A stretch of 64,000 nt of DNA from an uncultured archaeon (GTDB taxonomy: Archaea > Micrarchaeota > Micrarchaeia > Anstonellales > Bilamarchaeaceae): positions 25,637 through 89,636 of the forward strand of contig CAVTHI010000001.1 of the NCBI GenBank assembly GCA_963734525.1, written 5' to 3'. The notes under the pieces are model-generated. The model saw only the letters and a list, made by a program, of their open reading frames with translations. It had not been told where the DNA came from and did no database searches. The position numbers were made by a program, and so were the translations under genes. Below are positions 1 through 64,000 of this stretch, piece after piece; positions within the stretch are counted from its first letter, which is position 1; each line of letters starts with the position of its first letter.

Positions 1-69
1 GAACCGTATCAGGAGGAGAAGCACGAACAGCGCGGCGATGAGCGCACCGAGCTCGATGTAGATTGCCAT
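1..69 (-). CDS. N-terminal fragment of a small hydrophobic protein (gene continues beyond window start)
   Basis: rc ATG at 67-69; translation MAIYIELGALIAALFVLLLLIRF runs off the window edge; TM-like composition. Confidence 0.3.
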   Translation of the reverse strand, partial: MAIYIELGALIAALFVLLLLIRF

Positions 70-244
70 GATGGCATTAACGCCTGCAACCGTTTAATGC
101 CTTCCCATGCCGCGGAAACGCGGTGTGCCGGATTTTCTTTATAAAGAAGGCTTGGTTGGACATTTCCTCAAGTCGGGGACACTTCCCCGGTCCAAGAATC
201 TGGGGGCCCTTCCGGGCCTCATTATAATCAATCAAGGTGGTCGG

Positions 245-421
245 ATGGAAAGGATGGAAAGTTCGGTTGCGGAAAAAATCGAATCGCTGATGAGATACCG
301 TGAATCGCTCGACGAGAGCGAGAGGGAGTTGTTCGACGTCCTCATCCATTATGCGAACGAGGTCGCGCTGGCCGTCGGGCAGGGCATCTCCCCAGACCAA
401 TCATTCATGCTGAAGAGGTAA
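245..421 (+). CDS. small hypothetical protein (58 aa, MERMESSVAEKIESL...)
   Basis: ORF 107..421 frame; internal ATG at 245 preceded by TATA-like cattataatc about 20 nt upstream; helical acidic protein. Confidence 0.3.
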   Translation: MERMESSVAEKIESLMRYRESLDESERELFDVLIHYANEVALAVGQGISPDQSFMLKR

Positions 422-545
422 CAGCCTTCTTTATGGGAGCAACCGCCGGAGCGGGACGAGAGGCCTGCTCCGGCTGATATTTTTAGGGGCGTGGGAGGGC
501 TTTGCCCTTCCCGCCTCCCACTCTAGAACTTTTTTTATAATAAAA

Positions 546-839
546 TTACTGCTGGCCGAAAACGAACTGCAGGAGCACCGGATGCCTGGAGTCGATCACC
601 TTGTCCAGCTTTTCCTTCATCCCAGGCGCCTTCGCCTTCTCGTGGAGCAGCGTGAGGATGGCCTGCCGTGCCTTCAGCGCGCCGACGAGGTTGTCGTTCA
701 CCTGCTCGAACATCTTTGCCAGCTCCACGGCTTCGGGGCCGAGCGCCTTGACATCGATTTCCTCGGGGGCTCCGTGGTGGCCGTGGCATCCGCCGCAGCA
801 TTCATCCTCAGACTTGCCTTTCTTGCAGTGGCCTTCCAT
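546..839 (-). CDS. small Cys/His-rich putative metal-binding protein (N-terminal CCGGCHGHHG motif, helical C-terminus)
   Basis: 97-aa ORF; Cys/His cluster followed by a non-repetitive helical sequence; overlapping plus-strand ORFs look like shadows. Confidence 0.45.
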   Translation of the reverse strand: MEGHCKKGKSEDECCGGCHGHHGAPEEIDVKALGPEAVELAKMFEQVNDNLVGALKARQAILTLLHEKAKAPGMKEKLDKVIDSRHPVLLQFVFGQQ

Positions 840-1068
840 AAGAATCGGGCTGAATGGGTTGGAAACAATTTAAAAATAGCGAATCGGGCTTGAAGGGAGT
901 GCCGGGCTTGGTGGTGCGGACGCGTTCAGCGGCGGGATTTCGAAGGCGCTTGAGCTTCCGCACCTTGGACGCCTTCCCCTTCCTGCCGGGCAGGCGGCCG
1001 TGCTTGCGGACCTTTCTAGGCGCCTTGGCCGGCTTGCGCTTCGCTGCCTTTTTTCTTTTAACTGCCAT
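808..1068 (-). CDS. small highly basic (K/R-rich) protein, possible nucleic-acid-binding
   Basis: 86-aa ORF MAVKRKKAAKRKPAKAPRKVRK...; low complexity; 3' end overlaps 546..839 by ~30 nt in another frame. Confidence 0.3.
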   Translation of the reverse strand: MAVKRKKAAKRKPAKAPRKVRKHGRLPGRKGKASKVRKLKRLRNPAAERVRTTKPGTPFKPDSLFLNCFQPIQPDSYGRPLQERQV

Positions 1069-1491
1069 TCCGTATCACCAAAAACTGATGCCTTCGATAT
1101 CTGGACTCGGTGAGGAAGTTCCTCAAGCGCTATAGGATTACAATCTTAACCCATCCACGCACTTTAGAGGTTATCTTCATCGCGCCAAAGCGAGCTTAAC
1201 AAGCACGGGTTTCGTGCAGTGAGTTATAGTCCAGTCACCGCATTTATGGCCAATTGCTTGACAGAGGCTGCAAAGGACGCATCCTTTCCAGGACAACCGA
1301 AATGCCCGAACAAAGGCATCAGGTTATAGTCGTTGTAGCGAAAAAAGCTTAACGCTTTCTACAAAAAATTTATAATTTTTTCCTTTTTATGTTAGAAAAA
1401 GTCTATTTTTACGTAATATTGACATCTTATTAACTGGATATATGTGAAATATCTGTTTTTATACCTTCCTGCGGTCCCACGGGCCGGCTCA

Positions 1492-2703
1492 TCAGGAGAG
1501 GAGATTCGGGGCGAAAAGGAGCATCATGCCCAGGAGCAGCATCACGGCCCCGCCGATGATTTTGCAGTACCTTGCGTATTTCTCCCCGGTGTTGCTCATG
1601 ATGAGGAGGGCGGACCCGAAAACGAGCAAATCATCCAGCATGAAGAAGAAGTCGTATAGCGCGATATAGGCGTAATGCTCCAGCGGGGAAAGGCCGCTCA
1701 ATGCCAGGACCTGCGTGAACACGGCCGGGATGGCGGACGAGCAGACGAACTCGATTGAGTTTATCGTGAATGCCAGGAAAACGATGCCCGCGAAAGTCAT
1801 CCAGCTCAGGGGGGCCGCGACGAGCTCCTTCATCCGGGCCGAGAGCTTCTTCTTGTCATCGACGCCGGTCACCTTGCAGACCATGGCGCCCTTCGTCTCG
1901 AGGTATTCCCGTATGGACAGGATTCCGCCACCTAGCGCGATGAGCCCGATGATTATCGTGACGGCGCGCACGTAGCCCAGGAAGAGGAATGCGTTCAGCC
2001 ATGCGGTCATGAACAGGAAGTAAAGCACCCCCGAGGAGAACACGAACGTGCCGACAATCAGCGCGAGCCTGCGCTTGTCGTTCAGGTTCATGAGGAGGCT
2101 GATGAGGTAGACCAGGACCCACATCGCGCACGGGTTGAAGCCGTCGACGAGGCCGAGGACCACGGCAAGGAGAGGGAGGGACATCTTCGTGACATCCGTC
2201 CTTCCGAGGAAGGGGAGGTCCATCCCCTTGGTCAGGAAATCCGACGTCGTCGATGAAACGGGCGCCCCGCCGCACCCGTCTTCCAGGCATTTTCCGACCG
2301 CGTCGCGTATCTGCGCGCCGGTCGTGTTTTCGGACTGGAAGCCGACGAATATCCTGTTCCCGAATATTGTCGTGGGCGTGCCCAGGCTTTCAGGCCCCAT
2401 GCTGAAGTTCTGCGCCATGATGAGCAGGAGCCGCGATTCGGAGGGCACGGTGATGTCGTGCCTGACGATGACGATGTCCGGAAAATCGGATTGCAGCTTC
2501 CCGTTGAACGGCTCCTGGGCCGCGCAGTGCGGGCAGGTGGGGGAATAGAAGAAATGGACTATCATCTTTCCGGAATAATCCGCCTGCCGGGGGGCGGTGT
2601 AATCCAATGCGAGGAGCGCTACGCCGATGATGAGCAGGATGATGGCGAGGTTCCGGTTGAACGGAGCGGCTAGGAAACCCGAGACCTCGTCCGTGATTTT
2701 CAT
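1492..2703 (-). CDS. thioredoxin-domain fused to CcdA/DsbD-family thiol:disulfide interchange membrane protein
   Basis: N-terminal TM, CPHC thioredoxin motif, then multi-TM domain with conserved Cys (DGFNPCAMW, EFVCSS) as in CcdA/DsbD. Confidence 0.65.
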   Translation of the reverse strand: MKITDEVSGFLAAPFNRNLAIILLIIGVALLALDYTAPRQADYSGKMIVHFFYSPTCPHCAAQEPFNGKLQSDFPDIVIVRHDITVPSESRLLLIMAQNFSMGPESLGTPTTIFGNRIFVGFQSENTTGAQIRDAVGKCLEDGCGGAPVSSTTSDFLTKGMDLPFLGRTDVTKMSLPLLAVVLGLVDGFNPCAMWVLVYLISLLMNLNDKRRLALIVGTFVFSSGVLYFLFMTAWLNAFLFLGYVRAVTIIIGLIALGGGILSIREYLETKGAMVCKVTGVDDKKKLSARMKELVAAPLSWMTFAGIVFLAFTINSIEFVCSSAIPAVFTQVLALSGLSPLEHYAYIALYDFFFMLDDLLVFGSALLIMSNTGEKYARYCKIIGGAVMLLLGMMLLFAPNLLS

Positions 2704-3434
2704 ATAATCAGCCTTTTCCTTCCGGCCGATTCGTTAATGGCGCTCATGTTCTTAAGGGTATATTCGTCCAGGAGGCGCTCGTCTTTCCGCCCAAGCTTCT
2801 CGATTATCATCCCCCAGTGGACCGAAACGGCATCCCCATTCTTCAATCCGGAAACGAAGCGCATCCCGCCCCGCTCGAGCGATGCCTTCGATAATTTTTC
2901 CCGCATGGCGAACCCGCCGTCATAGGCAATCGAACGCCGGAGGAGCGTCGCCTTGCCCCCGTCCGCAGAAATGACCTTCCCGGAGGTAATGCAGCATGAA
3001 TCGAAGTTGCGCACAGAGCGCGGGACCGCGTTGCTGACGAAATTGACGTAAAGGACGTTGAAGCTGTGGTGGGGGAGGATTCCTTCGGGCAGATTGTCGC
3101 ACAGCCGCCTCGCCCTCGCGGGCTGTTTTCCCTTGAGGAGGTCTTTTTCGATGAACGAGCGCAATGCGCTTGCCCGCACGGATTCGAGAAGGCGGTTTCC
3201 GGTCCAGAACGCCCTGACCACATCGGTGTCGAACGGATCGAGGCCGTTTTCGCGGGCGATGAGGGAGAGATACGCGTAATGGGCGGAGAAGCCCGCCAGT
3301 TCAGCCCGGATTGCGCCTGGCCCGGTTTTCCCGGACTGGAATTTCCGGAGGGCTTGGCAGAAGCCCCGCGTGCCGCAGTATCCGCGCCTGTTAGGCGGGT
3401 ACGCGTAATAGGATGCGAGTTCGGCCCCTTCCAT
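2700..3434 (-). CDS. conserved hypothetical protein (start moved to internal Met MEGAEL...)
   Basis: 270-aa ORF; first 26 codons overlap the EamA transporter gene, so the internal ATG at ~3434 is preferred; no recognised domain. Confidence 0.45.
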   Translation of the reverse strand: MEGAELASYYAYPPNRRGYCGTRGFCQALRKFQSGKTGPGAIRAELAGFSAHYAYLSLIARENGLDPFDTDVVRAFWTGNRLLESVRASALRSFIEKDLLKGKQPARARRLCDNLPEGILPHHSFNVLYVNFVSNAVPRSVRNFDSCCITSGKVISADGGKATLLRRSIAYDGGFAMREKLSKASLERGGMRFVSGLKNGDAVSVHWGMIIEKLGRKDERLLDEYTLKNMSAINESAGRKRLII

Positions 3435-3438
3435 GCAA

Positions 3439-4353
3439 TCAGGACCCGATTTCCTGCAGGCCCGCCGCCCGGGGGCGGGATAATACGGCCATGTAGGCGA
3501 CTGACGCGGCACCGGCGAGAATCAGGAAAATGCCCGCCGCCCCTATGACCGTGACGGTTTTCCCAAGGAAAGCCGCTTCGAACGCGGACGTGACGATGCC
3601 GCCGAGGGTGAATATGCATGCCGCCTTGAAGAGGGGCACGTACCTGAGGGATGTGTACCACGCCATCATGAACGCGCCGAGGGCTGCCGACGTCAAAACC
3701 AGCCATGCAAGGGCTTCCGCGCTGATTTGCGCAAGCGACCCGATTGAGCCGCTCGCCCACATGAATGCGACCAGGATGGAAGAGCCCATGAGCATCCGCG
3801 CCGCCATGAGGGTCCTCGGATGGATGTCTGCAAGCGCTTTGCGGGAGAGCGCGTATTCAAGGGCCCACAGGACGGTCGCCCCGAGGACGAGCAACTGCCC
3901 GGCGCCGAATTGCATGTCGCCGGAAACCAGGAGCGCGTTGCCAATCAGGATTGCGAATCCTGCGGCCATGTCCTTCGGGGAGGGCGTCTCCTTCAGGACG
4001 AGATAGCCGAAGACGCCGGCGAACACGAACAGCGAGCGGTAGATGAACGAGCTGACCGCCGCGCCGCCGAGCTTGAGGCCCCAGAAGAACATGGCGAATG
4101 GGATGCTCCCGCCCACCACGCCTATGACCGCAAGCGCGGCCAGCTGCCTGCGCGAGAGGCTCCGGATGCGTGCTGCCTCCCCGAGGGCGAGTATTGCCGC
4201 GGCGACCAGGATGAACGCGCCCGCGTTCTTGAGGACCGTGTAGGCGACGGGGTCGGCGAGCTTCACGGCGACGCCGTTCATGAACACCGAGAAGCCGCTG
4301 ATGAGGGCGGCGAGCAGGGCCAGTGCGATGCCTTTGCGCATATTGTCTTCCAT
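3439..4353 (-). CDS. EamA-like (DMT superfamily) transporter, ~10 TM
   Basis: C-terminal 304 aa of the 504-aa ORF; hydrophobic repeat pattern of two EamA halves; upstream part of the ORF is antisense shadow of the hydrogenase small-subunit gene. Confidence 0.65.
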   Translation of the reverse strand: MEDNMRKGIALALLAALISGFSVFMNGVAVKLADPVAYTVLKNAGAFILVAAAILALGEAARIRSLSRRQLAALAVIGVVGGSIPFAMFFWGLKLGGAAVSSFIYRSLFVFAGVFGYLVLKETPSPKDMAAGFAILIGNALLVSGDMQFGAGQLLVLGATVLWALEYALSRKALADIHPRTLMAARMLMGSSILVAFMWASGSIGSLAQISAEALAWLVLTSAALGAFMMAWYTSLRYVPLFKAACIFTLGGIVTSAFEAAFLGKTVTVIGAAGIFLILAGAASVAYMAVLSRPRAAGLQEIGS

Positions 4354-4407
4354 GTTTGTGGGATTGGACGGGAAAATATTAAAGGATGCGGCAGGTAATG
4401 TTGGGTC

Positions 4408-4941
4408 ATGGGAAAGAAGCTCCGCATCGGCTGGTTCACCTTCACGTGCTGCGAGGACAGCTCGATAATATTCGTCGAGATGATGAACAAGCGCTTTTTC
4501 GAGTGGAAGAAGATTCTCGATTTCAGGCACTGCAAGATGATAAAGTCGAAAAACGTCCTGGACAGCCTCGACGTGGCGTTCGTGGAGGGCGCGATATCGA
4601 ACGACCGCGACAAGGCCAAGCTCCTGGAAATCCGGGGGAAGGCGAAATACCTGGTCGCAATCGGCTCGTGCGCATGCACCGGCGGCCCTTCCGCCCAGAG
4701 GAACACGTTCCCGGAGCATCTCAAGGTGAAAATCGAGCCGTTCCTGCGGAAATGGGACCTTTACAGGGATGTCCTGCCCCTGGACAAAATTGTGGCCGTG
4801 GATGACCGTGTCGACGGCTGCCCCATGGTGGAGCAGAAGTTCCTCGAGGTCCTCGGCAAGTACCTTGCCGAATTCGGGGTGATTAAGGAGAATGCCGGCC
4901 TGCCCGGGGCCAAGGGGGGAAAGGCCATAGCCAAAGGATAG
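4408..4941 (+). CDS. [NiFe]-hydrogenase small subunit, short HoxY/HydD-like form (proximal cluster only)
   Basis: KLRIGWFTFT..., GSCACTGG and DGCP motifs of NuoB-like hydrogenase small subunits; 177 aa, no C-terminal distal Fe-S cysteines; N-terminal motif reads TCC rather than canonical CxxC. Confidence 0.7.
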   Translation: MGKKLRIGWFTFTCCEDSSIIFVEMMNKRFFEWKKILDFRHCKMIKSKNVLDSLDVAFVEGAISNDRDKAKLLEIRGKAKYLVAIGSCACTGGPSAQRNTFPEHLKVKIEPFLRKWDLYRDVLPLDKIVAVDDRVDGCPMVEQKFLEVLGKYLAEFGVIKENAGLPGAKGGKAIAKG

Positions 4942-4952
4942 GGGGAAACACA

Positions 4953-6304
4953 ATGCACACGCAAAGCTTCGACATTACGATAAAGAACCTGAGCAAAATC
5001 GAGGGGCACACAGACCTGGACGTGGCCGTCAAGGACGGGAAGGTCGTCAGCGCGAAGCTGAGGATTGACGAGAACAAGAGGTTCTTCACGACCGGGGCCA
5101 TAGGAAAGCCGGCCCTCGGCATCCACCAGGTCGTGTCGAGGATATGCGGGACCTGCTCGATAGCCCACCTGCTCGCCTGCATCAACTGCGTCGAGGACGC
5201 GTTTTCCGTGGAGCCCTCGGAGCAGACGGTCAAGCTGAGGGACCTGCTCCTGTACGGGCTGAACATCAGGGACCATGCGCATGCACCTGTACCTGTTCTG
5301 CCTGCCGGACATCTTCGGGAAGGATTCGGTGCTCGATTTCGCGGACGAGGGATACGAGCACGACCTCGTGCACAAGGCGTTCGACGTGAAAAGCGCCGGG
5401 AACGACCTGTGCGTGCTGTCCGGGGGGAGGGCGGTCCATTCGCCGTTCCCGCAGGTAGGGGGCTTCATGAAGATTCCGAAGAAGGAGGACGCGAAAAAAA
5501 TCGCGGACGAGCTTCGGAGTATACGCAGCTCGGCAATCGAGTTCGTCGACATCTTCAAGAAGAGGGACTTCCGGTTCATTTCCGAGACGATGTACATCGC
5601 GCTCCGCAACGACAGGTTCAGCTACCAGGACGGGGACCTGATGACGTCCGACGGCGCGCGCGTCGCGCACGGCAATTTCCGGGACCACCTCCAGAAGTTC
5701 GTCGTGCCGTACTCGCAGGCGCCGGGATTCGAATTCAAGGGGAGGCCGTATGTCGTCGGCGCCCTGGCCAGGATGAACATGAACCGGGACACGCTCCACC
5801 GGGATACGCGCAGGGACCTTTCGTCCGCGCTTTCCGTGTTCCCCTCGGACAACATCTTCAACAATAACCTGGCCCAGGCCATCGAGATAGTCCACTGCAT
5901 CGATTCGTCCATCGAGCTCCTCGAGACCATGGAGTTCCGGAACGAGCCTAAAGTCGCGATAAAGCCCAAAAAATCCGAAGGAATCGGCGTGCTGGAGGCT
6001 CCGCGCGGGACGCTTGTACTATCATCTGCACATCGACGACGCCGGGAAGATAGAGTTCGCGGACCTCGTGATTCCGACGTCGCAGAACCAGATAAAGATG
6101 GACAAGGACATCGGGGCGCTCGTCCAGGACAGGATAGAGAAGGGCGTCCCCCGGGAGCAGATGCCCCTGGAAATCGAGAAGCTCATCCGCGCCTACGACC
6201 CCTGCATGAGCTGCGCGACGCACTTCCTGAAAGTAAACTGGAAAGGAGGCGCGAAACCGCGGAGAGCGCCTTCCCGGGCGGCATCGAAGACGGAACGGCG
6301 ATGA
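4953..6304 (+). CDS. [NiFe]-hydrogenase large subunit (group 3-like), interrupted by two apparent +1 frameshifts (~5276 and ~6014)
   Basis: N-terminal RICGTCSIAH and C-terminal DPCMSCATH nickel-binding motifs in three consecutive frames (ORFs 4953.., 5275.., 6014..); junctions restore to ...IRDHAMHLYLF... and ...EAPRGTLYYHLHIDD... by deleting one inserted base each. Confidence 0.75.
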
Positions 6305-6653
6305 TGCGGACCGAATCCAACGCGCCCATCTTCAGCAGGAGCTTGAGCGTCATCGCGAGGTCGAAATCGTGCATCGAGTATGCCTTGCCGCCGGAAAGCG
6401 AATCGATGCCCTCGAGGAGCACGACCTTGTCAAGGCCGACAGCCGAATCCAGGATGATGAGGTCGCGGCCTTCCTTCTCGAGGTTCTCGGCGGCGTCGAA
6501 TTCCTTGAATGAGACGAACGGGAACTTTTTCTGCAGCAGGGGCATCAGGCGCAGGGCTATGGAATCGGCATCCACGAGCGGGTTGCCGAAAACGAGGATT
6601 TTTTGGCGCGAACCGGCCCTTTTCGCATTTCCCCTTATGGTGTTCAGCCCCAT
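6183..6653 (-). CDS. hydrogenase maturation protease (HycI/HoxW family)
   Basis: KILVFGNPLVDADSIALRL..., LIILDSAVGL and HDFDLAMTL motifs typical of the endopeptidase family; adjacent to hydrogenase large subunit. Confidence 0.7.
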   Translation of the reverse strand: MGLNTIRGNAKRAGSRQKILVFGNPLVDADSIALRLMPLLQKKFPFVSFKEFDAAENLEKEGRDLIILDSAVGLDKVVLLEGIDSLSGGKAYSMHDFDLAMTLKLLLKMGALDSVRIIAVPSSMPPGKALSAVSRLLSSLLSGSASRSSCRGRRRG

Positions 6654-7348
6654 CCTTCCATCCGGAGTTTTTTAGGGTCCACGGAAAGCGCGACGAGGCA
6701 TTCGCGGACTGCCTTCACCATCCCCGGAGGCCCGCATACGAACCAGTCGAAATCTTTCGCGGTCTGGACGTGGCGGACAAGCATCTCGTGGTTCACCCGC
6801 CCGCATTCGCCCGCCCAGCCATCCGGCTTTTCGCGCGTGAGCGTGATTACGACTTTTATGCCAGGGTGTTTTTTCTGGAGCTCCGCAAGCTCGTCCGCGA
6901 ATAGCACGTGGTCGCGCGTCCTCGTGCTGTAGAATAGCACGAACCGGCCGGGCACGTTTTTTTCGGATATCTGCCGGAGCATGCTCATTATCGGCGAGAT
7001 GCCCGTCCCCCCTGCGATGAAGGCGGCCTTCTGCTCGTTCTTGTATGCCATGTGGCCTGCAGGGCCTTCGACGCCAAGGATGTCGCCTGATTTGAGCTTG
7101 GCGAGCTGGCTCGTCATCTGCCCTCCGACCATGTCTATGGCGAATTCGAGGTAATCCATCGAAGGGACCGAAGCGACGGAGTAAGGCCGCCGGAGGACGC
7201 TTGCGCCGCCATCATCCAGCCTGTGAAGGAAGAAGAACTGGCCCGGGACATACGGGGGAATCCGGCCTGAAACCGGCTGAAGGCGGAAAATCCTGACATC
7301 CGGCGCCGGGGAGCCGACCTTGATGACCTTATATCGTTCTATCGCCAA
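6644..7348 (-). CDS. FAD/NAD(P)-binding oxidoreductase, ferredoxin-NADP reductase-like (no Fe-S cysteine cluster)
   Basis: RPYSVAS FAD motif, GGTGISP NAD(P) motif, CGPPGM; 234 aa; resembles HydG/PyrK flavoprotein module without C-terminal 2Fe-2S cysteines. Confidence 0.65.
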   Translation of the reverse strand: MAIERYKVIKVGSPAPDVRIFRLQPVSGRIPPYVPGQFFFLHRLDDGGASVLRRPYSVASVPSMDYLEFAIDMVGGQMTSQLAKLKSGDILGVEGPAGHMAYKNEQKAAFIAGGTGISPIMSMLRQISEKNVPGRFVLFYSTRTRDHVLFADELAELQKKHPGIKVVITLTREKPDGWAGECGRVNHEMLVRHVQTAKDFDWFVCGPPGMVKAVRECLVALSVDPKKLRMEGWG

Positions 7349-7504
7349 ATAAACACCGGAAAAGAGCTGTCAATGCGCTGCTTACGCCTTGATATTAAGC
7401 TAAATATTTAAAGATGCACAGCAGAAAGACGTTGAACCGGGCCCGGCAGGGATGCGGGCCCCCAACAGGCGGGGAATAGCCCGAAGGGAGAAGGGAGAAT
7501 CTGA

Positions 7505-8452
7505 ATGGTCCTTTGCATAATCGCATTTTTCGTCTTCGCAGTGATGTCCGTGTTCTCGGCGAAATACAGGCCCCTGGCACGCGAGGGGCTGAGGTGCGTG
7601 TTCAGGACGGTCACATTCAAGCCGTGCGATACCGGGCTGGACGACCGCATCAAGGCCGAGATGGTCAGCGGGCTGCTGAAATTCTCGCCGGGCGGGGCGA
7701 AGCTCCTGAATAGGCATTTCACGCTGTTCTCGTGGATATTCGTCCTGCTGAGCGCCGGCAGCCTGATTTACAGCCTGTACGGCATATACAACTTCTATTA
7801 CTTCGGCAACTGCGACGGGCCGGCCAGCGTGAACGCCTGCGTCCTCAACCAGATTACCGGGGATTACGGGCGGTTCAGCGAGCCCAAGGACCTGGTGGCC
7901 CCCACGGCCCTGGACGGAATAACCGCCGGGATGGAGGGCGCGGACACCGTCATTGTGGAATTCGGATGCTTCACCTGCCCGTACACCGCGAAGGCCGAAC
8001 CCGCAGTCCAGCAGATACTGCGCAAGTACGACGATTCCGTTTATTACGTGTTCAAACCGTACCCGCTCCCGAACCACAACAACAGCTATGATGCCGCGCG
8101 CGCCGTGCTCTGCGCGAACAGGCAGGGCAAGCAATGGGAGCTGCGCGAGGAGATTTTCCGCCAGCAGGAGGTCTGCTCCACAGACGGCTCGATAGCCATC
8201 CGCCAGCTCGCGCAGGATTCGGGGCTTGACATGGCCGCGTTCGACTCGTGCTTCGACAACAACGAGACCGGGGCCGAGCTCGATAGGTACGTCCGGGAGG
8301 GCCAGGATGCGCGCATATACGCGACCCCGACGTTCTTCATAAACGGCAAGGCAATCGTAGGCCCGAAAACGCTCGAGCAGTTCGAATGCGCCATGAAGAA
8401 GGAGAAGGGCGTCTTCGAGGAGCTGGACTGCTGGCTGAAGGGGATGGGCTGA
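7505..8452 (+). CDS. membrane-anchored DsbA-like thiol:disulfide oxidoreductase
   Basis: N-terminal TM helices, thioredoxin-fold CFTCPYT (CxxC) after a beta-strand, ATPTFFINGK DsbA signature. Confidence 0.65.
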   Translation: MVLCIIAFFVFAVMSVFSAKYRPLAREGLRCVFRTVTFKPCDTGLDDRIKAEMVSGLLKFSPGGAKLLNRHFTLFSWIFVLLSAGSLIYSLYGIYNFYYFGNCDGPASVNACVLNQITGDYGRFSEPKDLVAPTALDGITAGMEGADTVIVEFGCFTCPYTAKAEPAVQQILRKYDDSVYYVFKPYPLPNHNNSYDAARAVLCANRQGKQWELREEIFRQQEVCSTDGSIAIRQLAQDSGLDMAAFDSCFDNNETGAELDRYVREGQDARIYATPTFFINGKAIVGPKTLEQFECAMKKEKGVFEELDCWLKGMG

Positions 8453-9639
8453 TGAAGGACGTGAGGAAGGATTTCCCGATACTTGCGAGGCACCCGCAGC
8501 TGACGTATCTCGACAGCGCGTGCACGTCGCTGAAGCCGCGCGAAGTGATTGATGCCGAATCCTCTTATTACGCCGAACTCGGCGCTTGCGCGGGGAGGAG
8601 CTCGCACAGGCTCGGCCGCGAGGCCAGCAGCGCGGTCGAAGGCGCGAGGGAGAAAATCGCGGCGTTCGTGGGCGCGAAGGCCGAGGAGGCCGTGTGGACG
8701 AGGAACGCGACCGAAGCGCTCAATATCGTCGCATACGGGCTCGATTACTCGAAAAGGAGGAAGGTCGTGACGAGCGCGCTCGAGCACCATGCGGTGCTCC
8801 TTCCATGGATGGACCTGCAGGAGCAGGGGAAAATCAGGCTGGAGATAGTCGGGTGCGACGAAAGCGGGCATGTCGGCGAGGAAAGGTGGGCAAATGCCAT
8901 AGACAGGGACACGGCGCTGGTCGTCACGAACAACGGGAACAACACCAGCGGCGTCAGCCAGTGCACGAAAAACCTCGCGAAGCTCGCCCACGACAACGGG
9001 GCGCTCCTGTGCATAGACGGGGCGCAGGGCATCCCGCACCGCAGGGTCGATTTCAGGAAGGAGAATTTCGATTTCCTGTGCTTTTCTGCCCACAAGATGC
9101 TCGGCCCGACCGGAATCGGGGCGCTCGTGATGAAAAAGGAGCACATGGCGAAGCTCCAGCCGCTCGTCCGGGGAGGGGGGACCGTGAAGACCGTGACCCT
9201 CGCCAAGGTCGAGCCGGTCAATGATTACACGAGATTCGAGGCTGGCGTCCAGCACTACAGCGGGATGCTGGGCTTTTCCGCGGCATGCGACTACCTGAGG
9301 GCCTACGGGATGGAAAACGTGGAGGCGCATGAGAAGGCGCTCGCATCGGCCATGCGCTCGGAGCTTGAAAACGCAGGCGTCCAGATTCATGGCCCGTTGG
9401 ATGAGCAAAGGAGCGCACTCTATTCGTTTAACATCAGGGGCGCCAAGGCGCACGACGTCGCGCTTATGCTGGACAAGGACGGCATCGCGGTCCGGAGCGG
9501 GTTCTTCTGCGCCCAGCCAGCCATGGAGGCCATGGGCGCAAAAGGCGGCGCGGTGAGGGCGAGCTGCTACATATACAATACTCCAGAGGACGTGAAAAGG
9601 CTCGGCGATGCCCTGAAAAAAATCGCGGCGCTCTACTGA
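8452..9639 (+). CDS. cysteine desulfurase / class V aminotransferase (SufS/CsdA-like)
   Basis: LTYLDSACTSLKP..., SAHKMLGPTGIG (PLP-Lys), C-terminal catalytic Cys; start ATG overlaps upstream stop (TGATG). Confidence 0.8.
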   Translation: MKDVRKDFPILARHPQLTYLDSACTSLKPREVIDAESSYYAELGACAGRSSHRLGREASSAVEGAREKIAAFVGAKAEEAVWTRNATEALNIVAYGLDYSKRRKVVTSALEHHAVLLPWMDLQEQGKIRLEIVGCDESGHVGEERWANAIDRDTALVVTNNGNNTSGVSQCTKNLAKLAHDNGALLCIDGAQGIPHRRVDFRKENFDFLCFSAHKMLGPTGIGALVMKKEHMAKLQPLVRGGGTVKTVTLAKVEPVNDYTRFEAGVQHYSGMLGFSAACDYLRAYGMENVEAHEKALASAMRSELENAGVQIHGPLDEQRSALYSFNIRGAKAHDVALMLDKDGIAVRSGFFCAQPAMEAMGAKGGAVRASCYIYNTPEDVKRLGDALKKIAALY

Positions 9640-9657
9640 ATGCGCATCCTGAAAAAA

Positions 9658-9975
9658 TCAGACGTCAATTTCGCAGAGGACGCGGACGCCCTTCAGGGCG
9701 GGGTCCAGCATCTCGTGCGCGGGCCCGAACTTCGCCCTGACCTGCACTTTCGACGCAACAGGGACGCCCCTTGCGCGCAAATCCTTCGCCAGCTGGGTGT
9801 AAAATTCCGGGATGACGGTGTCATCGGCGATTGCCCGGACGAGCTTGAGCGGGACCTTGGTGTCCAGCTTCAGCGGCTTCAGCAATTTCTTGCCGTCCCG
9901 CTCGACAACGAGGTAGAATACGAGGTCCACCTTCTCAAGCGCGAGGTTCCGGTCGAGATTTCTGCGCGAGACCAT
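9658..9975 (-). CDS. hypothetical protein (105 aa)
   Basis: ORF with protein-like composition, no recognised domain. Confidence 0.35.
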   Translation of the reverse strand: MVSRRNLDRNLALEKVDLVFYLVVERDGKKLLKPLKLDTKVPLKLVRAIADDTVIPEFYTQLAKDLRARGVPVASKVQVRAKFGPAHEMLDPALKGVRVLCEIDV

Positions 9976-10027
9976 ATGGTAGGGATGGAAGGAAAGGGTT
10001 TATGATAATTAGCCAACTAACAACTGC

Positions 10028-10456
10028 ATGCCAGAATGCATATTTTGCAGGATTGTCCGCGGGTCGCAGTTGAGCGTGAAACTGTTCGAAGACGAGAACA
10101 TGATAGCCTTCATGGACTTCAAGCCGATAACGAAGGGCCATGTCCTGATCATCCCGAAGAAACATGCCGAGCTGCTGACCGAACTCGACGACAACCTCGC
10201 AGCGGAAATGATAATCCTTGCGAAGAAGGTCGGCAAGGCCCTCCGGAAGTCGAAATTGAACTGCCACGCCGTCAATTACATCATGTCCGACGGCGCGGAA
10301 GCCGGGCAGAGGATTTTCCACGTGCATATGCACATCATCCCGAGATACCGCGGCGACGGATTCGGCCTCAGGATGCCGGAGCGGGACGAGGAAGAGGAAG
10401 ACGAGAAGAGGCTTGAGAGGACCGCTGTGAAAATCCGCAAGTTCTTCGAGAAGTAG
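10028..10456 (+). CDS. HIT-family (histidine triad) hydrolase
   Basis: HVHMHIIPR histidine triad motif; 142 aa. Confidence 0.85.
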   Translation: MPECIFCRIVRGSQLSVKLFEDENMIAFMDFKPITKGHVLIIPKKHAELLTELDDNLAAEMIILAKKVGKALRKSKLNCHAVNYIMSDGAEAGQRIFHVHMHIIPRYRGDGFGLRMPERDEEEEDEKRLERTAVKIRKFFEK

Positions 10457-10465
10457 GCGGTCGGC

Positions 10466-11185
10466 ATGGCAAAAAGAATCCCGAAGGAACGGTCCGGACG
10501 GGTGGTCATCGTAAAAGACGGGCCTTACCGCGTCTCCGGCAGCCTGCCTCTCGACAAGGCCATCATCATAACCGACCGCAGGGGGATACCGGCCCGGTGG
10601 GGCAAGGGCGAGAAATACCCCGCTCAGGAGAGCTATTCGCTCTGCCGCTGCGGCCACTCCGTAAGCAAGCCGTATTGCTCGGGGATGCATGCGGAAAAGA
10701 GATTCGACGGCACCGAAACTGCGAGCCGGAAAAAGTTCATGAAGCAGGCCGACAGGTACAGGGGGCCCGTTATAAACCTCTTGGATGCGGTCTCGTTCTG
10801 CGCCCTCGCCAGGTTCTGCGACAAGGCAGAAGGCGTCTGGGAGCTTTCCTCAAGGAAGGACAAGAAATCCGTGAAGCTGGCCATACGCGAGGCATGCGAC
10901 TGCCCGGCCGGGAGGCTCCTGGCGTGGGATAATAAGACCGGAAAGCCGATTGAGCCGAAACTGAAGAAGTCGATAAGCCTGATTGAGGACCCATCAGAAA
11001 GGGCGAGCGGGCCGATATGGGTCAAGGGCGGGGTCCCCATCCAGTCTTCGGACGGAACCGTTTACGAGGTGAGGAACCGCGTCACCCTGTGCCGATGCGG
11101 GAAATCCATCAACAAGCCGTTCTGCGACGGCACCCACCTCACGGTCGAATTCAACGACGGCGATAAAAGGCTGAAGAAGAAGTGA
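10466..11185 (+). CDS. CDGSH-type iron-sulfur domain protein (two CDGSH-like modules)
   Basis: CRCGHSVSKPYCSGMH and CRCGKSINKPFCDGTH motifs. Confidence 0.8.
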   Translation: MAKRIPKERSGRVVIVKDGPYRVSGSLPLDKAIIITDRRGIPARWGKGEKYPAQESYSLCRCGHSVSKPYCSGMHAEKRFDGTETASRKKFMKQADRYRGPVINLLDAVSFCALARFCDKAEGVWELSSRKDKKSVKLAIREACDCPAGRLLAWDNKTGKPIEPKLKKSISLIEDPSERASGPIWVKGGVPIQSSDGTVYEVRNRVTLCRCGKSINKPFCDGTHLTVEFNDGDKRLKKK

Positions 11186-11260
11186 AAGATGGGGGGAGTG
11201 GCGCGTCTCCAAAGCAGGGGCATACATCCATTTATATATACTTTTAGACACAAGTAATGC

Positions 11261-11926
11261 ATGAAAGAAGTGAGAGTCCGCCTCCTATACCCGGCCTCGG
11301 TGAAGCCCGAGGAAGTCGGGGCCGCCCTGCGCGGCATGGAGAGGTTCAGGACTTATGGCGTCCTTCATGACAGCGCCGGGTTGCGCGGGAATGACAAGGA
11401 GGCGCTCCGCGGCGTAAGCAACGGAAAGACGATGAAAAGGCTCGTGACTTCGCCGGAACTTGTGATGAGCCCCGTCGATTTGCATGTGGACGTCGTAGGG
11501 ATGCTATTCAAGAGGGACATAATCCCGGTCGGTTTGACGCCGGTCCGGATGAACGAATTGGTCGGGGAGGAGTTTTCCGTGAAGAAGGAACCGCGCCTCG
11601 GGCTTTCCAGGGGGGGCATAGGCGCGATAGTATCGCTTTTCAAGCCGAGGGAGATGGAAACGGCGAGCACGGATGCCTCCGTGCCTGTGTACAGGAACGG
11701 GATGGACTCGGGAATCGCGCTGAAATCGATTGAATTGGCGGTCATGCACGAGCTTGGCCACGTATTCGGGGTGCAGGGGCACTGCGAGAATAAGGGCTGC
11801 CTTATGCAGGCGAACGAGAACTTCGCGGATTTCATTGACAGGTTCGTGATACCGGGCGTAAATTTCTGCAGGAACTGCTCATCGACGATAAGCTGTGCTG
11901 TGAACAGGATGATAGCCCCCTTTTAA
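11261..11926 (+). CDS. amzA: archaemetzincin (zinc metallopeptidase)
   Basis: HELGHVFGVQGHCENKGCLM ... CRNC: HExxHxxGx3Cx4C plus CxxC signature of archaemetzincins. Confidence 0.85.
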   Translation: MKEVRVRLLYPASVKPEEVGAALRGMERFRTYGVLHDSAGLRGNDKEALRGVSNGKTMKRLVTSPELVMSPVDLHVDVVGMLFKRDIIPVGLTPVRMNELVGEEFSVKKEPRLGLSRGGIGAIVSLFKPREMETASTDASVPVYRNGMDSGIALKSIELAVMHELGHVFGVQGHCENKGCLMQANENFADFIDRFVIPGVNFCRNCSSTISCAVNRMIAPF

Positions 11927-11964
11927 CGACCCGTGGTCGGGTTGCGTCCGCCGCCACGAAGAAG

Positions 11965-12657
11965 TCAGTTCCGGATTTCGTTGAGGGACTGGATTAGCAG
12001 GTTCATGACGATTCTGTAGCCTTCGGGGTTCGGATGCATCCCGTCGGACGTCAGTTCCCGCCTCATGGCATTGCCTCTCGAGCCGTCGGGATTCCTGGCT
12101 GCCAGCTCCGAGAGGTCCATCACCCGGACGGTGCCGCTCTGCCTGCCGACCAGGAAACGGTTGAATTCCGACATCGCTGCCATGGAATCCGGGGAGTATT
12201 CGTTTCGAAGGTGGCGCAGCGGCTTGTGCTCCCTGCAAGGGGGCAGGGTGGCGAACACGACATTGAGGCCGTTGTCCTTGGCCCATTTCAGGAAGGAGTC
12301 AACCCGGCCCTCAAGGGCCGCCACTCCTTTCGCAATGCGCTCGGCCCGGGACTTGGCCGAGGATAATGCATCCCATACGGGCGATGTCAGGGCGGTCAAA
12401 TCGTTCATGCCCCCGAAAACTACGACCGTTCCTCCTCGGGGTATCTGGCCGTTCGCATAAGCGCCCTGTATCATTGCCGCGACATCCGCGAAGGGCTTGC
12501 CGACGGAGCTATGGACTTGCATGCTCTGGAGGCCGACCTCCGGAAGCCTTGACCGTGCTTCCCTGTACAACATGCCCTGGGCTAGCGAATCCCCGAAAAC
12601 CACGGGGTGGAGATGAATAAGCGATTGCGATTGTGTTGCAGCGACCGGTCCGGCCAT
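11965..12657 (-). CDS. SGNH/GDSL-family hydrolase
   Basis: VVFGDSLAQG GDSL motif near N-terminus, conserved G and DxxH-like C-terminal region. Confidence 0.7.
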   Translation of the reverse strand: MAGPVAATQSQSLIHLHPVVFGDSLAQGMLYREARSRLPEVGLQSMQVHSSVGKPFADVAAMIQGAYANGQIPRGGTVVVFGGMNDLTALTSPVWDALSSAKSRAERIAKGVAALEGRVDSFLKWAKDNGLNVVFATLPPCREHKPLRHLRNEYSPDSMAAMSEFNRFLVGRQSGTVRVMDLSELAARNPDGSRGNAMRRELTSDGMHPNPEGYRIVMNLLIQSLNEIRN

Positions 12658-12713
12658 GATAAATTTTCCAGTGCGAAGGTTATATATTATGGTTCAGGGG
12701 CGGATGAACAGGA

Positions 12714-13223
12714 TTAGATGGGTTCGCGGATTCTGGGCCGGGAGACTCTCGCGAGCATCTGCTCTAGGGCGGGGAGGTCCTTCTCATGGATGGACTGGAG
12801 GATGATTTCGAAGCCGCGTTCGGCCCGCCCGGTCTGGATGCCCACATCGGCGACGCCCAGGAGCTCCCCGACATAGGAACGGTTAACCTCGTAGTCCTGG
12901 ATCTTGCTGATTGGAACGTGATATTCGTCCTTGACCCATATTCCTGAGATGCGGATGATTTCCCCGTCGGATACCGAATAGAGGTTGGAGATGTGCGAGT
13001 AGAAATGAATGCCGAGCCAGCCGAGGGCCAGCAGTCCGGCCAGAACGGCCATGGATAGGACTGCGATGCCGGTATCGCCATCCAACGAAGCGGCTATAAA
13101 CACCGCCAATACCAGAATCACCGCAAGCGCGCCGAACGCCCGCATGTAGGGGCGGAGGGCAGGACGCAGATTCATGGACCCCATGCGAGGAACGGGAAGG
13201 CGAAATTTATATAATGCACACAC
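12714..13223 (-). CDS. membrane protein with bacterial PH (bPH_2/YdbS-like) domain
   Basis: two TM helices then ISGIWVKDEYHVPISKIQDYEV...GVADVGIQTG pattern; real start may be Met14 (MGSMNLR). Confidence 0.5.
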   Translation of the reverse strand: MCALYKFRLPVPRMGSMNLRPALRPYMRAFGALAVILVLAVFIAASLDGDTGIAVLSMAVLAGLLALGWLGIHFYSHISNLYSVSDGEIIRISGIWVKDEYHVPISKIQDYEVNRSYVGELLGVADVGIQTGRAERGFEIILQSIHEKDLPALEQMLARVSRPRIREPI

Positions 13224-13295
13224 GCGCCACGATGACGCGATGGCGGAAGGGCTGGCAAGGCGGCGATGCGGCGCTTCCCGGAGATGGCGCGGGGC

Positions 13296-15734
13296 TCACT
13301 GCCAGCCCGTCAGTTTCAGCGTAGCGTGCTTTATGTAGTCGTTGACAATCAGCGGGAATATGACGGAATACCCGATTACAAACGCGGTCATATCCAACGG
13401 TACTGCGCCCATCCCAAGCCAGCCGGCAGAGACTATGACGATCGCGATTGCCATATCGGCGACCACTGCTCCGAAGAAGACCTTGCTCGGGGCGGAATCC
13501 CAGAAATGCCCATGCTCCCTCAGCACGAAGACCGAGAACATGGCGAAGAAGAATAGTATCTCGAAGGAGAACGTGTGCAGCGCCGCGTCGTTCGCCATAA
13601 GGCCGAAAAAATGGTCGCCGAGGTAAAGGAGCCCGAACGCCTCCACGACCAGCACAAGGCCGAGCAGGATGGAGATGCGTGTCAGCCCCCGGATATCCCA
13701 GACGTCTGGCTTCCGGGACATCTTGACGTTATCGGTCGAGAGGGTGATTTTCACGAAATCGGTCATGAAAATCATGAGAAGGACCGCCGTGGACGAGACC
13801 ACGAACCGGCCTGTCAGCAGGAAAGCGAAAACGATGAAGCAGGTCTTTAGGATGGTCCGCGTGATCTTGTTCAGTATCCAGGTGTTTATCCGTTTGAACA
13901 TCAGCCGGCCGGATTTGATGGGTTCCACGACATGCGGCAACCCCGGCCCGGTCAAGACGATGCTGGCCGACCCCTTGGCGACATCCGTCGCATTGCTCAC
14001 CGCGATGCCGACCTCGGCCTGCCTCAGTGCGGGCGCGTCATTCACGCCGTCGCCGGTCATACCGATGATGTGTCCCCGGCTCTGGAGGCTTTTCACGATT
14101 GTGAATTTGTCGCCGGGGTAAATCTCCGCAAAACCGTCGCTTTTTTCGGCCAGCTCCCCGGCTTCGGCGGGGTTCTCGTCGAAATACTGCTTCAGGTTCG
14201 ATACCTTGATGACATTGCCTCCGATTCCGGCCTCTTTCGATATTTCCCGGCCTATCGGCAAGGCGTCACCGGTGAGCAGCTTGATGGAAACGCCCAGGTC
14301 CTTCAGTTCGCTCACCATCTGTAACGTATCGTCCCGCAGGGGGTCGTGTAGCGCGACCAGGCCAGCCAGCCTTATGCCGCCCTTGCCTTCGCCCGCTGCC
14401 ACCGCCAGCGTCCGGTAGCCGTTCCTTGCCAGATGGTCCATGGTGGCCTCAAGCCGGCGGACTGCCGCTTCGTCCTGCCCGCAGAGCCGTGCGATGACGT
14501 CGACCGCCCCCTTCATCACCCGGACATGCTTGCCCCCCAGCTTTACGACAGCCTCCGTCCTTCTTGCCGTGGTGTCGAAGGGTATGAACTTCAGGACAGG
14601 AGGCGGCGCATCGAGCAGCTTTCTCCCCTTCGCAGCGCTTATAAACGCGGCATCGATATTGTCCTGGTTCGCTTCCTGCGATGCCAGCGCCCCGTAGAGA
14701 AGGACATCGTCGGCGCGGAATCCGTTGTAGGGAAGGACCTCATTGACAGACAGCCTGCCGGATGTTATCGTCCCGGTCTTGTCAACGCATAGGATGTCCA
14801 TGCTGGCTGCGTCATCGGGGGCGCTTAGCCGAGTCACCAATACGCCCTTCCTTACCAGCTCCATCGAGCTGATGGCCATGCTGATGGTGAACATCGCGGG
14901 AAGCGCGACCGGAACCGCCCCAAGGAGGAGGATGAGCATCAGCGGGAGCGAATCGAGCAGGCTCAATCCGTTGATTAAGGAGAATACAACGGCCACCGCA
15001 AGAAGGGCCAGCACTATCAAGAGAAGCCATTTGGAAAGGTCGGATACCACGTCCTGGATGTGGAGCTTGGGCTTTGCAATCTGGACGAGCTGAACCGTCT
15101 TTCCGAAATACGTCTCCGCGCCGGTTGCGATGACAACGCCGCCCGCCTCGCCGCGGGTGATTATTGAGCCGGAATAAAGCGCGTCGTCCTTCGCCTTCTC
15201 AAGGGGCTCGGATTCACCGGTCAGCGCCGCCTGGTCCACCATCACGGAGCCCTCGGCCACCTTGACGTCCGCCGGGACGAAATCACCCATCCGGAGGCGG
15301 ATTATGTCCCCGCTGACTAGTTCCCTGGCCTGGACGACGTCCCATGCTCCACCCCTCAGCACCCGGGTATAAACCTGGAGCTTTTTCTTGAGGCTTTCGA
15401 CTGCGTTGATTGCGCGCTGCTCCTGCGCGAACCCGAGGATGGCGTTGAAAACGAGCAGGGCGCTGACAATATAGAAGTCCGAATCCTTCTGCAGCAGCCA
15501 TGACAGGAAGATGATTGCCTCCAGCATCCATTCGGCCGGACCCCAGAATTTCTTCAGGAAACGCAGGAAGGGATTCCGCCTCTTTTCCTGGACTTCGTTG
15601 TAACCGTTCCGGAGCAAGCGGGCCTTAGCCTCCTCCACCGTTAGGCCTTTCGAGAGGTCGGAGCCGAGCGATTCGGCCGCCTTCCTGGCGCTTCCGGCAA
15701 ATAGCGACGCTTCAGCTTTGTTTGCTGCTGCCAT
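13296..15734 (-). CDS. P-type cation-transporting ATPase, P3A (plasma-membrane H+-ATPase)-like
   Basis: 812 aa; ICVDKTGTIT phosphorylation site, TGDGVNDAPAL, 10 TM; N-terminal GLTVEEAKARLLRNGYNEVQE like PMA1-type pumps. Confidence 0.85.
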   Translation of the reverse strand: MAAANKAEASLFAGSARKAAESLGSDLSKGLTVEEAKARLLRNGYNEVQEKRRNPFLRFLKKFWGPAEWMLEAIIFLSWLLQKDSDFYIVSALLVFNAILGFAQEQRAINAVESLKKKLQVYTRVLRGGAWDVVQARELVSGDIIRLRMGDFVPADVKVAEGSVMVDQAALTGESEPLEKAKDDALYSGSIITRGEAGGVVIATGAETYFGKTVQLVQIAKPKLHIQDVVSDLSKWLLLIVLALLAVAVVFSLINGLSLLDSLPLMLILLLGAVPVALPAMFTISMAISSMELVRKGVLVTRLSAPDDAASMDILCVDKTGTITSGRLSVNEVLPYNGFRADDVLLYGALASQEANQDNIDAAFISAAKGRKLLDAPPPVLKFIPFDTTARRTEAVVKLGGKHVRVMKGAVDVIARLCGQDEAAVRRLEATMDHLARNGYRTLAVAAGEGKGGIRLAGLVALHDPLRDDTLQMVSELKDLGVSIKLLTGDALPIGREISKEAGIGGNVIKVSNLKQYFDENPAEAGELAEKSDGFAEIYPGDKFTIVKSLQSRGHIIGMTGDGVNDAPALRQAEVGIAVSNATDVAKGSASIVLTGPGLPHVVEPIKSGRLMFKRINTWILNKITRTILKTCFIVFAFLLTGRFVVSSTAVLLMIFMTDFVKITLSTDNVKMSRKPDVWDIRGLTRISILLGLVLVVEAFGLLYLGDHFFGLMANDAALHTFSFEILFFFAMFSVFVLREHGHFWDSAPSKVFFGAVVADMAIAIVIVSAGWLGMGAVPLDMTAFVIGYSVIFPLIVNDYIKHATLKLTGWQ

Positions 15735-15793
15735 TCAACCCCCTTAGGGCGTTGGAAATTAAAAAGAATGCAGGGCCGCGCGATTTTCAGCAG

Positions 15794-15802
15794 TTTTTTA
15801 TT
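15794..15802 (+). promoter_or_regulatory. TATA-box-like element (ttttttatt) ~25 nt upstream of ATG at 15825
   Basis: AT-rich octamer at the spacing expected for archaeal leaderless transcripts. Confidence 0.3.
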
Positions 15803-15824
15803 CGCTGGCTCGGTAGGCTGAACA

Positions 15825-16010
15825 ATGGTAGCTATGGAAGAAGCATTCCAAGCAGGCGACGTCTACTTAGATTTTCCATACGAGAGCTGCAAGTTCAGGT
15901 GGGAGAAGAAGACCAAGAAGGTGTTCGCACGGTTCTACGGACAGCCAGAGCATGAGATAGATCATACATCCGACTCTATCTTCCGTGATGCCATTTCCGC
16001 CGGAAACTGA
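15825..16010 (+). CDS. small hypothetical protein (61 aa)
   Basis: ORF with TATA-like element at -25; protein-like sequence; no homolog recognised. Confidence 0.35.
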   Translation: MVAMEEAFQAGDVYLDFPYESCKFRWEKKTKKVFARFYGQPEHEIDHTSDSIFRDAISAGN

Positions 16011-16075
16011 TTACGCGAGAAGAATACTATAAGGATTGAGCATACATATTTGGTTGACCCGGGGGATGGTAAATC

Positions 16076-16661
16076 ATGCCGCAGGCATCATCAAAAGCCA
16101 GGACAAAAAGGGAGTTGCCGCCGGAAAAGCGTGAAGAACTGCTCAAGGCGTTGAAAGCCCGTTTCGAGAAAAACATGAACCGCCATAAAGGTCTTGAATG
16201 GGCGAAAGTGCGGGCAAGGCTGGAAGCTGATACTGAAAAACTTTGGTCGCTTAGTGAGATGGAAAGAACAGGAGGCGAACCGGATGTCGTCGGCCTGGAT
16301 AAAAAGACGGGCGAATGCATTTTTTACGATTGTTCGGCGGAAAGCCCCAAAGGCCGCAGGAGCGTTTGCTACGACCATGATGCGTTAGAGGCAAGAAAGG
16401 AGCATAAGCCGGAAAATAACGCTTTGGACATGGCGGCTGCAATGGGCATCGAGCTGTTATCTGAAGAGCAATACCGGGAGCTGCAGAAACTCGGGGATTT
16501 CGATGCGAACACGTCGAGCTGGGTGAAAACGCCTCCCGGACATCAGGAAACTCGGCGGCGCCATCTTCTGCGACCGCCGCTACGGCCATGTCTTCGTGTA
16601 TCACAATGGTGCCGATTCCTACTATGCCGCCAGGGGGTTCCGCGGCTCGCTTAGGGTTTGA
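16076..16661 (+). CDS. DUF4256-family protein, C-terminus disrupted by one +1 frameshift (~16536, CCC run)
   Basis: highly conserved ...WSLSEMERTGGEPDVVG...CYDHDALEARKEHKPENNALDMAAAMGIELL... body; alternate frame after cctccc restores conserved PDIRKLGGAIFCDRRYGHVFVYHNGADSYYAARGFRGSLRV end. Confidence 0.7.
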
Positions 16662-16821
16662 ATTTATTGGACTACGGCCGGGACCATAAAAACAAGGTAA
16701 GGCCAAGCTCGAGAAATGCTGATAGGAATCTGACCTACAAATTTGTCATTAAGAACACGTTCACCCATATATTTTCACCTCGATAAGTTAGGCATCAAAC
16801 AATATAAAAAAAGGCAAAAAA

Positions 16822-16894
16822 GGGCCATGACCGTGAATCGAACACGGGCCTAGAGGGCCACAGCCTCTCACGCTACCATTACGCCATCATGGCC
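16822..16894 (-). tRNA. tRNA-His (anticodon GTG), with G-1
   Basis: cloverleaf folded by hand: 7-bp acceptor, extra 5' G-1 opposite C73, D-loop with GG, anticodon stem AGAGG/CCTCT, loop CTGTGGC, T-loop TTCGATT. Confidence 0.8.
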
Positions 16895-17050
16895 ATTCAT
16901 CAAAACTGATTGTTATCTCTGAAAACTCGCTTGTTAGCTGTGCCTAGCAAGTTTCTGGATACAAACGTGCGCTCTAGTATTTAAAATATCTCCATTTTGC
17001 GCCCTGAAAGCTCCGGAACGAGAAAAAAATGAGGAAAAAATGGGCTTGGC

Positions 17051-17368
17051 TTATTTGGCGAGCTTGTTCAGCTCCTCCTGGATGAGCCACTGCGCAATCG
17101 GCATGAAGACTATCCATGCAATCAGCAGGACGACCTTGTCGCGCGCCTTCTTCGAGACCGTCTCGATGTCCTCGCAGTACCTCCAGAGGACGTAGATGTT
17201 CAGGAAAGGCACGAAGAGCCCCAGCGTCCAGAGAAGCGGGCTGGTCTTCCCGTTCACGAGGCCGTTCAGCTCGTCCCTGGTCTTGTAGAACCAGTAGAGC
17301 CCGTATATGTACATCGTGATGAAGCTCACGACAACAACGAAAACAGGATCACGTTTCTTGACCGCCAT
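17051..17368 (-). CDS. small membrane protein, DUF4234-like
   Basis: 105 aa; two TM segments with YWFYK and WRYCEDIE motifs. Confidence 0.45.
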   Translation of the reverse strand: MAVKKRDPVFVVVVSFITMYIYGLYWFYKTRDELNGLVNGKTSPLLWTLGLFVPFLNIYVLWRYCEDIETVSKKARDKVVLLIAWIVFMPIAQWLIQEELNKLAK

Positions 17369-17395
17369 ATAATCAACCTTGTGGATGAGAATGAA

Positions 17396-18292
17396 TCAGA
17401 GGTTTAAAACAGCACCGGTCGAGGCGCGGGCGCGCCTGAGCACGTGCGAGCCGTCGCCGGTGAAGAATTCGACTTTCTTCGCCCCCGTTCCCCCCACGAA
17501 ATCCACGAGGTCGTTGAAGTCCGCATGGTCGCTGAGAGGGAACGCCGCGTCCGTGTTGAACCGGTAATGGAGCGCCCAGCCGGTCGCGACCGCGCAAAGC
17601 GTCTTCCTCTCGAAGGCCTGCGCGAGGCGGTGCGCGAAATACCGCTTCGCCTTCCCCATCGGGACCAGCGCCACGAAGCGACGGGACATCGCCTCCTCGG
17701 CCTCGTCCGTTCCGACCACGATGCGGTCGAGCTTCAGCCCGGACTTTTCGTATATGGAGCAGAACGATTCGGTTTTTTGCGTCACGACCGGGGCGACCGA
17801 GCAGCCGTTCAGTATCCTGATTACCTCCTGCGCCTTCCCGAGCTCGTAGCATCCGATAATCAGGTTCGCGTCATTGTTGCCGGACACCCAATGCCTGATT
17901 TGCTCGTGCACCTCTTCGTGAGGGGGGAAAACGTAGTCGGGGTCGCCGTATGTCGCTTCCATGATGAGCCTGTCGCATTGAGGAATCTGCGCCTTCATCC
18001 CGAAGATGTTAGGCTTCACGCAGAAATCGCCGGTATAGACCGTGCGCTCCCCGCCGCAATCCGCCGCGAGCATGCGCGCGCCGAGGATGTGCCCCGCGTC
18101 GAGAAGCTCGGCCCCTTCCAGCGATGCGGGCTCGGCATCGAGGCTTGCAAGCGCCAGCGTCTCCGCGCTTGCGATAATCCTTTCCTCGTTCTTTATCCCG
18201 CCGGTGTGGTCGGAATGCGCGTGAGAGAGGAACGGCAGGTCCCCTCCCGGGCCGTCCAGGCCGATGAGTGTGCCCCTGCATTTGATGCGCAT
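17396..18292 (-). CDS. MBL-fold metallo-hydrolase
   Basis: HAHSDHTGG metal-binding motif, further His/Asp ligands (TGDF, DHAD). Confidence 0.7.
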   Translation of the reverse strand: MRIKCRGTLIGLDGPGGDLPFLSHAHSDHTGGIKNEERIIASAETLALASLDAEPASLEGAELLDAGHILGARMLAADCGGERTVYTGDFCVKPNIFGMKAQIPQCDRLIMEATYGDPDYVFPPHEEVHEQIRHWVSGNNDANLIIGCYELGKAQEVIRILNGCSVAPVVTQKTESFCSIYEKSGLKLDRIVVGTDEAEEAMSRRFVALVPMGKAKRYFAHRLAQAFERKTLCAVATGWALHYRFNTDAAFPLSDHADFNDLVDFVGGTGAKKVEFFTGDGSHVLRRARASTGAVLNL

Positions 18293-18318
18293 GGATGGTA
18301 TTGGGCGGAAAAAAGATA

Positions 18319-19005
18319 TTAATACATCGACCGGTCGTCCTCTTCCTTGTAGGAGTAGGCCAGGATGGCCTTGATTACCTGCGCCCGCTTCTTCCCGACG
18401 CCGGGCACAGCGGCTATGTCGCGCTCGCTGGCGTGCGCGAGGGATTCGACGCTCCCGAAATGAAGCAGGAGGGCCTTTGCCAGTTTCGGCCCGATTGTTG
18501 GAAGCGACTCCACTATGGAGCGCGCGGTCTGCGACGGCGTGAAGGTGCGCTTCTTCGCATAGATCCGCATCGGCTGTTTCTTTGCGATTTGCTCGTGCTT
18601 CGCCAGATGGAAGACGAGCTCGGCCGTCCCGGCCTTATCCCGCGTGAATATGACCGATGCGCCGAAATCCGCGATGATTGAGGAATACGCGCCGAGCAGC
18701 GACTCGCGGCTTAGGCGCTCCTCGTCGCTCATGCCCTCTATGACCACGACGACGCGTTCGTAGTTCGAAACGAGGTTGGGGAGCTGGGAGAACAGGCGGC
18801 CGTCAATCACGGACTGCTCGAAATCCGAGCGCGTCTTGCGCTCCACGGCGACACGGGCCGAGCAGAGGAAATCGCCCACGGAAAGCACGCGCCGCTCGAC
18901 TTCCGCCCCGAGCGAGCGGAACGTGTCGTCGAAAAAGCGGTCCTCGCGTTCGTCGACAGCAATCGTTATTTTCGGGCTTTCGGGGCTGTCCAGGAACTGC
19001 TGCAT
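18319..19005 (-). CDS. XPF/ERCC4-family endonuclease, short archaeal form (nuclease domain + HhH2)
   Basis: ITIAVDEREDR...VERKTRSDF ERCC4 catalytic motif; C-terminal helix-hairpin-helix pair (LPTIGPKLAKALLLHFGSVESL...VPGVGKKRAQ). Confidence 0.75.
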   Translation of the reverse strand: MQQFLDSPESPKITIAVDEREDRFFDDTFRSLGAEVERRVLSVGDFLCSARVAVERKTRSDFEQSVIDGRLFSQLPNLVSNYERVVVVIEGMSDEERLSRESLLGAYSSIIADFGASVIFTRDKAGTAELVFHLAKHEQIAKKQPMRIYAKKRTFTPSQTARSIVESLPTIGPKLAKALLLHFGSVESLAHASERDIAAVPGVGKKRAQVIKAILAYSYKEEDDRSMY

Positions 19006-19018
19006 GCAAGCACCCCGT

Positions 19019-19699
19019 TCATCGTTCCATTTCTATGTATCCTTTTATCTCGTCGAAACTGATGGAGCAGCCGGAGTATTTCATCTTGTAGAGCGCGGCT
19101 TCGAGGGCCTCCCTCTGGAGGTTGGAGAAATTCTTGAAATAGCCGTTCTCGTACGCGAGGACCACGAGCTCGCTGCTGCGCAGGACGTTGAGCTTGGATA
19201 TCCGCGACGAGAGCTCGCGGAAGCTGTTCTTGTTGACCATCACGTTGACCTGGAACTCGCTTTCGAGGTGCGCTTTCAGCTGGAACGGCGCCTCGATGAG
19301 CATGCGCGTCGTCCGCTCGTCCACGATGATGTCCTCCACCCCGAGCGCGGAGGCGAGGGCGAGCATCTCGGACTCCCCGAACTGCAGGAGGCGGATGGGC
19401 TGGCCCTTCATGTAGAACATGTTGTTGGCCGCGTGCATCACCTTCCTCGCTTCGTCCTCGACCTTCGCATCGACGACTTCTATGACGCCGTCCGCTATCG
19501 CGTCCTTGATGCGTATGGCCGAGAAGAGGTGCTTTTTCAGGCCGTTGTAGAGCGGGCGGGTGACCGTCTCGTATTCCACGGACGGGGGAATCACGAAACG
19601 GACATTATGGTGCTCGGAAAAATGGTAGAGGATGTTGTCGAGGCAGCCGGCCGTCAGCGAGATGAGAACCCCGGAATCGCACAGGACGTCGCGTGTCAT
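19019..19699 (-). CDS. hypothetical protein with PIN-like N-terminal domain
   Basis: N-terminal DVLCDSGVLISL, FVIPPSV, and DIIVDERTT acidic motifs spaced like PIN nucleases; ~90-aa helical C-terminal extension. Confidence 0.4.
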   Translation of the reverse strand: MTRDVLCDSGVLISLTAGCLDNILYHFSEHHNVRFVIPPSVEYETVTRPLYNGLKKHLFSAIRIKDAIADGVIEVVDAKVEDEARKVMHAANNMFYMKGQPIRLLQFGESEMLALASALGVEDIIVDERTTRMLIEAPFQLKAHLESEFQVNVMVNKNSFRELSSRISKLNVLRSSELVVLAYENGYFKNFSNLQREALEAALYKMKYSGCSISFDEIKGYIEMER

Positions 19700-19763
19700 G
19701 GTGTGGGTTTACTCGGCCTTCAATTATAAAGATTCTCCCGTATCAATGCCGCCGTTCCCCGGC

Positions 19764-20312
19764 CTAGCCGCCAAGAATCTTGCGGGCGATTTTCATCCGC
19801 TCGTTTATCGTCTTTTCGGCCTGGAGGCGGTCGAACATCATCGTCTCGCCGGCGTAATCGAGGATTTCCTGCTTCTCCAGGCCGGTCATCTCGGCCGCCA
19901 CGCCGAGGCTCATCCCCTGCGCGTAGAATGTGGCGGCCATCTTGAGTTTCCCCTTCGTCACGAGGTCGACAACGAACCGCGCGTCCTTCTCCTCCAGATG
20001 CGCGATTGCCGCCTCGAGCTCGGAGAATATCTGTGTGAGCTCGGCCTCGCTCGCCGAATCCAGGCGCTCGGTCAGGCGCTCGAACACGCGCTCGATGCCG
20101 ATTAGGCCGGACTTGTATTCCGGGCGGAGGAACCTGGGCTTGGACACGATTTTCGAGAGCACGTACGAGAAGACGGCCAGGTTGAAGCATGCCAGGTTGC
20201 AGTGCATCGCCGTCGCCTTCAGGACGTCGTCGTTGAGCTTGCGTAGGAGGCGCTGGTTCCTCTTGCGGAACGCCGAAAGAATCTTGGCCGCCATCGAGGA
20301 TTGTGTTTCCAA
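19764..20312 (-). CDS. hypothetical protein (182 aa)
   Basis: ORF co-directional with XPF and PIN-like genes; no recognised domain. Confidence 0.4.
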   Translation of the reverse strand: METQSSMAAKILSAFRKRNQRLLRKLNDDVLKATAMHCNLACFNLAVFSYVLSKIVSKPRFLRPEYKSGLIGIERVFERLTERLDSASEAELTQIFSELEAAIAHLEEKDARFVVDLVTKGKLKMAATFYAQGMSLGVAAEMTGLEKQEILDYAGETMMFDRLQAEKTINERMKIARKILGG

Positions 20313-20396
20313 ATGGACACCTGAGGAGAATACGCGATAGGTTTATAAATGTATCATGATTATGTCATGACAGTTGCGTGATTTCATCGCAACCCG

Positions 20397-20843
20397 ATGG
20401 TGAAACCAATGAAAGAACACGACGACAAGGAATATAAACCTATTGACTCCGCGTTCACCAAAGAAGTACGAAGCGACCTAGAAACCCACATTGACAAGTT
20501 CAAGGACCCCGTGGTCCTGGGCGAGCTGGTGTACCGCCTCCTGGAGGAGCGCGAGAACACGAACCGGCTGCTCAAGACCCTGCTCCAGAAGCTGGAATCA
20601 CTCGAAATGAAGATGGGAGCGGCATCCGCGGCACCTACGGGCGTTGCGGAAACCCTCCTTCCAGAAATCGACGAACAGATTATGCGGTTCGTCAAGGACA
20701 CGGGGAAAGCGACGGCAGAGGAAGTTCGTGCGAAATTCAAGTACCGTGGAAAGAACGCGGCATCCGCGAGGCTCAACCGCCTCTGCGACATGGGCCTGCT
20801 GCAGAAACAGCAGGTAGGAAAGAAGGTTTTCTTCTTTCCGTAA
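20397..20843 (+). CDS. winged-helix DNA-binding protein (putative transcriptional regulator)
   Basis: C-terminal EVRAKFKYRGKNAASARLNRLCDMGLLQKQQVGKKVFFF wHTH-like segment. Confidence 0.5.
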   Translation: MVKPMKEHDDKEYKPIDSAFTKEVRSDLETHIDKFKDPVVLGELVYRLLEERENTNRLLKTLLQKLESLEMKMGAASAAPTGVAETLLPEIDEQIMRFVKDTGKATAEEVRAKFKYRGKNAASARLNRLCDMGLLQKQQVGKKVFFFP

Positions 20844-20900
20844 ATGAGAAAAAGAAGCAACACCGAGGGGGACCCCAAATGCGGCTCCCTTCGTAACACT

Positions 20901-21135
20901 GATGGCAAGGCGAGAACGGATCAACCTCCCGCCTCTCTCAATTTTTGGTCCGTTCTCACTTGTTATCCTCCCACAAAGAAAGAGAAAAAGAAGGCTAGAA
21001 GCTCCGACCAGGGTTTCTAGAATCCTCTTTTTTTATTTTCACTTGGGCATCGACAGAAAATCGGGAAGAAGGTCTCTTCTTCCGTCATACGCATGGCAAG
21101 GGGCGCAGGCCGAAACCTCCCGCCTCTCTCAAATT
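20901..21135 (+). repeat. pair of ~45-bp imperfect direct repeats (19-nt perfect core aacctcccgcctctctcaa at 20923-20941 and 21114-21132) flanking a 145-bp spacer with two hairpins
   Basis: atggcaagg...aacctcccgcctctctcaa...ttttgg(t/c)cc present twice; spacer has inverted repeats ctagaagc/gtttctag and ggaagaagGTCTcttcttcc. Confidence 0.6.
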
Positions 21136-21323
21136 ATTATTTTGGCCCATAACCCCTTGCCTTTAATACTCCTTTTTGCCGCGAAGCAGGAAATACATTA
21201 TCAGGATCAGCACGAATATCACTGCAGCGCCAGCCAGCACGAGCGGCAGGCTTTCCAGTATGGGCCCGAAGCCGAGCCGGGACGGGTCCGGAACCGGGTT
21301 CTGGTATTCTTCGAGGAAGCGTC

Positions 21324-22814
21324 ATGGCGGATAATGATACTGCCATTAATAAATACTGGTTGCAGCATATCCAACTCATGGCGAGCAGGGATTTCGAAAC
21401 CACCAAAGACATAGTCATACCGACGGACCCTTTCGAGAGGATAATAGGCCAGCCCGAGGCGGTGGCCATCGCCAAGATGGTCCCGTACCAGAGGAGGCAC
21501 CTGCTGCTCGTCGGCCCGCCCGGAACGGGCAAGAGCATGATAGCGCAGGCGATAGCGAGCGTGCTCCCGAAGCCCAAGTTCGAGGTCTCGGTGCTTGACA
21601 ACCCGGAGAATCCGGAAAGGCCCATCGTCCAGATACGCGACGAGAGCCAGATTAAGAGGGACAAGAAGGACGAGAAGCAGATAGGCACGGAAGTGTCCCC
21701 GATAGACGTCCCGACGTTCGTTTCCGAAAGGCTCGGCTTCCGCTGCCGCAGGTGCGCGACGCTGAGCCAGTTCACCGAGAGCATCTGCCCGCAGTGCGGC
21801 GCGGCGAAGAACCAGAAGAACCTGTTCGACAAGTTCGGCATGCCGCCGCAGGGGGCCGGAGCCCCTGAGCCGGACAAGGCCCGAGTCGCCACGACGAGAA
21901 GGTCGATGGACGGCAAGGAGGACGTCATAATCTACGAAAGGAGCCATGACGGCCGCATCATGATGCTTCGGCAGGAGGAAATCAAGAAGCTTGAGGAGCT
22001 GAGCAAGAAGGCGAAAAGGAAAATCCTGGTCCCCCTCAAGCGCTCGACGTTCGTGCAGGCCAGCGGCGGAAGCGAGACCGAGCTGCTCGGCGACATCAGG
22101 CACGACCCGTACGGCGGGCACCAGGCTCTCGGCACACCCACATACCAGCGCGTGCTCCCCGGAGCGGTCCACGAGGCGCACGAAGGCGTCCTTTTCATAG
22201 ACGAGCTCTCGACGCTCGGCAACATCCAGAGGTATATCCTTTCCGCGATGCAGGACAAGGCGTTCCACATCGTCGGGCGCAACCCGATGAGCAGCGGCGC
22301 GGCGGTCCGCGTAGAGGCTGTCCCGTGCGACTTCATATTCGTGGGCGCGTGCAACATCAACGACATCAAGCACATCCTGCCCCCGATGCGCTCGAGAATC
22401 CGCGGCGACGGCTATGAGTGCCTCATGAACGCGTACATGGACGACAACGACGTGAACGAGGAGAAGCTGGAGCAGTTCATCGCGCAGGAGATACTGAAGG
22501 ACGGGAAAATCCCGCACGCGGAGCGCAAGTCGGTCAAGCTCGCCATCGACGAGGCCAGGAACATCGCCCGCAGGATAGACAACGTGAAGGGATTCACGCT
22601 GCGCCTGCGCAACCTGAGCGGAATCATGAAGATGGCCGGCGATATGGCCGCGACACAGAAGAAGGAGTTCATCGAGCCAAAGGATGTCGAAATCGCAATC
22701 CGCGAGTCGAGGCCTATTGAGGACAAGCTCCGCGAGAAATACGGCAACTGGTGGAGCGCCGAAGTGGCGGACTACGGCGTCAGGAGCGAGAAGGCGGGCC
22801 CAGAGACTGCGTGA
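21324..22814 (+). CDS. LonB-type AAA+ ATPase homolog lacking TM helices and protease domain, with inserted C4 zinc ribbon
   Basis: Walker A LLLVGPPGTGKS, Walker B FIDELS, sensor motif PPMRSRIRGDGYE as in archaeal LonB; insertion CRRCATLSQFTESICPQCG between Walker A and B; ends at 496 aa with no Ser-Lys protease domain. Confidence 0.6.
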   Translation: MADNDTAINKYWLQHIQLMASRDFETTKDIVIPTDPFERIIGQPEAVAIAKMVPYQRRHLLLVGPPGTGKSMIAQAIASVLPKPKFEVSVLDNPENPERPIVQIRDESQIKRDKKDEKQIGTEVSPIDVPTFVSERLGFRCRRCATLSQFTESICPQCGAAKNQKNLFDKFGMPPQGAGAPEPDKARVATTRRSMDGKEDVIIYERSHDGRIMMLRQEEIKKLEELSKKAKRKILVPLKRSTFVQASGGSETELLGDIRHDPYGGHQALGTPTYQRVLPGAVHEAHEGVLFIDELSTLGNIQRYILSAMQDKAFHIVGRNPMSSGAAVRVEAVPCDFIFVGACNINDIKHILPPMRSRIRGDGYECLMNAYMDDNDVNEEKLEQFIAQEILKDGKIPHAERKSVKLAIDEARNIARRIDNVKGFTLRLRNLSGIMKMAGDMAATQKKEFIEPKDVEIAIRESRPIEDKLREKYGNWWSAEVADYGVRSEKAGPETA

Positions 22815-22857
22815 AGGGGCGGGCCGGTTCCGCCAAATGCTTTTTTTTCCGTGTTCA

Positions 22858-24153
22858 TCACTGTTTCTTCAGGAGGCTCCCCAGCAAGGGAGGCACGATG
22901 AAGGTCGTCAGGAGCGCCATCGCCGTGATGACCGAGTATTGGGCGGCGCTGAGCACGCCGGTCGTGAGGCCGATGGAGCCCACGATGAGGGCCACTTCCC
23001 CCCTCGGGACCATGCCTATGCCGACAGCAAGCGCTTCTCTTGATGGCAGCTTCGCAATCAGGCCGCCGATTCCGCACGCGATTATCTTCGTGGCGACCGC
23101 AACCAGCGTCAGGAGGCATATGGGGACAAAGAAAGCGCCGAGCGCGTTCACGTCTACCAGCGCCCCGAGGCTGATGAAGAAGATAGGCATGAAGAGCATC
23201 TCCAGGCCGTATGTCTTCTCCTCCAGCTCCTTCACGTGGCGGCTGCGATTGAGGATGACTCCGGCAAGGAACGCCCCGACGATGGCCGAGAGCTGGATGA
23301 ATTCGGCTATATAGGCGTAGAACAGCATGAGCGCGAGGACCATGAGGAAGCGCCTCGGGCTCATTTCCTTCCGGTCGAGGTATGTTATGAAATAGTTCCC
23401 CGTCACGACGCTTCCGACAAGGAACACGATTGCTGAGACGAACGTCATCGCAAGGGTTTCGGGGACGAAAACCCCGCCGGACACGTTTATCACGAAGGAA
23501 AGGACGAGAAGGCCGAGGACGTCGTCGATGACCGCTGCCCCGATGATTATCTGCGCGAAACGCTCGTGCAGGAGGCCGGCTTCCTTCAGCAGTGCGACCG
23601 TGACGCCCACGCTCGTCGCGGTCAGTGCGGCCCCCAGGAACATCGAGTATGCGAAATCGCCCCCGCCCATCGAGGCGAAAAGGTAGCCCGCGGCGAAGGG
23701 GAGCAGGACGCCGAGCGTGGCGACAACGAGGTTGTCCCCGGCGAAAACCTTCTCCATCTTGTTATGCAGGCCTACCTTGAACAGCAGGATTATCGCGCCA
23801 AGCTGGGCGAAGACGTGTATCATGGCCTCGTCCTTCAGGACGTTCGGCGCAGCTGCGGACAGGGGAAGGCCCAGGGCGGATATGGACGATGAGAGGGGCG
23901 GCCACAGCAGGCTGAGGGCGCTCGGGCTTATCAGCACGCCGAGAAACAGGAGTATCATGACCGAGGGCTGCTTGAGATAGATGACCGCCAGCTCTCCGAG
24001 GACGGCAAGGAGAAGCAGGAAGACGATTTCGAAATACACGTGCTTCTCGAGCGCGACGCTTTCGAAGACGCTTACGCGGATGACCGACAGCACAAGGACC
24101 ATGAACAGCGCGAGGATGACGAGCGGCGCCAGGCGGTCAATAAGGGCCTTCAT
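22858..24153 (-). CDS. cation:proton antiporter (CPA2/Kef-NapA type)
   Basis: 431 aa, 12-13 TM, glycine-rich antiporter motifs. Confidence 0.75.
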   Translation of the reverse strand: MKALIDRLAPLVILALFMVLVLSVIRVSVFESVALEKHVYFEIVFLLLLAVLGELAVIYLKQPSVMILLFLGVLISPSALSLLWPPLSSSISALGLPLSAAAPNVLKDEAMIHVFAQLGAIILLFKVGLHNKMEKVFAGDNLVVATLGVLLPFAAGYLFASMGGGDFAYSMFLGAALTATSVGVTVALLKEAGLLHERFAQIIIGAAVIDDVLGLLVLSFVINVSGGVFVPETLAMTFVSAIVFLVGSVVTGNYFITYLDRKEMSPRRFLMVLALMLFYAYIAEFIQLSAIVGAFLAGVILNRSRHVKELEEKTYGLEMLFMPIFFISLGALVDVNALGAFFVPICLLTLVAVATKIIACGIGGLIAKLPSREALAVGIGMVPRGEVALIVGSIGLTTGVLSAAQYSVITAMALLTTFIVPPLLGSLLKKQ

Positions 24154-24216
24154 GGTGCAGGATGGGCATAAGAAATATATATGGATAGCGAAACGCTTTC
24201 CGCCTTTGGCCGGAGG

Positions 24217-25509
24217 TCATCCGCCCTTCAGCGGTTTCGCAGGAGCCCGGCCCGCAGGGTTGCGGAAAAGGAACAGGACGCCCCCGGCAGCCAGTATGAT
24301 TAGTTCGAGCGCGAAAAGGAATGGCGGGAAGAAGAGGAGCATCAGCAGGGCGGTGATGGCCCCGATGTATGCGAATACCGGGATGCCGGCGAACCTCGGG
24401 CTTACGAACCCGCGCTTCATCTTCTCGCCCGCGAGGGCTATCAGGGACGCGTTCACGACGAAATACGCGGTGAATACGGCAAGATCGGTGAGCTGGGCGA
24501 CCGTCTTGATGTCCGAAAGCGATGCAATCAGCGCCGCCAGCAGGCCGACGACGGCGACTGAAAAGAACGGCGTCCCCCGGGAACCGACGGCGGAGAACGG
24601 CTTGGGCATCGAGCCGCCTGCGGACATGCCGTAGAAGATGCGGGAGGGGACGATGAGGAACATCAGCACGGTGTTGGCCGTCGCGAACAGGGCGATGTAG
24701 GACATCAGGGGCGCGTAGTCCCCGAGCATCCGCGAGACGACGAGCGTCAGCGGCGCCTTCGACTGCGAGAGCGCCTCCCACCCGACTTCGCGCACCGCGG
24801 CGATTGCGACGAGCATGTAGAGGATTGTGGATATCCCGAGCGCGAGGATGAGGGCCCGGGGAACAGTTTTCTTGCTGTCCTTGACCTCCTCCGAGAGGTT
24901 GGCGATGTTCTCGAACCCGATGTAAGCGAAGAATATGACCGAGATTGCGGCGATGATGCCCCCTAGTCCGCTTGATGGGGGTTCGAAAAGATTCACGTCC
25001 GCCTGGGACGGCGTGAGGAAGCCGGCGGCTATCACTATGAGCAGTCCGAGCATCTCCAGCGACGTGGCGACGTTGTTGAAGCTGGCGGATTCGGATATGC
25101 CCCAGAAGTTCAGGACCGTCATGGCCGCAATCAGCAGGAGGGCGGCAACTGTCGGGTCCACGCCGGCAAGCGAATGGAGATAGCCCCCGAAACCAAGCGC
25201 GACCGTGGATGCGGCAATCACCGTGCCGACGGCGAGCACCCAGCCGACCGCGTAAGACAGCCATTCCCTCCGGAATGCTTTGCGCGAATAGTTGTATTCC
25301 GCCGCTTCGCTCGGGAACATGCTCGAAAGCTCGGCGTAGCTGAGCGCGGTGAAGATGGCGATGAATGCGGATATCAGGAACGCGGCCCAGAGCATGTTTC
25401 CCGCAAGGCCCGCGCCCACGCTGATGAGGGCGTAGATGCCCGCCCCGAGGATGACCCCGATTCCGTATAGCGTGGTGCTGACAAGCCCCAGTCCGCGCTT
25501 AAGCCCCAT
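24217..25509 (-). CDS. amino acid permease (APC superfamily)
   Basis: 430 aa, 12 TM, N-terminal GxG..TTLYGIG motif. Confidence 0.75.
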   Translation of the reverse strand: MGLKRGLGLVSTTLYGIGVILGAGIYALISVGAGLAGNMLWAAFLISAFIAIFTALSYAELSSMFPSEAAEYNYSRKAFRREWLSYAVGWVLAVGTVIAASTVALGFGGYLHSLAGVDPTVAALLLIAAMTVLNFWGISESASFNNVATSLEMLGLLIVIAAGFLTPSQADVNLFEPPSSGLGGIIAAISVIFFAYIGFENIANLSEEVKDSKKTVPRALILALGISTILYMLVAIAAVREVGWEALSQSKAPLTLVVSRMLGDYAPLMSYIALFATANTVLMFLIVPSRIFYGMSAGGSMPKPFSAVGSRGTPFFSVAVVGLLAALIASLSDIKTVAQLTDLAVFTAYFVVNASLIALAGEKMKRGFVSPRFAGIPVFAYIGAITALLMLLFFPPFLFALELIILAAGGVLFLFRNPAGRAPAKPLKGG

Positions 25510-25534
25510 ATCATCAACCGGTCGGCCGGACCCT

Positions 25535-25816
25535 TCAGGATTCCGATTCTTCGATGATTTTCTTCTCGGCCTGGTTGATGGCGACGCGCGCCGTGTCTAT
25601 CAGCAGCTTGCTGAGGCCGTTCTTCCTGAGCGTCGGCCGCGCTATGTACATATAGTGGGCGGTGCCGCTGACGATGCCCTTCTCCCGGTCCTCGTCCGTA
25701 GCGAACATGACGTCGGCCTTCGACACGGCTATCATGAACGGCTTGTTTCCGCATTTCTCCTCGATAATCTTGGCGCAGGCCGCTACGGCCTCTTTCAGTT
25801 CCTTGTCTTCTTCCAT
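25535..25816 (-). CDS. small hypothetical protein (93 aa)
   Basis: ORF with protein-like composition; no confident domain. Confidence 0.35.
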   Translation of the reverse strand: MEEDKELKEAVAACAKIIEEKCGNKPFMIAVSKADVMFATDEDREKGIVSGTAHYMYIARPTLRKNGLSKLLIDTARVAINQAEKKIIEESES

Positions 25817-25925
25817 GGCGAGCCTTATTCGGGTTAAAAATTAAAAATGCATCCGGGCGGTTGCGCTGGACGCCCTGCCGTGGAAAAGGGCAGATATTTT
25901 AAAATTAACAGGATGAAGGGGGTTC

Positions 25926-27563
25926 ATGAGAACCTTCCTCGCGTTCGGACTTATCCTGATATTGGGATTGTACGGCTGTATCGGCCAGGCGTGCCCCAGC
26001 ACGGTCGAGCCGGTTTGCGGAAAAGACGGCGTTACTTACACCAACGCATGCCAGGCGGTGCAGGCCGGGACCACGGTCAAGGCCAACGGCACCTGCGAAG
26101 CGAACCTCTGCGAAGATTCGGACGGCGGCAAGGACCTGTTCAACCAGGGGACCGCCTCGGCCCGCGGAGGCAGTGTCCAGGACAAGTGCAAGGATGCGCT
26201 TACCGTGACCGAAGCGTACTGCTCGGCCAGTGCGGCGGTCTCGGAAGACTTCCCCTGCCCGGGCGGCTATGCGTGCATGGCAGGCGCATGCGTCAAGACG
26301 CCCTGCCAGGATACCGACAACGGGAAGGATGCGAATGTCAGGGGCACGGTTACATCGCCCGGGACAAGCGCCAGCGACGAGTGCACGGGCTCATATTCGG
26401 TCAAGGAATACTATTGCAGCGGCGATGCGGCCAAATCCGAGGATATCGCATGCGGCGACGGGATGCAGTGCGTCAGCGGCGCGTGCATCGAGGCGGCGTG
26501 CGTCGATTCGGACGGCGGCAAGGATGCCCTGAAAAGCGGCACCGTCACGAAGGGGCAGGATACGTTCCAGGATGCGTGCAGCGGCTCCACTGCGGTGAAG
26601 GAATACTACTGCAGCGCAAAGAATGTCCAATCCGAGGTGCTCCCGTGCGGGTCCGGGTTCGTCTGCCAGGACGATAAGTGCCTCAAGGAGGTCTGCACCG
26701 ACAGCGACAACGGCAAGGACACCTCGGTGAAAGGCACGGCGTCATACCAGAACAAGACCGGGACCGACAGCTGCTACAGCAGCACGGCAGTCCTGGAATA
26801 TTTCTGCTATTCCGAGACGTCGATGCAGTACGAGAAGATCAACTGCCCGAGCGGCAAGGAATGCTTCGACGGCAAGTGCAGGACTGTCGAGTGCACCGAG
26901 GTCGTGACGAATATCGACGAGGCCAACAAGAGGTATAACATAGCGAACTACGACGACACCGACGAGCTCTTCCTCCACGTCGGGGAGGTAGTCGAGATAA
27001 ACGACGAGTTCCTTGTGAAGCTGTATTCAATCAGCGGCAACACATCCACGTTCAGGATGTACGAGAACTACCAGGCCCTCAAGGACAACGACCACCTCTG
27101 CGCCTTCTCTCTCGACGATGGCGACAGCGACAATGATTTCTGCGGCGAGAACACCGAGACCATCGAGATACTTTCGGTGAACGACAGCGAGGACATGGTC
27201 GAGCTTTCAATCGGCGAGTACCACGCGGTCCAGTTCTACACCCAGGAGGGCAGCATCAGCGACTGGACTGACAACCCGATTTGCCCCGATGACGAGACCG
27301 TCTACGACCTGTACAAGTCGGAGTTCTACCCCTACCTCGACACGTCAGCCTCGCACCTCGACCTCGAAGGGAAGAGGTTCGACATATTCGACACGACTGC
27401 GAGGATAATCGACGTGTCGAGCGACACGGTGACAATCGAGCTTGACGGGGAGGAATTCGAGCTCGGGACCGGCGACAGGTTCGACTACCTCGGCCAGGGC
27501 TACAGGGCCACGCTGACGTTCAACGACGGCGGGCTCTTCAAGTTCGACGCCAGGCCGTCCTGA
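25926..27563 (+). CDS. secreted cysteine-rich protein: signal peptide, Kazal-like module, 4 tandem ~65-aa Cys repeats, acidic C-terminal domain
   Basis: hydrophobic N-terminus; PVCGKDGVTYTNAC Kazal signature with six Cys; repeats begin C-x-D-(S/T)-D-(G/N)-G-K-D and contain EYYCS and C-x-G-x-C motifs. Confidence 0.7.
   Translation: MRTFLAFGLILILGLYGCIGQACPSTVEPVCGKDGVTYTNACQAVQAGTTVKANGTCEANLCEDSDGGKDLFNQGTASARGGSVQDKCKDALTVTEAYCSASAAVSEDFPCPGGYACMAGACVKTPCQDTDNGKDANVRGTVTSPGTSASDECTGSYSVKEYYCSGDAAKSEDIACGDGMQCVSGACIEAACVDSDGGKDALKSGTVTKGQDTFQDACSGSTAVKEYYCSAKNVQSEVLPCGSGFVCQDDKCLKEVCTDSDNGKDTSVKGTASYQNKTGTDSCYSSTAVLEYFCYSETSMQYEKINCPSGKECFDGKCRTVECTEVVTNIDEANKRYNIANYDDTDELFLHVGEVVEINDEFLVKLYSISGNTSTFRMYENYQALKDNDHLCAFSLDDGDSDNDFCGENTETIEILSVNDSEDMVELSIGEYHAVQFYTQEGSISDWTDNPICPDDETVYDLYKSEFYPYLDTSASHLDLEGKRFDIFDTTARIIDVSSDTVTIELDGEEFELGTGDRFDYLGQGYRATLTFNDGGLFKFDARPS
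26106..26895 (+). repeat. four tandem ~195-bp intragenic repeats encoding the Cys-rich modules
   Basis: repeat starts tgcgaagattcggacggcggcaagga / tgccaggataccgacaacgggaagga / tgcgtcgattcggacggcggcaagga / tgcaccgacagcgacaacggcaagga. Confidence 0.7.
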
Positions 27564-27662
27564 TTCTTTTTATTTTTCTTATCCCTTATTTTTCCTTGAT
27601 TTTATTTTATAGGCCGTCCCGCCCGGCCTATTTTTAAGAATTGCATGCGACAAGCGGACTGA

Positions 27663-28570
27663 TGAAAATACTTATTACCGGCTCGAGCGGCACGATAGGG
27701 ACAAGGCTGTTCGAGATGCTGCTTGCACAGGGGCACGATGTCACGGGAGCCGACCGCAGGCCGAACAAATGGAAGCCGGAGCTGGATGCGTAAGACACGC
27801 CGGATAGACCTTCTCGACAAGGACGCGCTGATGGGGCTTGAAGGGCGGTATGACGCAATCGTTCATCTTGCAGCAAACGCGCTCGTGTACAAGCTGGTCG
27901 TCAACCCGGACATGGCCATGGAGAATGTGAACACCTGCTTCAACGTCCTGGAATACGCCAGGGCCAAAGATGTCGGCAGGGTGTTCTTCGCATCGTCCAG
28001 GGAAGTCTACGGCAACATCATGGGCGCAAAGCATGTAAGCGAAGGCGACATGCGGGTCGGGAACTGCGAAAGCCCGTATTCGGCGAGCAAGATGGCAGGT
28101 GAGGCGTACATGCACGCGTATTCAAACTGCTACGGCATCAGGCACGTGATAGCGCGGTTTTCCAACGTCTATGGGATGTACGACGACTCCGAGCGCGTCG
28201 TGCCCCTCTGGATACGGCAGATGAAGAAGGGCGAGGCCGTGACCATCTACGGCAGGGAGAAGACATTGGATTTCACCTACATCGACGACTGCGTCGACGG
28301 CATTACCCGCATCGTCGGCAGGTTCGATTCCGTAGCAGGCGAAACGTTCAACATCGCGTCCGGCAACGACGTCAAGCTGACCGACGTCGCGGAGATGCTG
28401 AAGGGCATCATCAAGTCGAAATCGGAAATACGCTGGGCGACATCCGTCCGGGCGAGGTCTGGAAATACAAGGCCGACAATTCCAAGGCGAAGAAACTGCT
28501 CGGATTTATGCCGAAAAGAGGATCGAGGACGGACTGAAAAGGACTGTCGGGTGGTATTCAGCGTATTAAA
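27663..28570 (+). CDS. NAD-dependent epimerase/dehydratase, interrupted by 2-3 apparent +1 frameshifts
   Basis: N-terminal MKILITGSSGTIGTRL Rossmann motif stops at ~27794; body in ORF 27723..28577 (YSASK catalytic motif); conserved C-terminus ...GLKRTVGWY found in a third frame near 28440-28560. Confidence 0.7.
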
Positions 28571-28779
28571 AAAATAGAAAATAGTGTTCCAGGTAAAATT
28601 AGTGGATTAGTAACTGGACTAGTGCTACTTAGGGGTGCAGAAAGGCCATTGAAGGGGGTATCTGACGAAATTCGGATTGACCTTCCACTGTGAACGGTTC
28701 CAGTAATAGAACTTTTTATGCACTGACGGGAGATATTAGAGGATTATTTGAAGCGTATTCTAATTCAAAGAAAATTTTA

Positions 28780-29238
28780 TTATGACCTAAACCCTTTTGG
28801 GCGGGATTTTTTACTTCTAATATCTTTCAAACTAATCCAACTTTCGGCTTCACAAAAAGTAATTTCAAATGCATCAAAGAAACCACTTCGTCCTAAAACT
28901 ATTTCATCGAGCTCGTTCAAAATACAACAATGGATATTTCGAAGTGTAACAGGATTGTGTATCAGAGGTATTTCCATCGTGATACTAGATTCAATACCGG
29001 ATACTAGTCCCCCGGCAGTATCAATCTTAGTTTCCTCACCTTGTTCGAGCTCAAGGATTTCTGCGATATCATTGTTGATATACATCCAAGTTGATCCTGA
29101 ATCGATTAACCCCATTGTTTCGAATTGGTTGCCTCCACTACCTTTCAAAATAACAGGTATACGAGGAGCTAGCGGTTTGGAATCGTCTTCGTGCTCTAAT
29201 GACAGTGATTTTCTATAATGAAACTTTTGCCCACTCAT
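28780..29238 (-). CDS. retropepsin-like aspartic peptidase (clan AA)
   Basis: LIDSGST D(S/T)G active-site motif and downstream EIVLGRSGFF hydrophobic-Gly motif; 152 aa; in low-GC islet. Confidence 0.6.
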   Translation of the reverse strand: MSGQKFHYRKSLSLEHEDDSKPLAPRIPVILKGSGGNQFETMGLIDSGSTWMYINNDIAEILELEQGEETKIDTAGGLVSGIESSITMEIPLIHNPVTLRNIHCCILNELDEIVLGRSGFFDAFEITFCEAESWISLKDIRSKKSRPKGFRS

Positions 29239-29242
29239 AGAA

Positions 29243-29449
29243 TCACAATATTTCCATGGAATTTTTTTTGGGGATTTTCGTTAACATGACACGTTTGTTT
29301 TTTGATTCCCCCAAAGCCTTTTTGTAGACGTCCGTGGCATTAGGCCCAGACGCTATAAGATTACCTTTGAAAATAGCTACCCACATACCCTGAAAATTAG
29401 ATAAATCCATTGATAGATAAGCATGATAATTCTTTGAGATGGACGTCAA
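29243..29449 (-). CDS. small hypothetical protein (68 aa) immediately upstream of retropepsin-like gene
   Basis: ORF 4 nt upstream of the protease gene, same strand, same low GC. Confidence 0.4.
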   Translation of the reverse strand: MTSISKNYHAYLSMDLSNFQGMWVAIFKGNLIASGPNATDVYKKALGESKNKRVMLTKIPKKNSMEIL

Positions 29450-29609
29450 AGCATATCACCTTAGTTGATAGTTTCCAGGTAGTATAATAAACTTATAGAC
29501 CTCGTTGTGGCGCATTATTGTGAATTATAGTTATAATTGGTGTCTACTAATATAAAAATCTGTCTTTTTTGGGTATACTTACCACCGAGGGATACTCAGG
29601 AAAAGAAAA

Positions 29610-29787
29610 TGCTCCTGCCGCGATTTGAACGCGGGTTCACAGAGTTCTTCCGCCTTTTAGGAAAAGGCGGCCCAAAACAGGTCTGTCTGCAAATCCTTCG
29701 AGGATTTGCATACAGATTGTTTTTGGGCGCTTTTTTCCAAAAAGCGCTGAGAGTCTGTTGTCCTTGACCGGGCTAGACTACAGAAGC
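29610..29787 (-). tRNA. tRNA-Glu (anticodon CTC) with 103-nt intron at canonical 37/38 position (exons ~29748-29787 and ~29610-29644)
   Basis: hand-folded: acceptor GCTTCTG/CAGGAGC, D-arm GTCT/GGAC, anticodon stem ACAGA/TCTGT split by intron, loop CTCTCA|C, T-arm CCGCG TTCAAAT CGCGG. Confidence 0.65.
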
Positions 29788-30134
29788 TAAGCTTAGCGAC
29801 TAATCATGACAACAAGGGTTTTAAAAGATTAAAGCAGGCCCCTTTTCCTCAGCTCCCCGGCGATTTTCGACGGCGCGGGCCTGCAGTTGCAGCTCCGCGC
29901 ATGCGCAAGGTGCCACTCGACCCTCTGCTCGAACGTCGCCCCCACCGGGATGCGGTTCCTATCGTGCCAAACTGAATTTATCTTTAACACCATTCCCCCA
30001 CCTTGGGAGAATTAGCAAAGGAAGATAGAAAAGGCTATCCGAGCCCCACAAGGCTCGCATGGATTATAACTTAGCCCCGATTTCTCCCCGGCTTCACGCC
30101 GAAGAGAGGGGCTAGGCGGGGATTGTCGCGCGTA

Positions 30135-30998
30135 TTACCTCTTCCTTCTTTTCTGGAGGCGAATCGAGGCTTTTGCGACCCTTGCGGCCCTTATTTTGCT
30201 TCGTGATTTGCGGACCGGCACGCGCGCCTTGCTCGCTTTCTTGATTGTTGAACGCGCGACGCGCTTTTTGGCGGGTTTCGCGGCTTTAGAGCGTTTTGAA
30301 ACGCGAACAGCCTTCTTCGGCGCTTTCCTGGCCGCCGGGACTGCCGGGGACAGGTGGGACATCTCGTCCCTGCCGTGCGAACGGACCGAGTGGATGAGGC
30401 TCCGGACTATGTGCTCGCCCTTCTGGGCGCTAAGCGGATGGCTGTCCGGGCTCTTGCGGGAATCGAAATGCCTTGATTGCTCCTGGAAACGCGGCGGCGG
30501 GAGCATTGCCGATTCCAGGCGCTCGCGGGCTCGCACCGGCATGTCGCGCATGTAGGCGAGGTCGTGGTTGGAAGAGACGGGCTCGATGACGCCGAGGCGC
30601 GGGGCCGCCCCGTCCCTTGACACCGGCCTGAAGTTCAATGCGAGCGCCGAGCGGTCCGACGGGTTCGGCATGAACGGCTTGGCTGAAACCTGCTTCGCGG
30701 GCGCGCGGATGTCCTGCACCGGGTTCCTGCGCATGGCAAGCCGCACAAGCTCGCCGCGCTCGCTTGGTGAAAATGACTGGGTTGCGTTCCGCATCAGTTC
30801 CGGCATGACGTATGCGGCCTCCGGCGTCCCGCCGTAGGTGCCGAGGAATTCAATCATCGCGCACTTGGCGGCCGCAGGCCCGCGCGTTCCGGCCCACTGC
30901 TTCAGTTCGGCCCAGACCTGCCTTGCGCCCTTGCCGCTTGAGGCGATTTCGCGCGCCTCGTTTCTCAAGTCTTCAGGAAAGAATCGCATGGATTGCAT
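30135..30998 (-). CDS. hypothetical protein with extremely basic K/R-rich C-terminal tail
   Basis: 287-aa ORF; last ~70 aa are KAPKKAVRVSKRSKAAKPAKKRVAR... low-complexity basic. Confidence 0.45.
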   Translation of the reverse strand: MQSMRFFPEDLRNEAREIASSGKGARQVWAELKQWAGTRGPAAAKCAMIEFLGTYGGTPEAAYVMPELMRNATQSFSPSERGELVRLAMRRNPVQDIRAPAKQVSAKPFMPNPSDRSALALNFRPVSRDGAAPRLGVIEPVSSNHDLAYMRDMPVRARERLESAMLPPPRFQEQSRHFDSRKSPDSHPLSAQKGEHIVRSLIHSVRSHGRDEMSHLSPAVPAARKAPKKAVRVSKRSKAAKPAKKRVARSTIKKASKARVPVRKSRSKIRAARVAKASIRLQKRRKR

Positions 30999-31061
30999 TC
31001 TCCGCTAAGCTTAATTTATGTATCTGTCCAAGGGACTATGCTTGTTTTGCATAATTGAGGT

Positions 31062-32541
31062 GTGACAATGGATTTCAACAGGGATGTCAAAAAGCCCAGT
31101 TTCAGGAAGATTGACGATTACGTCTGGGAGATAGGCACGGATTACAAGCCGGGCATGCTCGTCCCGGCGCGCATGTTCGCGAGCGAAGCGCTTCTCAACC
31201 ACATGGACAACACGGTCTTCGACCAGATAACCAACGTCGCGACGCTTCCGGGCATCGTGAAATACGCTTACTGCATGCCGGACGGGCACAGCGGCTACGG
31301 GTTCCCGATTGGCGGGGTCGCCGCGATGGACGTCAACGACAACGGCGTCATCTCGCCTGGCGGCATCGGGTTCGACATCAACTGCGGCATGAGGCTCGTC
31401 CGCACGGATTTGACAATCAAGGACGTCCAGCCGCGCCTGAAGGAGCTCGTGGATAAATTGTTCGGGAAGGTCCCGGCAGGCGTCGGCAGCAAGGGATTCG
31501 TCAGGCTGGATGCCGGCGCGTTCCGCAAGGTAATCGAGGAGGGCGCGCCTTGGTGCGTCGACAACGGCTACGGATGGAAGGACGACCTCGAAGCCACCGA
31601 GCTCGGGGGCAGGGACGATGGCGCGGACGAGAAGACAGTTAGCGACAAGGCGGTCGAAAGGGGGAAGGGCCAGATAGGCACGCTGGGGAGCGGCAACCAT
31701 TACCTTGAAATCCAGCATGTGAAGGAGGAGAACATATTCGACAAGGCGCTCGCAAAGAAATGGGGCATCTTCCCGGACCAGATAGTCATCATGTTCCATT
31801 GCGGCTCGCGCGGGTTCGGCCACCAGGTCGCGACGGACTACCTCAACCAGTTCCTCTCGGTCATGGAGAGCAAGTACAAGATCAAGATACTCGACAGGGA
31901 GCTTGCATGCGCCCCGTTCAATTCCCCTGAGGGGCAGGCGTATTTCAAGGCCATGAAGTGCGCGATGAACATGAGCTTCGCGAACAGGCAGACAATCGTC
32001 CACCGCGTGCGCGAGGTGTTCAGCGAAGTCTTCAAGACGGATGCGGAAAAGCTCGGGATGAAACAGGTTTACGACGTCTCGCACAACCGGGCCTCGGTGG
32101 AGAAGCACAGCGTGGACGGGACCATGAAGGAGCTGGTCGTCCACCGCAAGGGCGCGACCGCGGCATACGGCCCGGGCAGGGAAGAGCTTTCCCCAAGGTT
32201 CCGCGACGATGGCCAGCCGGTAATCATCGGCGGGAGCATGGAAACCGGCAGCTACCTGCTTTCAGGCGTCGCAAGCGGCGCGAGCACGTGGTTCACGACA
32301 GCCCACGGCTCAGGCAGGACGATGTCCAGGACGAGGGCCAAGCAGCTCTACCGCGGCGACCAACTGCAGAAGGACATGGAAAAGCGCGGGATTTACGTGA
32401 AGACGAGCTCGTATGCGCGGCCTTGCCGAAGAGGCAGGCGCGGCGTACAAGGACATCGACGAGGTCATCGAGACCACCCACCGGGCGGGGATATCGAACA
32501 AGGTGGCCAAGCTCGTGCCTATAGGGAATGTCAAGGGCTAG
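31062..32541 (+). CDS. rtcB: RNA-splicing ligase RtcB, with one +1 frameshift near 32417
   Basis: [39 protein letters not shown] motifs; alternate frame after tatgcgcgg restores canonical ...[42 protein letters not shown] end. Confidence 0.85.
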
Positions 32542-33502
32542 AGCTCGCGAAGTCGCCCCTCCCAGTGTTGATTGCGAGAGTGGTGGAGCGCTCCAAGACC
32601 GAGCCCCGGATTGCCGCGAATACCGTCGCGGCACTAGGCTCGCATGCGAGGCCGGCGCGATTCGCCACCTTGTAGGCCTCCAGGATTTCATCGTCGGTGA
32701 CATAGCACAGGCAAGCAGTCATTTTCCGGAAAAAGGAGAATGGTGTCACAAGTTTGTCCGCAACACGGCTTTTCTGGGAGACGCGAAAAAATGGGTTCCC
32801 GGCCACGGAGGCGCCCCGTATCCTGGCTATGGAATGCGGATGCTCCCACTGCTCATTTCCGAAAGGGTGGTGACACATGAAGTTGAAATAGAGCTCGCCG
32901 CTGCCGATGGGCATGAAAATCACATCCGCCGTCTCCCGGGCGACCTCTCCGACCAGCCGTACGTACAGGCCGGATTCGGGGGACTGGAAAGTGAGATATT
33001 CCGGGTTTATAAGCGAAACGTGGTCTTTTCCAAAGCGCCCGACCAAAAGCTCGACCTGCTTGCTCCGTGAGAGTATGATGTCAATCAGCTCAGACGGGGG
33101 AAAATAATGGGTTGAAAGATCGAGTTCAAGGACCTCGGACACCTCGGCAAGTTTCCCCTTGATTGCCGGTTCCAGCCCCCTATCCACGAAATTGACGACA
33201 CCGACAACCCGGTCGCCGGTATACCGGTTGTACATATCCGCGATTTTTCCAAGGCTATAGCCGGCGTTGCCATAGGTTATGGAATAGACGACCATGGCGT
33301 TGACAATAGCGCGCTCCGCGTGGAATAGCTCAAGCAGCCGCACGCTCCGGAAATCCTTCATGGTGCCCGTGACGGTGCGGCTACAATCCTTTACCCAGAG
33401 GTCCTCTGTTCTGCAGAAATCCGACAGCAGTGGCGGCGCCCGTATCAGCGGGGCCTTTGGCCTGAGCAGCCGGTGAGGGAATGACGACAACTGGGTAGGC
33501 AT
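32531..33502 (-). CDS. PLP-dependent enzyme, fold type II (threonine synthase / cysteine synthase / TrpB-like)
   Basis: TGTMKDFRS (PLP-Lys SFKDR-like), [22 protein letters not shown] glycine loop, GLACEPSAA. Confidence 0.6.
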
Positions 33503-33612
33503 ATGTAGATATGTGTTGATAAATGTTTAAAAATAAGTTTAATCGGCCGATTCCAGGAGTTGCACCGCCACCTGGGCGCCGGTTTATAACCAATTGGGCA
33601 GGTGTATCCACT

Positions 33613-34504
33613 ATGGACAGGGTTCCAGTCACAATTATCACAGGCTACCTTGGCGCCGGCAAAACGACGCTGCTCAGGCGGATAGCCGCCCAATCCAGCG
33701 AGTCCGGGATGAAGCTCGCCATCATCATGAACGAATTCGGCGAAATCGCCATAGACAGCAAGGTGGTCGAAGGCAAGGGCATCAGCATAGCCGAGCTTGC
33801 CGGCGGCTGCGTGTGCTGCTCGCTTTCCGGCGAATTCGGCCTAGCGGTGTCGGAACTGCTTGAAACGGCGAAACCGGAATGGATTGTGGTCGAGACGACC
33901 GGCGTCGCCGAGCCCGCCGCGCTCGCTTATGACATCCGGGAAAACATCCCCGAATATCCGGCTGGACTCGATTGTGACGGTAGTGGACGCAGATGCGATG
34001 GCGAGGTTCCCGAGCCTCGGGCACACCGGACGGGAGCAAATCGAGCTTGCGGACATCATAATCATCAACAAGGCGGACCTTGTCGCGGAGGACGCGCTCG
34101 ACCAAGTGAGGCAGGCGGTCAAGATAGCTGAATGGCCGCGCATCGATTGGAGGCTGAGCGGTGCAGGGTGGATACGCCTGCGCTTTTCGGAGTCATGCGC
34201 GATGCGCCCGCACCAAAGCACAAGACGCACAAGGTTTCTTTCGGGCATTTCGATTATTCATCCGACAAGACAGCTGGACCATGCTTCGCTCATCCGCGTC
34301 CTTGAAACGCTCCCGTCCGGGATTTACCGCGCCAAGGGGTTCGCCAGGACGGAAAAGGGCGGCTTCCTCGTGAATTACGTGGCGGGAAGGTTCGAGTTCG
34401 AGGAGCATGCGTGCAGCAGGACCGGGCTGGTTTTCATAGGCAAGGATGCAGGCAGGTTCGAGGAGGGCATCGTCAGGTCGCTCGAATCCGCATCCGCGAC
34501 ATGA
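33613..34504 (+). CDS. CobW/COG0523-family G3E GTPase (metallochaperone-like), with +1 frameshift at CCCC run ~33950
   Basis: GYLGAGKTTLL P-loop, GCVCC metal motif, NKADL; second half in ORF 33860..34504 with GISSF-like C-terminal motif. Confidence 0.75.
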
Positions 34505-34577
34505 TTCGGCCTGCACTGCCTGCACTATAAGGATATAATGATGGGCGAATAACAGGATAACGATGAATTGAAGTGGT

Positions 34578-35012
34578 ATGATGCCTTACAGATTCCTTGA
34601 GGGCCTGACGATGGCTGATATCGCATTCGAGGCGACAGGCGCGACGCTCGAGGAGATGTTCGCCAGCGCCGCCGATGCGGTCACCAACACACAGCTTCAG
34701 GACCTAAGCGAGATAAAGCCGGATATCAGCAAGAAATTCATGCTGAAGGCCGGCGAACCCGAAAGGCTGCTCCACGACTTCCTCCAGGAGCTCATTTTCC
34801 TCAAGGATGCCGAACTGCTCCTTTTCCGCGAATACGATTTGAAGATTTCCAGGGCTGAGGATGGCCTGGTCCTGGCGGCGAGCTTGAAAGGCCAGCAGAT
34901 AGACCAGAAAAAGCACCACCTGCTTGTCGATGTGAAGGCGGTCAGCTGGCACAAGTTCAAGGTCGAAAAAACCGCCCATGGATGGAAAGCGGTAGTCATC
35001 ATAGACGTGTGA
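34578..35012 (+). CDS. archease (RtcB cofactor)
   Basis: N-terminal TMADIAFEATGATLEEMFASAA matching archease HTADI..leelf motif; 144 aa. Confidence 0.7.
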   Translation: MMPYRFLEGLTMADIAFEATGATLEEMFASAADAVTNTQLQDLSEIKPDISKKFMLKAGEPERLLHDFLQELIFLKDAELLLFREYDLKISRAEDGLVLAASLKGQQIDQKKHHLLVDVKAVSWHKFKVEKTAHGWKAVVIIDV

Positions 35013-35053
35013 TTGCACGGGCGCATGATGGCATCCGCAAACTTTGGACCTGC

Positions 35054-35965
35054 TCAGGGAACGAAAACCGTGCCCTTTTTGCCTTCGAGGGCGTCGCGGA
35101 TATCCGTGATGGAGCAGATGATTGCCTTCCCCCCGCCATTTTCCAGGAACCGCAGCGCCGCCTCGACTTTCGGCTTCATGCTGCCCTCGGCGAAATGATT
35201 TTCCGCGAGGTGCTTCCGCGCATCCCGCGCATTTACCCGGCCGAGCGCCCTCTGGGACTTTTTGCCGAAATCCAGGTAGGCGGCATCGATTGATGTCACA
35301 AAAACGAGCAGGTCCGCCTTGATGTTCGATGCGAGGAGCGATGTCGCGGAATCCTTGTCTATCACGGCTTCGAGCCCCTCCCCGCCTTTCGTTATCGGTA
35401 TCCCCCCGCCCCCGACCCCTATCACGACGAACCCTTTTTCGAGCAAGGCGCTTATCGCGTCATGCTCGCGGATTTTGAGGGGCTCCGGCGATGCCACGAA
35501 AAGGCGGTATCCCCGCCCGGCATCCATCTTGTATGCGGTCCCGGGTTGCGGGTTCATGTTTTTTGGCGGCGCATCGAAGAAAGGGCCGATGGGCTTCGAT
35601 GGATTCACAAACGCCTTGTCTTCCTTGTCTACGACGACACGCGTAATCAGGGTGGCCGAATGCAGGCCGGTCATCGAGACCGCGGTCGAGAGGAAATAGC
35701 CTATCTGGCCCTGCGTCATGGCATCCAGCACGTCAAGCGGCATGGGCGCGACCTTGTCCGTCGCCTGCTGCTGGATGAGCAGGTTGCCGACCTGCGGCCC
35801 GTTCCCGTGCGTGAGCACCACCTGGTTCTGCCTGAGTATGGGCTCAAGGCTCGAGATTGCGGATTTGGCGGCAAGGAGCTGCTCTGCCGCGGTCCCCCTG
35901 TCCCCCTTCCTAAGCAGGGCGTTGCCCCCGAGCGCTATGACGATACGCATGAGGCGCTTTTGCAT
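35054..35965 (-). CDS. arcC: carbamate kinase
   Basis: MRIVIALGGNAL N-terminus, THGNGPQVG, VIGVGGGGIP motifs; 303 aa. Confidence 0.85.
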   Translation of the reverse strand: MQKRLMRIVIALGGNALLRKGDRGTAAEQLLAAKSAISSLEPILRQNQVVLTHGNGPQVGNLLIQQQATDKVAPMPLDVLDAMTQGQIGYFLSTAVSMTGLHSATLITRVVVDKEDKAFVNPSKPIGPFFDAPPKNMNPQPGTAYKMDAGRGYRLFVASPEPLKIREHDAISALLEKGFVVIGVGGGGIPITKGGEGLEAVIDKDSATSLLASNIKADLLVFVTSIDAAYLDFGKKSQRALGRVNARDARKHLAENHFAEGSMKPKVEAALRFLENGGGKAIICSITDIRDALEGKKGTVFVP

Positions 35966-36000
35966 GATAGAATAAAAATATCATAGGGTATAACCAACCC

Positions 36001-37315
36001 ATGAAAAGGAACGTGCTCATTCTCGGCGCCGCAGGCAGGGATTTCCATAATTTCAACATGTTTTTCCGGGACAACCCGGAATACAGCGTCGCGGGCTTCA
36101 CCGCCACCCAGATTCCGAATATAGCGGACCGCAGATATCCGCCGGAGCTATCGGGGAAGCTATATCCCAAGGGGATACCGATTTTCGACGAAAGCAGGAT
36201 GGAGGAGCTCATCGTGAAGCACGCAATCGACGAGGTGTATTTCTCGTATTCCGACGTCGCGCAACGAGTATGTCATGCACCTCGCTTCCAGGGCGCAGGC
36301 AAAGGGGGCGAGCTTCGTCCTTCTCGGCCCGCGCGAGACCATGCTGAAAAGCTCGAAGCGCGTCATCGCGGTCACCGCGGTGAGGACGGGGGCCGGCAAA
36401 AGCGCGCTTTCCCGCACGATTACGAAAATCCTCAAGGCGAAGGGCGTCAAATTCGTGGTTATCCGCCACCCGATGCCGTATGGCGACCTCGTGAAGCAGC
36501 GCGTCCAGCGGTTCGCCACCATGGAGGACATGGAAAAGCAGAACTGCACGTTCGAGGAGAGGGAGGAATACGAGCCGCATGTGCGGAACGGCGTCATCGT
36601 GTACGCAGGAATCGACTATGGCGAAATCCTGAGGCAGGCCGAAAAGGAGGCTGACGTAATCGTTTGGGACGGGGGCAACAACGACATGTCGTTCATCAAG
36701 CCGGACCTGCACATAACGATTGCGGATTCGCTGCGGCCCGGCCACGAGCTTTGGTATTACCCGGGCGAGACGAATTTCCGCATGGCGGACATCATAGTCA
36801 TAAACAAGGTGAGCGAGAACCCGATGGACGTCCGGCGCATCCTCAAGAACTGCGAGAAGGCGAACCCGAAGGCGAAAGTCATCGAGACCGACATGGAATT
36901 GACGCCGTCCAGGGAATTCGAGCTTTACGGGAAGAAAACGATAGTCATCGAGGACGGCCCGACTGTGACGCACGGAGGGATGAAATTCGGCGCCGGGTTC
37001 GAATACGCCGCGAGGAACGGGGCGGACATCATAGACCCGAGGCCTTTTGCGGTCGGGAGCATCAAGGAGATATATTCCAAATTCGACAGCATCGGGCTCG
37101 TCGTGCCCTCCATGGGGTATTACGAGAAGCAGATGAAGGACCTGGCCGAGACGATAAACCGGAGCAAGGCCGAAATCGTGGTTTCGGGAACCCCGATAAA
37201 CATCACCAAGCTGCTTAATGTCAACATACCGGTCCTGCACATCGATTTCAACATCAAGGAGCGCACCGGAAGCCTGGATTCGATAGTCGCGAAGTTCCTC
37301 AAGGGAAAGGACTGA
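36001..37315 (+). CDS. P-loop protein of the cyclic 2,3-diphosphoglycerate synthetase / DUF1611-like family, with +1 frameshift ~36261
   Basis: N-terminal VLILGAAGRDFHNFN Rossmann-like domain, then P-loop AVTAVRTGAGKSALS in ORF 36275..37315; junction restores to ...SDVANEYVMHLA... by removing one base after gcg. Confidence 0.55.
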
Positions 37316-37354
37316 AGGCGCAAACGCGAGGGAGCTGCGAGCTGGCTGGGAATA

Positions 37355-37852
37355 TCAGCGGTTCTCCCCCTTGTATTGCCCCTCGTACAGCGTGTTCGCA
37401 TCCTCGGCGAGCCGGATGAAAATCATCTGGCCTATTTTCGCGTTCTTCTTGAACACCGCCCCGTGCTCGTTTCGCACGACAAGCAAGGCCTCGCTCCTGC
37501 CCTCATATCCAGGGTCCCACACGGCGCATTCGAGGGTGACGCCGCAGCGCAGGAGCGACGAGCGCGGGAGGCAGAGCCCGGCGACGTTCTTCGGAATCCT
37601 CACGTATTCGTTGAATATCACCTTGTATGCGCCCATCTTGAGGTGCACGCGGTCGGCTTCCGCGCCGGAATCGAACTGAACGGGCTCGACCGGGCTGATT
37701 TTCCTCTCCTTGTTGTCGAAGTCAATCAGGCCGGCCTCCTTGAACCTGTAGACCTCCTTCAGGGTGATGTCTATCCCGCAGGGCTGGTACTGGCTGCTGT
37801 GCAGGCCCTCGAATATCTTCGCCGCCTCAAGATGCTGCTTCGGGAGAATCAT
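37355..37852 (-). CDS. dCTP deaminase / dUTPase-superfamily protein
   Basis: VWDPGYEGRSEALLV motif; start moved to MILPKQ... because the 38-aa upstream extension is proline-rich and abuts the converging gene. Confidence 0.65.
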   Translation of the reverse strand: MILPKQHLEAAKIFEGLHSSQYQPCGIDITLKEVYRFKEAGLIDFDNKERKISPVEPVQFDSGAEADRVHLKMGAYKVIFNEYVRIPKNVAGLCLPRSSLLRCGVTLECAVWDPGYEGRSEALLVVRNEHGAVFKKNAKIGQMIFIRLAEDANTLYEGQYKGENR

Positions 37853-37902
37853 GGGGCTAATACGCAAGGCAGGTTTATATTTTTGGGGGGAGAGACGAGG
37901 GT

Positions 37903-39357
37903 ATGGCCGCCTATAGGATGTATATCGGGGGGGAATGGGTGGGGGCTGACTCTTATTTCGATTCAATCGACCCCGCGACTGAAAAGGCCATAGCCAGGTT
38001 CCCGCTCGGGGACCAGAGGCACGTGGGGATGGCTGTCGATGCGGCGAAGGACGCGTTCGGGAAATGGTCCAGGATGCCGCCGCCGAAAAGGGGCCTGATT
38101 CTCCAGAGGGCGGCTGAAATCCTCAGGATTGAAAAGGAGAGGCTCGGAAAGCTCGTGGCGACCGAGATGGGGAAGGTGCTGCCGGAAGCCCTCGGCGACG
38201 TGCAGGAGGCAATCGACACATTCGAGTATTTCGCAGGGGAAGGGAGGCGGCTTTACGGCCACACGACGACGAGCGAGCTGAAGGACAAGTTCTGCATGAC
38301 AATCCGGAGGCCGGTCGGCGTCGTCGGGCTGATTACCCCGTGGAACTTCCCGACCGCGATACCTGCATGGAAGCTCGCCCCCGCGCTGGTCTGCGGGAAC
38401 ACCGTCGTGTTCAAGCCAAGCTCGGATACGCCGCTTTGCGCATATGAAATGGTGAAGGTGCTGGTGAAGGCGGGCGTGCCTCCAGGCGTCGTCAATTTCG
38501 TGACCGGGCCGGCATCAACCGTAGGCGAGGCGATTGTTAAGCATCCGGATATATCCGGCCTCTCATTCACAGGCTCGAAGGCAACGGGCGAATGGATAAC
38601 GCGGAACGCCGGCCTCAAGAAGGTCGGCCTGGAACTCGGCGGGAAGAATCCCATAATAGTGATGGACGACGCCAGGCTGGATTTGGCGGTGGACGGGATA
38701 CTCTGGGGCGCGTTCGGGACTACCGGGCAACGCTGCACCGCGACGAGCCGGGTCCTTGCGCACAGGAAAATCAAGCCGAAGATGCTGTCCGCGCTTGTCA
38801 CGCGGGCGAGGATGCTTCGGCTCGGCCCGGGCATCCAGAAGACGAGCGATGTCGGCCCCCTGATAAACAAGGCGGCGCAGGAGAAGGCGGGCAAGTACGT
38901 GGGTATCGGAATAAGCGAGGGCGCGAAACTGCTCTGCGGCGGAAACAAGCCCGCGGGCAGGGGATTCTTCTTCAAGCCGACCATTTTCGACGATGTTCGG
39001 CCGGACATGAGGATAGCGAATGAGGAGATTTTCGGCCCGGTCCTCTCGGTCATAGGCTTCGATACGCTGGATGAGGCGATTGGCATCGCGAATTCGGTCG
39101 AATACGGCCTCAGCTCGTCCATCTACACCGCGGACATCGGGCGCGCGTTCAGGGCGATAGAGGGGATTGAAGCCGGGATAACATATATCAATTCGAGCAC
39201 GATTGGCGCGGAGGTGCATCTCCCGTTCGGCGGCGTGAAGGGCACGGGGCACACGAGGGAGGCGGGCATCCTGGGCTTGGATGAGTTCTCGAACACGAAG
39301 ACGGTCTACATAGACTACTCCGGAAAGCTCCAGAAGGCGCAGATTGACGTTGATTGA
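37903..39357 (+). CDS. NAD(P)+-dependent aldehyde dehydrogenase
   Basis: 484 aa; catalytic Cys (GQRCTA), ELGGKNP Glu motif, FTGS. Confidence 0.85.
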   Translation: MAAYRMYIGGEWVGADSYFDSIDPATEKAIARFPLGDQRHVGMAVDAAKDAFGKWSRMPPPKRGLILQRAAEILRIEKERLGKLVATEMGKVLPEALGDVQEAIDTFEYFAGEGRRLYGHTTTSELKDKFCMTIRRPVGVVGLITPWNFPTAIPAWKLAPALVCGNTVVFKPSSDTPLCAYEMVKVLVKAGVPPGVVNFVTGPASTVGEAIVKHPDISGLSFTGSKATGEWITRNAGLKKVGLELGGKNPIIVMDDARLDLAVDGILWGAFGTTGQRCTATSRVLAHRKIKPKMLSALVTRARMLRLGPGIQKTSDVGPLINKAAQEKAGKYVGIGISEGAKLLCGGNKPAGRGFFFKPTIFDDVRPDMRIANEEIFGPVLSVIGFDTLDEAIGIANSVEYGLSSSIYTADIGRAFRAIEGIEAGITYINSSTIGAEVHLPFGGVKGTGHTREAGILGLDEFSNTKTVYIDYSGKLQKAQIDVD

Positions 39358-39366
39358 GGTGTCCAT

Positions 39367-39897
39367 ATGAAAGAAGCGGCCAAGCTTTTCGTCATGCAGC
39401 TCCAGTACGGGGGCATACCTGAAGGCATATACCATTACCTGCAGGAGCATGAAAAGAGGATGCTCATAGAGAAGGACGGCCGGTTCTTCCTGAGCGATGC
39501 GGAAAGGAAGCGGATAAAGGTCGTGCTGACTGGGGGCGTGTTCGACGTGCTCCACATAGGGCATATCGTGACGCTCACCGAGGCGAAAAAGCACGGCGAC
39601 GTGCTCATAGTGGCCATCGCGCGCAACGAGCACATCAGGAAGAAGGGCAGGGAGCCTATCCACGACGTGGAATACCGGAAAATCATGGTCGAATGCCTCA
39701 AGCCGGTGGACATGGCCATCGAGGGGTTCGAGGACCAGAAGAGGATGCTCGCGCTGGTGAAGCCGGACGTCATCGTCTACGGGTACGACCAGAAGGATTC
39801 CGTCCGGCCCGCGGGCGTCGAAATCGTGAAGCTCGAGCGCAGGATCGACGACTCGAAGTTCAAGACAGGGAAGATTCTCGAGCAGCTCGGCCTCTGA
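39367..39897 (+). CDS. cytidylyltransferase-like nucleotidyltransferase (RibL-type FAD synthase-like)
   Basis: VVLTGGVFDVLHIGH (T/H)xGH motif; 176 aa. Confidence 0.6.
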   Translation: MKEAAKLFVMQLQYGGIPEGIYHYLQEHEKRMLIEKDGRFFLSDAERKRIKVVLTGGVFDVLHIGHIVTLTEAKKHGDVLIVAIARNEHIRKKGREPIHDVEYRKIMVECLKPVDMAIEGFEDQKRMLALVKPDVIVYGYDQKDSVRPAGVEIVKLERRIDDSKFKTGKILEQLGL

Positions 39898-39939
39898 GGA
39901 AGGGATTAGGGTAAATTTATAAATTTGCCATGAGTTTTC

Positions 39940-40332
39940 ATGGGCATGATTCTGGGTCAGTTCAAACCCATGGCGATGAAGCCGCCGGGAGAGGAGGAGA
40001 AGGAGCCTGAGCAGACGCAGAAGGGCACTCAGGACCGCTCGAGCAATTCGGACGATTTCCTCAAGACTCCGGAGGCCAAAGAGTTCATCGGCAGGATGTC
40101 GGAAAAGCTGAAGCAGGGCAATTTCCCGGCAACCAGAAGGGGAATCACAGACATCATGGGGACATTGCACCGCAATTCCAACCTCACCGACAAGGAAGTC
40201 ATGAAAGAGACGGAGAGGATTTTGCTGCGCCTCGGCGGCCTGGACGGCTTCAGCGGGGTGCTTTCCGGCCTGAAAGCGAAGTCCGAAGGCCTGATCAAAG
40301 GGCTGAAAGCGGTCTTCGGCGGCGGGAAATAA
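39940..40332 (+). CDS. hypothetical protein (130 aa)
   Basis: ORF, acidic N-terminus; no domain recognised. Confidence 0.35.
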   Translation: MGMILGQFKPMAMKPPGEEEKEPEQTQKGTQDRSSNSDDFLKTPEAKEFIGRMSEKLKQGNFPATRRGITDIMGTLHRNSNLTDKEVMKETERILLRLGGLDGFSGVLSGLKAKSEGLIKGLKAVFGGGK

Positions 40333-40336
40333 CGCT

Positions 40337-40471
40337 CATGAACGTTGACGAAAGCAGGGCAAGGGAGCTCATACGCGAGGGCACGTGCCCGGTCTGCGGC
40401 ACCAAGCTGAAGCACATCGAAGGATGCGTGGAATGCATCATGTGCGGATGGAGCCAGTGCGGCGAGGCATG
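40337..40471 (+). CDS. small zinc-ribbon protein (44 aa, CPVCG...CVECIMCGWSQCG)
   Basis: short ORF below the 60-aa cutoff of the ORF track; two CxxC pairs. Confidence 0.35.
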
Positions 40472-40566
40472 ACGCCCGCCATCACGGATTTGCGCCTTGG
40501 ATAGAACCTGCGCCGCCGGCATCCGGCGAGGGGCGCCTTTGGCGGTTTTAACGCAAATATACTATT

Positions 40567-41649
40567 TTGGCAACTTTTAAAAACTCGATGACGCTAATCC
40601 GCATCATGCATGCCCGCAGCGACAGGTACCTGGGATACATGGCAAGCGCGGCAGACCGCGGCAGGTTCAGCAACGCCATGAAGGCGGCAGCGGCCCGCGG
40701 CGCCATCATCACGACCCACGACGTGCCTGACTGCGACGGCCTCGGCGCGGCATACGCACTGCAGAGGATACTGTTCAGGAAAGGCGCCATATCGGACATC
40801 GTCACAGGGCCGCATATCCACCTCACCGACCCGCTTGTCGATGCGCTCGGGATATGCACCAAACGCTGGGGCGAGATTCCCCCATCGGACCCGCGGCCGA
40901 TAATAGTCGTGGACACGAACACCCCGGCCCTCCTGAGCGGCATGAACTGCCGCGAGAACCAGCTCCTGATGGTGATAGACCACCACCAGAACGGCCATCT
41001 GGCACTGAAGCCCCTGAACATGATAGAGAACCAGTCTGCGATATCGGCGAGCGAGATAGTCGCGTCCCTCATCGACAGGAGGCTGATAGACCGCCAGAGC
41101 GCCCTCGCGCTGGCCGTCGGGATAGCGGGCGACAGCGAACGCCTGAGCGACGCGGAAATCGGGACGCTGCACATCTTCGAGTCCCTGCTCCGGATTTCCG
41201 GCGCGTCCAAGAAGGCCGTCGACGAGCTGGCCTACCCGGACCTGCCGCCTGGAATGGTCGCGGCCATCCTCGAGGAGATGAAGCACGTCGAAAGCGAGCT
41301 TTACGGAAACAGGGTCATCGCGGTCGCGGCGAGCACGCTCGAAAACCCGGCCATACTCGCGAACGAAATCCGCAACATGAACGCCGCGGTCGTCGCGGTG
41401 CTGAAAGAGCAGGAGGGCGGGTGGCACAAGGCCTCGTTCCGCGTAAGGTTCCGAGAAGCGAGGTCGGGCATACACGCCAATGACATCGCAAGGCGAACGA
41501 GCGAGGCCTGCGGCATGCCGGAGAATATGAGGGGCGGGGGGCACATAGACAAGGCCGGCGCCATGATACACGCCTGTTACCGCGAGATTTCTGACGCGGT
41601 GTTCGCAGCGGCCAGGGAGGCCATAGACGGGGCGGCGGGAAAGCAGTAG
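40567..41649 (+). CDS. DHH-family phosphoesterase (NrnA-like) with DHHA1 domain
   Basis: MVIDHHQ DHH motif, acidic D motifs (HDVPDCDG, VVDTN), C-terminal GGGH. Confidence 0.7.
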   Translation: MATFKNSMTLIRIMHARSDRYLGYMASAADRGRFSNAMKAAAARGAIITTHDVPDCDGLGAAYALQRILFRKGAISDIVTGPHIHLTDPLVDALGICTKRWGEIPPSDPRPIIVVDTNTPALLSGMNCRENQLLMVIDHHQNGHLALKPLNMIENQSAISASEIVASLIDRRLIDRQSALALAVGIAGDSERLSDAEIGTLHIFESLLRISGASKKAVDELAYPDLPPGMVAAILEEMKHVESELYGNRVIAVAASTLENPAILANEIRNMNAAVVAVLKEQEGGWHKASFRVRFREARSGIHANDIARRTSEACGMPENMRGGGHIDKAGAMIHACYREISDAVFAAAREAIDGAAGKQ

Positions 41650-41692
41650 AGTTTTTAAACACGATTCGCCAATCAAGGTTCTATCTTCAATT

Positions 41693-41846
41693 GCCTCGGT
41701 AGCTCAGCCGGTAGAGCGGCTGACTGTTAAGGCTTTTTGACTTCTGTCTTTCTCCGGGCAAAAACCCTGGAAAAAACCCTGAGGATAAAGGAGGTCAATT
41801 CGCCAAAGCAATCAGCAGGCCGGAGGTTCGAATCCTCCCCGGGGCG
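41693..41846 (+). tRNA. tRNA-Asn (anticodon GTT) with 81-nt intron at canonical 37/38 position (~41730-41810)
   Basis: hand-folded: acceptor GCCTCGG/CCGGGGC (one GU), D-arm GCTC AGCCGGTA GAGC, anticodon stem GCTGA/TCAGC interrupted, loop CTGTTA|A, T-arm GGAGG TTCGAAT CCTCC. Confidence 0.75.
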
Positions 41847-41953
41847 TGAAAACATAAGAGAAGCATTAGCCTCGGGGACACGAGAACGATTCGTCGTTCT
41901 CGGAAATCCCCAGGGCGTTTTTCTAATTATAAACACGTCCGGGCCAATAACCG

Positions 41954-42891
41954 ATGGACAAACGCATCTTTGAGGAAAAAATCATGATGAGGGAACTGTC
42001 GCTGGAAGAGGCCAAGCCAATCTGGGACAAATTCGTCCCGGATAAGGTCGTCTGGACCGACGACTGGGACATACGCGTCGCCATCTGCAGGCATTACGGG
42101 TACAAGACCCTGATTCTCTACGACGGGAAAAACTTCTTCCCCCTGATGTTCGACGCCGGACCGGGGGTTCTACGAGATTATCGGCGGGGACAGCGTGGAG
42201 AGGAACTATCTCACGTTCGACCCGGAGTTCATGAAAGAGACCGACGGGATTCCGAAGGACGTGTATTTCGATTTCCTTGTCGAGCGGTTCGACGGATGCC
42301 TGGAGGGGCTCTGCCCGCAGTTTTTCCTGGACCTGACCGGCATTGAGGGCATAGATGACTACCTCAAGCGGTTCTCGAAGAAGCACCGGAAGAATTTCAA
42401 GAATGATTACCGGAAATTCGGCGGATCACGAGTTCCGGAAAGAGGGCTCCCTGGAAGGCATCGCCGAATTCAGCAAGGTGATGTTCGGGGAGAAGTCGGA
42501 CTTCGCATCAGGCGACCGGGGCTGCTATGACATCCTCGACAGGGACCCCCGGACCGAGTATTGGTCGGTAATCAAGGACGGCACCCCCGTGCTCACGACG
42601 CAATACTTCTTCTATGGGAAAACCATGTCGGTCTGCATCTGGGGCGTGGATGAACGATACGGAGATACGCTCAAGGTCGCATTGGTCGAGGCGATAAAGC
42701 TCGCCAAAAGCCGGGGCTGCACCAGGATAGACTATGCCCCGACGTATTCGGGCTGGAAATTCTTCTATCGCCTGGACACCGCGCCGCTGTGGAGGTACAA
42801 GCGGGGCAACATCCCGGATTCGGTCGATGCGGCAGAATACGGGGTACCGGCGGATGAAAAGGAAAGGCTGAAAGCGGAGGGCAGGCTGTAG
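41954..42891 (+). CDS. GNAT-family acetyltransferase, FemAB/CelD-like (BioF2-like), with two +1 frameshifts (~42166, ~42422)
   Basis: three consecutive ORFs (41954.., 42195.., 42355..) join into one ~310-aa protein when one G is removed from ggggg and one from ggcgga. Confidence 0.55.
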
Positions 42892-42931
42892 CCGGGAAAC
42901 GGGATTGCGACGTTTATACCCCAATTTACAG

Positions 42932-43609
42932 TCACCAGACGAACGGAATCAGGCGGTATCGCGTTTTTTTGCAGTAATCCGAATACCCCGGCAGGCCGCG
43001 CCTGAGGACATCCTCTTCGTTCCGGATGCGAAGGGCGAGTATGGGGATGACAAGCAGGAACACCGGCAATGCCAAGTAGGAGCCGAGCGCCAGCGGCGTG
43101 GCGGAATACATGAAGATGACGCCGAGATACATAGGATGCCTGATGACGGAATACGGTCCCGTGGAAATTACTTTCTGCTCCTTCACCACCTCGATTGTGC
43201 GCCCGGCGAAGCTGTTCTCCCGGAAGACAAGGAAGATGAAGAGGTAGCTGAGGAAAACGACCGCGTCCGCTGCCAGAACCAGTTCCGCGGGGACGCTCGA
43301 CCATCCGAAGCGGCGGTCGATGCCCGGAAGCAAAAAGCCGACGATGAAAACGATGCTCGAAAGCTTGATGACCAGCTGCTGTTTCGCCTGTTTCTCCCTG
43401 AATTTTAACCGCCTCACCAAAAACTCCGGGTCGTTCTTCAGGAAATACGCGACCACGAAAGCCGCGGGGATGAAGACCACTGCAAGGTATGCCCACGCCT
43501 GCCAGTAATCCAGGGTGCCCGCGGGCACGAAAAACATGAGGCCGAGCATAAGGAACGCTGCCGGAAACAGCAGCAGCGCCCTTTTCTTGACAGCTTCAGC
43601 GTCCATCAT
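42932..43609 (-). CDS. isoprenylcysteine carboxyl methyltransferase / phospholipid methyltransferase-family membrane protein
   Basis: VISTGPYSVIRHPMYLG motif; multi-TM; start moved to MMDAEAV... to avoid overlap with upstream small gene. Confidence 0.65.
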   Translation of the reverse strand: MMDAEAVKKRALLLFPAAFLMLGLMFFVPAGTLDYWQAWAYLAVVFIPAAFVVAYFLKNDPEFLVRRLKFREKQAKQQLVIKLSSIVFIVGFLLPGIDRRFGWSSVPAELVLAADAVVFLSYLFIFLVFRENSFAGRTIEVVKEQKVISTGPYSVIRHPMYLGVIFMYSATPLALGSYLALPVFLLVIPILALRIRNEEDVLRRGLPGYSDYCKKTRYRLIPFVW

Positions 43610-43643
43610 GCGGATAACCCGTCCGGATAATAAAATATATGCG

Positions 43644-43769
43644 TTAGGAGGATTTCTGCTTTTTCGAGTAATATCCGGGCCAGCAGATTGGGCAGACGGG
43701 GATTTCGCTGCTCTTGTAAAATTCATGGCCTCGGCTGCAAACCGTCGCTTTTCCTTTCCCTTTTTTCAT
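43644..43769 (-). CDS. small zinc-finger protein (41 aa: MKKGKGKATVCSRGHEFYKSSEIPVCPICWPGYYSKKQKSS)
   Basis: short ORF with C-x3-H...C-x2-C arrangement, basic termini; not in the >=60-aa ORF track. Confidence 0.35.
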   Translation of the reverse strand: MKKGKGKATVCSRGHEFYKSSEIPVCPICWPGYYSKKQKSS

Positions 43770-43787
43770 GGAAATCGCATGCAGTCG

Positions 43788-44159
43788 CTATTTCTTCGCC
43801 TTCCGCGCGTTTTTTTTCGCCCGGGCCCTGACCAGCTTTTGGATAAGCGCGGCGGGAAGCTTGTTTTCCAGGGGAAAACGGACAGTCGAAACCGAAGTCC
43901 CGTAGGCTTTCAAAGCACCCTTGTTCTCCGCGATGATTGGGGGAGGGATGTAAAGCCCGATGTGGGTTTTTGCAAGCCTGAAATACGCGAGCCGCCCGTA
44001 AAATCCGTAATAGGGCATCCCGTAGCTGATGCGCTCGTCGGCCCCGGGCGCTGCGGCCTTGATGATTTTCCTAAGCCGGATGAGCTTGGGCCGGGCCTCT
44101 TTTGGGGCTGCGGCAATATATGCGCCCACGGCATCCGAAGTTTTTCCTTTGGTTTTCAT
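43788..44159 (-). CDS. DUF1801-domain protein (YdhG-like)
   Basis: MKTKGKTSDAVGAYIAAAPKEARPKLIRLRKIIKAAAPGADERISYGMPYY pattern typical of DUF1801. Confidence 0.55.
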   Translation of the reverse strand: MKTKGKTSDAVGAYIAAAPKEARPKLIRLRKIIKAAAPGADERISYGMPYYGFYGRLAYFRLAKTHIGLYIPPPIIAENKGALKAYGTSVSTVRFPLENKLPAALIQKLVRARAKKNARKAKK

Positions 44160-44297
44160 GATATCCCAGGGACAACAAATCTCTGAAATTTTATAAATGT
44201 TCAAATGCGCCGGGAAAAACCGCCATGCCAGCCCCTGCCCCGGATTAATTGTGGTAAAAATGTAATAATTAAGAACATTATTGGGCTTAATCAGGGC

Positions 44298-44885
44298 ATG
44301 CGCACAAGCTTATCGAAAAGCGAATTCCTCGCCACAAGGCCCACGGGGGCTAAGGATGTCATACAAAGCCGGCTCGAGGGATGGGACTGCATCGGCTGCG
44401 GCAGGTGCTGCCTGGAGGTGGAAGGAAAATTCTCCATCCGGCTGATGCGGAGCGAAGGTTGCTTCATCGCCTTTTTCAAGGACGCCACCAGGAGGCCGGG
44501 GACGATGCGCGCCATCGCCCAGGACTTCGGGGATTCGACACTGTTCTCCTTCAGGGCTGGGAAGTGCATGTATTTCGACGGGGGGGAGAAGCGCTGCCGG
44601 GCGTACGACGAGAGGCCGGTGGTCTGCCGCGCGTTCCCGTTCGTATTCTCGCTCCAGCACGACATAGCCCTTAGCGCCGCATGCCCGGCGCTCGATGATT
44701 TGCGGCAACGCGGCATCCTGTTCATCTATGCTTCGGATTTCGACCGGCCCGAGATACCGATGCTCGCCCGCGCCGTGCCCCACCTTCAGCAACTCCGGGC
44801 CGGATTCAACAGGGCGTTCCCCCAATTCTCGGTCGAAACGCTTTTCGACGAAGCGAGGGGCGAGCCGTTCTACCCCATACGATAA
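44298..44885 (+). CDS. YkgJ/UPF0153-family putative Fe-S/zinc cluster protein (CxxCxxCC)
   Basis: WDCIGCGRCC motif plus downstream Cys (GKCMYF, RCRAYDERP); start at internal ATG 44298. Confidence 0.55.
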   Translation: MRTSLSKSEFLATRPTGAKDVIQSRLEGWDCIGCGRCCLEVEGKFSIRLMRSEGCFIAFFKDATRRPGTMRAIAQDFGDSTLFSFRAGKCMYFDGGEKRCRAYDERPVVCRAFPFVFSLQHDIALSAACPALDDLRQRGILFIYASDFDRPEIPMLARAVPHLQQLRAGFNRAFPQFSVETLFDEARGEPFYPIR

Positions 44886-44925
44886 GAAACGGGAAACAAG
44901 GGCGGGAGCTTGCCCGGCTGGGGGG

Positions 44926-46188
44926 TCACTCGTATCTCAGGGATTCGATGGGCGAGATTGAGGCCGCGTTCCTCGCAGGGACTATCCCCGCTATGATGCC
45001 CACGATGACCGAGAAAAACAGTCCCATGGCGACCAGCTCCAGCGTGATTGACGAGGGCAGGTCGAACATCGACAGCACTATGGATGCGAAGAAGCTCAGG
45101 CCCACGCCCGCAGCGCCCCCTATGAAGCCGAGCGTCGCCGCCTCGATGAGGAACAAACGCACGATATCTTTGTCTTTCGCCCCGAGCGCCTTGAAGACGC
45201 CGATGGTCTTGGTCTGCTCGAGCACGCTCATGAACATCGTGTTGAGGACTCCAATGCCGCCTACGATGAGCGATATCGAGGCTATGCCGCCAAGGAACAG
45301 CGTCAGCGTGCTTGTAATCGATGACACGGCGGATTGCATGGTTGTCGCCGTCACCACCGAAAAGTCGGCCTCCTCGTCATCGGAAAGCCCGTGGAGGGAC
45401 TTGAGTTCGGATTCCACATCAGCCGCCACCGAGTCGGGGTCATAGCCGTCCTTTGCCACGATGATGAGCTCGCCCGCATCCTCGTCCTCGTCGAAGAGGT
45501 CCTGCGCGGTCTCGATTGGGATGTAGACGCTGCTGTCCTCCCCGCCCATGCCGCCGGATTCGCCCAGGATGCCCACTACCTTGAATGCGACGCCGTTTAT
45601 CTCTATCTGGTTGTTGAGCATTTCTTCTTCCCCGTCCCCGTCGCCATTGAATACGGTATGCGCGACATTGTAGCCGATGACCGCCACGTAGTTGTCGCTG
45701 ACGCCAAGCAGGCGGCCGCTCTCGAGCTCCGTTGTCAATGTCTCCGGGAACGCGTCGGGGTCGGTGCCTATGACGCTAAGCGTGGTGTTCTTGGCCTTGT
45801 AAACGATTATCGCGCGCTCCTCAAGCCGGGCGTCTATGGCGGATATCCCGGAAATCGAACGGAGCTCGTCGGCTTCGTCGAAGGTTATGGACGCGTCATC
45901 GGGCTCTTCCTCCCCGAACGCCCCGCCCGGCGGCGGCCCCCCGCCCCCGCCTGCCAGCCCCATGCCCATCATGCGCCCTGCCCGCGTCGAACCGGCGGTG
46001 ACGGTTATCTGGTCGGCCCCAAGCGAGCTGGTCTGCCTGGTCACGTTCTCCTGCATCCCCATGCTTATCGATATGAGGGTTATTATCGCCGCTACGCCGA
46101 CGACAATGCCCAGAATGGTGAGCCAGCTGCGCAGCTTCTGGTGCATTATGTTCGTAAGGGCGATTTCGATGCTATCTTCGAGTTTCAT
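44926..46188 (-). CDS. ABC transporter permease, MacB/FtsX-like
   Basis: N-terminal TM, large extracytoplasmic domain, C-terminal FtsX 3-TM bundle. Confidence 0.8.
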   Translation of the reverse strand: MKLEDSIEIALTNIMHQKLRSWLTILGIVVGVAAIITLISISMGMQENVTRQTSSLGADQITVTAGSTRAGRMMGMGLAGGGGGPPPGGAFGEEEPDDASITFDEADELRSISGISAIDARLEERAIIVYKAKNTTLSVIGTDPDAFPETLTTELESGRLLGVSDNYVAVIGYNVAHTVFNGDGDGEEEMLNNQIEINGVAFKVVGILGESGGMGGEDSSVYIPIETAQDLFDEDEDAGELIIVAKDGYDPDSVAADVESELKSLHGLSDDEEADFSVVTATTMQSAVSSITSTLTLFLGGIASISLIVGGIGVLNTMFMSVLEQTKTIGVFKALGAKDKDIVRLFLIEAATLGFIGGAAGVGLSFFASIVLSMFDLPSSITLELVAMGLFFSVIVGIIAGIVPARNAASISPIESLRYE

Positions 46189-47809
46189 CCGAGCCCTCCG
46201 GGCCTTTCTTCTTGCCTTTCAGCTTCCTGTACCCGATGTACAGCCCGCCGAGAATGACGAGGCCCATGCCGGCATACAACGGGATGTTTTCCGTGGAACC
46301 GCCGCCCATGGGGCTGCCCGGGCGGCCGTTGAAAGTGCGGTTCCCGGACAACGTTGCGGCGGCTCCGGATGCGCCCCCTGCGTCCGCTGCCGCCGAATCC
46401 CCAATCAGCGCGATGGTTTTCTTCACGGTATGCTCGACATTGTCGTTGTCCTTGAAGACGACCGTCAGCGGGATGCCTGCCGAAGCGCCGGCGGGGACCT
46501 GGCCAAGCGGAGTAACCGTCACCGAATAGCTCGCGTAATCATCGACGCTGAGGGTCCCGATGAATTTCTCTCCCGAGCCGCTTACCCGGTAGTACTGCGT
46601 CGAGTCCGCCCGGACATACAGGGAGCGGACCGCGGTGTTTCCGATGTTGGATATCTTGGCAGTTATCTGGGTGCCATCATCGGCTGGCTCCGTCTCGGAT
46701 GTCAGGAGGATTTCCGGCGTGGCCTGGACCACTATGCCGACCTCGTATGTTTTCTCATCTCCATTGGTCTGCATGGAAATCGGGAGGGTGTAATAGCCCG
46801 ATGTGGACCCGGCATCCACGCCCAGGGTAAGTATTTCCGAGCGGCTTTCGCCCGGGGCGATATTGTCCAGATAGAACGTGTTGACGCCTATCGGGGTGAA
46901 CACGTCGGTTCCGTTGGCCGTGATGACTGCGGACTGCACGCTGCTGCCCCGGTTCTCGATAGTCAGGTTGTAGAGCAATTCCGACCCGATTTCGCTCTTT
47001 GAGACAGGGCTGCAGGTGATGCGGAGCGCAGATGAGGAGCCGGACACCATCACCGGGCCCAGGTATATCGTCTGGGATATCTCGTTCTGGAGGGCATCCT
47101 CGTATGTCAATGTGAGGGGAATGGCATATTTGCCCTCCGCCGCATCCGATGACGAGATCATCTGGACGGTGACATTCCTGCTCGAGTTCGCGTCGATGTC
47201 GCCCACCCTTTTCTGCGTCGTGCCGTCCAGGCTAAACGATGAGTTGTCGGCATTCTTGATGATGACATTCTTCATGATGCCGCCCGTGTTCTCGAGTTCC
47301 AGCGTTGCGGTGAGCGTCTCGCCCTTGCCGATGCTGTTGCTGCTCAATGAGAGCGTCCTGACTTCCAGCACCCCGTGCTGGTTGATTATGATGGGGATTG
47401 TTGACATCGTATGCTTGGAACCGGTCTCGTCCTCGTCCATGTAATAGATGTCGACGTTCACCAGCAATATTCCGCTGTCCACCTTTTCCGGCGCTTCGAA
47501 CGGTATTGTAGTAGTCATTTTGGAATCCGGCCCGATGTCCCCGAGGTAAAGGTTCCAGTTCTGGTCCGAACCGTACGTGTAATATACCACGGTGCCCTTG
47601 GCGGCCTCCGTCCCGGTGTTCGATACCGTGATTTGGAGCTGGCCAGAGGTTCCGGGGTATACGGAGGAAGGGACGATCGTGTAATCAGTCACCTGAAGGA
47701 CCGGGGCGGTCGAATCGACACTGAATGCCGCGGTCGAAAAAACCAATAGTACTGCAACGAATATGTTCAAGTTCTTCATTTCACCACATCCCGAGCGTTG
47801 ATTTTTCAT
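46172..47809 (-). CDS. cell-surface beta-sandwich repeat protein (CARDB/COG1470-like) with C-terminal TM anchor
   Basis: signal peptide, several ~100-aa Ig-like segments rich in T/S/N/G, C-terminal TM plus KGKKKG; co-directional with MacB-like ABC genes. Confidence 0.55.
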   Translation of the reverse strand: MKNQRSGCGEMKNLNIFVAVLLVFSTAAFSVDSTAPVLQVTDYTIVPSSVYPGTSGQLQITVSNTGTEAAKGTVVYYTYGSDQNWNLYLGDIGPDSKMTTTIPFEAPEKVDSGILLVNVDIYYMDEDETGSKHTMSTIPIIINQHGVLEVRTLSLSSNSIGKGETLTATLELENTGGIMKNVIIKNADNSSFSLDGTTQKRVGDIDANSSRNVTVQMISSSDAAEGKYAIPLTLTYEDALQNEISQTIYLGPVMVSGSSSALRITCSPVSKSEIGSELLYNLTIENRGSSVQSAVITANGTDVFTPIGVNTFYLDNIAPGESRSEILTLGVDAGSTSGYYTLPISMQTNGDEKTYEVGIVVQATPEILLTSETEPADDGTQITAKISNIGNTAVRSLYVRADSTQYYRVSGSGEKFIGTLSVDDYASYSVTVTPLGQVPAGASAGIPLTVVFKDNDNVEHTVKKTIALIGDSAAADAGGASGAAATLSGNRTFNGRPGSPMGGGSTENIPLYAGMGLVILGGLYIGYRKLKGKKKGPEGSDETRR

Positions 47810-47818
47810 CGATTTTTT

Positions 47819-48544
47819 TCACTTCTTGAGCTTCAGCTCATGCGCTTCGGCTTTCCTGCCGCTTTGGGCCACGTCCCGCTCGATATTCCCGTCGCGGATG
47901 TGTATCGTCCGTTTCGCGTATTCCGCGACGAGCGGCTCGTGCGTGACTATCACCACCGTTTTCCCGTTGTCTTTCCAGAGGGAATATATGAAGTCCATGA
48001 CGTCCTTGCCGCTCGATGAATCGAGGTTTCCGGTGGGTTCGTCCGCAAGTATGATGTCCGGGTCGGTGGATAGGGCGCGCGCTATCGCTACGCGCTGCTT
48101 CTCGCCGCCGCTGAGCTGGGAAGGGAGGTTGTCCCATTTTGGCAGGAGGTGGACAAGGGACAGCATCTCCCGAACCTTCGATTCCCGCTTCGGGCGGTCC
48201 ATCTCCCGAAGAATCAGGGGAAGCTCCACGTTCTTGGCGACGCTCAGCGTCGGGGCCAGGTTGAATGACTGGAAGACGAAGCCGATTTTCTCGTTCCGGA
48301 TTATGGCGAGCCCGTCCCGGTCCATCCCGGACATCGCCTTGCCTGCGATAAGGACTTCGCCGCTCGTCGGCTTGTCCAGGAAGCCGAGGAAGTGGAGCAT
48401 TGTGCTCTTGCCCGAACCGGACGGGCCCATGATTGAGACGAATTCCCCTTCCTCGATGCTGAGGCTGACCCCCCGGAGGGCCTTGAAGCTGGTCTTTCCG
48501 GTCCTGTATTCCTTGACCACATCGCGCAGTTCGAGCATTGCCAT
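47819..48544 (-). CDS. ABC transporter ATP-binding protein (MacB/LolD-like)
   Basis: Walker A GPSGSGKST, signature LSGGEKQR, Walker B ILADEPTGNLD. Confidence 0.85.
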   Translation of the reverse strand: MAMLELRDVVKEYRTGKTSFKALRGVSLSIEEGEFVSIMGPSGSGKSTMLHFLGFLDKPTSGEVLIAGKAMSGMDRDGLAIIRNEKIGFVFQSFNLAPTLSVAKNVELPLILREMDRPKRESKVREMLSLVHLLPKWDNLPSQLSGGEKQRVAIARALSTDPDIILADEPTGNLDSSSGKDVMDFIYSLWKDNGKTVVIVTHEPLVAEYAKRTIHIRDGNIERDVAQSGRKAEAHELKLKK

Positions 48545-48771
48545 GCGTCAGACCTGTTTTCTCGCTGGAAGGGCCCCAGCACAAGCCCCCCGCACCGCTA
48601 TTGCCGGCACGGCGGGCCCCGGAACGGCTGCGGCGCGGCGAGGGTGAGCGGGGGCTGGCCTATGAGACTGGTCCCGATTGAATCGGGCGAAAGGCCGCCC
48701 CCACTCTGTCCTGGCCGGGGATTGCGCGTCCGATGCCATAACGGATGCGCGGCATCCCCGCGGACAAGCCA

Positions 48772-49392
48772 TCAGGAAACCACCGAAGAGTTCGTCATCC
48801 ACCCCCCGGGCCCAGGAATCGGAGGCCTGCCGAAGCGCCGCGGGCCGAACGCATGGCCGGAATCCTTGAAGGATTCGAAGGCGCTGCGCAGGTCTTCGAG
48901 CGAGGACAGCGCCGTCGCGTAATCCCCGGAGGATATCGAGTCCCGTATTTCGTCCATGAAGGTGATGATGCCTCCCGCACGGCCCGCCGCTCCCCTGCCG
49001 GTTCCATCCTCCGGTTTCTCTGGGAGGGAGCAGTATTCTTCCCTCAGCGACTTCACGGTCTCGAAGTCCTTGTCAGCCAGAGCCTGTGCGAACTGCCCGC
49101 GGACGTCGTCCGTGATATTCTCATTGGGACAAAGGACGCCAGCCCTTCCGAAGCGGGCATTGGCCCCGAACCCGCACGGGGGCATGCGTTCACGGAGAGG
49201 GCAGTATTCGCCCATAAGCGCCTTCAGGGCGGCCGTGTCATTATCGGCCCTCGCCTGGGCAATCTGTTCCCGGACATCGTCCGTCAGGTTAGCGCCGGGG
49301 CATGCCGGGAATCCCTGGGCGAACACCGTTCCGGAGAACAGCAAAACGAGTGCAATTCCGAACAACGATTTTGTTCCATCCAATCCAATCAC
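48772..49392 (-). CDS. secreted protein with three ~40-aa internal repeats
   Basis: signal peptide; repeats CPGANLTDDVREQIAQARADNDTAALKALMGEYCPL / CPNENITDDVRGQFAQALADKDFETVKSLREEYCSL / third degenerate copy. Confidence 0.5.
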   Translation of the reverse strand: MIGLDGTKSLFGIALVLLFSGTVFAQGFPACPGANLTDDVREQIAQARADNDTAALKALMGEYCPLRERMPPCGFGANARFGRAGVLCPNENITDDVRGQFAQALADKDFETVKSLREEYCSLPEKPEDGTGRGAAGRAGGIITFMDEIRDSISSGDYATALSSLEDLRSAFESFKDSGHAFGPRRFGRPPIPGPGGWMTNSSVVS

Positions 49393-49466
49393 CGGATTGG
49401 ACCGGGAACGGTTTTTTTATTTATAGATTTACCGAAATAACCCCCAAATTACGCCGCAATATGCCC

Positions 49467-49880
49467 TCATTTGGAGCTCACCCAGACAAGGATGCCGAGC
49501 GAAATCGTCGCAAACAGGTACGGCACGCTCTGGAACAGGCCGTCCCTCCCGTAAACGCCGAAGAAGACGTGCAGCAGGGGATTGGCAGCCACGGCAAAGA
49601 GCATGAACGAGAAGACGGCGAGAAGGAGCCCGAGGGTGAACCCGCTTTTGAGCTGGAGGTAGTCCTTCAGGTAGATGAAGAACAGGTAGAACGAGAGGAT
49701 GAGCATCGCGACGGACAGGACGGTGTGCGTGAGGAACACGGCCTGGAACATGTTGGGCGGCGCTTCGCGCGGGGGGATGTCGCCGGGCTCGAACTGCCGG
49801 AACGGCAGCGCCGCATTGGCGGCGAGCAGGAAGCCCGCTGAAATCAGCAAGGCCAGCACCGCCCCGAAAAACGCCTTCAT
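49467..49880 (-). CDS. hypothetical 4-TM membrane protein
   Basis: hydrophobic ORF; start moved to MKAFFGAV to avoid overlap with upstream regulator gene. Confidence 0.4.
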   Translation of the reverse strand: MKAFFGAVLALLISAGFLLAANAALPFRQFEPGDIPPREAPPNMFQAVFLTHTVLSVAMLILSFYLFFIYLKDYLQLKSGFTLGLLLAVFSFMLFAVAANPLLHVFFGVYGRDGLFQSVPYLFATISLGILVWVSSK

Positions 49881-49887
49881 TGTGAGG

Positions 49888-50190
49888 TTATTTTCTTCTC
49901 TTTTTTCCATCCATATCACCCACGAGCAAATCCTTCAGATAAGCGTTATCATCCCATTCCGGGCTCAGGAAATACACCGAACCGTATTTCTTCTTCGGCG
50001 TCTCCAGAATCCCGTTTTCGACAAGCAGCTCCACATGGCCCTGGACCGTCTTGTAGTCCATGGCGAGCGCAATCGAGAGCTGGCGGATATTCTCCGGCTT
50101 TTCCGATACGGCCCTGAGGATGCGTAGCCTCGTCGGTCCGCCTCTCGAAGCGTTGAGGAGCCAATAAAGCAGGCGTGTCTTTGAATCCAT
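49888..50190 (-). CDS. winged-helix transcriptional regulator (ArsR/PadR-like)
   Basis: 100 aa; ...TRLRILRAVSEKPENIRQLSIALAMDYKTVQGHVELLVENGILE... wHTH. Confidence 0.55.
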   Translation of the reverse strand: MDSKTRLLYWLLNASRGGPTRLRILRAVSEKPENIRQLSIALAMDYKTVQGHVELLVENGILETPKKKYGSVYFLSPEWDDNAYLKDLLVGDMDGKKRRK

Positions 50191-50353
50191 CCCGTATCAG
50201 CGCGAAAAAAGATTAGTCCGCCAGGAGAGCATGGATTTTCCGGATTTATATATTTTCCCCCAAATCGGGGGGCCGGAGGATGGCGGCGGGGGGAATGCGG
50301 CGGCGCATGCCGGAATCAAGAAGCATTAAAATGCCCATCGGGCAAGCGGTATC

Positions 50354-50857
50354 ATGAAAGCCGTCTTAGCGCTCATCCTCATCGCCGCCCTCGCGGCGGC
50401 AGCGCCGTCGCCCCCGGAAGTCATCGTCAACAACAGGACGATGGAATGCTCGCCATACAATGCGGGCGACGAATGCACGCGTTGCGCCATCCCTGACGGC
50501 TGGACGAGCCTCGGATACGGCACGGTGGAATGCCCGCAGGGATACGCTGAAACCAGGGCACCAATAGTATGCACGCCCGCGGTGAACGAAAGATGCTGCA
50601 GCGAGGGCCACAGCGGGGCCAATGGGGATTGCGGGAAGATGATTATCAACCGGCGGACGAAACAGTGCGTTTTCGCGAACGGAACGGCGCCCTCTGGATG
50701 GGAGGGGGAAGCGAATGGCACGGAATCATGGCAATGCCCCGAAGGGTACACGTGGGCGGAAAACACCGGCCCCTGCCCAGTTCCTTTCATCGTGGCATCC
50801 GGCGCCCTCGTCATCTTGCTCGTAAGGAGCACGGGATGCCCTTGTCCTAAAAAATGA
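50354..50857 (+). CDS. secreted cysteine-rich protein (14 Cys) with C-terminal TM anchor
   Basis: N-terminal signal (MKAVLALILIAALAAAAPSPP), Cys-rich ectodomain, C-terminal PVPFIVASGALVILLV hydrophobic segment. Confidence 0.5.
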   Translation: MKAVLALILIAALAAAAPSPPEVIVNNRTMECSPYNAGDECTRCAIPDGWTSLGYGTVECPQGYAETRAPIVCTPAVNERCCSEGHSGANGDCGKMIINRRTKQCVFANGTAPSGWEGEANGTESWQCPEGYTWAENTGPCPVPFIVASGALVILLVRSTGCPCPKK

Positions 50858-50917
50858 ATACCAGCCGGACGCATTCCGGGAACCGCATGAAGATACGGAA
50901 TTTCGTGCTCTGCCTTT

Positions 50918-51784
50918 TTAGAGGACGGAATCCACCGCATCGCGGCATTCCCGGACCATATCCTCGATATATGCATCGGAACGCGACTGGACCAAAGGCA
51001 GGAACAGCCTGTGGAATGCGATTTCCTTCCGCATCAATTCGGTGAGAGACGGCTCGTCGGGCGGGGAAGGGCTGAGAAGGCGTATCAAAGCCTCGTCATA
51101 GAAAGGAAGCGGGTCGTCCGGCTGGATATGCACGTTGATGTCCAGCCCGGGCCATTGGACGCCTGCCAGGTTCCTGTGATTGGAGCCCTGAAGAACGACG
51201 ACTTCGTCTACGGAATCTGAAAGGGCCGCCGTTTGCCCTATCAGCAGCATATCCCTGGCGACCACTGCACGGGCCATGAAACGTATGCTGTCGGCCAGGC
51301 ATCTTATTCCGGTTGATTCGTCACCGTCTTGGAATGCCGCCAGATAACCCCGGTTCTTCCAGTAGAACGATTCCAGCGTGAGGAGCTGCGCTTCCTCGCA
51401 GGTGGCTGAGAACCCGAGGACTATTCTCCCGGGAGTTTCCCTGTTTTCGTCGATTATCCTTTCCGTGACGGCAAATGGCGACATAATGCCCCGTGAATCA
51501 TCCATACCATGCTTGACCCGGCCGGCCAGGAAAAGGAGGTACTTCCGGTATTCCCGCGTCTGGCCGGCAAGGGATGACCTCAGGGCGTTATCCGCGCGGA
51601 TGGAATCGCCTTGCAGGGCCAGGTCGTTCCCTGTGAAATTATCCTCCAGTATGACGCCGAATCTCCCGGACGGATTCCCCGATAGGATTTGGGAAAGAGC
51701 CCCGGACGAGAACGCCTCCCCGAGGGTTCGCCCGCGAGCCCGTGAATCGGGGTGCTTGGCCAAAATGAGATGGACTGGTTTCAT
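50918..51784 (-). CDS. hypothetical protein (288 aa)
   Basis: ORF with protein-like composition; no domain recognised. Confidence 0.4.
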   Translation of the reverse strand: MKPVHLILAKHPDSRARGRTLGEAFSSGALSQILSGNPSGRFGVILEDNFTGNDLALQGDSIRADNALRSSLAGQTREYRKYLLFLAGRVKHGMDDSRGIMSPFAVTERIIDENRETPGRIVLGFSATCEEAQLLTLESFYWKNRGYLAAFQDGDESTGIRCLADSIRFMARAVVARDMLLIGQTAALSDSVDEVVVLQGSNHRNLAGVQWPGLDINVHIQPDDPLPFYDEALIRLLSPSPPDEPSLTELMRKEIAFHRLFLPLVQSRSDAYIEDMVRECRDAVDSVL

Positions 51785-51879
51785 CGATTATTCATTTGAT
51801 GTTATATTTTATTAATATATCTGGATGAGTGGCATGCCCAATAATAAACCCGTCGGAGAAGGGGGTATAGGTCTTTATT

Positions 51880-52037
51880 ATGGGAATGAGCAAAAAAGAC
51901 TTGTCACGGAAGAAGGCTAATATCAAGGCGAGAATCGAGGACCTCGAGAAAAAGGCCAAGATGGACCCACTTAAGAAGAACAAGTCGCTCCACGGCGAAC
52001 TCGACGACTTGAGGAAGAAGCTCGCCGAAGATGATTG
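51880..52037 (+). CDS. small coiled-coil protein (~52 aa, K/E-rich)
   Basis: short ORF MGMSKKDLSRKKANIKARIEDLEKKAKMDPLKK...; heptad-like charge pattern. Confidence 0.3.
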
Positions 52038-52114
52038 AAGCGCACCGCGGGACGGGAGCGCCCCTGCGGGGGCATCCGGCAGGGATAAAAGAGCGTCCCT
52101 GCATAGATACCCTC

Positions 52115-52240
52115 ATGGGGGAGTGTTTCCTCTGCCAGGGGCAGAATGAGACCAGAAAGGTCTACATGGGAAGCGCGAGAGGTTTTGCCGACCTTTGCAT
52201 CGACTGCGTAATCAAATTCTATAAGATCAAGACGGAGTAG
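52115..52240 (+). CDS. small ClpX-type zinc-finger (C4) protein
   Basis: CFLCQGQNETRKVYMGSARGFADLCIDCV resembles the ClpX N-terminal zinc-binding domain (CSFCGK...RKLIAGPSVYICDECV). Confidence 0.35.
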   Translation: MGECFLCQGQNETRKVYMGSARGFADLCIDCVIKFYKIKTE

Positions 52241-52328
52241 TCGGAAGGCGGGCGGACAATCCTGCGCGAATGCCACGATGCGTGCTGGGCATAAGAAGGC
52301 ATTTTAACGTTCCCTGCACAATCCCCGC

Positions 52329-52913
52329 ATGGCCGGTTTCATCGAAGCGTTCGTCCTACTTCTGGGAATCATCGACCCGCTGGCCAGCCTCGGCGCGTTC
52401 CTCTCCCTTACGAAGGGGATGGCGGACAAGGAGAAGCTCAGGATTGCGCACAAGGCAGTCCTCGTGGCTGCGGCGGTGTTCTTCATCTTCGCGATAGGCG
52501 GCCAGCCGATACTCGACATCCTCGGGGTGAACATCCATGCGTTTCGGGCCGCGGGCGGGATAATACTCGTGCTGCTCGGCATCCAGATGGGCCTCGGGAT
52601 TTCCTTCCCGAAGGGGAAGGAGGAGATAAGCGAGGTCGCGGTAGTCATCGGCACCCCGATGATTTGCGGGCCTGCGACAATCACGACCACAATCATCCTT
52701 ACAAGCGAAACCGGGACGACGCTCACGATGATGGCCGGGGCTATGGTCCTGATTATCACGCTCGGCGTGCTCGTGCTCTCATCGCGCCTGACGAAGATTG
52801 TCGGGAGGAGCGGGCTCCAAATCATGTCCACGATGATGGGGATAATCACGATGGCCTGGGGCATCCAGTACCTGCTGAGCGGGATAGCCGCGTTCGGCGC
52901 GGTCACGGGATGA
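52329..52913 (+). CDS. MarC-family (UPF0056) integral membrane protein
   Basis: 194 aa, 6 TM, conserved N-terminal FxLLxIIDPLAS-like motif. Confidence 0.7.
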   Translation: MAGFIEAFVLLLGIIDPLASLGAFLSLTKGMADKEKLRIAHKAVLVAAAVFFIFAIGGQPILDILGVNIHAFRAAGGIILVLLGIQMGLGISFPKGKEEISEVAVVIGTPMICGPATITTTIILTSETGTTLTMMAGAMVLIITLGVLVLSSRLTKIVGRSGLQIMSTMMGIITMAWGIQYLLSGIAAFGAVTG

Positions 52914-53231
52914 GCGGAAAAAACGAGAGGATAAAAAAAGGAAGAGAAGTCAAGGATGAGACGTTAAATGATGAAAGAGAGATGGAGTATATCTTAGTAA
53001 TACCGGGCCATCTGCCTTCTCGCCCTTCTTCCGCGCCGCGCCCTCCGGAACGCGCGCATCATGTAATTGTCTATCTCCCCCAGCAGTTCAAGGTCTTCAT
53101 AGCTCAGGCCAATCATGCAAACACCGCAAATGCGGGCTGATTCGCGCATAAAGAGCGTTTCGCTGCATAGCGCATTTCCGCGGAATGCGCGGGATTTTAT
53201 CCTTTCAAGCGGAAGGGTGGTGGGGATACGC

Positions 53232-53654
53232 ATGGATACGGAAACAATCATACGGAACGCGAAGACCGTCGCGGTCGTCGGGCTGTCTGACAGGCCCGAG
53301 AGGCCGAGCTACGATGTCGCAAGCTACCTGCTCGGAAAGGGCTACCGGATAATACCGGTGAACCCGAACCTGAAGGAGTGGAAGGGCATCAGGGCGTACG
53401 GCTCGCTAAGCGAAATCCCGAAAAACGTCCATGTGGATGTCGTCGACATTTTCAGGAAAAGCGAGGACGTGCCCCCGGTCGTCGACGATGCGATTGCCAT
53501 ACGCGCCAAAGCCGTGTGGATGCAGCTTGGAATCGTGAATGAGGCGGCGGCGCAGAAGGCGAGGAGCGCCGGGCTTGAAGTCGTCATGGACAGGTGCATG
53601 AAAATCGAGCATATGAAAATGTCCGGAAAGGGCCCGGATGATGCGAATCGCTAG
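53232..53654 (+). CDS. CoA-binding domain protein (YccU-like)
   Basis: KTVAVVGLSDRPERPSYDVASYLLGKGYRIIPVNP Rossmann-like CoA-binding signature; start at internal Met. Confidence 0.65.
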   Translation: MDTETIIRNAKTVAVVGLSDRPERPSYDVASYLLGKGYRIIPVNPNLKEWKGIRAYGSLSEIPKNVHVDVVDIFRKSEDVPPVVDDAIAIRAKAVWMQLGIVNEAAAQKARSAGLEVVMDRCMKIEHMKMSGKGPDDANR

Positions 53655-54676
53655 CCGTCGATGAGGCCCCAGAACACCCAGTCGAACAGTTTCCGCCTTA
53701 CCCTGCCATTCGGGTTCTTCAGCACCCAATCCAGCATCCAGCAGAACGGGAGGAGGGGGTTGGTGAACAGGTGGAACAGCCGGACCTGCCAGATGTGCGC
53801 GTCCGCCATCCGCTTCATCATCGCCCGGCCTTCCGGCTTCCCGAGTATGTGCTTGGCGACTCCTTCGCCGCTCATCATCGCGTAAGCCATGCCTTCGGTG
53901 GTCAGCGGGTTCAGGAACCCGCCTGCATCGCCCACCAGGTAAATGTTGCCGAACTCCCAGCCCCTGTAATCCGCATTGCCCCGCATCGCCTCGGTCTTGA
54001 GGCGCGATGTGTCGATGCCGAACGTCTTCCCGGCCCAGGCCTTCGCCTTCGCCGCGAGCTTATGGTCGAACTCGCCGCGCCAGGCCATGCCGGCCATGGT
54101 CTTGTCGCGGTTCTTCGACATCATGTAGCCGTACGAGCCGGGCAGCGTCTTCGGGAGCCAGTACATCTGGAATTCCGTGCACGGCCTGTCGATGATGCAG
54201 TGGAACGCCCAGCCGGAGATGTTTTTCGAGGGGAGGCCAAGGTGCGCGCGGACGGATGAGAACGAGCCGTCGGCCCCTACAAGGTGGCGGTATCCGTAGC
54301 GCCCTTTCGGAGTCTCGACGAACTCCGGGGTGATTCGTGTCACGGGCTCGGAGAATTTGACACTCGCGTCGCACAATGATTTGAGGTGGTTCTCGATTTC
54401 AGGGCGCCCCACGGTATGGAGGTAGGGCCTGCCGAGCCTTACGACCGTTTTCGTCGTGTCCGTGCCCACGTGGATTTCAGTCCACGGGCGGCCGCGGTCG
54501 AAGCCGGGGGGCGTCCTGACCTTGGACGAGATTTCGCCAGAGCAGATTTTCCTCCCGAGCCGGTCGTTCTTTTCGAGGACGAGGACGCGCAGCCCGGAAC
54601 CGGCGAGATGCCTTGCGCATGAGAGCCCGCCCGGGCCCGCACCCACAATCACTACGTCATATGGCTCGGAGTCCAT
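53651..54676 (-). CDS. geranylgeranyl reductase-family FAD-dependent oxidoreductase
   Basis: YDVVIVGAGPGG dinucleotide motif, GDAGG, 341 aa. Confidence 0.7.
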   Translation of the reverse strand: MDSEPYDVVIVGAGPGGLSCARHLAGSGLRVLVLEKNDRLGRKICSGEISSKVRTPPGFDRGRPWTEIHVGTDTTKTVVRLGRPYLHTVGRPEIENHLKSLCDASVKFSEPVTRITPEFVETPKGRYGYRHLVGADGSFSSVRAHLGLPSKNISGWAFHCIIDRPCTEFQMYWLPKTLPGSYGYMMSKNRDKTMAGMAWRGEFDHKLAAKAKAWAGKTFGIDTSRLKTEAMRGNADYRGWEFGNIYLVGDAGGFLNPLTTEGMAYAMMSGEGVAKHILGKPEGRAMMKRMADAHIWQVRLFHLFTNPLLPFCWMLDWVLKNPNGRVRRKLFDWVFWGLIDG

Positions 54677-54768
54677 GGACTAAATGGATATTCGGAAGTG
54701 ATTTTAAGGCATTTTACACAATATGGATGTTGACGCCCCAGCCTGGAGAAGGTGGATTGGGCGGGGAA

Positions 54769-55569
54769 ATGGTTGAAATGCCAAAGGAAGCATTCGGCGG
54801 AGGCGACGACAGCTCAGGCCCAGCCCCGGATAAGAAGAAAATCGGCCTCAGCAAGTACGGCCTGTCCCCGGACGCCAACATCCGAGACGTGTTCTGGAGG
54901 ATAATGGGCGCATACGCGGCGACGAAGAAGCCCGGTCAGGAGCTCTCGTCGCTTGAAAACGACAGGTTCGCGCTCATGAGGGTGGCGATATCCGCCCTTT
55001 CGAGCCAGCATGGCGAGCGATACGGCCTTTCCCCGAAATTCATCGCGATTTATTCCCTCATGATGATTATCGACGGGGGATGGAACGACGTATTTTCCGA
55101 ATACCTGGAGACTTCATGCGAGAAGAAGCTCGGCATCAAGAAGGACGTCTCCTCGGCATTGAAGAAGCTGCTCCCCCAGGAGAGGTACGGGAAGGCGGTC
55201 AGCGAGAGCCTCGGCGCGATGGTGCGCGGGCGTGAGACCAGCGCGGCCGCCCTCGAATTCATCGCGGACATGGAAAGCGATGACATCGTGCTGGCCCTGA
55301 AGAAGGAGCTCATGATAATAGCCCGCGGGGACATCGGGCAGAACCAGCTCAACGCTATTAAAGCGATAGCGCTCATAAAAGATGACGAGGAGATACGGAA
55401 GTCCATAATCATCCTGCTTTCGCACTGGGATGCGCAGGCGAGGCTCGCAGCCGCGGAGGCCTTGCTGGGGATGTGCGACAATCCGGAAGTGAAGGCCGCG
55501 GCCGCAAAGAGGCTCGAGGCCGAAAGGGACGAGGAGATAATTAAACTGCTCAGGAGGATTGCATCATGA
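54769..55569 (+). CDS. HEAT/PBS-lyase-like repeat protein (hypothetical)
   Basis: repeated helical ~30-aa units, C-terminal ...ARLAAAEALLGMCDNPEVKAAAAKRLEAE...; start at internal Met. Confidence 0.45.
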   Translation: MVEMPKEAFGGGDDSSGPAPDKKKIGLSKYGLSPDANIRDVFWRIMGAYAATKKPGQELSSLENDRFALMRVAISALSSQHGERYGLSPKFIAIYSLMMIIDGGWNDVFSEYLETSCEKKLGIKKDVSSALKKLLPQERYGKAVSESLGAMVRGRETSAAALEFIADMESDDIVLALKKELMIIARGDIGQNQLNAIKAIALIKDDEEIRKSIIILLSHWDAQARLAAAEALLGMCDNPEVKAAAAKRLEAERDEEIIKLLRRIAS

Positions 55570-56093
55570 CGGATTTTGTTAGGATACCCTCCGAGAGGGT
55601 CAAGGTGCTGGTCGGGAAGGACGAGGCGACCAAGAAGAGGATAGAGAAGAAATGCAATGTCGAGCTCATCGTGGATTCCGAAGGGGAAGTCGAGATAATC
55701 GGCGACCCGGCCGACGTCTTCTTCGTCCATGACATCGTGAAGGCCATAGGGAGGGGCTTTCCGCCCGAAACCGCCCTGAAGCTCCTCGGGAACGATTACG
55801 GGCTGTACGTCATCCCCCTCAAGGAGATCGTGCACTCCGAGAACGCGCTGACCAGGCTCAAGGGGAGGGTCATCGGTGAAAATGGGAAGATTAAATACGC
55901 CATCGAGGACGCCACCGACTCGTACGTGAGCATATACGGGAATACGATAGCGATAATCGCGAAAATCGACACGATGGAATACGCCAAGGAGGCCATCGGC
56001 CTGCTTATTGACGGCGCGCGCCATACCAGCGTCCTCGGCTACCTCGCCAAGGCGAAGCGGGAGATACTCGAATCGCGCCTCAAAGGGCGCTGA
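55566..56093 (+). CDS. KH-domain RNA-binding protein (archaeal Dim2/Pno1-like)
   Basis: two KH-like GxxG-type segments (IGRGFPPE, VIGENGKIKY); 175 aa; start overlaps upstream stop. Confidence 0.6.
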   Translation: MTDFVRIPSERVKVLVGKDEATKKRIEKKCNVELIVDSEGEVEIIGDPADVFFVHDIVKAIGRGFPPETALKLLGNDYGLYVIPLKEIVHSENALTRLKGRVIGENGKIKYAIEDATDSYVSIYGNTIAIIAKIDTMEYAKEAIGLLIDGARHTSVLGYLAKAKREILESRLKGR

Positions 56094-56144
56094 ACGCGCC
56101 GCAAGCTATTAATAGCTGCATTCCGATTAGTCGAAATAATACCC

Positions 56145-57785
56145 ATGCCAGGTGATAGAATGGCTGACGACGACATTTTCAAGCAGTTCAAGGAGCATTC
56201 AATCGCCGAATTCTTCAAGAAGAACAGGCAGATGCTCGGGTTTTCCGGGAAAGTCCGCTCGATGACGATAATCGTCCACGAGATAGTCACGAACTCGCTC
56301 GACGCGTGCGAGGAAGCGGGCATACTGCCCGAGCTTTTCGTGCAGGTCGAGGAGCTGGACAAGGAGAAGGAGCATTACCGGCTCACGATAAGGGACAACG
56401 GCCCGGGCATCCCGAAGACGCACCTCGGCAAGGCGCTCGGCCAGATGCTCGCGGGCACGAAGTTCCACCGCTACATCCAGCAGAGGGGCCAGCAGGGAAT
56501 CGGCGCGGCCGCGTGCACCATGTTCTCGTATCTCACGACCGGCCAGCCCACCAAGGCCATATCGTGCCACAAGGGAAGGAAAATCACCGCCTCGATAGGC
56601 ATCGACTTCAAGCAGAACAAGCCCGTGCTGGACGTCGTCGAGGATGCGGACGCGATGGACGAGACGGGCCTCAGCTTCATATCGGAATTCAAGGACGTCC
56701 GCTATGAAAGGAGCAATTACGGCGTTTACGAATACCTCAGGAGGACCGCGCTCGCGAACCCGCACTGCGCCATCACGCTCATCGAGCCCAACAACGAGAG
56801 GACGGTGTTCCCCCGCTCGGTCCTGGTGAACCCGGCAAGGCCCAGCGAGATTAAGCCGCATCCGCTCGGCATCGGGACGCACGACCTTTTGGAATTCGCC
56901 AGGCATAACAAGGAGAACCGCAGGCTCTCGTCGTTCCTCCAGGAGACGTTCTCCAGGGTGAGCGCGGGCAAAATCGACGAGCTGAGGGCGCTCCTCCCGG
57001 ACATGGACCTCAACAAGAACCCGCAGGACATGACCTGGGAGGAGGCCGAGGCGATGGTCAAGGCATTCGCGTCGGTGAAGTGGATAGCCCCGGCAACGGA
57101 TTCGCTCGTCCCGATAGGCAGGGAGCAGGTCGAGGTCTCGTTCCGGAACATATTCAACCCCGAAGTCCTCGTGGTCACCGAAAGGAGCCCCAAGGTGTAC
57201 CGGGGCGGAATCCCGTTCATGGTCGAGGTGGGGATAGCCTACGGAGGCGGCGTGGCCGCGGCCGGGAAGAAGGGCGAGGTCATGAGGTTCGCGAACCGCG
57301 TCCCCCTGCTTTTCGACTCGGGCGGATGCGCCATCACCGAGACCATCAAGACCATGGACTGGAAGAGGTACGACGTGAAGGATTTCGAGGATGAGCCGAT
57401 AGCTGTCCTCGTGAACCTCATCAGCGTCCATGTCCCGTACACGAGCGCGGGCAAGCAGGCCGTCTCGCCCGAGGAGGACGTGATGGACGAAATCAAGTTC
57501 GCCATAATGGAGGCCTCGCGCGGCGTCCAGAAATACCTTTCAGGGAAAAGGAAGGCGCACGAAATCGCCAACAAGAAGAAGGTCGTGAGCAGGTACATCC
57601 AGCAGCTTTCAGGGGACATGGCCAGCTTGACCGGCGAGAAGAAGGCCGAAATCGAAAAAGCGCTCACGAAAATCATCGAGGACAAATACGCCCAGGACGA
57701 GATGGAGGCCGAGGAGACGACGGAAAAGGACCCGGAGCCGGACACCGGAATCGGGAAAACGGATGAAGGAGGCGAGGAAGAATGA
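56145..57785 (+). CDS. top6B: DNA topoisomerase VI subunit B
   Basis: GHKL ATPase Bergerat fold motifs (EIVTNSLDA, RDNGPGIP, GQQGIGAAA), transducer domain; 546 aa. Confidence 0.9.
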   Translation: MPGDRMADDDIFKQFKEHSIAEFFKKNRQMLGFSGKVRSMTIIVHEIVTNSLDACEEAGILPELFVQVEELDKEKEHYRLTIRDNGPGIPKTHLGKALGQMLAGTKFHRYIQQRGQQGIGAAACTMFSYLTTGQPTKAISCHKGRKITASIGIDFKQNKPVLDVVEDADAMDETGLSFISEFKDVRYERSNYGVYEYLRRTALANPHCAITLIEPNNERTVFPRSVLVNPARPSEIKPHPLGIGTHDLLEFARHNKENRRLSSFLQETFSRVSAGKIDELRALLPDMDLNKNPQDMTWEEAEAMVKAFASVKWIAPATDSLVPIGREQVEVSFRNIFNPEVLVVTERSPKVYRGGIPFMVEVGIAYGGGVAAAGKKGEVMRFANRVPLLFDSGGCAITETIKTMDWKRYDVKDFEDEPIAVLVNLISVHVPYTSAGKQAVSPEEDVMDEIKFAIMEASRGVQKYLSGKRKAHEIANKKKVVSRYIQQLSGDMASLTGEKKAEIEKALTKIIEDKYAQDEMEAEETTEKDPEPDTGIGKTDEGGEEE

Positions 57786-58876
57786 GCGACGCTGCCAACA
57801 CGAAGCTCCAGGCCATGGGGAAACAGATGGTCGAGCAGGTCAAGAAAGGCGAGGGGCCGACATTCGAGACGGTCCTCCGCACGAGAAGCAACACCATTTT
57901 CGACGAGGGGCTTGGATGCCTCAGGACCGGCGACAAGAAGGAACTCAGGAAGTTCCTGAGCGTCGCCCAGGCCCGCACGTTCATGCAGACCGTCGCCATC
58001 GCCGCCAAGAGCAGGCAGTTCCTGAAAGAGAACCTGCATACCTCGATCAGGGGCCTTTTCTACCAGCTGAAATTCACGCTCGGCGAGGACATCGACGAGG
58101 ACCTGTTCACCGAGCAGTCGGAATCCAACGCCCTCATCGAGGATTTGGAGGTCGCCCTTAAAATCAAGCGCGAGGACCTGAACCTGACAACGGACAGGAA
58201 GGGGTTCGTCGCCGGGCCGATGACCATCCTCGACCGCTTCGGCGGCGATGATACGCTGATTGATTTGGAGAAGCAGGGCCGCAGCGGCTGGAGCATACCG
58301 TCCGACGTGGATAATGGCATGGAGATAAAGAAGCTCGACGCCGATTACGTGCTGGTCGTCGAGAAGGACGCGCTCTGGCAGAGGCTGAACGAGGACAAGT
58401 TCTGGAAGAAGGAGAACTGCCTGCTGATCACGCCGAAAGGGCAGTCGACGCGCGGCACGCGCAGGCTGCTCCGCAAGCTCGCGGACAAGAAGCTCCCGAT
58501 TTACTGCCTCATGGACTGCGATGCCTGGGGATGGTACATATACTGGACCATCAAGACCGGGAGCATGAACCTGGCATATCTCGGACGCGATTTCGCGGTC
58601 CCTGAAGCGAAGTTCCTCGGCGTCACGATGAGCGACATCAAGGAGTTCGATTTCCTCGACAAGCTCACCATCAAGGCCAAGGACGTCGACGTGAAGCGCG
58701 CCGAGGAGATGCTCGGATACCCCTGGATAAACCGCTATGCTGACTGGGTGCGCGAGCTGAAGATGGTCCTGAAGACGAGGAAGAAAATCGAGCAGGACGC
58801 CCTGCAGGGGCAGAGGCTCACCTTCGTCGGCGAGTACATAAACAAGAAAATCAAGAACAAGGAATGGCTGTCATAG
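57782..58876 (+). CDS. top6A: DNA topoisomerase VI subunit A (Spo11-like)
   Basis: winged-helix with catalytic Tyr region, Toprim motif (VVEKDALW, CLMDCDAWGW); start overlaps top6B stop. Confidence 0.9.
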   Translation: MSDAANTKLQAMGKQMVEQVKKGEGPTFETVLRTRSNTIFDEGLGCLRTGDKKELRKFLSVAQARTFMQTVAIAAKSRQFLKENLHTSIRGLFYQLKFTLGEDIDEDLFTEQSESNALIEDLEVALKIKREDLNLTTDRKGFVAGPMTILDRFGGDDTLIDLEKQGRSGWSIPSDVDNGMEIKKLDADYVLVVEKDALWQRLNEDKFWKKENCLLITPKGQSTRGTRRLLRKLADKKLPIYCLMDCDAWGWYIYWTIKTGSMNLAYLGRDFAVPEAKFLGVTMSDIKEFDFLDKLTIKAKDVDVKRAEEMLGYPWINRYADWVRELKMVLKTRKKIEQDALQGQRLTFVGEYINKKIKNKEWLS

Positions 58877-59045
58877 GCGCATTTAGCCACATGCGGATTC
58901 GGCCGGCTATGCGGGCATTCGAACGTTCTAATTTTTCATTTTTCCAGTTGCTTATAAGCGGCGCCGCGTGCCCGGATGATTGGGAAACTCAGCCCGTCGA
59001 ATTGAATCCGCCGCTGAACTGCCTGTGCCGCGGCCCCCACCCCGT

Positions 59046-61586
59046 TCAGCTGCCGCTAGGGATGCTCGGCGCGCTCGCGTTCGAGCTGTTGTTGGGGATG
59101 TACGGCGTCCCGCTTAAGGGGAGCGGGCGCTCCATGAGCTGGAAAAGCCGCTTCCCGTCGGGGCAGAAGTTGTTGTCGCACCCGTTGCTCAGGTAGATGA
59201 AGGCCTCGACCTTCTTCTTGCCAGGGTCGGCCTGCCGCGCGAGGAAAGGCACTTCGCATTCCTGCACGTACTGGATGAAATCCGTGTAGCCGTAGCATTC
59301 GTAGGGCGGGTTCTTCTTCGGGTGCCCGTCCTGGCACCGGCTGTCGCTCTGGCCGTCGGACGAGGCGCAATAGGTCTCGTTGATGGCCCAGCTCTGCGAG
59401 AAGCCGTACGCCCAGCAGTCGCCGTTCGACACGCTGCTTGAGCAGCGCGGGTGGTCCGCGGCCCTGGCCTTCGAGCCCCAGAAGCCGGAGTACATGTTGC
59501 CTGCGATGTATAATGCGAAAAGGTTGTCCTTGTCGAGGTCACCTGCGCCCCAGTTCAGCTTGCCCCTGTTCGTGTTTATCCAGCCCCTGGCGTTCCTCAT
59601 CATCGCCTCTATCTTGAGGGTGCCGATGCAGATGGAATCGGTAGGGACGAATGGGTTGAAATTTGGATTGCATCCTTTTGCGCCGCTAAGGTCGAGATTG
59701 CGCATGCCCGAGCGGGTGAATATGTCTTCATACGGGCCGTCGCCGCCGCCTGGGAAGTTCGGGGCCGGCCAGAACGTGAACGGCGGCTCGAGGCTCTGCA
59801 TTATGCCGACGGCGCACCAGCGCCAGTCCGGCTGCGCGGCCGGAGGCGCGTTCGTGAGGTTCGCGTTGCAGTTGCCGTCCGGGTCGTACATCTCGTCGTA
59901 TGCTATGTCGTAGCACTCGTCCTTGCCCGGCCCGGGCTCGAAGCATCCCGGCCCGTCATAGCCCTGCTTGCAGACCTTCGCCGCCGAGCAGGGGTTGAAG
60001 TCGCTTTCGGTAAGTATGAATGCGCGGACTATCATCGGGTCGAGGTTGCGCGCACTCGCCCACTGGTTGATTTCCGGGAAGCTGTTGCAGTACCGGTCGG
60101 GCGGAACGCCGCCGCCGGGCGAGAGGCTCGTGAAGATGCTTGCAAGCGGCCTGCTGGCATTCGATATCAGGCACGCGTCGCACGTGAAGAGGAGCGGCGC
60201 CGGGGCGCGGAGCTGGTTGGTCTGCTGCTGCATGATGTCGCGCCCTGCGAAAGCGAAACCGCGCATGTAGTCCTGGTTCTCGTTCGCATTGCACGCCGTG
60301 CCCGATTCGTTGCCGAAAAGGATCAGGCGGTTGCCGGAGTTCTGGCCGGAAACGTTGGAGAACGCCTGGCAGCCCCCGTACCATGCCTGGAGGCGCTGCG
60401 CCGTCCTGCCCACGCCGCAGTTCGTGCAGTTGAGGGGGTTCGTGACGCCGATTCCGCCGCTCGTGTTGAATGAATATGGCGCTATGCCTATCACGCCGCG
60501 CTTCTGCAGCGTGGACACCCCGAAGGGGAAGAACGACCCGTATGCGGCGACCACGTCGCTTTCGGTCCAGTTGCACGAGTTGTCGATATCGCTCGTCCCG
60601 GGGTCGAAAAGGACGTACGGGATGATGGAGGGCTTGCTCCAGTTGTAAAGGGAATACATCGAGAAGTTCGTGGCCTGCGAACGGACGCGCGCGGCGTCGC
60701 ATGAATGGACGTACTTGCCGTTGATGCCGTACGCCACGTAGTCGACCTTGTCCGCATCGGCGCCGAGGGCCATCATCACGTCGTTAAGCGCATTGAAGTC
60801 GTTGATTTTCGGGGCGACCGCGATGAAGCAGTATATTTTTCCTGCGGCACGGTCGTTCCTGCACTCCTGGTCGATTGCGCGGACCTGGTTGGCGATTTCC
60901 GGCGCCCTGCTCCGGTCGAAGTCCATCTCCGTGACGACTATCACCGGGCCGACGGGGCCGCTGGAGAGCCTCCCGAGGTAGACATCGTCGCCTTCGGTTC
61001 CTAGTATCCTCGCGATGTCCTGCGTGCGGCTGATGTTGATGTTGGTGCCGTTGCTGTACAGGATGTAGACCGGTATGATGTCCTTGCTGAGGAAGCACAT
61101 CGTGCGCATCGAATCGGGGCGCAGGTACGGAGATTCGTTGTTCCCCACCAGCCACTGGACGGCCATGTTCAGGCGGTCCGAGCAGAACGTGTTCGCCGTG
61201 CCGAAATCGCCGAACGTCGGACCCTGCCCTATCATGAACGGGCGCACCGAAAGGCTCTGGTCCATGGAGGTATTGTTGTAGTTGGCATAGCGCGCCATCT
61301 GCTGGGGCGTGCAGTTCTTGTCGAAATAGCAGTAGCCGCCTATCAGGCTTTGCATGGGGCCGAAGATGTTCGTGCCGTTCCGGCAGACCATGCACCAGCA
61401 GCTTCCGGGCTTGCAGTACTCGACCATGGAGGCGTTGTTGATCGCCACGCGGTTGAGGCCGTCGCGGTAATCCTGTTCGAAGAGCGAGGAGCCGCCGTTC
61501 AGCCTCTGCAGGCATCCCGTGAGCACGATAGCCCCGCCCAGCACGACCGCTATGGCCAGTATGAATGCCGCTCGCCTCGAATCCAT
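59046..61586 (-). CDS. large secreted cysteine-rich protein (846 aa) with many N-x-S/T sequons and an embedded SLT-like lytic transglycosylase motif set
   Basis: N-terminal TM/signal with LTGC; >40 Cys; >20 sequons; ILTESDFNPCSAA ... CAVGIMQ ... ALYIAGNMY resembles ES / GLMQ / AYNAG motifs of family-1 lytic transglycosylases with an insertion. Confidence 0.6.
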   Translation of the reverse strand: MDSRRAAFILAIAVVLGGAIVLTGCLQRLNGGSSLFEQDYRDGLNRVAINNASMVEYCKPGSCWCMVCRNGTNIFGPMQSLIGGYCYFDKNCTPQQMARYANYNNTSMDQSLSVRPFMIGQGPTFGDFGTANTFCSDRLNMAVQWLVGNNESPYLRPDSMRTMCFLSKDIIPVYILYSNGTNINISRTQDIARILGTEGDDVYLGRLSSGPVGPVIVVTEMDFDRSRAPEIANQVRAIDQECRNDRAAGKIYCFIAVAPKINDFNALNDVMMALGADADKVDYVAYGINGKYVHSCDAARVRSQATNFSMYSLYNWSKPSIIPYVLFDPGTSDIDNSCNWTESDVVAAYGSFFPFGVSTLQKRGVIGIAPYSFNTSGGIGVTNPLNCTNCGVGRTAQRLQAWYGGCQAFSNVSGQNSGNRLILFGNESGTACNANENQDYMRGFAFAGRDIMQQQTNQLRAPAPLLFTCDACLISNASRPLASIFTSLSPGGGVPPDRYCNSFPEINQWASARNLDPMIVRAFILTESDFNPCSAAKVCKQGYDGPGCFEPGPGKDECYDIAYDEMYDPDGNCNANLTNAPPAAQPDWRWCAVGIMQSLEPPFTFWPAPNFPGGGDGPYEDIFTRSGMRNLDLSGAKGCNPNFNPFVPTDSICIGTLKIEAMMRNARGWINTNRGKLNWGAGDLDKDNLFALYIAGNMYSGFWGSKARAADHPRCSSSVSNGDCWAYGFSQSWAINETYCASSDGQSDSRCQDGHPKKNPPYECYGYTDFIQYVQECEVPFLARQADPGKKKVEAFIYLSNGCDNNFCPDGKRLFQLMERPLPLSGTPYIPNNSSNASAPSIPSGS

Positions 61587-61609
61587 GAGGGTATATTTCC
61601 CGTTTCAGG

Positions 61610-61619
61610 ATTAAAATAC
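61610..61619 (-). promoter_or_regulatory. TATA-box-like element (rc agtattttaa) ~25-30 nt upstream of the 59046..61586 start codon
   Basis: AT-rich element at archaeal leaderless-promoter spacing. Confidence 0.3.
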
Positions 61620-61768
61620 TAGCGATTCCGGGCAGTTTCGGGCCAGGGGGGCGGATTTTGGGCAGGAATCGCCGGACTGGCCGGTTGTATGGGAAAAAAG
61701 AAATAGAAAAAAGGCCAAGAATGAAATGAATCCATTAGGAAAAGGAAGAAAAAATGAAAAAATAAGGC

Positions 61769-64000
61769 CTAGTACATGGCCTGCTTGCATGCCGAGTTCT
61801 TGCACATGCTCCCGCGGTAGTTGGACATGCCGCACTTCGGGCAGTACACCACCATCGAGAGCTTCTGGGGCTGGACCAGCTTCGAGAGGCCCTGTCCCAT
61901 GCCTTCCGCCATGCCGCGCAGGTTCGAACCGAACCCGCCGCCGCCGTAGCCGTGCTTCGAGCGCGCGACGTATTTCGCGGCAATCTCCTTCGGAGTCGCC
62001 GACTGCGGGAACAGCGGAACCGGCATGTGCCATATGAAGGCAAGCGGGTTGGCCCACCCGAAGAGCGAGTTCTGCAGCACGCCGAAGCCTCTCAGCTCCT
62101 GGTCCCTGCGTATTGCGAGGGACTCGGCTGAAACCGTCCTTCTCGTGGTGTTGTCCATCGCGGCCGAGTAGAGGTCCTTGTCATAGAGGTAGGTTGCCTC
62201 CTTGCTCCTGAAGAGGTACTCCGCCATCGGCGCGTCGGCCTTCATCGTCATCCTATAGTCGTAGAAGGTTTCGCCGGGGTTGACGTCCTCCGTTCTCGCA
62301 TTCGCATAGACACCCTTCTTCTGCAGGAATATGTCCTGCGGCGCCTGCCTCAGGCCGGTCATGTAGTCGTGCCCGGCAAGCTGGTGCCTCTCGAGGCTGC
62401 CTCCGAAGACGTTCATCTTCGCCATCGTGTCGGAGCTCTTGCCGCCGAACCACTTGAATGACATCGGGTTCAGGGACTGCATTGCTTCAAGCACCCTGGG
62501 CTCGGTGTAGTTCCACTGGCGCAGCGCATCCCCGGTGGAGTCCCACTTGGACGCGTAGCCCTGCATGGACATCTGCATGCCCCTCATCATGCTCACGTAC
62601 GGGCGGAGCATCTTGCCTGCCATGTCCATCGGGAATCCGTAGGGCCCCAGGGTGAAGTTCATATACTCGCCCTTGCCCATGAACGCCCTCAGGTTGTCCT
62701 TCACGTTGAAGGGGACGGCAGGGCCGTAGTGGAACGACGCGGCCCACGCCTGGTGGGTTCCGAAGGAGGACGATATCCTCCACGGGTTCCTGTCTATGGC
62801 GTACTGCCATACCTGGACGTATGCGCCGTGCTGGGCCGCGACCGCCCTGTATGCAATCTTCTCCTCGTCGGAGAGGCCGTTCAGTATCTGGCCGGACTGT
62901 ATCTTGTTCGCCAGCTGGAACGAGTGCATCCTCAGCTGGGATGACGTCGGCGTTATGTCGTATGACGTGTTCAGCAGGTTCCCGCCAGCCGCCATCGCTA
63001 CCTTGGAGATGTAGTCCCCGCCGTGCATGCCTATGTCCCTGAAGGGCTTTATCATCGGGCCCATGCTGGGGCCGTCCACGCCGAAGAAGCGCAGCGACGA
63101 GGGCGCGACAGGAGTGACCTGGCGCTTGGCCTCGACCGTGATTGCGCTCTCGTTCCAGAAGCGCCCGTAGTCGTAGGTCCTCTGGGCTCCTTCCCAGAGC
63201 ACGGACGCGAGCACGCGCTCCTTCTCGTAGTTGTACCCGCCCTCCTTGGCCCACTTGACCGCGGAGTCGAGGAATCCGGTCCATTCGGCCGGGTCCTTGG
63301 ACGAGCGCACCTTCTGGAACTGCATCTGGAGGTCGTCCCGGCTGCCGAAGCTGACGACGACGTCCTCCGGTATGAATTTCCGGAGCACGCCCTTCTCGTC
63401 GCGCAGGGCCGTTTCGCCGGCCATGATGCGGTCCGCATCGCTGAGCATCATGCCCTTCTTGTAGTAGGCATAGCCTCCTTCGCCGAGCATGACTACGGCC
63501 TTGTTGGCCTTGGCCACGTCATCGTAGCTCATGTCCCTCGTTATGACCTTCTGGTAGGACTCCTTGTGCGTGTTCATGAGGTCTTTCAGCTTCGCAAGGT
63601 CCTTGGGGCTCGTGAGGTCCATCTTCGAGAGGAACATCAGGTCGGGGTGGTTGTTCTCCATGCCCTTCTCCTGGAGCGCCTTCTCCATGAAGCCGGCCAT
63701 CACGCCCGCGTAGAACCTCGTGGTCTCGCGGGTGGTGCCGTAGGTGTTTTGCCCGAAGTGGGAGTTGAACCTCGACTCGAAGTCCTGCATGAGCGTCTCG
63801 GTTATCGCGAGCTTCTTCACCACCTGGGTCCTCTGCTCCACGGTCCAGCTTGCCGAGCCGGCCATCCGGTTGGCCTGCGCCTCTACCGAGGCGTTGTAGT
63901 AGGGCGTGTAGCTCCTCGTGAACCTGGACTCGGTGGACTGAGCTATCGCGATGTTCTCCCGCGCGCTCAGTTCCGGGATCCAGTGCCTCTTGACATCCAC
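61769..64000 (-). CDS. large hypothetical protein (>743 aa, 5' end outside window) with C-terminal C4 zinc ribbon
   Basis: uninterrupted 743-codon ORF to window edge; Met/Gly/Tyr-rich; ends CPKCGMSNYRGSMCKNSACKQAMY; no recognised domain. Confidence 0.55.
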   Translation of the reverse strand: MDVKRHWIPELSARENIAIAQSTESRFTRSYTPYYNASVEAQANRMAGSASWTVEQRTQVVKKLAITETLMQDFESRFNSHFGQNTYGTTRETTRFYAGVMAGFMEKALQEKGMENNHPDLMFLSKMDLTSPKDLAKLKDLMNTHKESYQKVITRDMSYDDVAKANKAVVMLGEGGYAYYKKGMMLSDADRIMAGETALRDEKGVLRKFIPEDVVVSFGSRDDLQMQFQKVRSSKDPAEWTGFLDSAVKWAKEGGYNYEKERVLASVLWEGAQRTYDYGRFWNESAITVEAKRQVTPVAPSSLRFFGVDGPSMGPMIKPFRDIGMHGGDYISKVAMAAGGNLLNTSYDITPTSSQLRMHSFQLANKIQSGQILNGLSDEEKIAYRAVAAQHGAYVQVWQYAIDRNPWRISSSFGTHQAWAASFHYGPAVPFNVKDNLRAFMGKGEYMNFTLGPYGFPMDMAGKMLRPYVSMMRGMQMSMQGYASKWDSTGDALRQWNYTEPRVLEAMQSLNPMSFKWFGGKSSDTMAKMNVFGGSLERHQLAGHDYMTGLRQAPQDIFLQKKGVYANARTEDVNPGETFYDYRMTMKADAPMAEYLFRSKEATYLYDKDLYSAAMDNTTRRTVSAESLAIRRDQELRGFGVLQNSLFGWANPLAFIWHMPVPLFPQSATPKEIAAKYVARSKHGYGGGGFGSNLRGMAEGMGQGLSKLVQPQKLSMVVYCPKCGMSNYRGSMCKNSACKQAMY

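What the first reader, a model, noticed from the sequence alone, without database searches (positions are those of the whole stretch)
29610..41846. Two tRNAs with long canonical-position introns (tRNA-Glu 103 nt, tRNA-Asn 81 nt) in the same 12-kb stretch as RtcB and archease
Both introns sit between nucleotides 37 and 38 and are far longer than the typical 15-25-nt archaeal tRNA intron. The tRNA-Glu intron contains three internal hairpins. The splicing ligase RtcB (31062..32541) and its activator archease (34578..35012) are encoded between the two tRNAs. The grouping may be coincidental, but such long introns are lineage markers and may hide box C/D guide RNAs or other functional RNAs.
Basis: seen in the sequence. 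Interest (0 to 1): 0.55.

Follow-up and report, generated by a model that had tools for sequence, protein, structure and literature searches.

The report
Two long-intron tRNA genes, Micrarchaeota
Two genuine archaeal tRNA genes (Glu and Asn) are each split by an unusually long but ordinary-type splicing intron; the introns carry no guide RNA, and they belong to two sequence families that have been swapped between tRNA genes in closely related genomes.

Summary
tRNA-Glu(CUC) lies on the minus strand at 29610..29787 with a 103-nt intron. tRNA-Asn(GUU) lies on the plus strand at 41693..41846 with an 81-nt intron. Both introns sit at 37/38. RtcB and archease lie between the two genes.

The host is a DPANN archaeon (Micrarchaeota), a group already known for heavily disrupted tRNA genes.

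Both introns fit the canonical 3-4-3 bulge-helix-bulge register, each with one mismatch in the central helix. Relatives have 4 of 4 pairs. No box C was found in any of 20 related introns, so the box C/D idea is rejected.

The introns are poor lineage markers. Three metagenomic contigs 87-92% identical in flanking DNA encode the identical 75-nt mature tRNA-Glu but carry different introns (51 nt or 76 nt). The window's tRNA-Asn intron is 83% identical over 46 nt to tRNA-Glu introns of other genomes. This resembles the intron transposition described in Thermoproteales.

tRNA-Glu to RtcB linkage is conserved synteny in relatives, with no sign of functional coupling.

Verdict: real, but a new member of a known kind. 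Interest is moderate to low.

Side lead: a conserved rtcB, COG0523 GTPase, archease gene cassette.

The parts
29610..29787 (-). tRNA-Glu(CUC) gene with intron. No CCA is encoded; the discriminator is A.
   Evidence: ARAGORN -i. The spliced product is identical to L090/L102/L103. Cloverleaf covariation.
29748..29787 (-). tRNA-Glu 5' exon (40 nt, through A37)
   Evidence: Intronless relatives define the junction.
29645..29747 (-). tRNA-Glu intron, 103 nt, family A (expanded). It contains hairpin 1 (29727..29747), hairpin 2 (29672..29726), hairpin 3 (29650..29670) and the H-strand/bulge tail AAGAA (29645..29649).
29610..29644 (-). tRNA-Glu 3' exon (35 nt, from C38)
   Evidence: It is 100% identical to the L004 3' exon.
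41693..41846 (+). tRNA-Asn(GUU) gene with intron
   Evidence: Rfam RF00005, 56.5 bits. ARAGORN -i.
41693..41729 (+). tRNA-Asn 5' exon (37 nt, through A37)
41730..41810 (+). tRNA-Asn intron, 81 nt, family B. It starts AGGCUUUUUGAC and contains SCAAAAACCCUGGAAAAA.
41811..41846 (+). tRNA-Asn 3' exon (36 nt, from A38)
31068..32541 (+). RtcB RNA ligase gene. A 1-nt insertion (C) near 32418 shifts the frame relative to L103 and L001.
   Evidence: Pfam PF01139, 497.5 bits. Frames. Alignment.
33613..34504 (+). CobW-like COG0523 GTPase gene between rtcB and archease. A 1-nt insertion near 33952 splits it into two ORFs.
   Evidence: Pfam cobW and CobW_C. Alignment. Conserved cassette.
34578..35012 (+). 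Archease gene
   Evidence: Pfam PF01951, 122.1 bits
29819..29826 (-). A/T box TTTTAAAA, 32-39 nt upstream of tRNA-Glu nt 1. Candidate archaeal TATA box (inference).
   Evidence: Read from the sequence
41652..41659 (+). A/T box TTTTTAAA, 34-41 nt upstream of tRNA-Asn nt 1. Candidate archaeal TATA box (inference).
   Evidence: Read from the sequence

Best explanation
These are two functional, single-intron tRNA genes of a Micrarchaeota (DPANN) archaeon: tRNA-Glu(CUC) and tRNA-Asn(GUU).

How splicing works. In the precursor, nt 32-35 of the anticodon loop pair with intron positions n-5..n-2 to form the 4-bp central helix. Nt 36, 37 and the first intron base form one 3-nt bulge. The last two intron bases and nt 38 form the other. 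This is the canonical bulge-helix-bulge (BHB) substrate at 37/38.

Inferred steps. The archaeal splicing endonuclease cuts in both bulges; in Micrarchaeota the broad-specificity epsilon2 type is known from ARMAN-2. RtcB, helped by archease, joins the exons and probably circularises the intron.

What the introns are. They carry no box C/D guide. They belong to two sequence families.
- Family A has a U4-5/A4-6 hairpin with covarying stem ends, then CAAAAAC, then a second copy of the 3' arm.
- Family B starts AGGCUUUUUGAC, followed by a hairpin and SCAAAAACCCUGGAAAAA.

Each family occurs in both tRNA-Glu and tRNA-Asn genes of related genomes, and the families have been exchanged, expanded or lost between close relatives. 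The length therefore reflects turnover of semi-mobile BHB introns, not an embedded gene. The 103-nt Glu intron is a 51-nt-type family A intron with an added 55-nt hairpin and a duplicated arm.

The nearby RtcB and archease genes are the general ligation machinery, kept near tRNA-Glu by inherited gene order.
For: Genes and exons.

Junction at 37/38: intronless relatives. The 3-4-3 register holds in 15 Glu and 5 Asn introns, and the intron 3' end tracks the host loop: AGGG or GGAG for CUCU, ACAG for CUGU.

Stable folds: -54.6 kcal/mol (z -7.4) for Glu and -36.0 kcal/mol (z -4.8) for Asn.

Host taxon: RtcB is 94% identical to MAG DeMMO3_33 and about 80% to Candidatus Micrarchaeota MAGs.

Micrarchaeum/ARMAN-2: 56% of its tRNA genes are disrupted, and its epsilon2 EndA cleaves both strict and relaxed BHB motifs (PMC3239211).

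No guide RNA.

Families and exchange:
- Window Asn intron against the L082 Glu intron: 38/46 identical, local score 57 against 15.5 +/- 2.6 for shuffles, 0 of 1000 shuffles as high.
- L012 Asn against L012 Glu: score 44, 0 of 1000.
- Window, L102/L103 and L090 have identical exons and near-identical upstream DNA but unalignable introns.

Hairpin 1 stem ends covary.

RtcB and archease.
Against: - Each window intron has one mismatch in the central helix (C34xA in Glu, G34xA in Asn). The unconstrained minimum-energy folds prefer a register shifted by one.
- The Rfam tRNA model does not report the Glu gene.
- RtcB is frameshifted in this assembly, and no splicing endonuclease gene was found among about 50 window ORFs scanned.
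- There are no expression or splicing data.
- Exchange between genes is inferred from a small sample: 20 introns. The taxonomy of most metagenomic contigs is unknown.
Confidence: 0.85

Rival explanations
1. The long introns host a functional small RNA that explains their length and the conserved motifs. This could be a box C/D or H/ACA guide, as in euryarchaeal tRNA-Trp, or another structured or circular RNA.
For: - The first 46-57 nt of family B are conserved at the sequence level across Asn and Glu genes of different genomes.
- The U5/A5 hairpin module is kept while the stem ends covary.
- The folds are unusually stable.
- CUGA is present in the two family B Asn introns at the same position.
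Against: - No C box (RUGAUGA, up to 1 mismatch) in any of 20 introns.
- No Rfam family hit in the introns at E<=10.
- Introns of different families, different lengths, or no intron at all occupy the same site of the same tRNA in relatives. That argues against an indispensable embedded function.
- No copies occur outside tRNA genes in the DNA held.
Confidence: 0.1
2. The tRNA genes are grouped with RtcB and archease for a functional reason, for example co-regulation of the ligase with its intron-bearing substrates.
For: tRNA-Glu(CUC) lies 1-4.5 kb from rtcB in L002, L003, L004, L009, L082, L101, L102 and L103, as it does in the window. L004 keeps the whole order tRNA-Glu, rtcB ... tRNA-Asn.
Against: - tRNA-Glu is transcribed divergently from rtcB, with another gene between them.
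- In L012 the arrangement differs.
- rtcB with archease, often with a COG0523 GTPase between them, is equally conserved in bacteria that have no tRNA introns. The cassette therefore does not depend on intron-bearing tRNA neighbours.
- The linkage is seen only within one clade, as expected for inherited gene order.
Confidence: 0.07
3. One or both genes are pseudogenes disrupted by the insertion of a small mobile element, and are not spliced.
For: - Each window intron has a mismatch in the central helix.
- The neighbourhood shows decay-like features: frameshifts in rtcB and cobW, and a low-GC island next to tRNA-Glu.
Against: - The exons are intact and identical to those of relatives.
- The intron 3' ends stay complementary to the host anticodon loop in 20 of 20 cases, which only selection for splicing explains.
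- Promoter-like A/T boxes are present at the expected distance.
- The epsilon2 endonuclease tolerates relaxed motifs (PMC3239211).
- The two frameshifts are single-base insertions, consistent with assembly errors.
Confidence: 0.05

Closest known systems
Canonical archaeal BHB tRNA introns at 37/38 (Marck & Grosjean 2003; reviewed in PMC4090602)
   Same: Position 37/38, the 3-4-3 bulge-helix-bulge register, a protein-only splicing pathway (EndA plus RtcB), and no ORF.
   Different: The lengths are 81 and 103 nt, against medians of 12-25 nt, though within the reported range of 11-129 nt. Each has one mismatch in the central helix. The intron body is an elaborate rod or multi-hairpin.
Disrupted tRNA genes of Candidatus Micrarchaeum acidiphilum ARMAN-2 with the epsilon2 splicing endonuclease (PMC3239211, PMC3488258)
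   Same: Same phylum-level lineage. Introns are frequent, both strict and relaxed BHB motifs are accepted, and relatives here also carry extra D-loop and T-loop introns (L009, L012, L002, L082).
   Different: The ARMAN-2 substrates tested in vitro have introns of 25 nt (37/38) and 13 nt (59/60). The intron sequence families and the exchange between Glu and Asn genes seen here are not described in that paper. The endonuclease type of this organism was not determined.
[quoted passage not shown] 2010, as summarised in PMC4090602)
   Same: Very similar intron sequences occur in tRNA genes of different isoacceptors, and intron content differs between close relatives.
   Different: This is a different phylum (DPANN). 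Both hosts use the canonical site, whereas Thermoproteales use many non-canonical sites. Only the 5' two-thirds of the intron is shared and the 3' end is host-specific. The sample here is small.
Euryarchaeal tRNA-Trp intron with nested box C/D sRNA (Omer 2000; Clouet d'Orval 2001; cited in PMC4090602)
   Same: A long intron (about 65-105 nt) at 37/38 that is excised, and in some species circularised.
   Different: There are no C/D or C'/D' boxes and no K-turn signature. The host tRNAs are Glu and Asn, not Trp.

Membership tests
Archaeal BHB tRNA intron (canonical position) | Removing the insert restores a complete tRNA cloverleaf | tested here: met
   Glu: the 75-nt product is identical to that of relatives, and 99.7% of cells are paired with 4 compensatory pairs. 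Asn: Rfam 56.5 bits over model positions 1-71.
Archaeal BHB tRNA intron (canonical position) | The insert lies between nt 37 and 38 | tested here: met
   Intronless relatives give the loop CUCUCAC. The Rfam alignment places the Asn insert after A37. The boundary can slide by one A without changing the product.
Archaeal BHB tRNA intron (canonical position) | 3-nt bulge, 4-bp helix, 3-nt bulge at the exon-intron junctions, flanked by helices | tested here: inconclusive
   The register fits. However, the central helix has 3/4 pairs in both window introns (C34xA, G34xA). It has 4/4 pairs in 12 of 15 Glu and 4 of 5 Asn introns examined. The inner helix h' is 10 bp in Glu and 3 bp in Asn. Unconstrained folds shift the register by one.
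Archaeal BHB tRNA intron (canonical position) | Cleavage by the splicing endonuclease and ligation by RtcB | not testable with these tools
   RtcB and archease are encoded in the window. No EndA was found among about 50 ORFs scanned. There are no RNA data.
Box C/D sRNA-bearing intron (tRNA-Trp type) | Box C (RUGAUGA) and box D (CUGA) near the ends, plus internal C'/D' boxes | tested here: not met
   No box C with up to 1 mismatch in 20 introns. CUGA is present only in some. No snoRNA or sRNA Rfam hit at E<=10.
Transposed (mobile) archaeal tRNA introns, Thermoproteales type | Closely similar intron sequences in tRNA genes for different amino acids | tested here: met
   Window Asn against L082/L104/L090 Glu: 38/46 identical, score 53-57 against 15.5 +/- 2.6. 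L012 Asn against L012 Glu: score 44. In each case 0 of 1000 shuffles scored as high.
Transposed (mobile) archaeal tRNA introns, Thermoproteales type | Intron content of one tRNA gene differs between close relatives | tested here: met
   Window (103 nt, family A), L102/L103 (51 nt, family A) and L090 (76 nt, family B). Their exons are identical and their flanks 87-92% identical.
Transposed (mobile) archaeal tRNA introns, Thermoproteales type | Demonstrated movement (donor and recipient in one genome, mechanism) | not testable with these tools
The mechanism is also unknown in Thermoproteales (PMC4090602).
Group I / group II intron | Ribozyme core structure | tested here: not met
   No Rfam hit. 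Introns of 81-103 nt are too short.

The most novel reading that the evidence does not exclude
Micrarchaeota harbour families of semi-mobile BHB introns built around a conserved U5/A5 hairpin module. These introns move between the anticodon loops of different tRNA genes (Glu and Asn) and between genomes, replace one another at the same site, and grow by internal hairpin insertion and arm duplication. If so, natural populations of these organisms would be a tractable system for the unsolved question of how protein-spliced tRNA introns are gained.

The conserved T5 tract just inside the intron might also modulate transcription. This idea rests on my own knowledge of archaeal oligo-T termination and was not tested.
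Probability: 0.4. Interest if true: 0.55.

Novelty: new member of a known kind. Interest (0 to 1): 0.36.

Why it matters
As it stands, this is correct annotation of two tRNA genes that standard tools mishandle.

The wider point concerns intron turnover. Contigs about 90% identical in flanking DNA carry three different introns in an otherwise identical tRNA gene, and one intron family is shared between Glu and Asn genes. That is direct sequence evidence for rapid intron turnover outside Thermoproteales. It bears on the old question of how archaeal and eukaryotic-type tRNA introns arise and spread.

It also means intron length and sequence should not be used as lineage markers in this group.

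Tried and rejected
- ARAGORN default mode finds only tRNA-His.
- Rfam at gathering and E-value thresholds on the window and on 28-43 kb finds no RNA family in the introns and does not report tRNA-Glu. It also misses the L004 tRNA-Glu with a 51-nt intron, so the miss comes from the model or its filters, not from the 103-nt length.
- The 'Pyl(cta)' call by ARAGORN is rejected using intronless orthologs and the BHB register.
- The box C/D scan was negative.
- The look-up of encoding contigs with the archease protein: not on record.
- A viral-contig scan for the family B core CAAAAACCCTGGAAAAA gave 10 hits, all without tRNA context. These are chance matches.
- blastn-short of all introns against the window and all loci found no copies outside tRNA genes.
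- A search for a duplicated tRNA-Glu 3' end, which would mark an attachment site, found none in the window.
- Pfam on the L102 island 3' of tRNA-Glu found no integrase.
- Pfam on about 50 window ORFs found no splicing endonuclease.
- I did not build covariance models of the intron modules. The conserved core is short and A/U-rich, and only about 1.4 Mb of held sequence could have been searched.
- Window Glu against window Asn introns: no significant similarity (score 18, 295 of 1000 shuffles as high). They belong to different families.


Full report
**1. Observation**

ARAGORN in default mode reports only tRNA-His, at c[16822..16893]. With introns allowed it adds two genes. One is at c[29610,29787] with a 103-nt insert in the anticodon loop. 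The other is at [41692,41847] with an 81-nt insert.

The Rfam tRNA model independently reports the second gene (41693..41846; 56.5 bits, E 1.6e-9; model positions 1-71, with an 82-nt insertion after A37). Its anticodon is GUU, so it is tRNA-Asn.

The first gene is not reported by Rfam at any threshold. ARAGORN labels it 'Pyl(cta)'. That label is an artefact of a sliding boundary. The sequence reads ACAGA-CUCUCA|GCGC...GAAGAA|C-UCUGU, and placing the intron at 37/38 gives the loop CUCUCAC with anticodon CUC.

**2. Identity of the Glu gene**

I scanned metagenome contigs with the 5'-exon pattern, which returned 28 loci. Fifteen of them are intronless and read ...GACTCTCACTCYG.... This is exactly the mature loop predicted for splicing at 37/38.

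The window's spliced 75-nt product is identical to those of L090, L102 and L103. On 14 distinct spliced or intronless sequences the cloverleaf is 99.7% paired. Four pairs show compensatory changes, and slid controls reach 37-51%. ARAGORN calls all these orthologs Glu(ctc).

Rfam also misses the L004 ortholog, whose intron is only 51 nt. The miss therefore says nothing against the gene.

**3. Host**

RtcB, corrected for the frameshift, is 94% identical to that of 'MAG: archaeon isolate DeMMO3_33'. It is 77-82% identical to those of several Candidatus Micrarchaeota MAGs. The window also encodes topoisomerase VI B and other housekeeping genes.

The window is therefore chromosomal DNA of a DPANN archaeon of the Micrarchaeota. 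ARMAN-2, of the same lineage, is known to have 56% of its tRNA genes disrupted. It also has an epsilon2 splicing endonuclease that cleaves both strict and relaxed BHB motifs (PMC3239211).

**4. Junction structure**

I tested the canonical 3-4-3 register on 15 Glu and 5 Asn introns. In this register nt 32-35 pair with intron positions n-5..n-2. The bulges are 36, 37|i1 and n-1, n|38.

- The central helix has 4/4 pairs in 12 of 15 Glu and 4 of 5 Asn introns.
- The intron 3' end tracks the host loop: AGGG or GGAG opposite CUCU in Glu, and ACAG opposite CUGU in Asn.
- The window's two introns each have one mismatch, opposite nt 34 (C34xA and G34xA).
- The inner helix h' is 10 bp in the Glu intron and 3 bp in the Asn intron.

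Unconstrained folding prefers a register shifted by one, because bulges cost more than internal loops in the energy model. The folds are very stable: -54.6 kcal/mol (z -7.4) for Glu and -36.0 kcal/mol (z -4.8) for Asn.

The Glu intron's three hairpins can be drawn at -51.4 kcal/mol. The minimum-energy form is a rod in which the 5' arm pairs with the 3' arm.

**5. No hidden guide RNA**

None of the 20 introns contains RUGAUGA, even allowing one mismatch. CUGA occurs in only some of them. Rfam at E<=10 across 28-43 kb gives only the tRNA and three chance hits.

**6.

*Family A.* It occurs in tRNA-Glu of the window, L002, L003, L004, L009, L012, L091, L102 and L103, and in tRNA-Asn of L012. It is built as follows:
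- a hairpin X-U4-5-GG-A4-6-X';
- then (AU)CAAAAAC and a variable stretch;
- then a second A4-X' copy that can pair with the 5' arm to make h'.

The stem ends covary (GAAAC/GUUUC, CGAAC/GUUUG, UCCAAC/GUUGGA, GCGC/GCGC, CGCGCC/GGCGCG).

The window's 103-nt intron and L003's 135-nt intron are the 51-nt type with large internal insertions.

*Family B.* It starts AGGCUUUUUGAC, followed by a hairpin with compensatory changes, then SCAAAAACCCUGGAAAAA. It occurs in tRNA-Asn of the window and L004, and in tRNA-Glu of L082, L090 and L104.

*Similarity across tRNA genes*:
- The window Asn intron is 38/46 identical to the L082 Glu intron. The local score is 57, against 15.5 +/- 2.6 for dinucleotide shuffles, and 0 of 1000 shuffles score as high.
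- That is closer than its match to the orthologous L004 Asn intron (score 44).

*Turnover among close relatives.* In flanking DNA, L102 and L103 are 89-92% identical to the window and L090 is 87% identical. The mature tRNA-Glu is identical in all four. Their introns, however, are 51 nt (family A), 76 nt (family B) and 103 nt (family A expanded), and they cannot be aligned.

*Interpretation.* This matches the pattern called intron transposition in Thermoproteales (Fujishima 2010, as summarised in PMC4090602). Full-text searches found no description of it for Micrarchaeota or DPANN. Movement itself is inferred, not shown. The mechanism is unknown.

**7. RtcB, archease and linkage**

Pfam confirms RtcB and archease.

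rtcB carries an extra C near 32418 relative to L103 and L001, which shifts the frame before the conserved C-terminus. The cobW-like gene carries an extra G near 33952. Two single-base insertions in conserved genes within 1.6 kb suggest assembly errors rather than decay, but this is not proven.

tRNA-Glu lies 1-4.5 kb from rtcB in L002, L003, L004, L009, L082, L101, L102 and L103. L004 keeps the whole order through to tRNA-Asn. This is inherited synteny within one clade. The tRNA is transcribed divergently from rtcB with another gene between them, and L012 differs. I see no evidence for functional coupling.

**8. Length in context**

A 2014 review gives archaeal intron lengths of 11-129 nt, with medians of 12-25 nt (PMC4090602). 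The 81- and 103-nt introns are therefore in the upper tail but not outside the range. The 135-nt intron in L003 exceeds that older maximum.

**9. Verdict**

The introns are ordinary in kind (BHB at the canonical position), in a lineage known for disrupted tRNA genes, and they carry no guide RNA. The added value is the evidence for intron families shared between tRNA genes and for fast turnover. This makes it a new member of a known phenomenon.

Noticed in passing
window 31068..35012; loci L001-L080: The gene order rtcB, CobW-like COG0523 GTPase, archease (all on one strand) occurs in 43 of the 80 loci fetched by RtcB similarity. These include DPANN archaea, cyanobacteria, Verrucomicrobia and Acidobacteria. 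Six or seven more loci show rtcB followed by cobW with a flank too short to see archease, and 18 have rtcB directly followed by archease. The GTPase has a Walker A motif and a CXCC motif (GGCVCCS). NCBIfam has no equivalog for this subgroup. Full-text searches linking RtcB to COG0523, CobW or a metallochaperone found nothing relevant. It may be a metal-loading factor for RtcB.
   Followed up: partly
window ~32418 and ~33952: Single-base insertions relative to close relatives shift the frame of rtcB (an extra C) and of the cobW-like gene (an extra G after CCCC). These are probably assembly indels, so single-base details elsewhere in the window should be read with care.
   Followed up: partly
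window 32540..33621: A 1082-bp insertion between rtcB and the cobW-like gene is absent from L001 and L103. It carries a minus-strand ORF (32531..33502) with a partial match to PLP-dependent enzymes (PALP; profile positions 144-295 only).
   Followed up: partly
window 28578..29609: A low-GC stretch lies immediately 3' of tRNA-Glu (45.5% GC in 28001-30000, against about 58% for the window). It holds a weak aspartic-protease-like ORF (28780..29238, minus strand). It is not homologous to the 3.1 kb found at the same place in L102, although the DNA on both sides is 90-91% identical. No integrase and no duplicated tRNA end were found. It is a variable island next to a tRNA gene.
   Followed up: partly
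L009 c[6356..6512], L012 (near the locus end, minus strand), L002 (~5608, minus strand), L082 (~8300..8470, minus strand): tRNA-Glu(CUC) orthologs in these relatives carry additional non-canonical introns besides the 37/38 intron. The extra intron is in the D-loop in L009, L012 and L002, and in the T-loop in L082.
   Followed up: no
L003 c[6451..6660]: This tRNA-Glu(CUC) has a 135-nt family A intron. That is longer than the 129-nt maximum quoted for archaeal tRNA introns in the 2014 review.
   Followed up: no
window 29739..29743 (minus strand) and 41734..41738 (plus strand): Both introns have a T5 run 5-9 nt inside the intron, conserved in both families. Oligo-T is an archaeal RNA polymerase termination signal (my own knowledge), so its conservation inside tRNA genes is unexplained.
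   Followed up: no
L100 333..485: This tRNA-Glu(CUC) has a 78-nt intron of a third type. It is built of short direct repeats (GTCTTGA, GGAACAGGAAAC) and is unrelated to families A and B.
   Followed up: no
window 16822..16893 (minus strand): An intronless tRNA-His(GUG) (60.8 bits). It is the only other tRNA gene detected in the window.
   Followed up: yes

What the first reader, a model, noticed from the sequence alone, without database searches (positions are those of the whole stretch)
61769..64000. Uncharacterised >743-aa protein with terminal C4 zinc ribbon, co-oriented immediately upstream of the SLT-like glycoprotein gene
This is a long, uninterrupted ORF running off the window edge with no domain I can place. 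It is Met/Gly/Tyr-rich and ends in CPKCGMSNYRGSMCKNSACKQAMY. It is only 180 bp from the start of the secreted SLT-like gene and on the same strand, so the two may be co-transcribed. Large orphan proteins next to envelope-lytic enzymes can be virion or structural components or effector-delivery components.
Basis: seen in the sequence. Interest (0 to 1): 0.55.

Follow-up and report, generated by a model that had tools for sequence, protein, structure and literature searches.

The report
Micrarchaeota-specific giant membrane protein, unknown fold
The ORF is the last 46% of a roughly 1,600-residue membrane protein found so far only in Micrarchaeota (tiny symbiotic archaea); it matches no known protein family or solved structure, and its gene almost always sits beside the gene for a surface lipoprotein resembling a cell-wall-cutting enzyme, so the two probably work together at the cell envelope.

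Summary
A 743-codon ORF at 61769-64000 (-) runs off the window edge, ends in a conserved C4 zinc ribbon, and lies 182 nt upstream of the co-oriented SLT-like gene. It is only a fragment. In 24 Micrarchaeota genomes the gene encodes 1,565-1,617 aa, and distant members reach 2,009 aa.

The architecture is the same in 127 full-length members:
- signal peptide
- about 200-aa Cys-rich ectodomain
- one TM helix
- highly conserved juxtamembrane motif
- about 1,330-aa mainly helical cytoplasmic region
- C-terminal zinc ribbon

Nothing matches in Pfam, NCBIfam, PHROGs, PADLOC or PDB sequences. A confident AlphaFold model of the window part (pLDDT 83, pTM 0.82) has no Foldseek match in PDB or BFVD. The gene is under purifying selection (dN/dS 0.11). 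It lies in core chromosome (TopoVI, TFB) and is absent from viral and plasmid collections.

The pairing with the SLT-like lipoprotein holds in 29 of 31 informative loci. It survives local inversions and F0 divergence to about 18-20% identity.

Best reading (inferred, not shown): a new lineage-specific envelope module. The giant protein couples the extracellular glycan-cleaving lipoprotein to the cytoplasm, possibly at the host contact. A virion or effector origin is not supported.

The parts
61769..64000 (-). F0: C-terminal 743 codons plus stop of a roughly 1,600-aa Micrarchaeota-specific type-I membrane protein. This part is entirely cytoplasmic. The N-terminal ~860 aa lie beyond the window edge.
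   Evidence: ORF and translation. 94% identical to residues 862-1604 of L006:7418-12232 (1,604 aa). dN/dS 0.11. AF2 model pLDDT 83.3, pTM 0.82. No family or fold match.
61772..61843 (-). C-terminal C4 zinc ribbon (CPKC...C....C, fragment residues 720-743).
   Evidence: The four Cys are invariant in A1. In the 54-sequence alignment A2 two are invariant and two are >=90% conserved. Short beta strands are predicted with pLDDT 83-91. Pfam hits are weak and below cut-off: zf-tcix 19.5 bits vs 31.2 and Zn_ribbon_3.
62006..63049 (-). Best-conserved core of the window fragment (residues 318-665: KPFRDIGxH ... DRNPWR ... QMSMQGY.SKWD ... NPG.S.YDYR ... RRTVSAE ... GWxxP..F.WH.P.P).
   Evidence: Invariant and near-invariant columns in A1, A2 and A3. 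Per-block conservation. The invariant residues are mostly G, P, R, N and W; no conserved His/Ser/Cys or NTPase motif.
63347..63481 (-). Small beta unit with the conserved motif EGG(Y/F)xxYxKGMxLSDxDR...G..R.F.P.
   Evidence: Strands predicted at fragment residues 169-208 in both AF2 runs. Second most conserved stretch of the cytoplasmic region.
61694..61762 (-). Four T6 tracts directly after the F0 stop codon; archaeal terminator-like.
   Evidence: Sequence. Oligo-T tracts follow the F0 stop in nearly all related loci. Function inferred from general knowledge of archaeal oligo-T termination; not tested.
61611..61618 (-). TATA-like box (TATTTTAA), centred about 28 nt upstream of the F1 ATG. It suggests F1 has its own promoter and a leaderless or short-leader mRNA.
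   Evidence: Sequence. A comparable A/T box lies about 25-35 nt before the F1 ATG in most related loci. Inferred, not mapped.
59046..61586 (-). F1: 846-aa extracellular partner candidate with 36 Cys and 21 N-x-S/T sequons.
   Evidence: ORF. Orthologue directly downstream of F0 in 29 of 31 informative loci. Alignment A4.
61512..61586 (-). F1 signal sequence ending in a lipobox-like L-T-G-C (Cys25).
   Evidence: Cys25 is invariant, Gly24 is >=90% conserved, and a hydrophobic stretch precedes them in all 15 aligned orthologues. The same motif was found at the F1 start in 26 of 29 loci scanned.
59475..60080 (-). F1 SLT-like (lytic-transglycosylase-like) region. Motif I is LDPMxVRAxxxTES with an invariant Glu-Ser; it is followed by G(L/I)MQ and AxYIAxNxYxG.
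   Evidence: Invariant D516, P517, R521, A522, E527, S528 and G594; >=90% conserved M596 and Q597. 11 of 15 orthologues hit Pfam SLT weakly (best E 2e-4; window copy 12.8 bits vs cut-off 21.3). Best PDB profile hit is EtgA, E 0.11, motif I only.

Best explanation
The ORF encodes the cytoplasmic C-terminal 46% of a roughly 1,600-residue, Micrarchaeota-specific type-I membrane protein, called F0 here.

Full-length architecture:
- cleavable-looking signal peptide
- about 200-aa Cys-rich, fast-evolving ectodomain
- one TM helix
- an extremely conserved juxtamembrane motif, GKSP(L/I)SLLDITTPRLPxPK
- about 1,330 aa of mainly alpha-helical cytoplasmic protein, with no detectable relative in sequence or in the structure libraries that could be searched
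- a C-terminal C4 zinc ribbon

Shown: the gene is real, under purifying selection and part of the core chromosome, and its topology is N-out/C-in.

Inferred:
- F0 works with the adjacent extracellular, lipobox-bearing, SLT-like protein F1 as an envelope-spanning module.
- The F0 ectodomain meets F1 outside the membrane.
- The TM and juxtamembrane segment transmits to the large cytoplasmic body, which acts as a scaffold or regulator rather than an enzyme. No conserved catalytic-type residues or NTPase motifs are present.
- The zinc ribbon docks a cytoplasmic partner.

The logic resembles membrane-spanning regulators or scaffolds that position or activate extracellular cell-wall hydrolases. Examples from my own knowledge, not tested here, are specialised lytic transglycosylases of bacterial trans-envelope machines and FtsEX-type hydrolase activators.

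The most likely biological setting is remodelling of surface glycan at the contact with the host cell. This last step is the least certain.
For: Anatomy:
- Full-length ORFs of 1,565-1,617 aa in 24 Micrarchaeota genome loci.
- Same architecture in all full-length members.
- Over 127 full-length members: ectodomain Cys 2.34 per 100 aa vs 0.16 cytoplasmic; sequons 1.03 vs 0.46 per 100 aa; K/R 3.0 after vs 1.1 before the TM.
- The TM and juxtamembrane block is the most conserved part, at 3.4 bits per column.
- Zinc-ribbon Cys are invariant or near-invariant.

Real and constrained: dN/dS 0.11.

No known family or fold:
- Pfam, NCBIfam, PHROGs, PADLOC.
- PDB sequence and profile searches.
- AF2 model pLDDT 83.3, pTM 0.82, with best Foldseek E 0.56 in PDB and 0.12 in BFVD and TM-scores of about 0.1 or less relative to the query.

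Coupling to F1:
- F1 lies directly downstream and co-oriented in 29 of 31 informative loci.
- The pair stays adjacent where the TopoVI block is inverted (L015, L022, L028).
- It also holds where F0 is only about 18-20% identical: L032, with a 4-nt overlap and F1 hhalign E 9e-78; L033, E 4e-38.
- Evolutionary distances of F0 and F1 correlate better with each other (r 0.90) than with TopoVI (0.72-0.80). The partial r controlling for TopoVI is 0.73.

F1 is extracellular and SLT-like: lipobox-like signal, 34-40 Cys, conserved E-S / GLMQ / AYxxG-like motifs, and weak SLT hits in 11 of 15 orthologues.

Surface parts evolve fastest. Mean distances are F0 ectodomain 1.78, F1 1.04, F0 cytoplasmic 0.71 and TopoVI 0.17-0.34.

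Precedent: large extracellular SLT-domain proteins in other DPANN lineages are proposed to act on host walls (PMC8204110, PMC9723730). 'Lytic murein transglycosylase' genes were noted in three Micrarchaeota genomes (PMC5864196).
Against: - No direct evidence of a physical F0-F1 interaction.
- The two genes look like separate transcription units in most loci (T tracts plus TATA-like box).
- The whole neighbourhood is syntenic in this group, so some of the adjacency could be inertia.
- The most divergent clade (L030, L035) has F0 without an adjacent F1.
- F1's SLT assignment is below curated thresholds, and its substrate is unknown. The known Micrarchaeota hosts named in the papers read here are archaea (Thermoplasmatales, Metallosphaera), which from general knowledge lack murein.
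- Mirror-tree correlations are inflated by shared rate variation and carry no p-value.
- The core-genome location and strong constraint fit a housekeeping role as well as a host-contact role.
Confidence: 0.4

Rival explanations
1. Housekeeping envelope or cell-biology role in the Micrarchaeon itself, independent of any host. F0, with or without F1, would serve for example in S-layer or surface-glycan maintenance, cell division or membrane organisation.
For: - Single-copy gene in a conserved core-gene neighbourhood: TFB, PLD-like nuclease and P-loop ATPase upstream; TopoVI A/B, KH and HEAT genes downstream.
- Strong purifying selection.
- High GC3 and low dS, which could reflect high expression.
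- In the divergent clade the gene sits next to ribosomal protein S8e and the r-protein/SecY cluster.
Against: - The ectodomain and F1 evolve 3-10 times faster than neighbouring housekeeping genes, which is more typical of interaction surfaces.
- No murein or other SLT substrate was found described for Micrarchaeota in the papers read; the Micrarchaeum harzensis study describes a single membrane covered by an S-layer (10.1101/2021.04.28.441871).
- The family is confined to one symbiotic phylum.
Confidence: 0.25
2. F0 acts on its own. Its adjacency to F1 is merely inherited gene order and the two proteins are functionally unrelated.
For: - The wider region is also syntenic.
- A separate terminator-like and promoter-like signal lies between the genes.
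- The L030/L035 clade lacks the adjacency.
Against: - The pair persists through three independent local rearrangements.
- It persists to about 18-20% F0 identity, with overlapping stop and start in L032.
- Correlated rates exceed those with TopoVI.
- Both proteins have Cys-rich extracellular parts.
Confidence: 0.2
3. F0 is a nucleic-acid- or ribosome-binding membrane tether or translocase. It would use its zinc ribbon and large cytoplasmic body, for example for DNA or RNA uptake from the host.
For: - Terminal zinc ribbon whose weak PDB profile hits are ribosomal or RNA-binding zinc ribbons (bL32, eL40, Nop10; E 0.1-1.3).
- A conserved P-loop ATPase+wHTH gene is divergently adjacent.
Against: - The hits are not significant and are generic to zinc ribbons.
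- There is only one TM helix.
- There are no NTPase motifs in F0.
- No similarity to FtsK/HerA/VirD4-type translocases appeared in any search.
Confidence: 0.1
4. One reading: a virion, structural or effector-delivery component of a virus or mobile element.
For: Large helical proteins next to SLT enzymes do occur in phage ejection systems (own knowledge). The BFVD Foldseek list contains internal virion and tape-measure proteins, but only at E 0.7-5.
Against: - No relative in IMG/VR, INPHARED phages or PLSDB plasmids, or PHROGs.
- Foldseek TM-scores are about 0.1 or less relative to the query.
- The chromosomal position among housekeeping genes is conserved in all genomes.
- No integrase, capsid or terminase genes nearby.
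Confidence: 0.03

Closest known systems
[quoted passage not shown] 2021, PMC8204110; Vigneron et al. 2022, PMC9723730)
   Same: DPANN archaea. A secreted or surface protein with an SLT-like domain in organisms that make no murein. Proposed role in attachment to or attack on a host envelope.
   Different: Those are single giant extracellular proteins (up to ~3,000 aa) with a recognisable SLT domain. Here the SLT-like region is very divergent (below Pfam cut-off) and sits in a separate 850-aa lipobox protein (F1). The protein under study (F0) has no SLT domain, is about 85% cytoplasmic and is unrelated in sequence. No homology between the families was tested or found.
Specialised lytic transglycosylases attached to bacterial trans-envelope machines (EtgA of T3SS, VirB1 of T4SS, FlgJ), and membrane-spanning activators of wall hydrolases such as FtsEX (own knowledge, apart from the EtgA hit)
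   Same: An extracellular glycan-cleaving enzyme is encoded next to, and presumably controlled or positioned by, a membrane-spanning protein with a large cytoplasmic part. The best (non-significant) PDB profile hit of F1 is EtgA.
   Different: No ATPase, secretin, needle, pilus or ABC components are nearby. F0 has no sequence or fold similarity to any component of these systems. This is an archaeal single-membrane envelope. It is an analogy of logic only.
Generic C4 zinc ribbons / treble-clef fingers (Pfam zf-tcix PF14952, Zn_ribbon_3 PF13248)
   Same: CxxC-(9-10)-Cx(2-4)C at the extreme C-terminus with predicted short beta hairpins. Weak hits to these models.
   Different: Scores are below the gathering thresholds. 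The ribbon is under 2% of the protein and says nothing about the function of the rest.
Lineage-specific giant proteins of other DPANN proposed to act in host interaction (e.g. SPEARE proteins of Nanohaloarchaeota; recalled from memory, not checked here)
   Same: Very large, lineage-restricted proteins in episymbiotic DPANN that are suspected to act at the symbiont-host interface.
   Different: As I recall, SPEARE proteins are mostly extracellular and carry recognisable protease, adhesion and nuclease domains. F0 has only a ~200-aa ectodomain and no recognisable domain.
Micrarchaeota S-layer protein SLP_Mh (Micr_00292; Gfrerer et al., bioRxiv 10.1101/2021.04.28.441871)
   Same: A large, secreted, glycosylated surface protein of Micrarchaeota with an N-terminal signal or TM segment. 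It was considered as the identity of F1.
   Different: SLP_Mh has S-layer domains (PF05123) and almost no sulfur-containing residues. F1 has 34-40 Cys and no S-layer domain hit. F1 is therefore not the S-layer protein.

Membership tests
Any curated protein family (Pfam-A, NCBIfam, PHROGs, PADLOC) for F0 | Score above the curated or significant threshold for any model over the 743-aa fragment or full-length homologues | tested here: not met
   Only sub-threshold zinc-ribbon hits were found. Searches (Pfam; 27 divergent members scanned; NCBIfam; PHROGs; PADLOC).
Any solved structure (PDB) or viral predicted structure (BFVD) for the F0 C-terminal region | Significant sequence or fold similarity | tested here: not met
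C4 zinc ribbon (generic) | Four conserved Cys in a CxxC...CxnC arrangement on two beta hairpins | tested here: met
   C720, C723, C733 and C738 are invariant in A1. In the 54-sequence alignment two are invariant and two are >=90% conserved. Strands are predicted with pLDDT 83-91. Metal binding itself was not testable.
Pfam zf-tcix (PF14952) | Score at or above the gathering threshold of 31.2 bits | tested here: not met
   19.5 bits for the window copy; at most 24.8 bits in the relatives tested.
Type-I (N-out/C-in) bitopic membrane protein | N-terminal signal peptide, a single internal TM helix, positive-inside distribution, and extracellular markers confined to the N-terminal segment | tested here: met
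   Hydrophobic N-terminus plus one TM at about residue 200-270 in essentially all full-length members. K/R 3.0 after vs 1.1 before the TM; Cys 15-fold and sequons 2-fold enriched in the ectodomain. Based on a hydropathy heuristic; no dedicated predictor or experiment.
SLT / GH23-type lytic transglycosylase (for the neighbour F1) | Pfam SLT score at or above 21.3 bits | tested here: not met
   Window copy 12.8 bits, E 0.091. 11 of 15 orthologues hit weakly, best E 2e-4. PDB profile: EtgA at E 0.11, motif I only.
SLT / GH23-type lytic transglycosylase (for the neighbour F1) | Catalytic Glu in an E-S motif, followed by GLMQ and AYNxG-type motifs | tested here: inconclusive
   E527-S528 are invariant. 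G594 is invariant and M596/Q597 are >=90% conserved. An AxYIAxNxYxG motif is present. The spacing contains long Cys-rich insertions. No fold model or activity test was possible (structure-prediction jobs exhausted).
Lipoprotein with lipobox (for F1) | Hydrophobic signal sequence ending in [LIV]-x-[GAS]-C | tested here: met
   Cys25 is invariant and Gly24 is >=90% conserved in A4. The motif was found at the F1 start in 26 of 29 loci scanned. Lipid modification itself was not testable.
Viral or mobile-element protein (virion, ejection or effector-delivery) | Relatives in viral or plasmid sequence collections, or a location within a provirus or mobile element | tested here: not met
   No relatives in IMG/VR, INPHARED phages or PLSDB plasmids, or PHROGs. 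Flanked by conserved housekeeping genes in all genomes.
Archaeal S-layer protein (for F1) | S-layer domains (e.g. PF05123), with few Cys or Met | tested here: not met
   No S-layer domain hit. 34-40 Cys per protein. Compared with SLP_Mh as described in 10.1101/2021.04.28.441871.

The most novel reading that the evidence does not exclude
F0 and F1, possibly with the divergently adjacent P-loop ATPase+wHTH gene, constitute a previously undescribed envelope-spanning apparatus specific to Micrarchaeota. A fast-evolving extracellular pair (the F0 ectodomain plus an SLT-like lipoprotein) would engage or open the host cell surface. It would be wired through a single TM helix and a conserved juxtamembrane switch to a 1,300-residue cytoplasmic platform of a new fold. 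In that case this would be a molecular component of DPANN episymbiosis.
Probability: 0.2. Interest if true: 0.8.

Novelty: categorically new. Interest (0 to 1): 0.55.

Why it matters

This family has several properties that make it a concrete candidate for a surface or host-interface component:
- It appears to be single-copy: one copy was seen in each genome locus examined.
- It is found in many Micrarchaeota lineages and is under strong purifying selection.
- It is very large and membrane-spanning.
- It is genetically tied to a surface protein that looks like a glycan-cleaving enzyme.

Its confidently predicted cytoplasmic region has no match in the structure libraries that could be searched, so it may also add a new fold.

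If it instead turns out to be housekeeping, it would point to an unknown piece of cell-envelope biology in this phylum.

A practical point also follows. Public metagenome protein catalogues hold truncated 870-880-aa versions that hide the signal peptide, ectodomain and TM helix.

Tried and rejected
1. **Virion or mobile-element origin.** Rejected: no hits in IMG/VR, phage, plasmid or PHROG collections, and a core-gene context.
2. **F1 as the Micrarchaeota S-layer protein.** Rejected: no S-layer domains and many Cys.
3. **Defence-system component.** No PADLOC hit for F0 or F1. The nearby PLD-like gene gives only generic NucT/DrmC-like hits.
4. **NTPase or metalloprotease.** No Walker A, HExxH or HxxxH motifs.
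5. **Internal duplication or repeat protein.** hhalign of five segments against each other found nothing.
6. **First AF2 run with a 6-sequence alignment.** Uninformative (pLDDT 44). It was superseded by the 85-sequence run.
8. **Taxonomic naming of the most divergent members through exact-sequence look-ups of neighbouring genes.** No names were returned.
9. **Third homologue search with divergent members.** It added almost nothing because of the word index.
10. **Co-transcription of F0 and F1.** Not supported in this genome, where terminator-like T tracts and a TATA-like box lie between the genes. It remains plausible where the gap is 11-37 nt or the genes overlap (L032).
11. **Downstream genes in the divergent clade as cryptic F1 homologues (L030 458 aa, L035 598 aa).** Rejected by hhalign.
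12. **Upstream neighbour F3 as Orc1/Cdc6.** Only weak generic AAA/wHTH hits; not assignable.
Full report
**1. Observation**

The minus strand of 61769-64000 carries an uninterrupted 743-codon reading frame. It ends ...VVYCPKCGMSNYRGSMCKNSACKQAMY-TAG and runs off the right edge of the window. Composition is Met 6.0%, Tyr 5.1%, Gly 8.3% and Trp 1.9%. The next gene downstream on the same strand is the 846-aa ORF at 59046-61586, after a 182-nt spacer.

Pfam gives only a sub-threshold zinc-finger hit (zf-tcix, 19.5 bits against a cut-off of 31.2). A PDB sequence search gives nothing.

**2. Organism and true size of the gene**

The adjacent genes are archaeal housekeeping genes: topoisomerase VI B and A, a KH-domain protein and a HEAT-repeat protein. 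A scan of one genome per GTDB species found 24 loci that encode relatives. All are from Candidatus Micrarchaeota MAGs. One of them (L006, JAZDMN010000060.1) is 94% identical over all 743 residues.

In those genomes the reading frame is 1,565-1,617 codons long; for example L006:7418-12232 has 1,604. The window therefore holds only the C-terminal 46%.

The first homologue search returned five metagenome proteins of 425-881 aa. These sit on 2.7-3.8-kb contigs and are truncated calls starting at an internal Met.

An exhaustive HMM search of 1.84 billion cluster representatives found 109 clusters, 52 of them below 1e-30. Full-length members range from 1,421 to 2,009 aa. Every member that carries a source name is a 'hypothetical protein' from Micrarchaeota, Micrarchaeia, Bilamarchaeum/Bilamarchaeaceae, or in one case 'Candidatus ainarchaeum sp.'.

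**3. Anatomy of the full protein (F0)**

All full-length members share the same plan:
- a hydrophobic N-terminal signal, often followed by an A-x-A-type site as read by eye, e.g. ...ATAVFA/DE
- an ectodomain of about 200 aa
- one TM helix at about residue 200-270
- about 1,300-1,700 cytoplasmic residues
- a terminal CxxC...C..C motif

Statistics over 127 full-length members support an N-out/C-in topology:

| Feature | Ectodomain / before TM | Cytoplasmic / after TM |
|---|---|---|
| Cys per 100 aa | 2.34 | 0.16 |
| N-x-S/T sequons per 100 aa | 1.03 | 0.46 |
| K/R in the 25 residues next to the TM | 1.1 | 3.0 |

The most conserved block of the whole family is the TM helix plus the cytoplasmic juxtamembrane motif GKSP(L/I)SLLDITTPRLPxPK, at 3.4 bits per column. 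This block lies outside the window.

Within the window part, the conserved elements are:
- a small beta unit with the motif EGGYxxYxKGMxLSDxDR (fragment residues ~169-218)
- a core from residue 318 to 665 containing DRNPWR, QMSMQGY.SKWD, NPG.S.YDYR, RRTVSAE and GWxxP..F.WH.P.P
- the four zinc-ribbon cysteines

Invariant residues across 54 diverse sequences are mostly G, P, R and N, plus the Cys. There is no Walker A, HExxH or comparable motif and no internal repeat. I read this as pointing to a scaffold or adaptor rather than an enzyme; that is an inference.

**4. Structure**

With six sequences AlphaFold gave an unusable model (pLDDT 44). With an 85-sequence alignment (A3) the model of the 743 residues is confident: mean pLDDT 83.3, pTM 0.82, and 642 residues at 70 or above. 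It is mostly alpha-helical and includes a 60-residue helix (310-369), a small beta unit and a terminal zinc-ribbon hairpin pair.

Foldseek found no significant match:
- PDB: best E 0.56
- BFVD viral proteins: best E 0.12
- TM-scores relative to the query were about 0.1 or less in both

**5. Other family libraries**

NCBIfam, PHROGs and PADLOC gave no hit for F0. A Pfam scan of 27 divergent members produced nothing recurrent except weak zinc-ribbon models.

**6. The neighbour (F1)**

The 846-aa product has a signal sequence ending in a lipobox-like L-T-G-C. Cys25 is invariant and Gly24 is at least 90% conserved in 15 orthologues, and the motif was found at the start of F1 in 26 of 29 loci scanned. 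It has 36 Cys; orthologues of more than 700 aa have 29-44. It also has 21 sequons.

Residues 503-704 carry the following motifs:
- LDPMxVRAxxxTES, with an invariant Glu-Ser
- G(L/I)MQ
- AxYIAxNxYxG

These resemble the motif series of SLT/GH23 lytic transglycosylases, which I recall from general knowledge. Statistically the match is weak. The window copy scores 12.8 bits against a cut-off of 21.3. Eleven of 15 orthologues hit SLT, best E 2e-4. The best PDB profile hit is the T3SS-associated transglycosylase EtgA, at E 0.11 and over motif I only.

So 'SLT-like' is reasonable, but membership is unproven. F1 is not the known Micrarchaeota S-layer protein. That protein has PF05123 domains and hardly any sulfur-containing residues (10.1101/2021.04.28.441871). 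The first ~480 residues of F1 match nothing.

**7. Is the pair conserved?**

Yes. I clustered all-against-all BLAST families over the loci fetched up to that point and added the contexts fetched later. F1 lies directly downstream of F0 on the same strand in 29 of 31 loci that extend past the F0 stop, not counting the window itself.

- The pair stays together in L015, L022 and L028, where the TopoVI/KH/HEAT block is inverted or moved.
- It also holds in very divergent members whose F0 is only about 18-20% identical to the reference. In L032 (F0 1,938 aa) F1 overlaps the F0 stop by 4 nt, with hhalign E 9e-78. In L033/L034 (F0 1,751 aa) F1 is 869-879 aa, E 4e-38. In L031 (F0 2,009 aa) F1 is 895 aa.
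- The exceptions are the most divergent clade (L030, L035). There F0 lies between an HTH-CBS gene and ribosomal protein S8e, and the downstream genes are not F1-like.

Pairwise evolutionary distances over 16 loci correlate better between the F0 cytoplasmic part and F1 (r 0.90) than between either and TopoVI A/B (0.72-0.80). The partial correlation controlling for TopoVI is 0.73. This is weak support only, because rate heterogeneity can produce the same pattern.

Mean distances are F0 ectodomain 1.78, F1 1.04, F0 cytoplasmic 0.71 and TopoVI 0.17-0.34. The surface-exposed parts are thus the fastest-evolving.

**8. Transcription**

Directly after the F0 stop there are four T6 tracts (61694-61762). 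A TATTTTAA box at 61611-61618 is centred about 28 nt before the F1 ATG. The same arrangement recurs in most related loci, with spacers of 11-243 nt.

By general knowledge of archaeal oligo-T termination and of TATA boxes about 26 nt upstream of start sites, F1 probably has its own promoter and a near-leaderless mRNA. Co-transcription is therefore not required here. It remains plausible where the genes nearly abut or overlap.

**9. Selection**

Against L006, F0 has dN 0.036, dS 0.32 and dN/dS 0.11. F1 has dN/dS 0.11, and TopoVI A and B have 0.03 and 0.05.

F0's dS is uniformly lower (0.20-0.44 in sliding windows) than that of five neighbouring genes (0.54-0.97). Its GC3 is the highest of the set, at 0.894. 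This is unexplained; codon bias from high expression is one possibility.

**10. Not viral or mobile**

Neither F0 nor F1 has relatives in IMG/VR. F0 has none in INPHARED phages or PLSDB plasmids, and neither protein hits PHROGs. The flanks are conserved housekeeping genes in all genomes.

**11. Mechanism proposed**

Shown:
- F0 is a phylum-restricted, strongly constrained type-I membrane protein.
- Its small Cys-rich ectodomain evolves fast.
- It has a highly conserved TM and juxtamembrane segment, a very large helical cytoplasmic body without known relatives, and a terminal zinc ribbon.
- Its gene is persistently linked to that of an extracellular, lipobox-bearing, SLT-like protein.

Inferred:
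- The two form an envelope-spanning module.
- F0 positions or regulates F1 outside the membrane.
- F0 connects it, through the TM and juxtamembrane segment, to a cytoplasmic platform whose zinc ribbon docks a partner.

The biological setting could be the symbiont-host contact. That reading is favoured by the fast-evolving surface parts, by an SLT-like enzyme in an organism with no described murein, and by the precedent of SLT proteins in other DPANN (PMC8204110, PMC9723730, PMC5864196). It could instead be the Micrarchaeon's own envelope, which is favoured by the core-genome position and the strong constraint. I give the module idea about 0.5-0.6 and the host-contact setting about 0.3. Overall confidence in the combined statement is 0.4.

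**12. Comparison with the known, and novelty**

The nearest known things are analogies, not relatives:
- DPANN giant SLT-domain surface proteins
- specialised lytic transglycosylases attached to bacterial trans-envelope machines
- membrane-spanning hydrolase activators
- generic zinc ribbons

Lineage-specific hypothetical proteins are common in DPANN, which tempers the surprise. The size, the constraint, the architecture and the conserved pairing make this one a good, testable lead. Interest is 0.55.

Noticed in passing
window 25926-27563 (+): A 545-aa ORF has a Kazal-type serine-protease-inhibitor domain hit near its N-terminus (PF00050 E 2.4e-6, PF07648 E 5.9e-6). As far as I know Kazal domains are chiefly eukaryotic, so this is unusual in an archaeon.
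   Followed up: no
L006:6273-7157 (-), L007:6306-7310 (-); beyond the window's right edge: A ~335-350-aa P-loop ATPase with a C-terminal winged helix is divergently transcribed directly upstream of F0 in the genome loci. It gives only weak AAA, AAA_22, ATPase_2 and HTH_24 hits and is not assignable to Orc1/Cdc6. It stays with F0-F1 where the surroundings are rearranged (L025, L027, L028) and may be a third member of the module.
   Followed up: partly
window 61772-64000 (-) vs L006:10001-12229: Synonymous divergence of F0 (dS 0.32; 0.20-0.44 in sliding windows) is about half that of five neighbouring genes (0.54-0.97). Its GC3 is the highest of the set (0.894). Codon-bias, expression or recombination explanations were not distinguished.
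   Followed up: partly
window 60147-61586 (-) (F1 residues 1-480): The N-terminal ~480 aa of the SLT-like protein match no family. They show conserved short hydrophobic strands ending in acidic residues (VVTEMDFD, IIPYVLFD, GIAPYSF) and many invariant Cys. A second, glycosidase-like (beta/alpha) domain is conceivable but untested.
   Followed up: no
L030:10001-15523, L035:10001-15130: In the most divergent F0 clade the gene is not followed by F1. It lies between an HTH-CBS gene and ribosomal protein S8e. In L035 this is just downstream of the r-protein/SecY/adenylate-kinase cluster.
   Followed up: partly
L001, L002, L003 (P0002, P0005, P0001): Public metagenome protein calls for this family (871-881 aa) are truncated by contig ends and begin at an internal Met. 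This hides the signal peptide, ectodomain and TM helix. L005 shows the gene broken into several frames, probably through assembly errors.
   Followed up: yes
window 44926-47809 (-): A CARDB-domain surface protein (46172-47809) lies directly upstream of a MacB/FtsX-type permease (44926-46188) on the same strand. This may be another surface-related gene pair.
   Followed up: no
window 16822-16893 (-): tRNA-His(GTG) is the only tRNA detected in the 64-kb window.
   Followed up: no
L006:5735-6247 (+) and orthologues: A small PLD-family nuclease-like protein (NucT/DrmC-like; PF13091 E 1.6e-29) is conserved two genes upstream of F0 in many loci. No other defence-system components were seen nearby.
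   Followed up: partly
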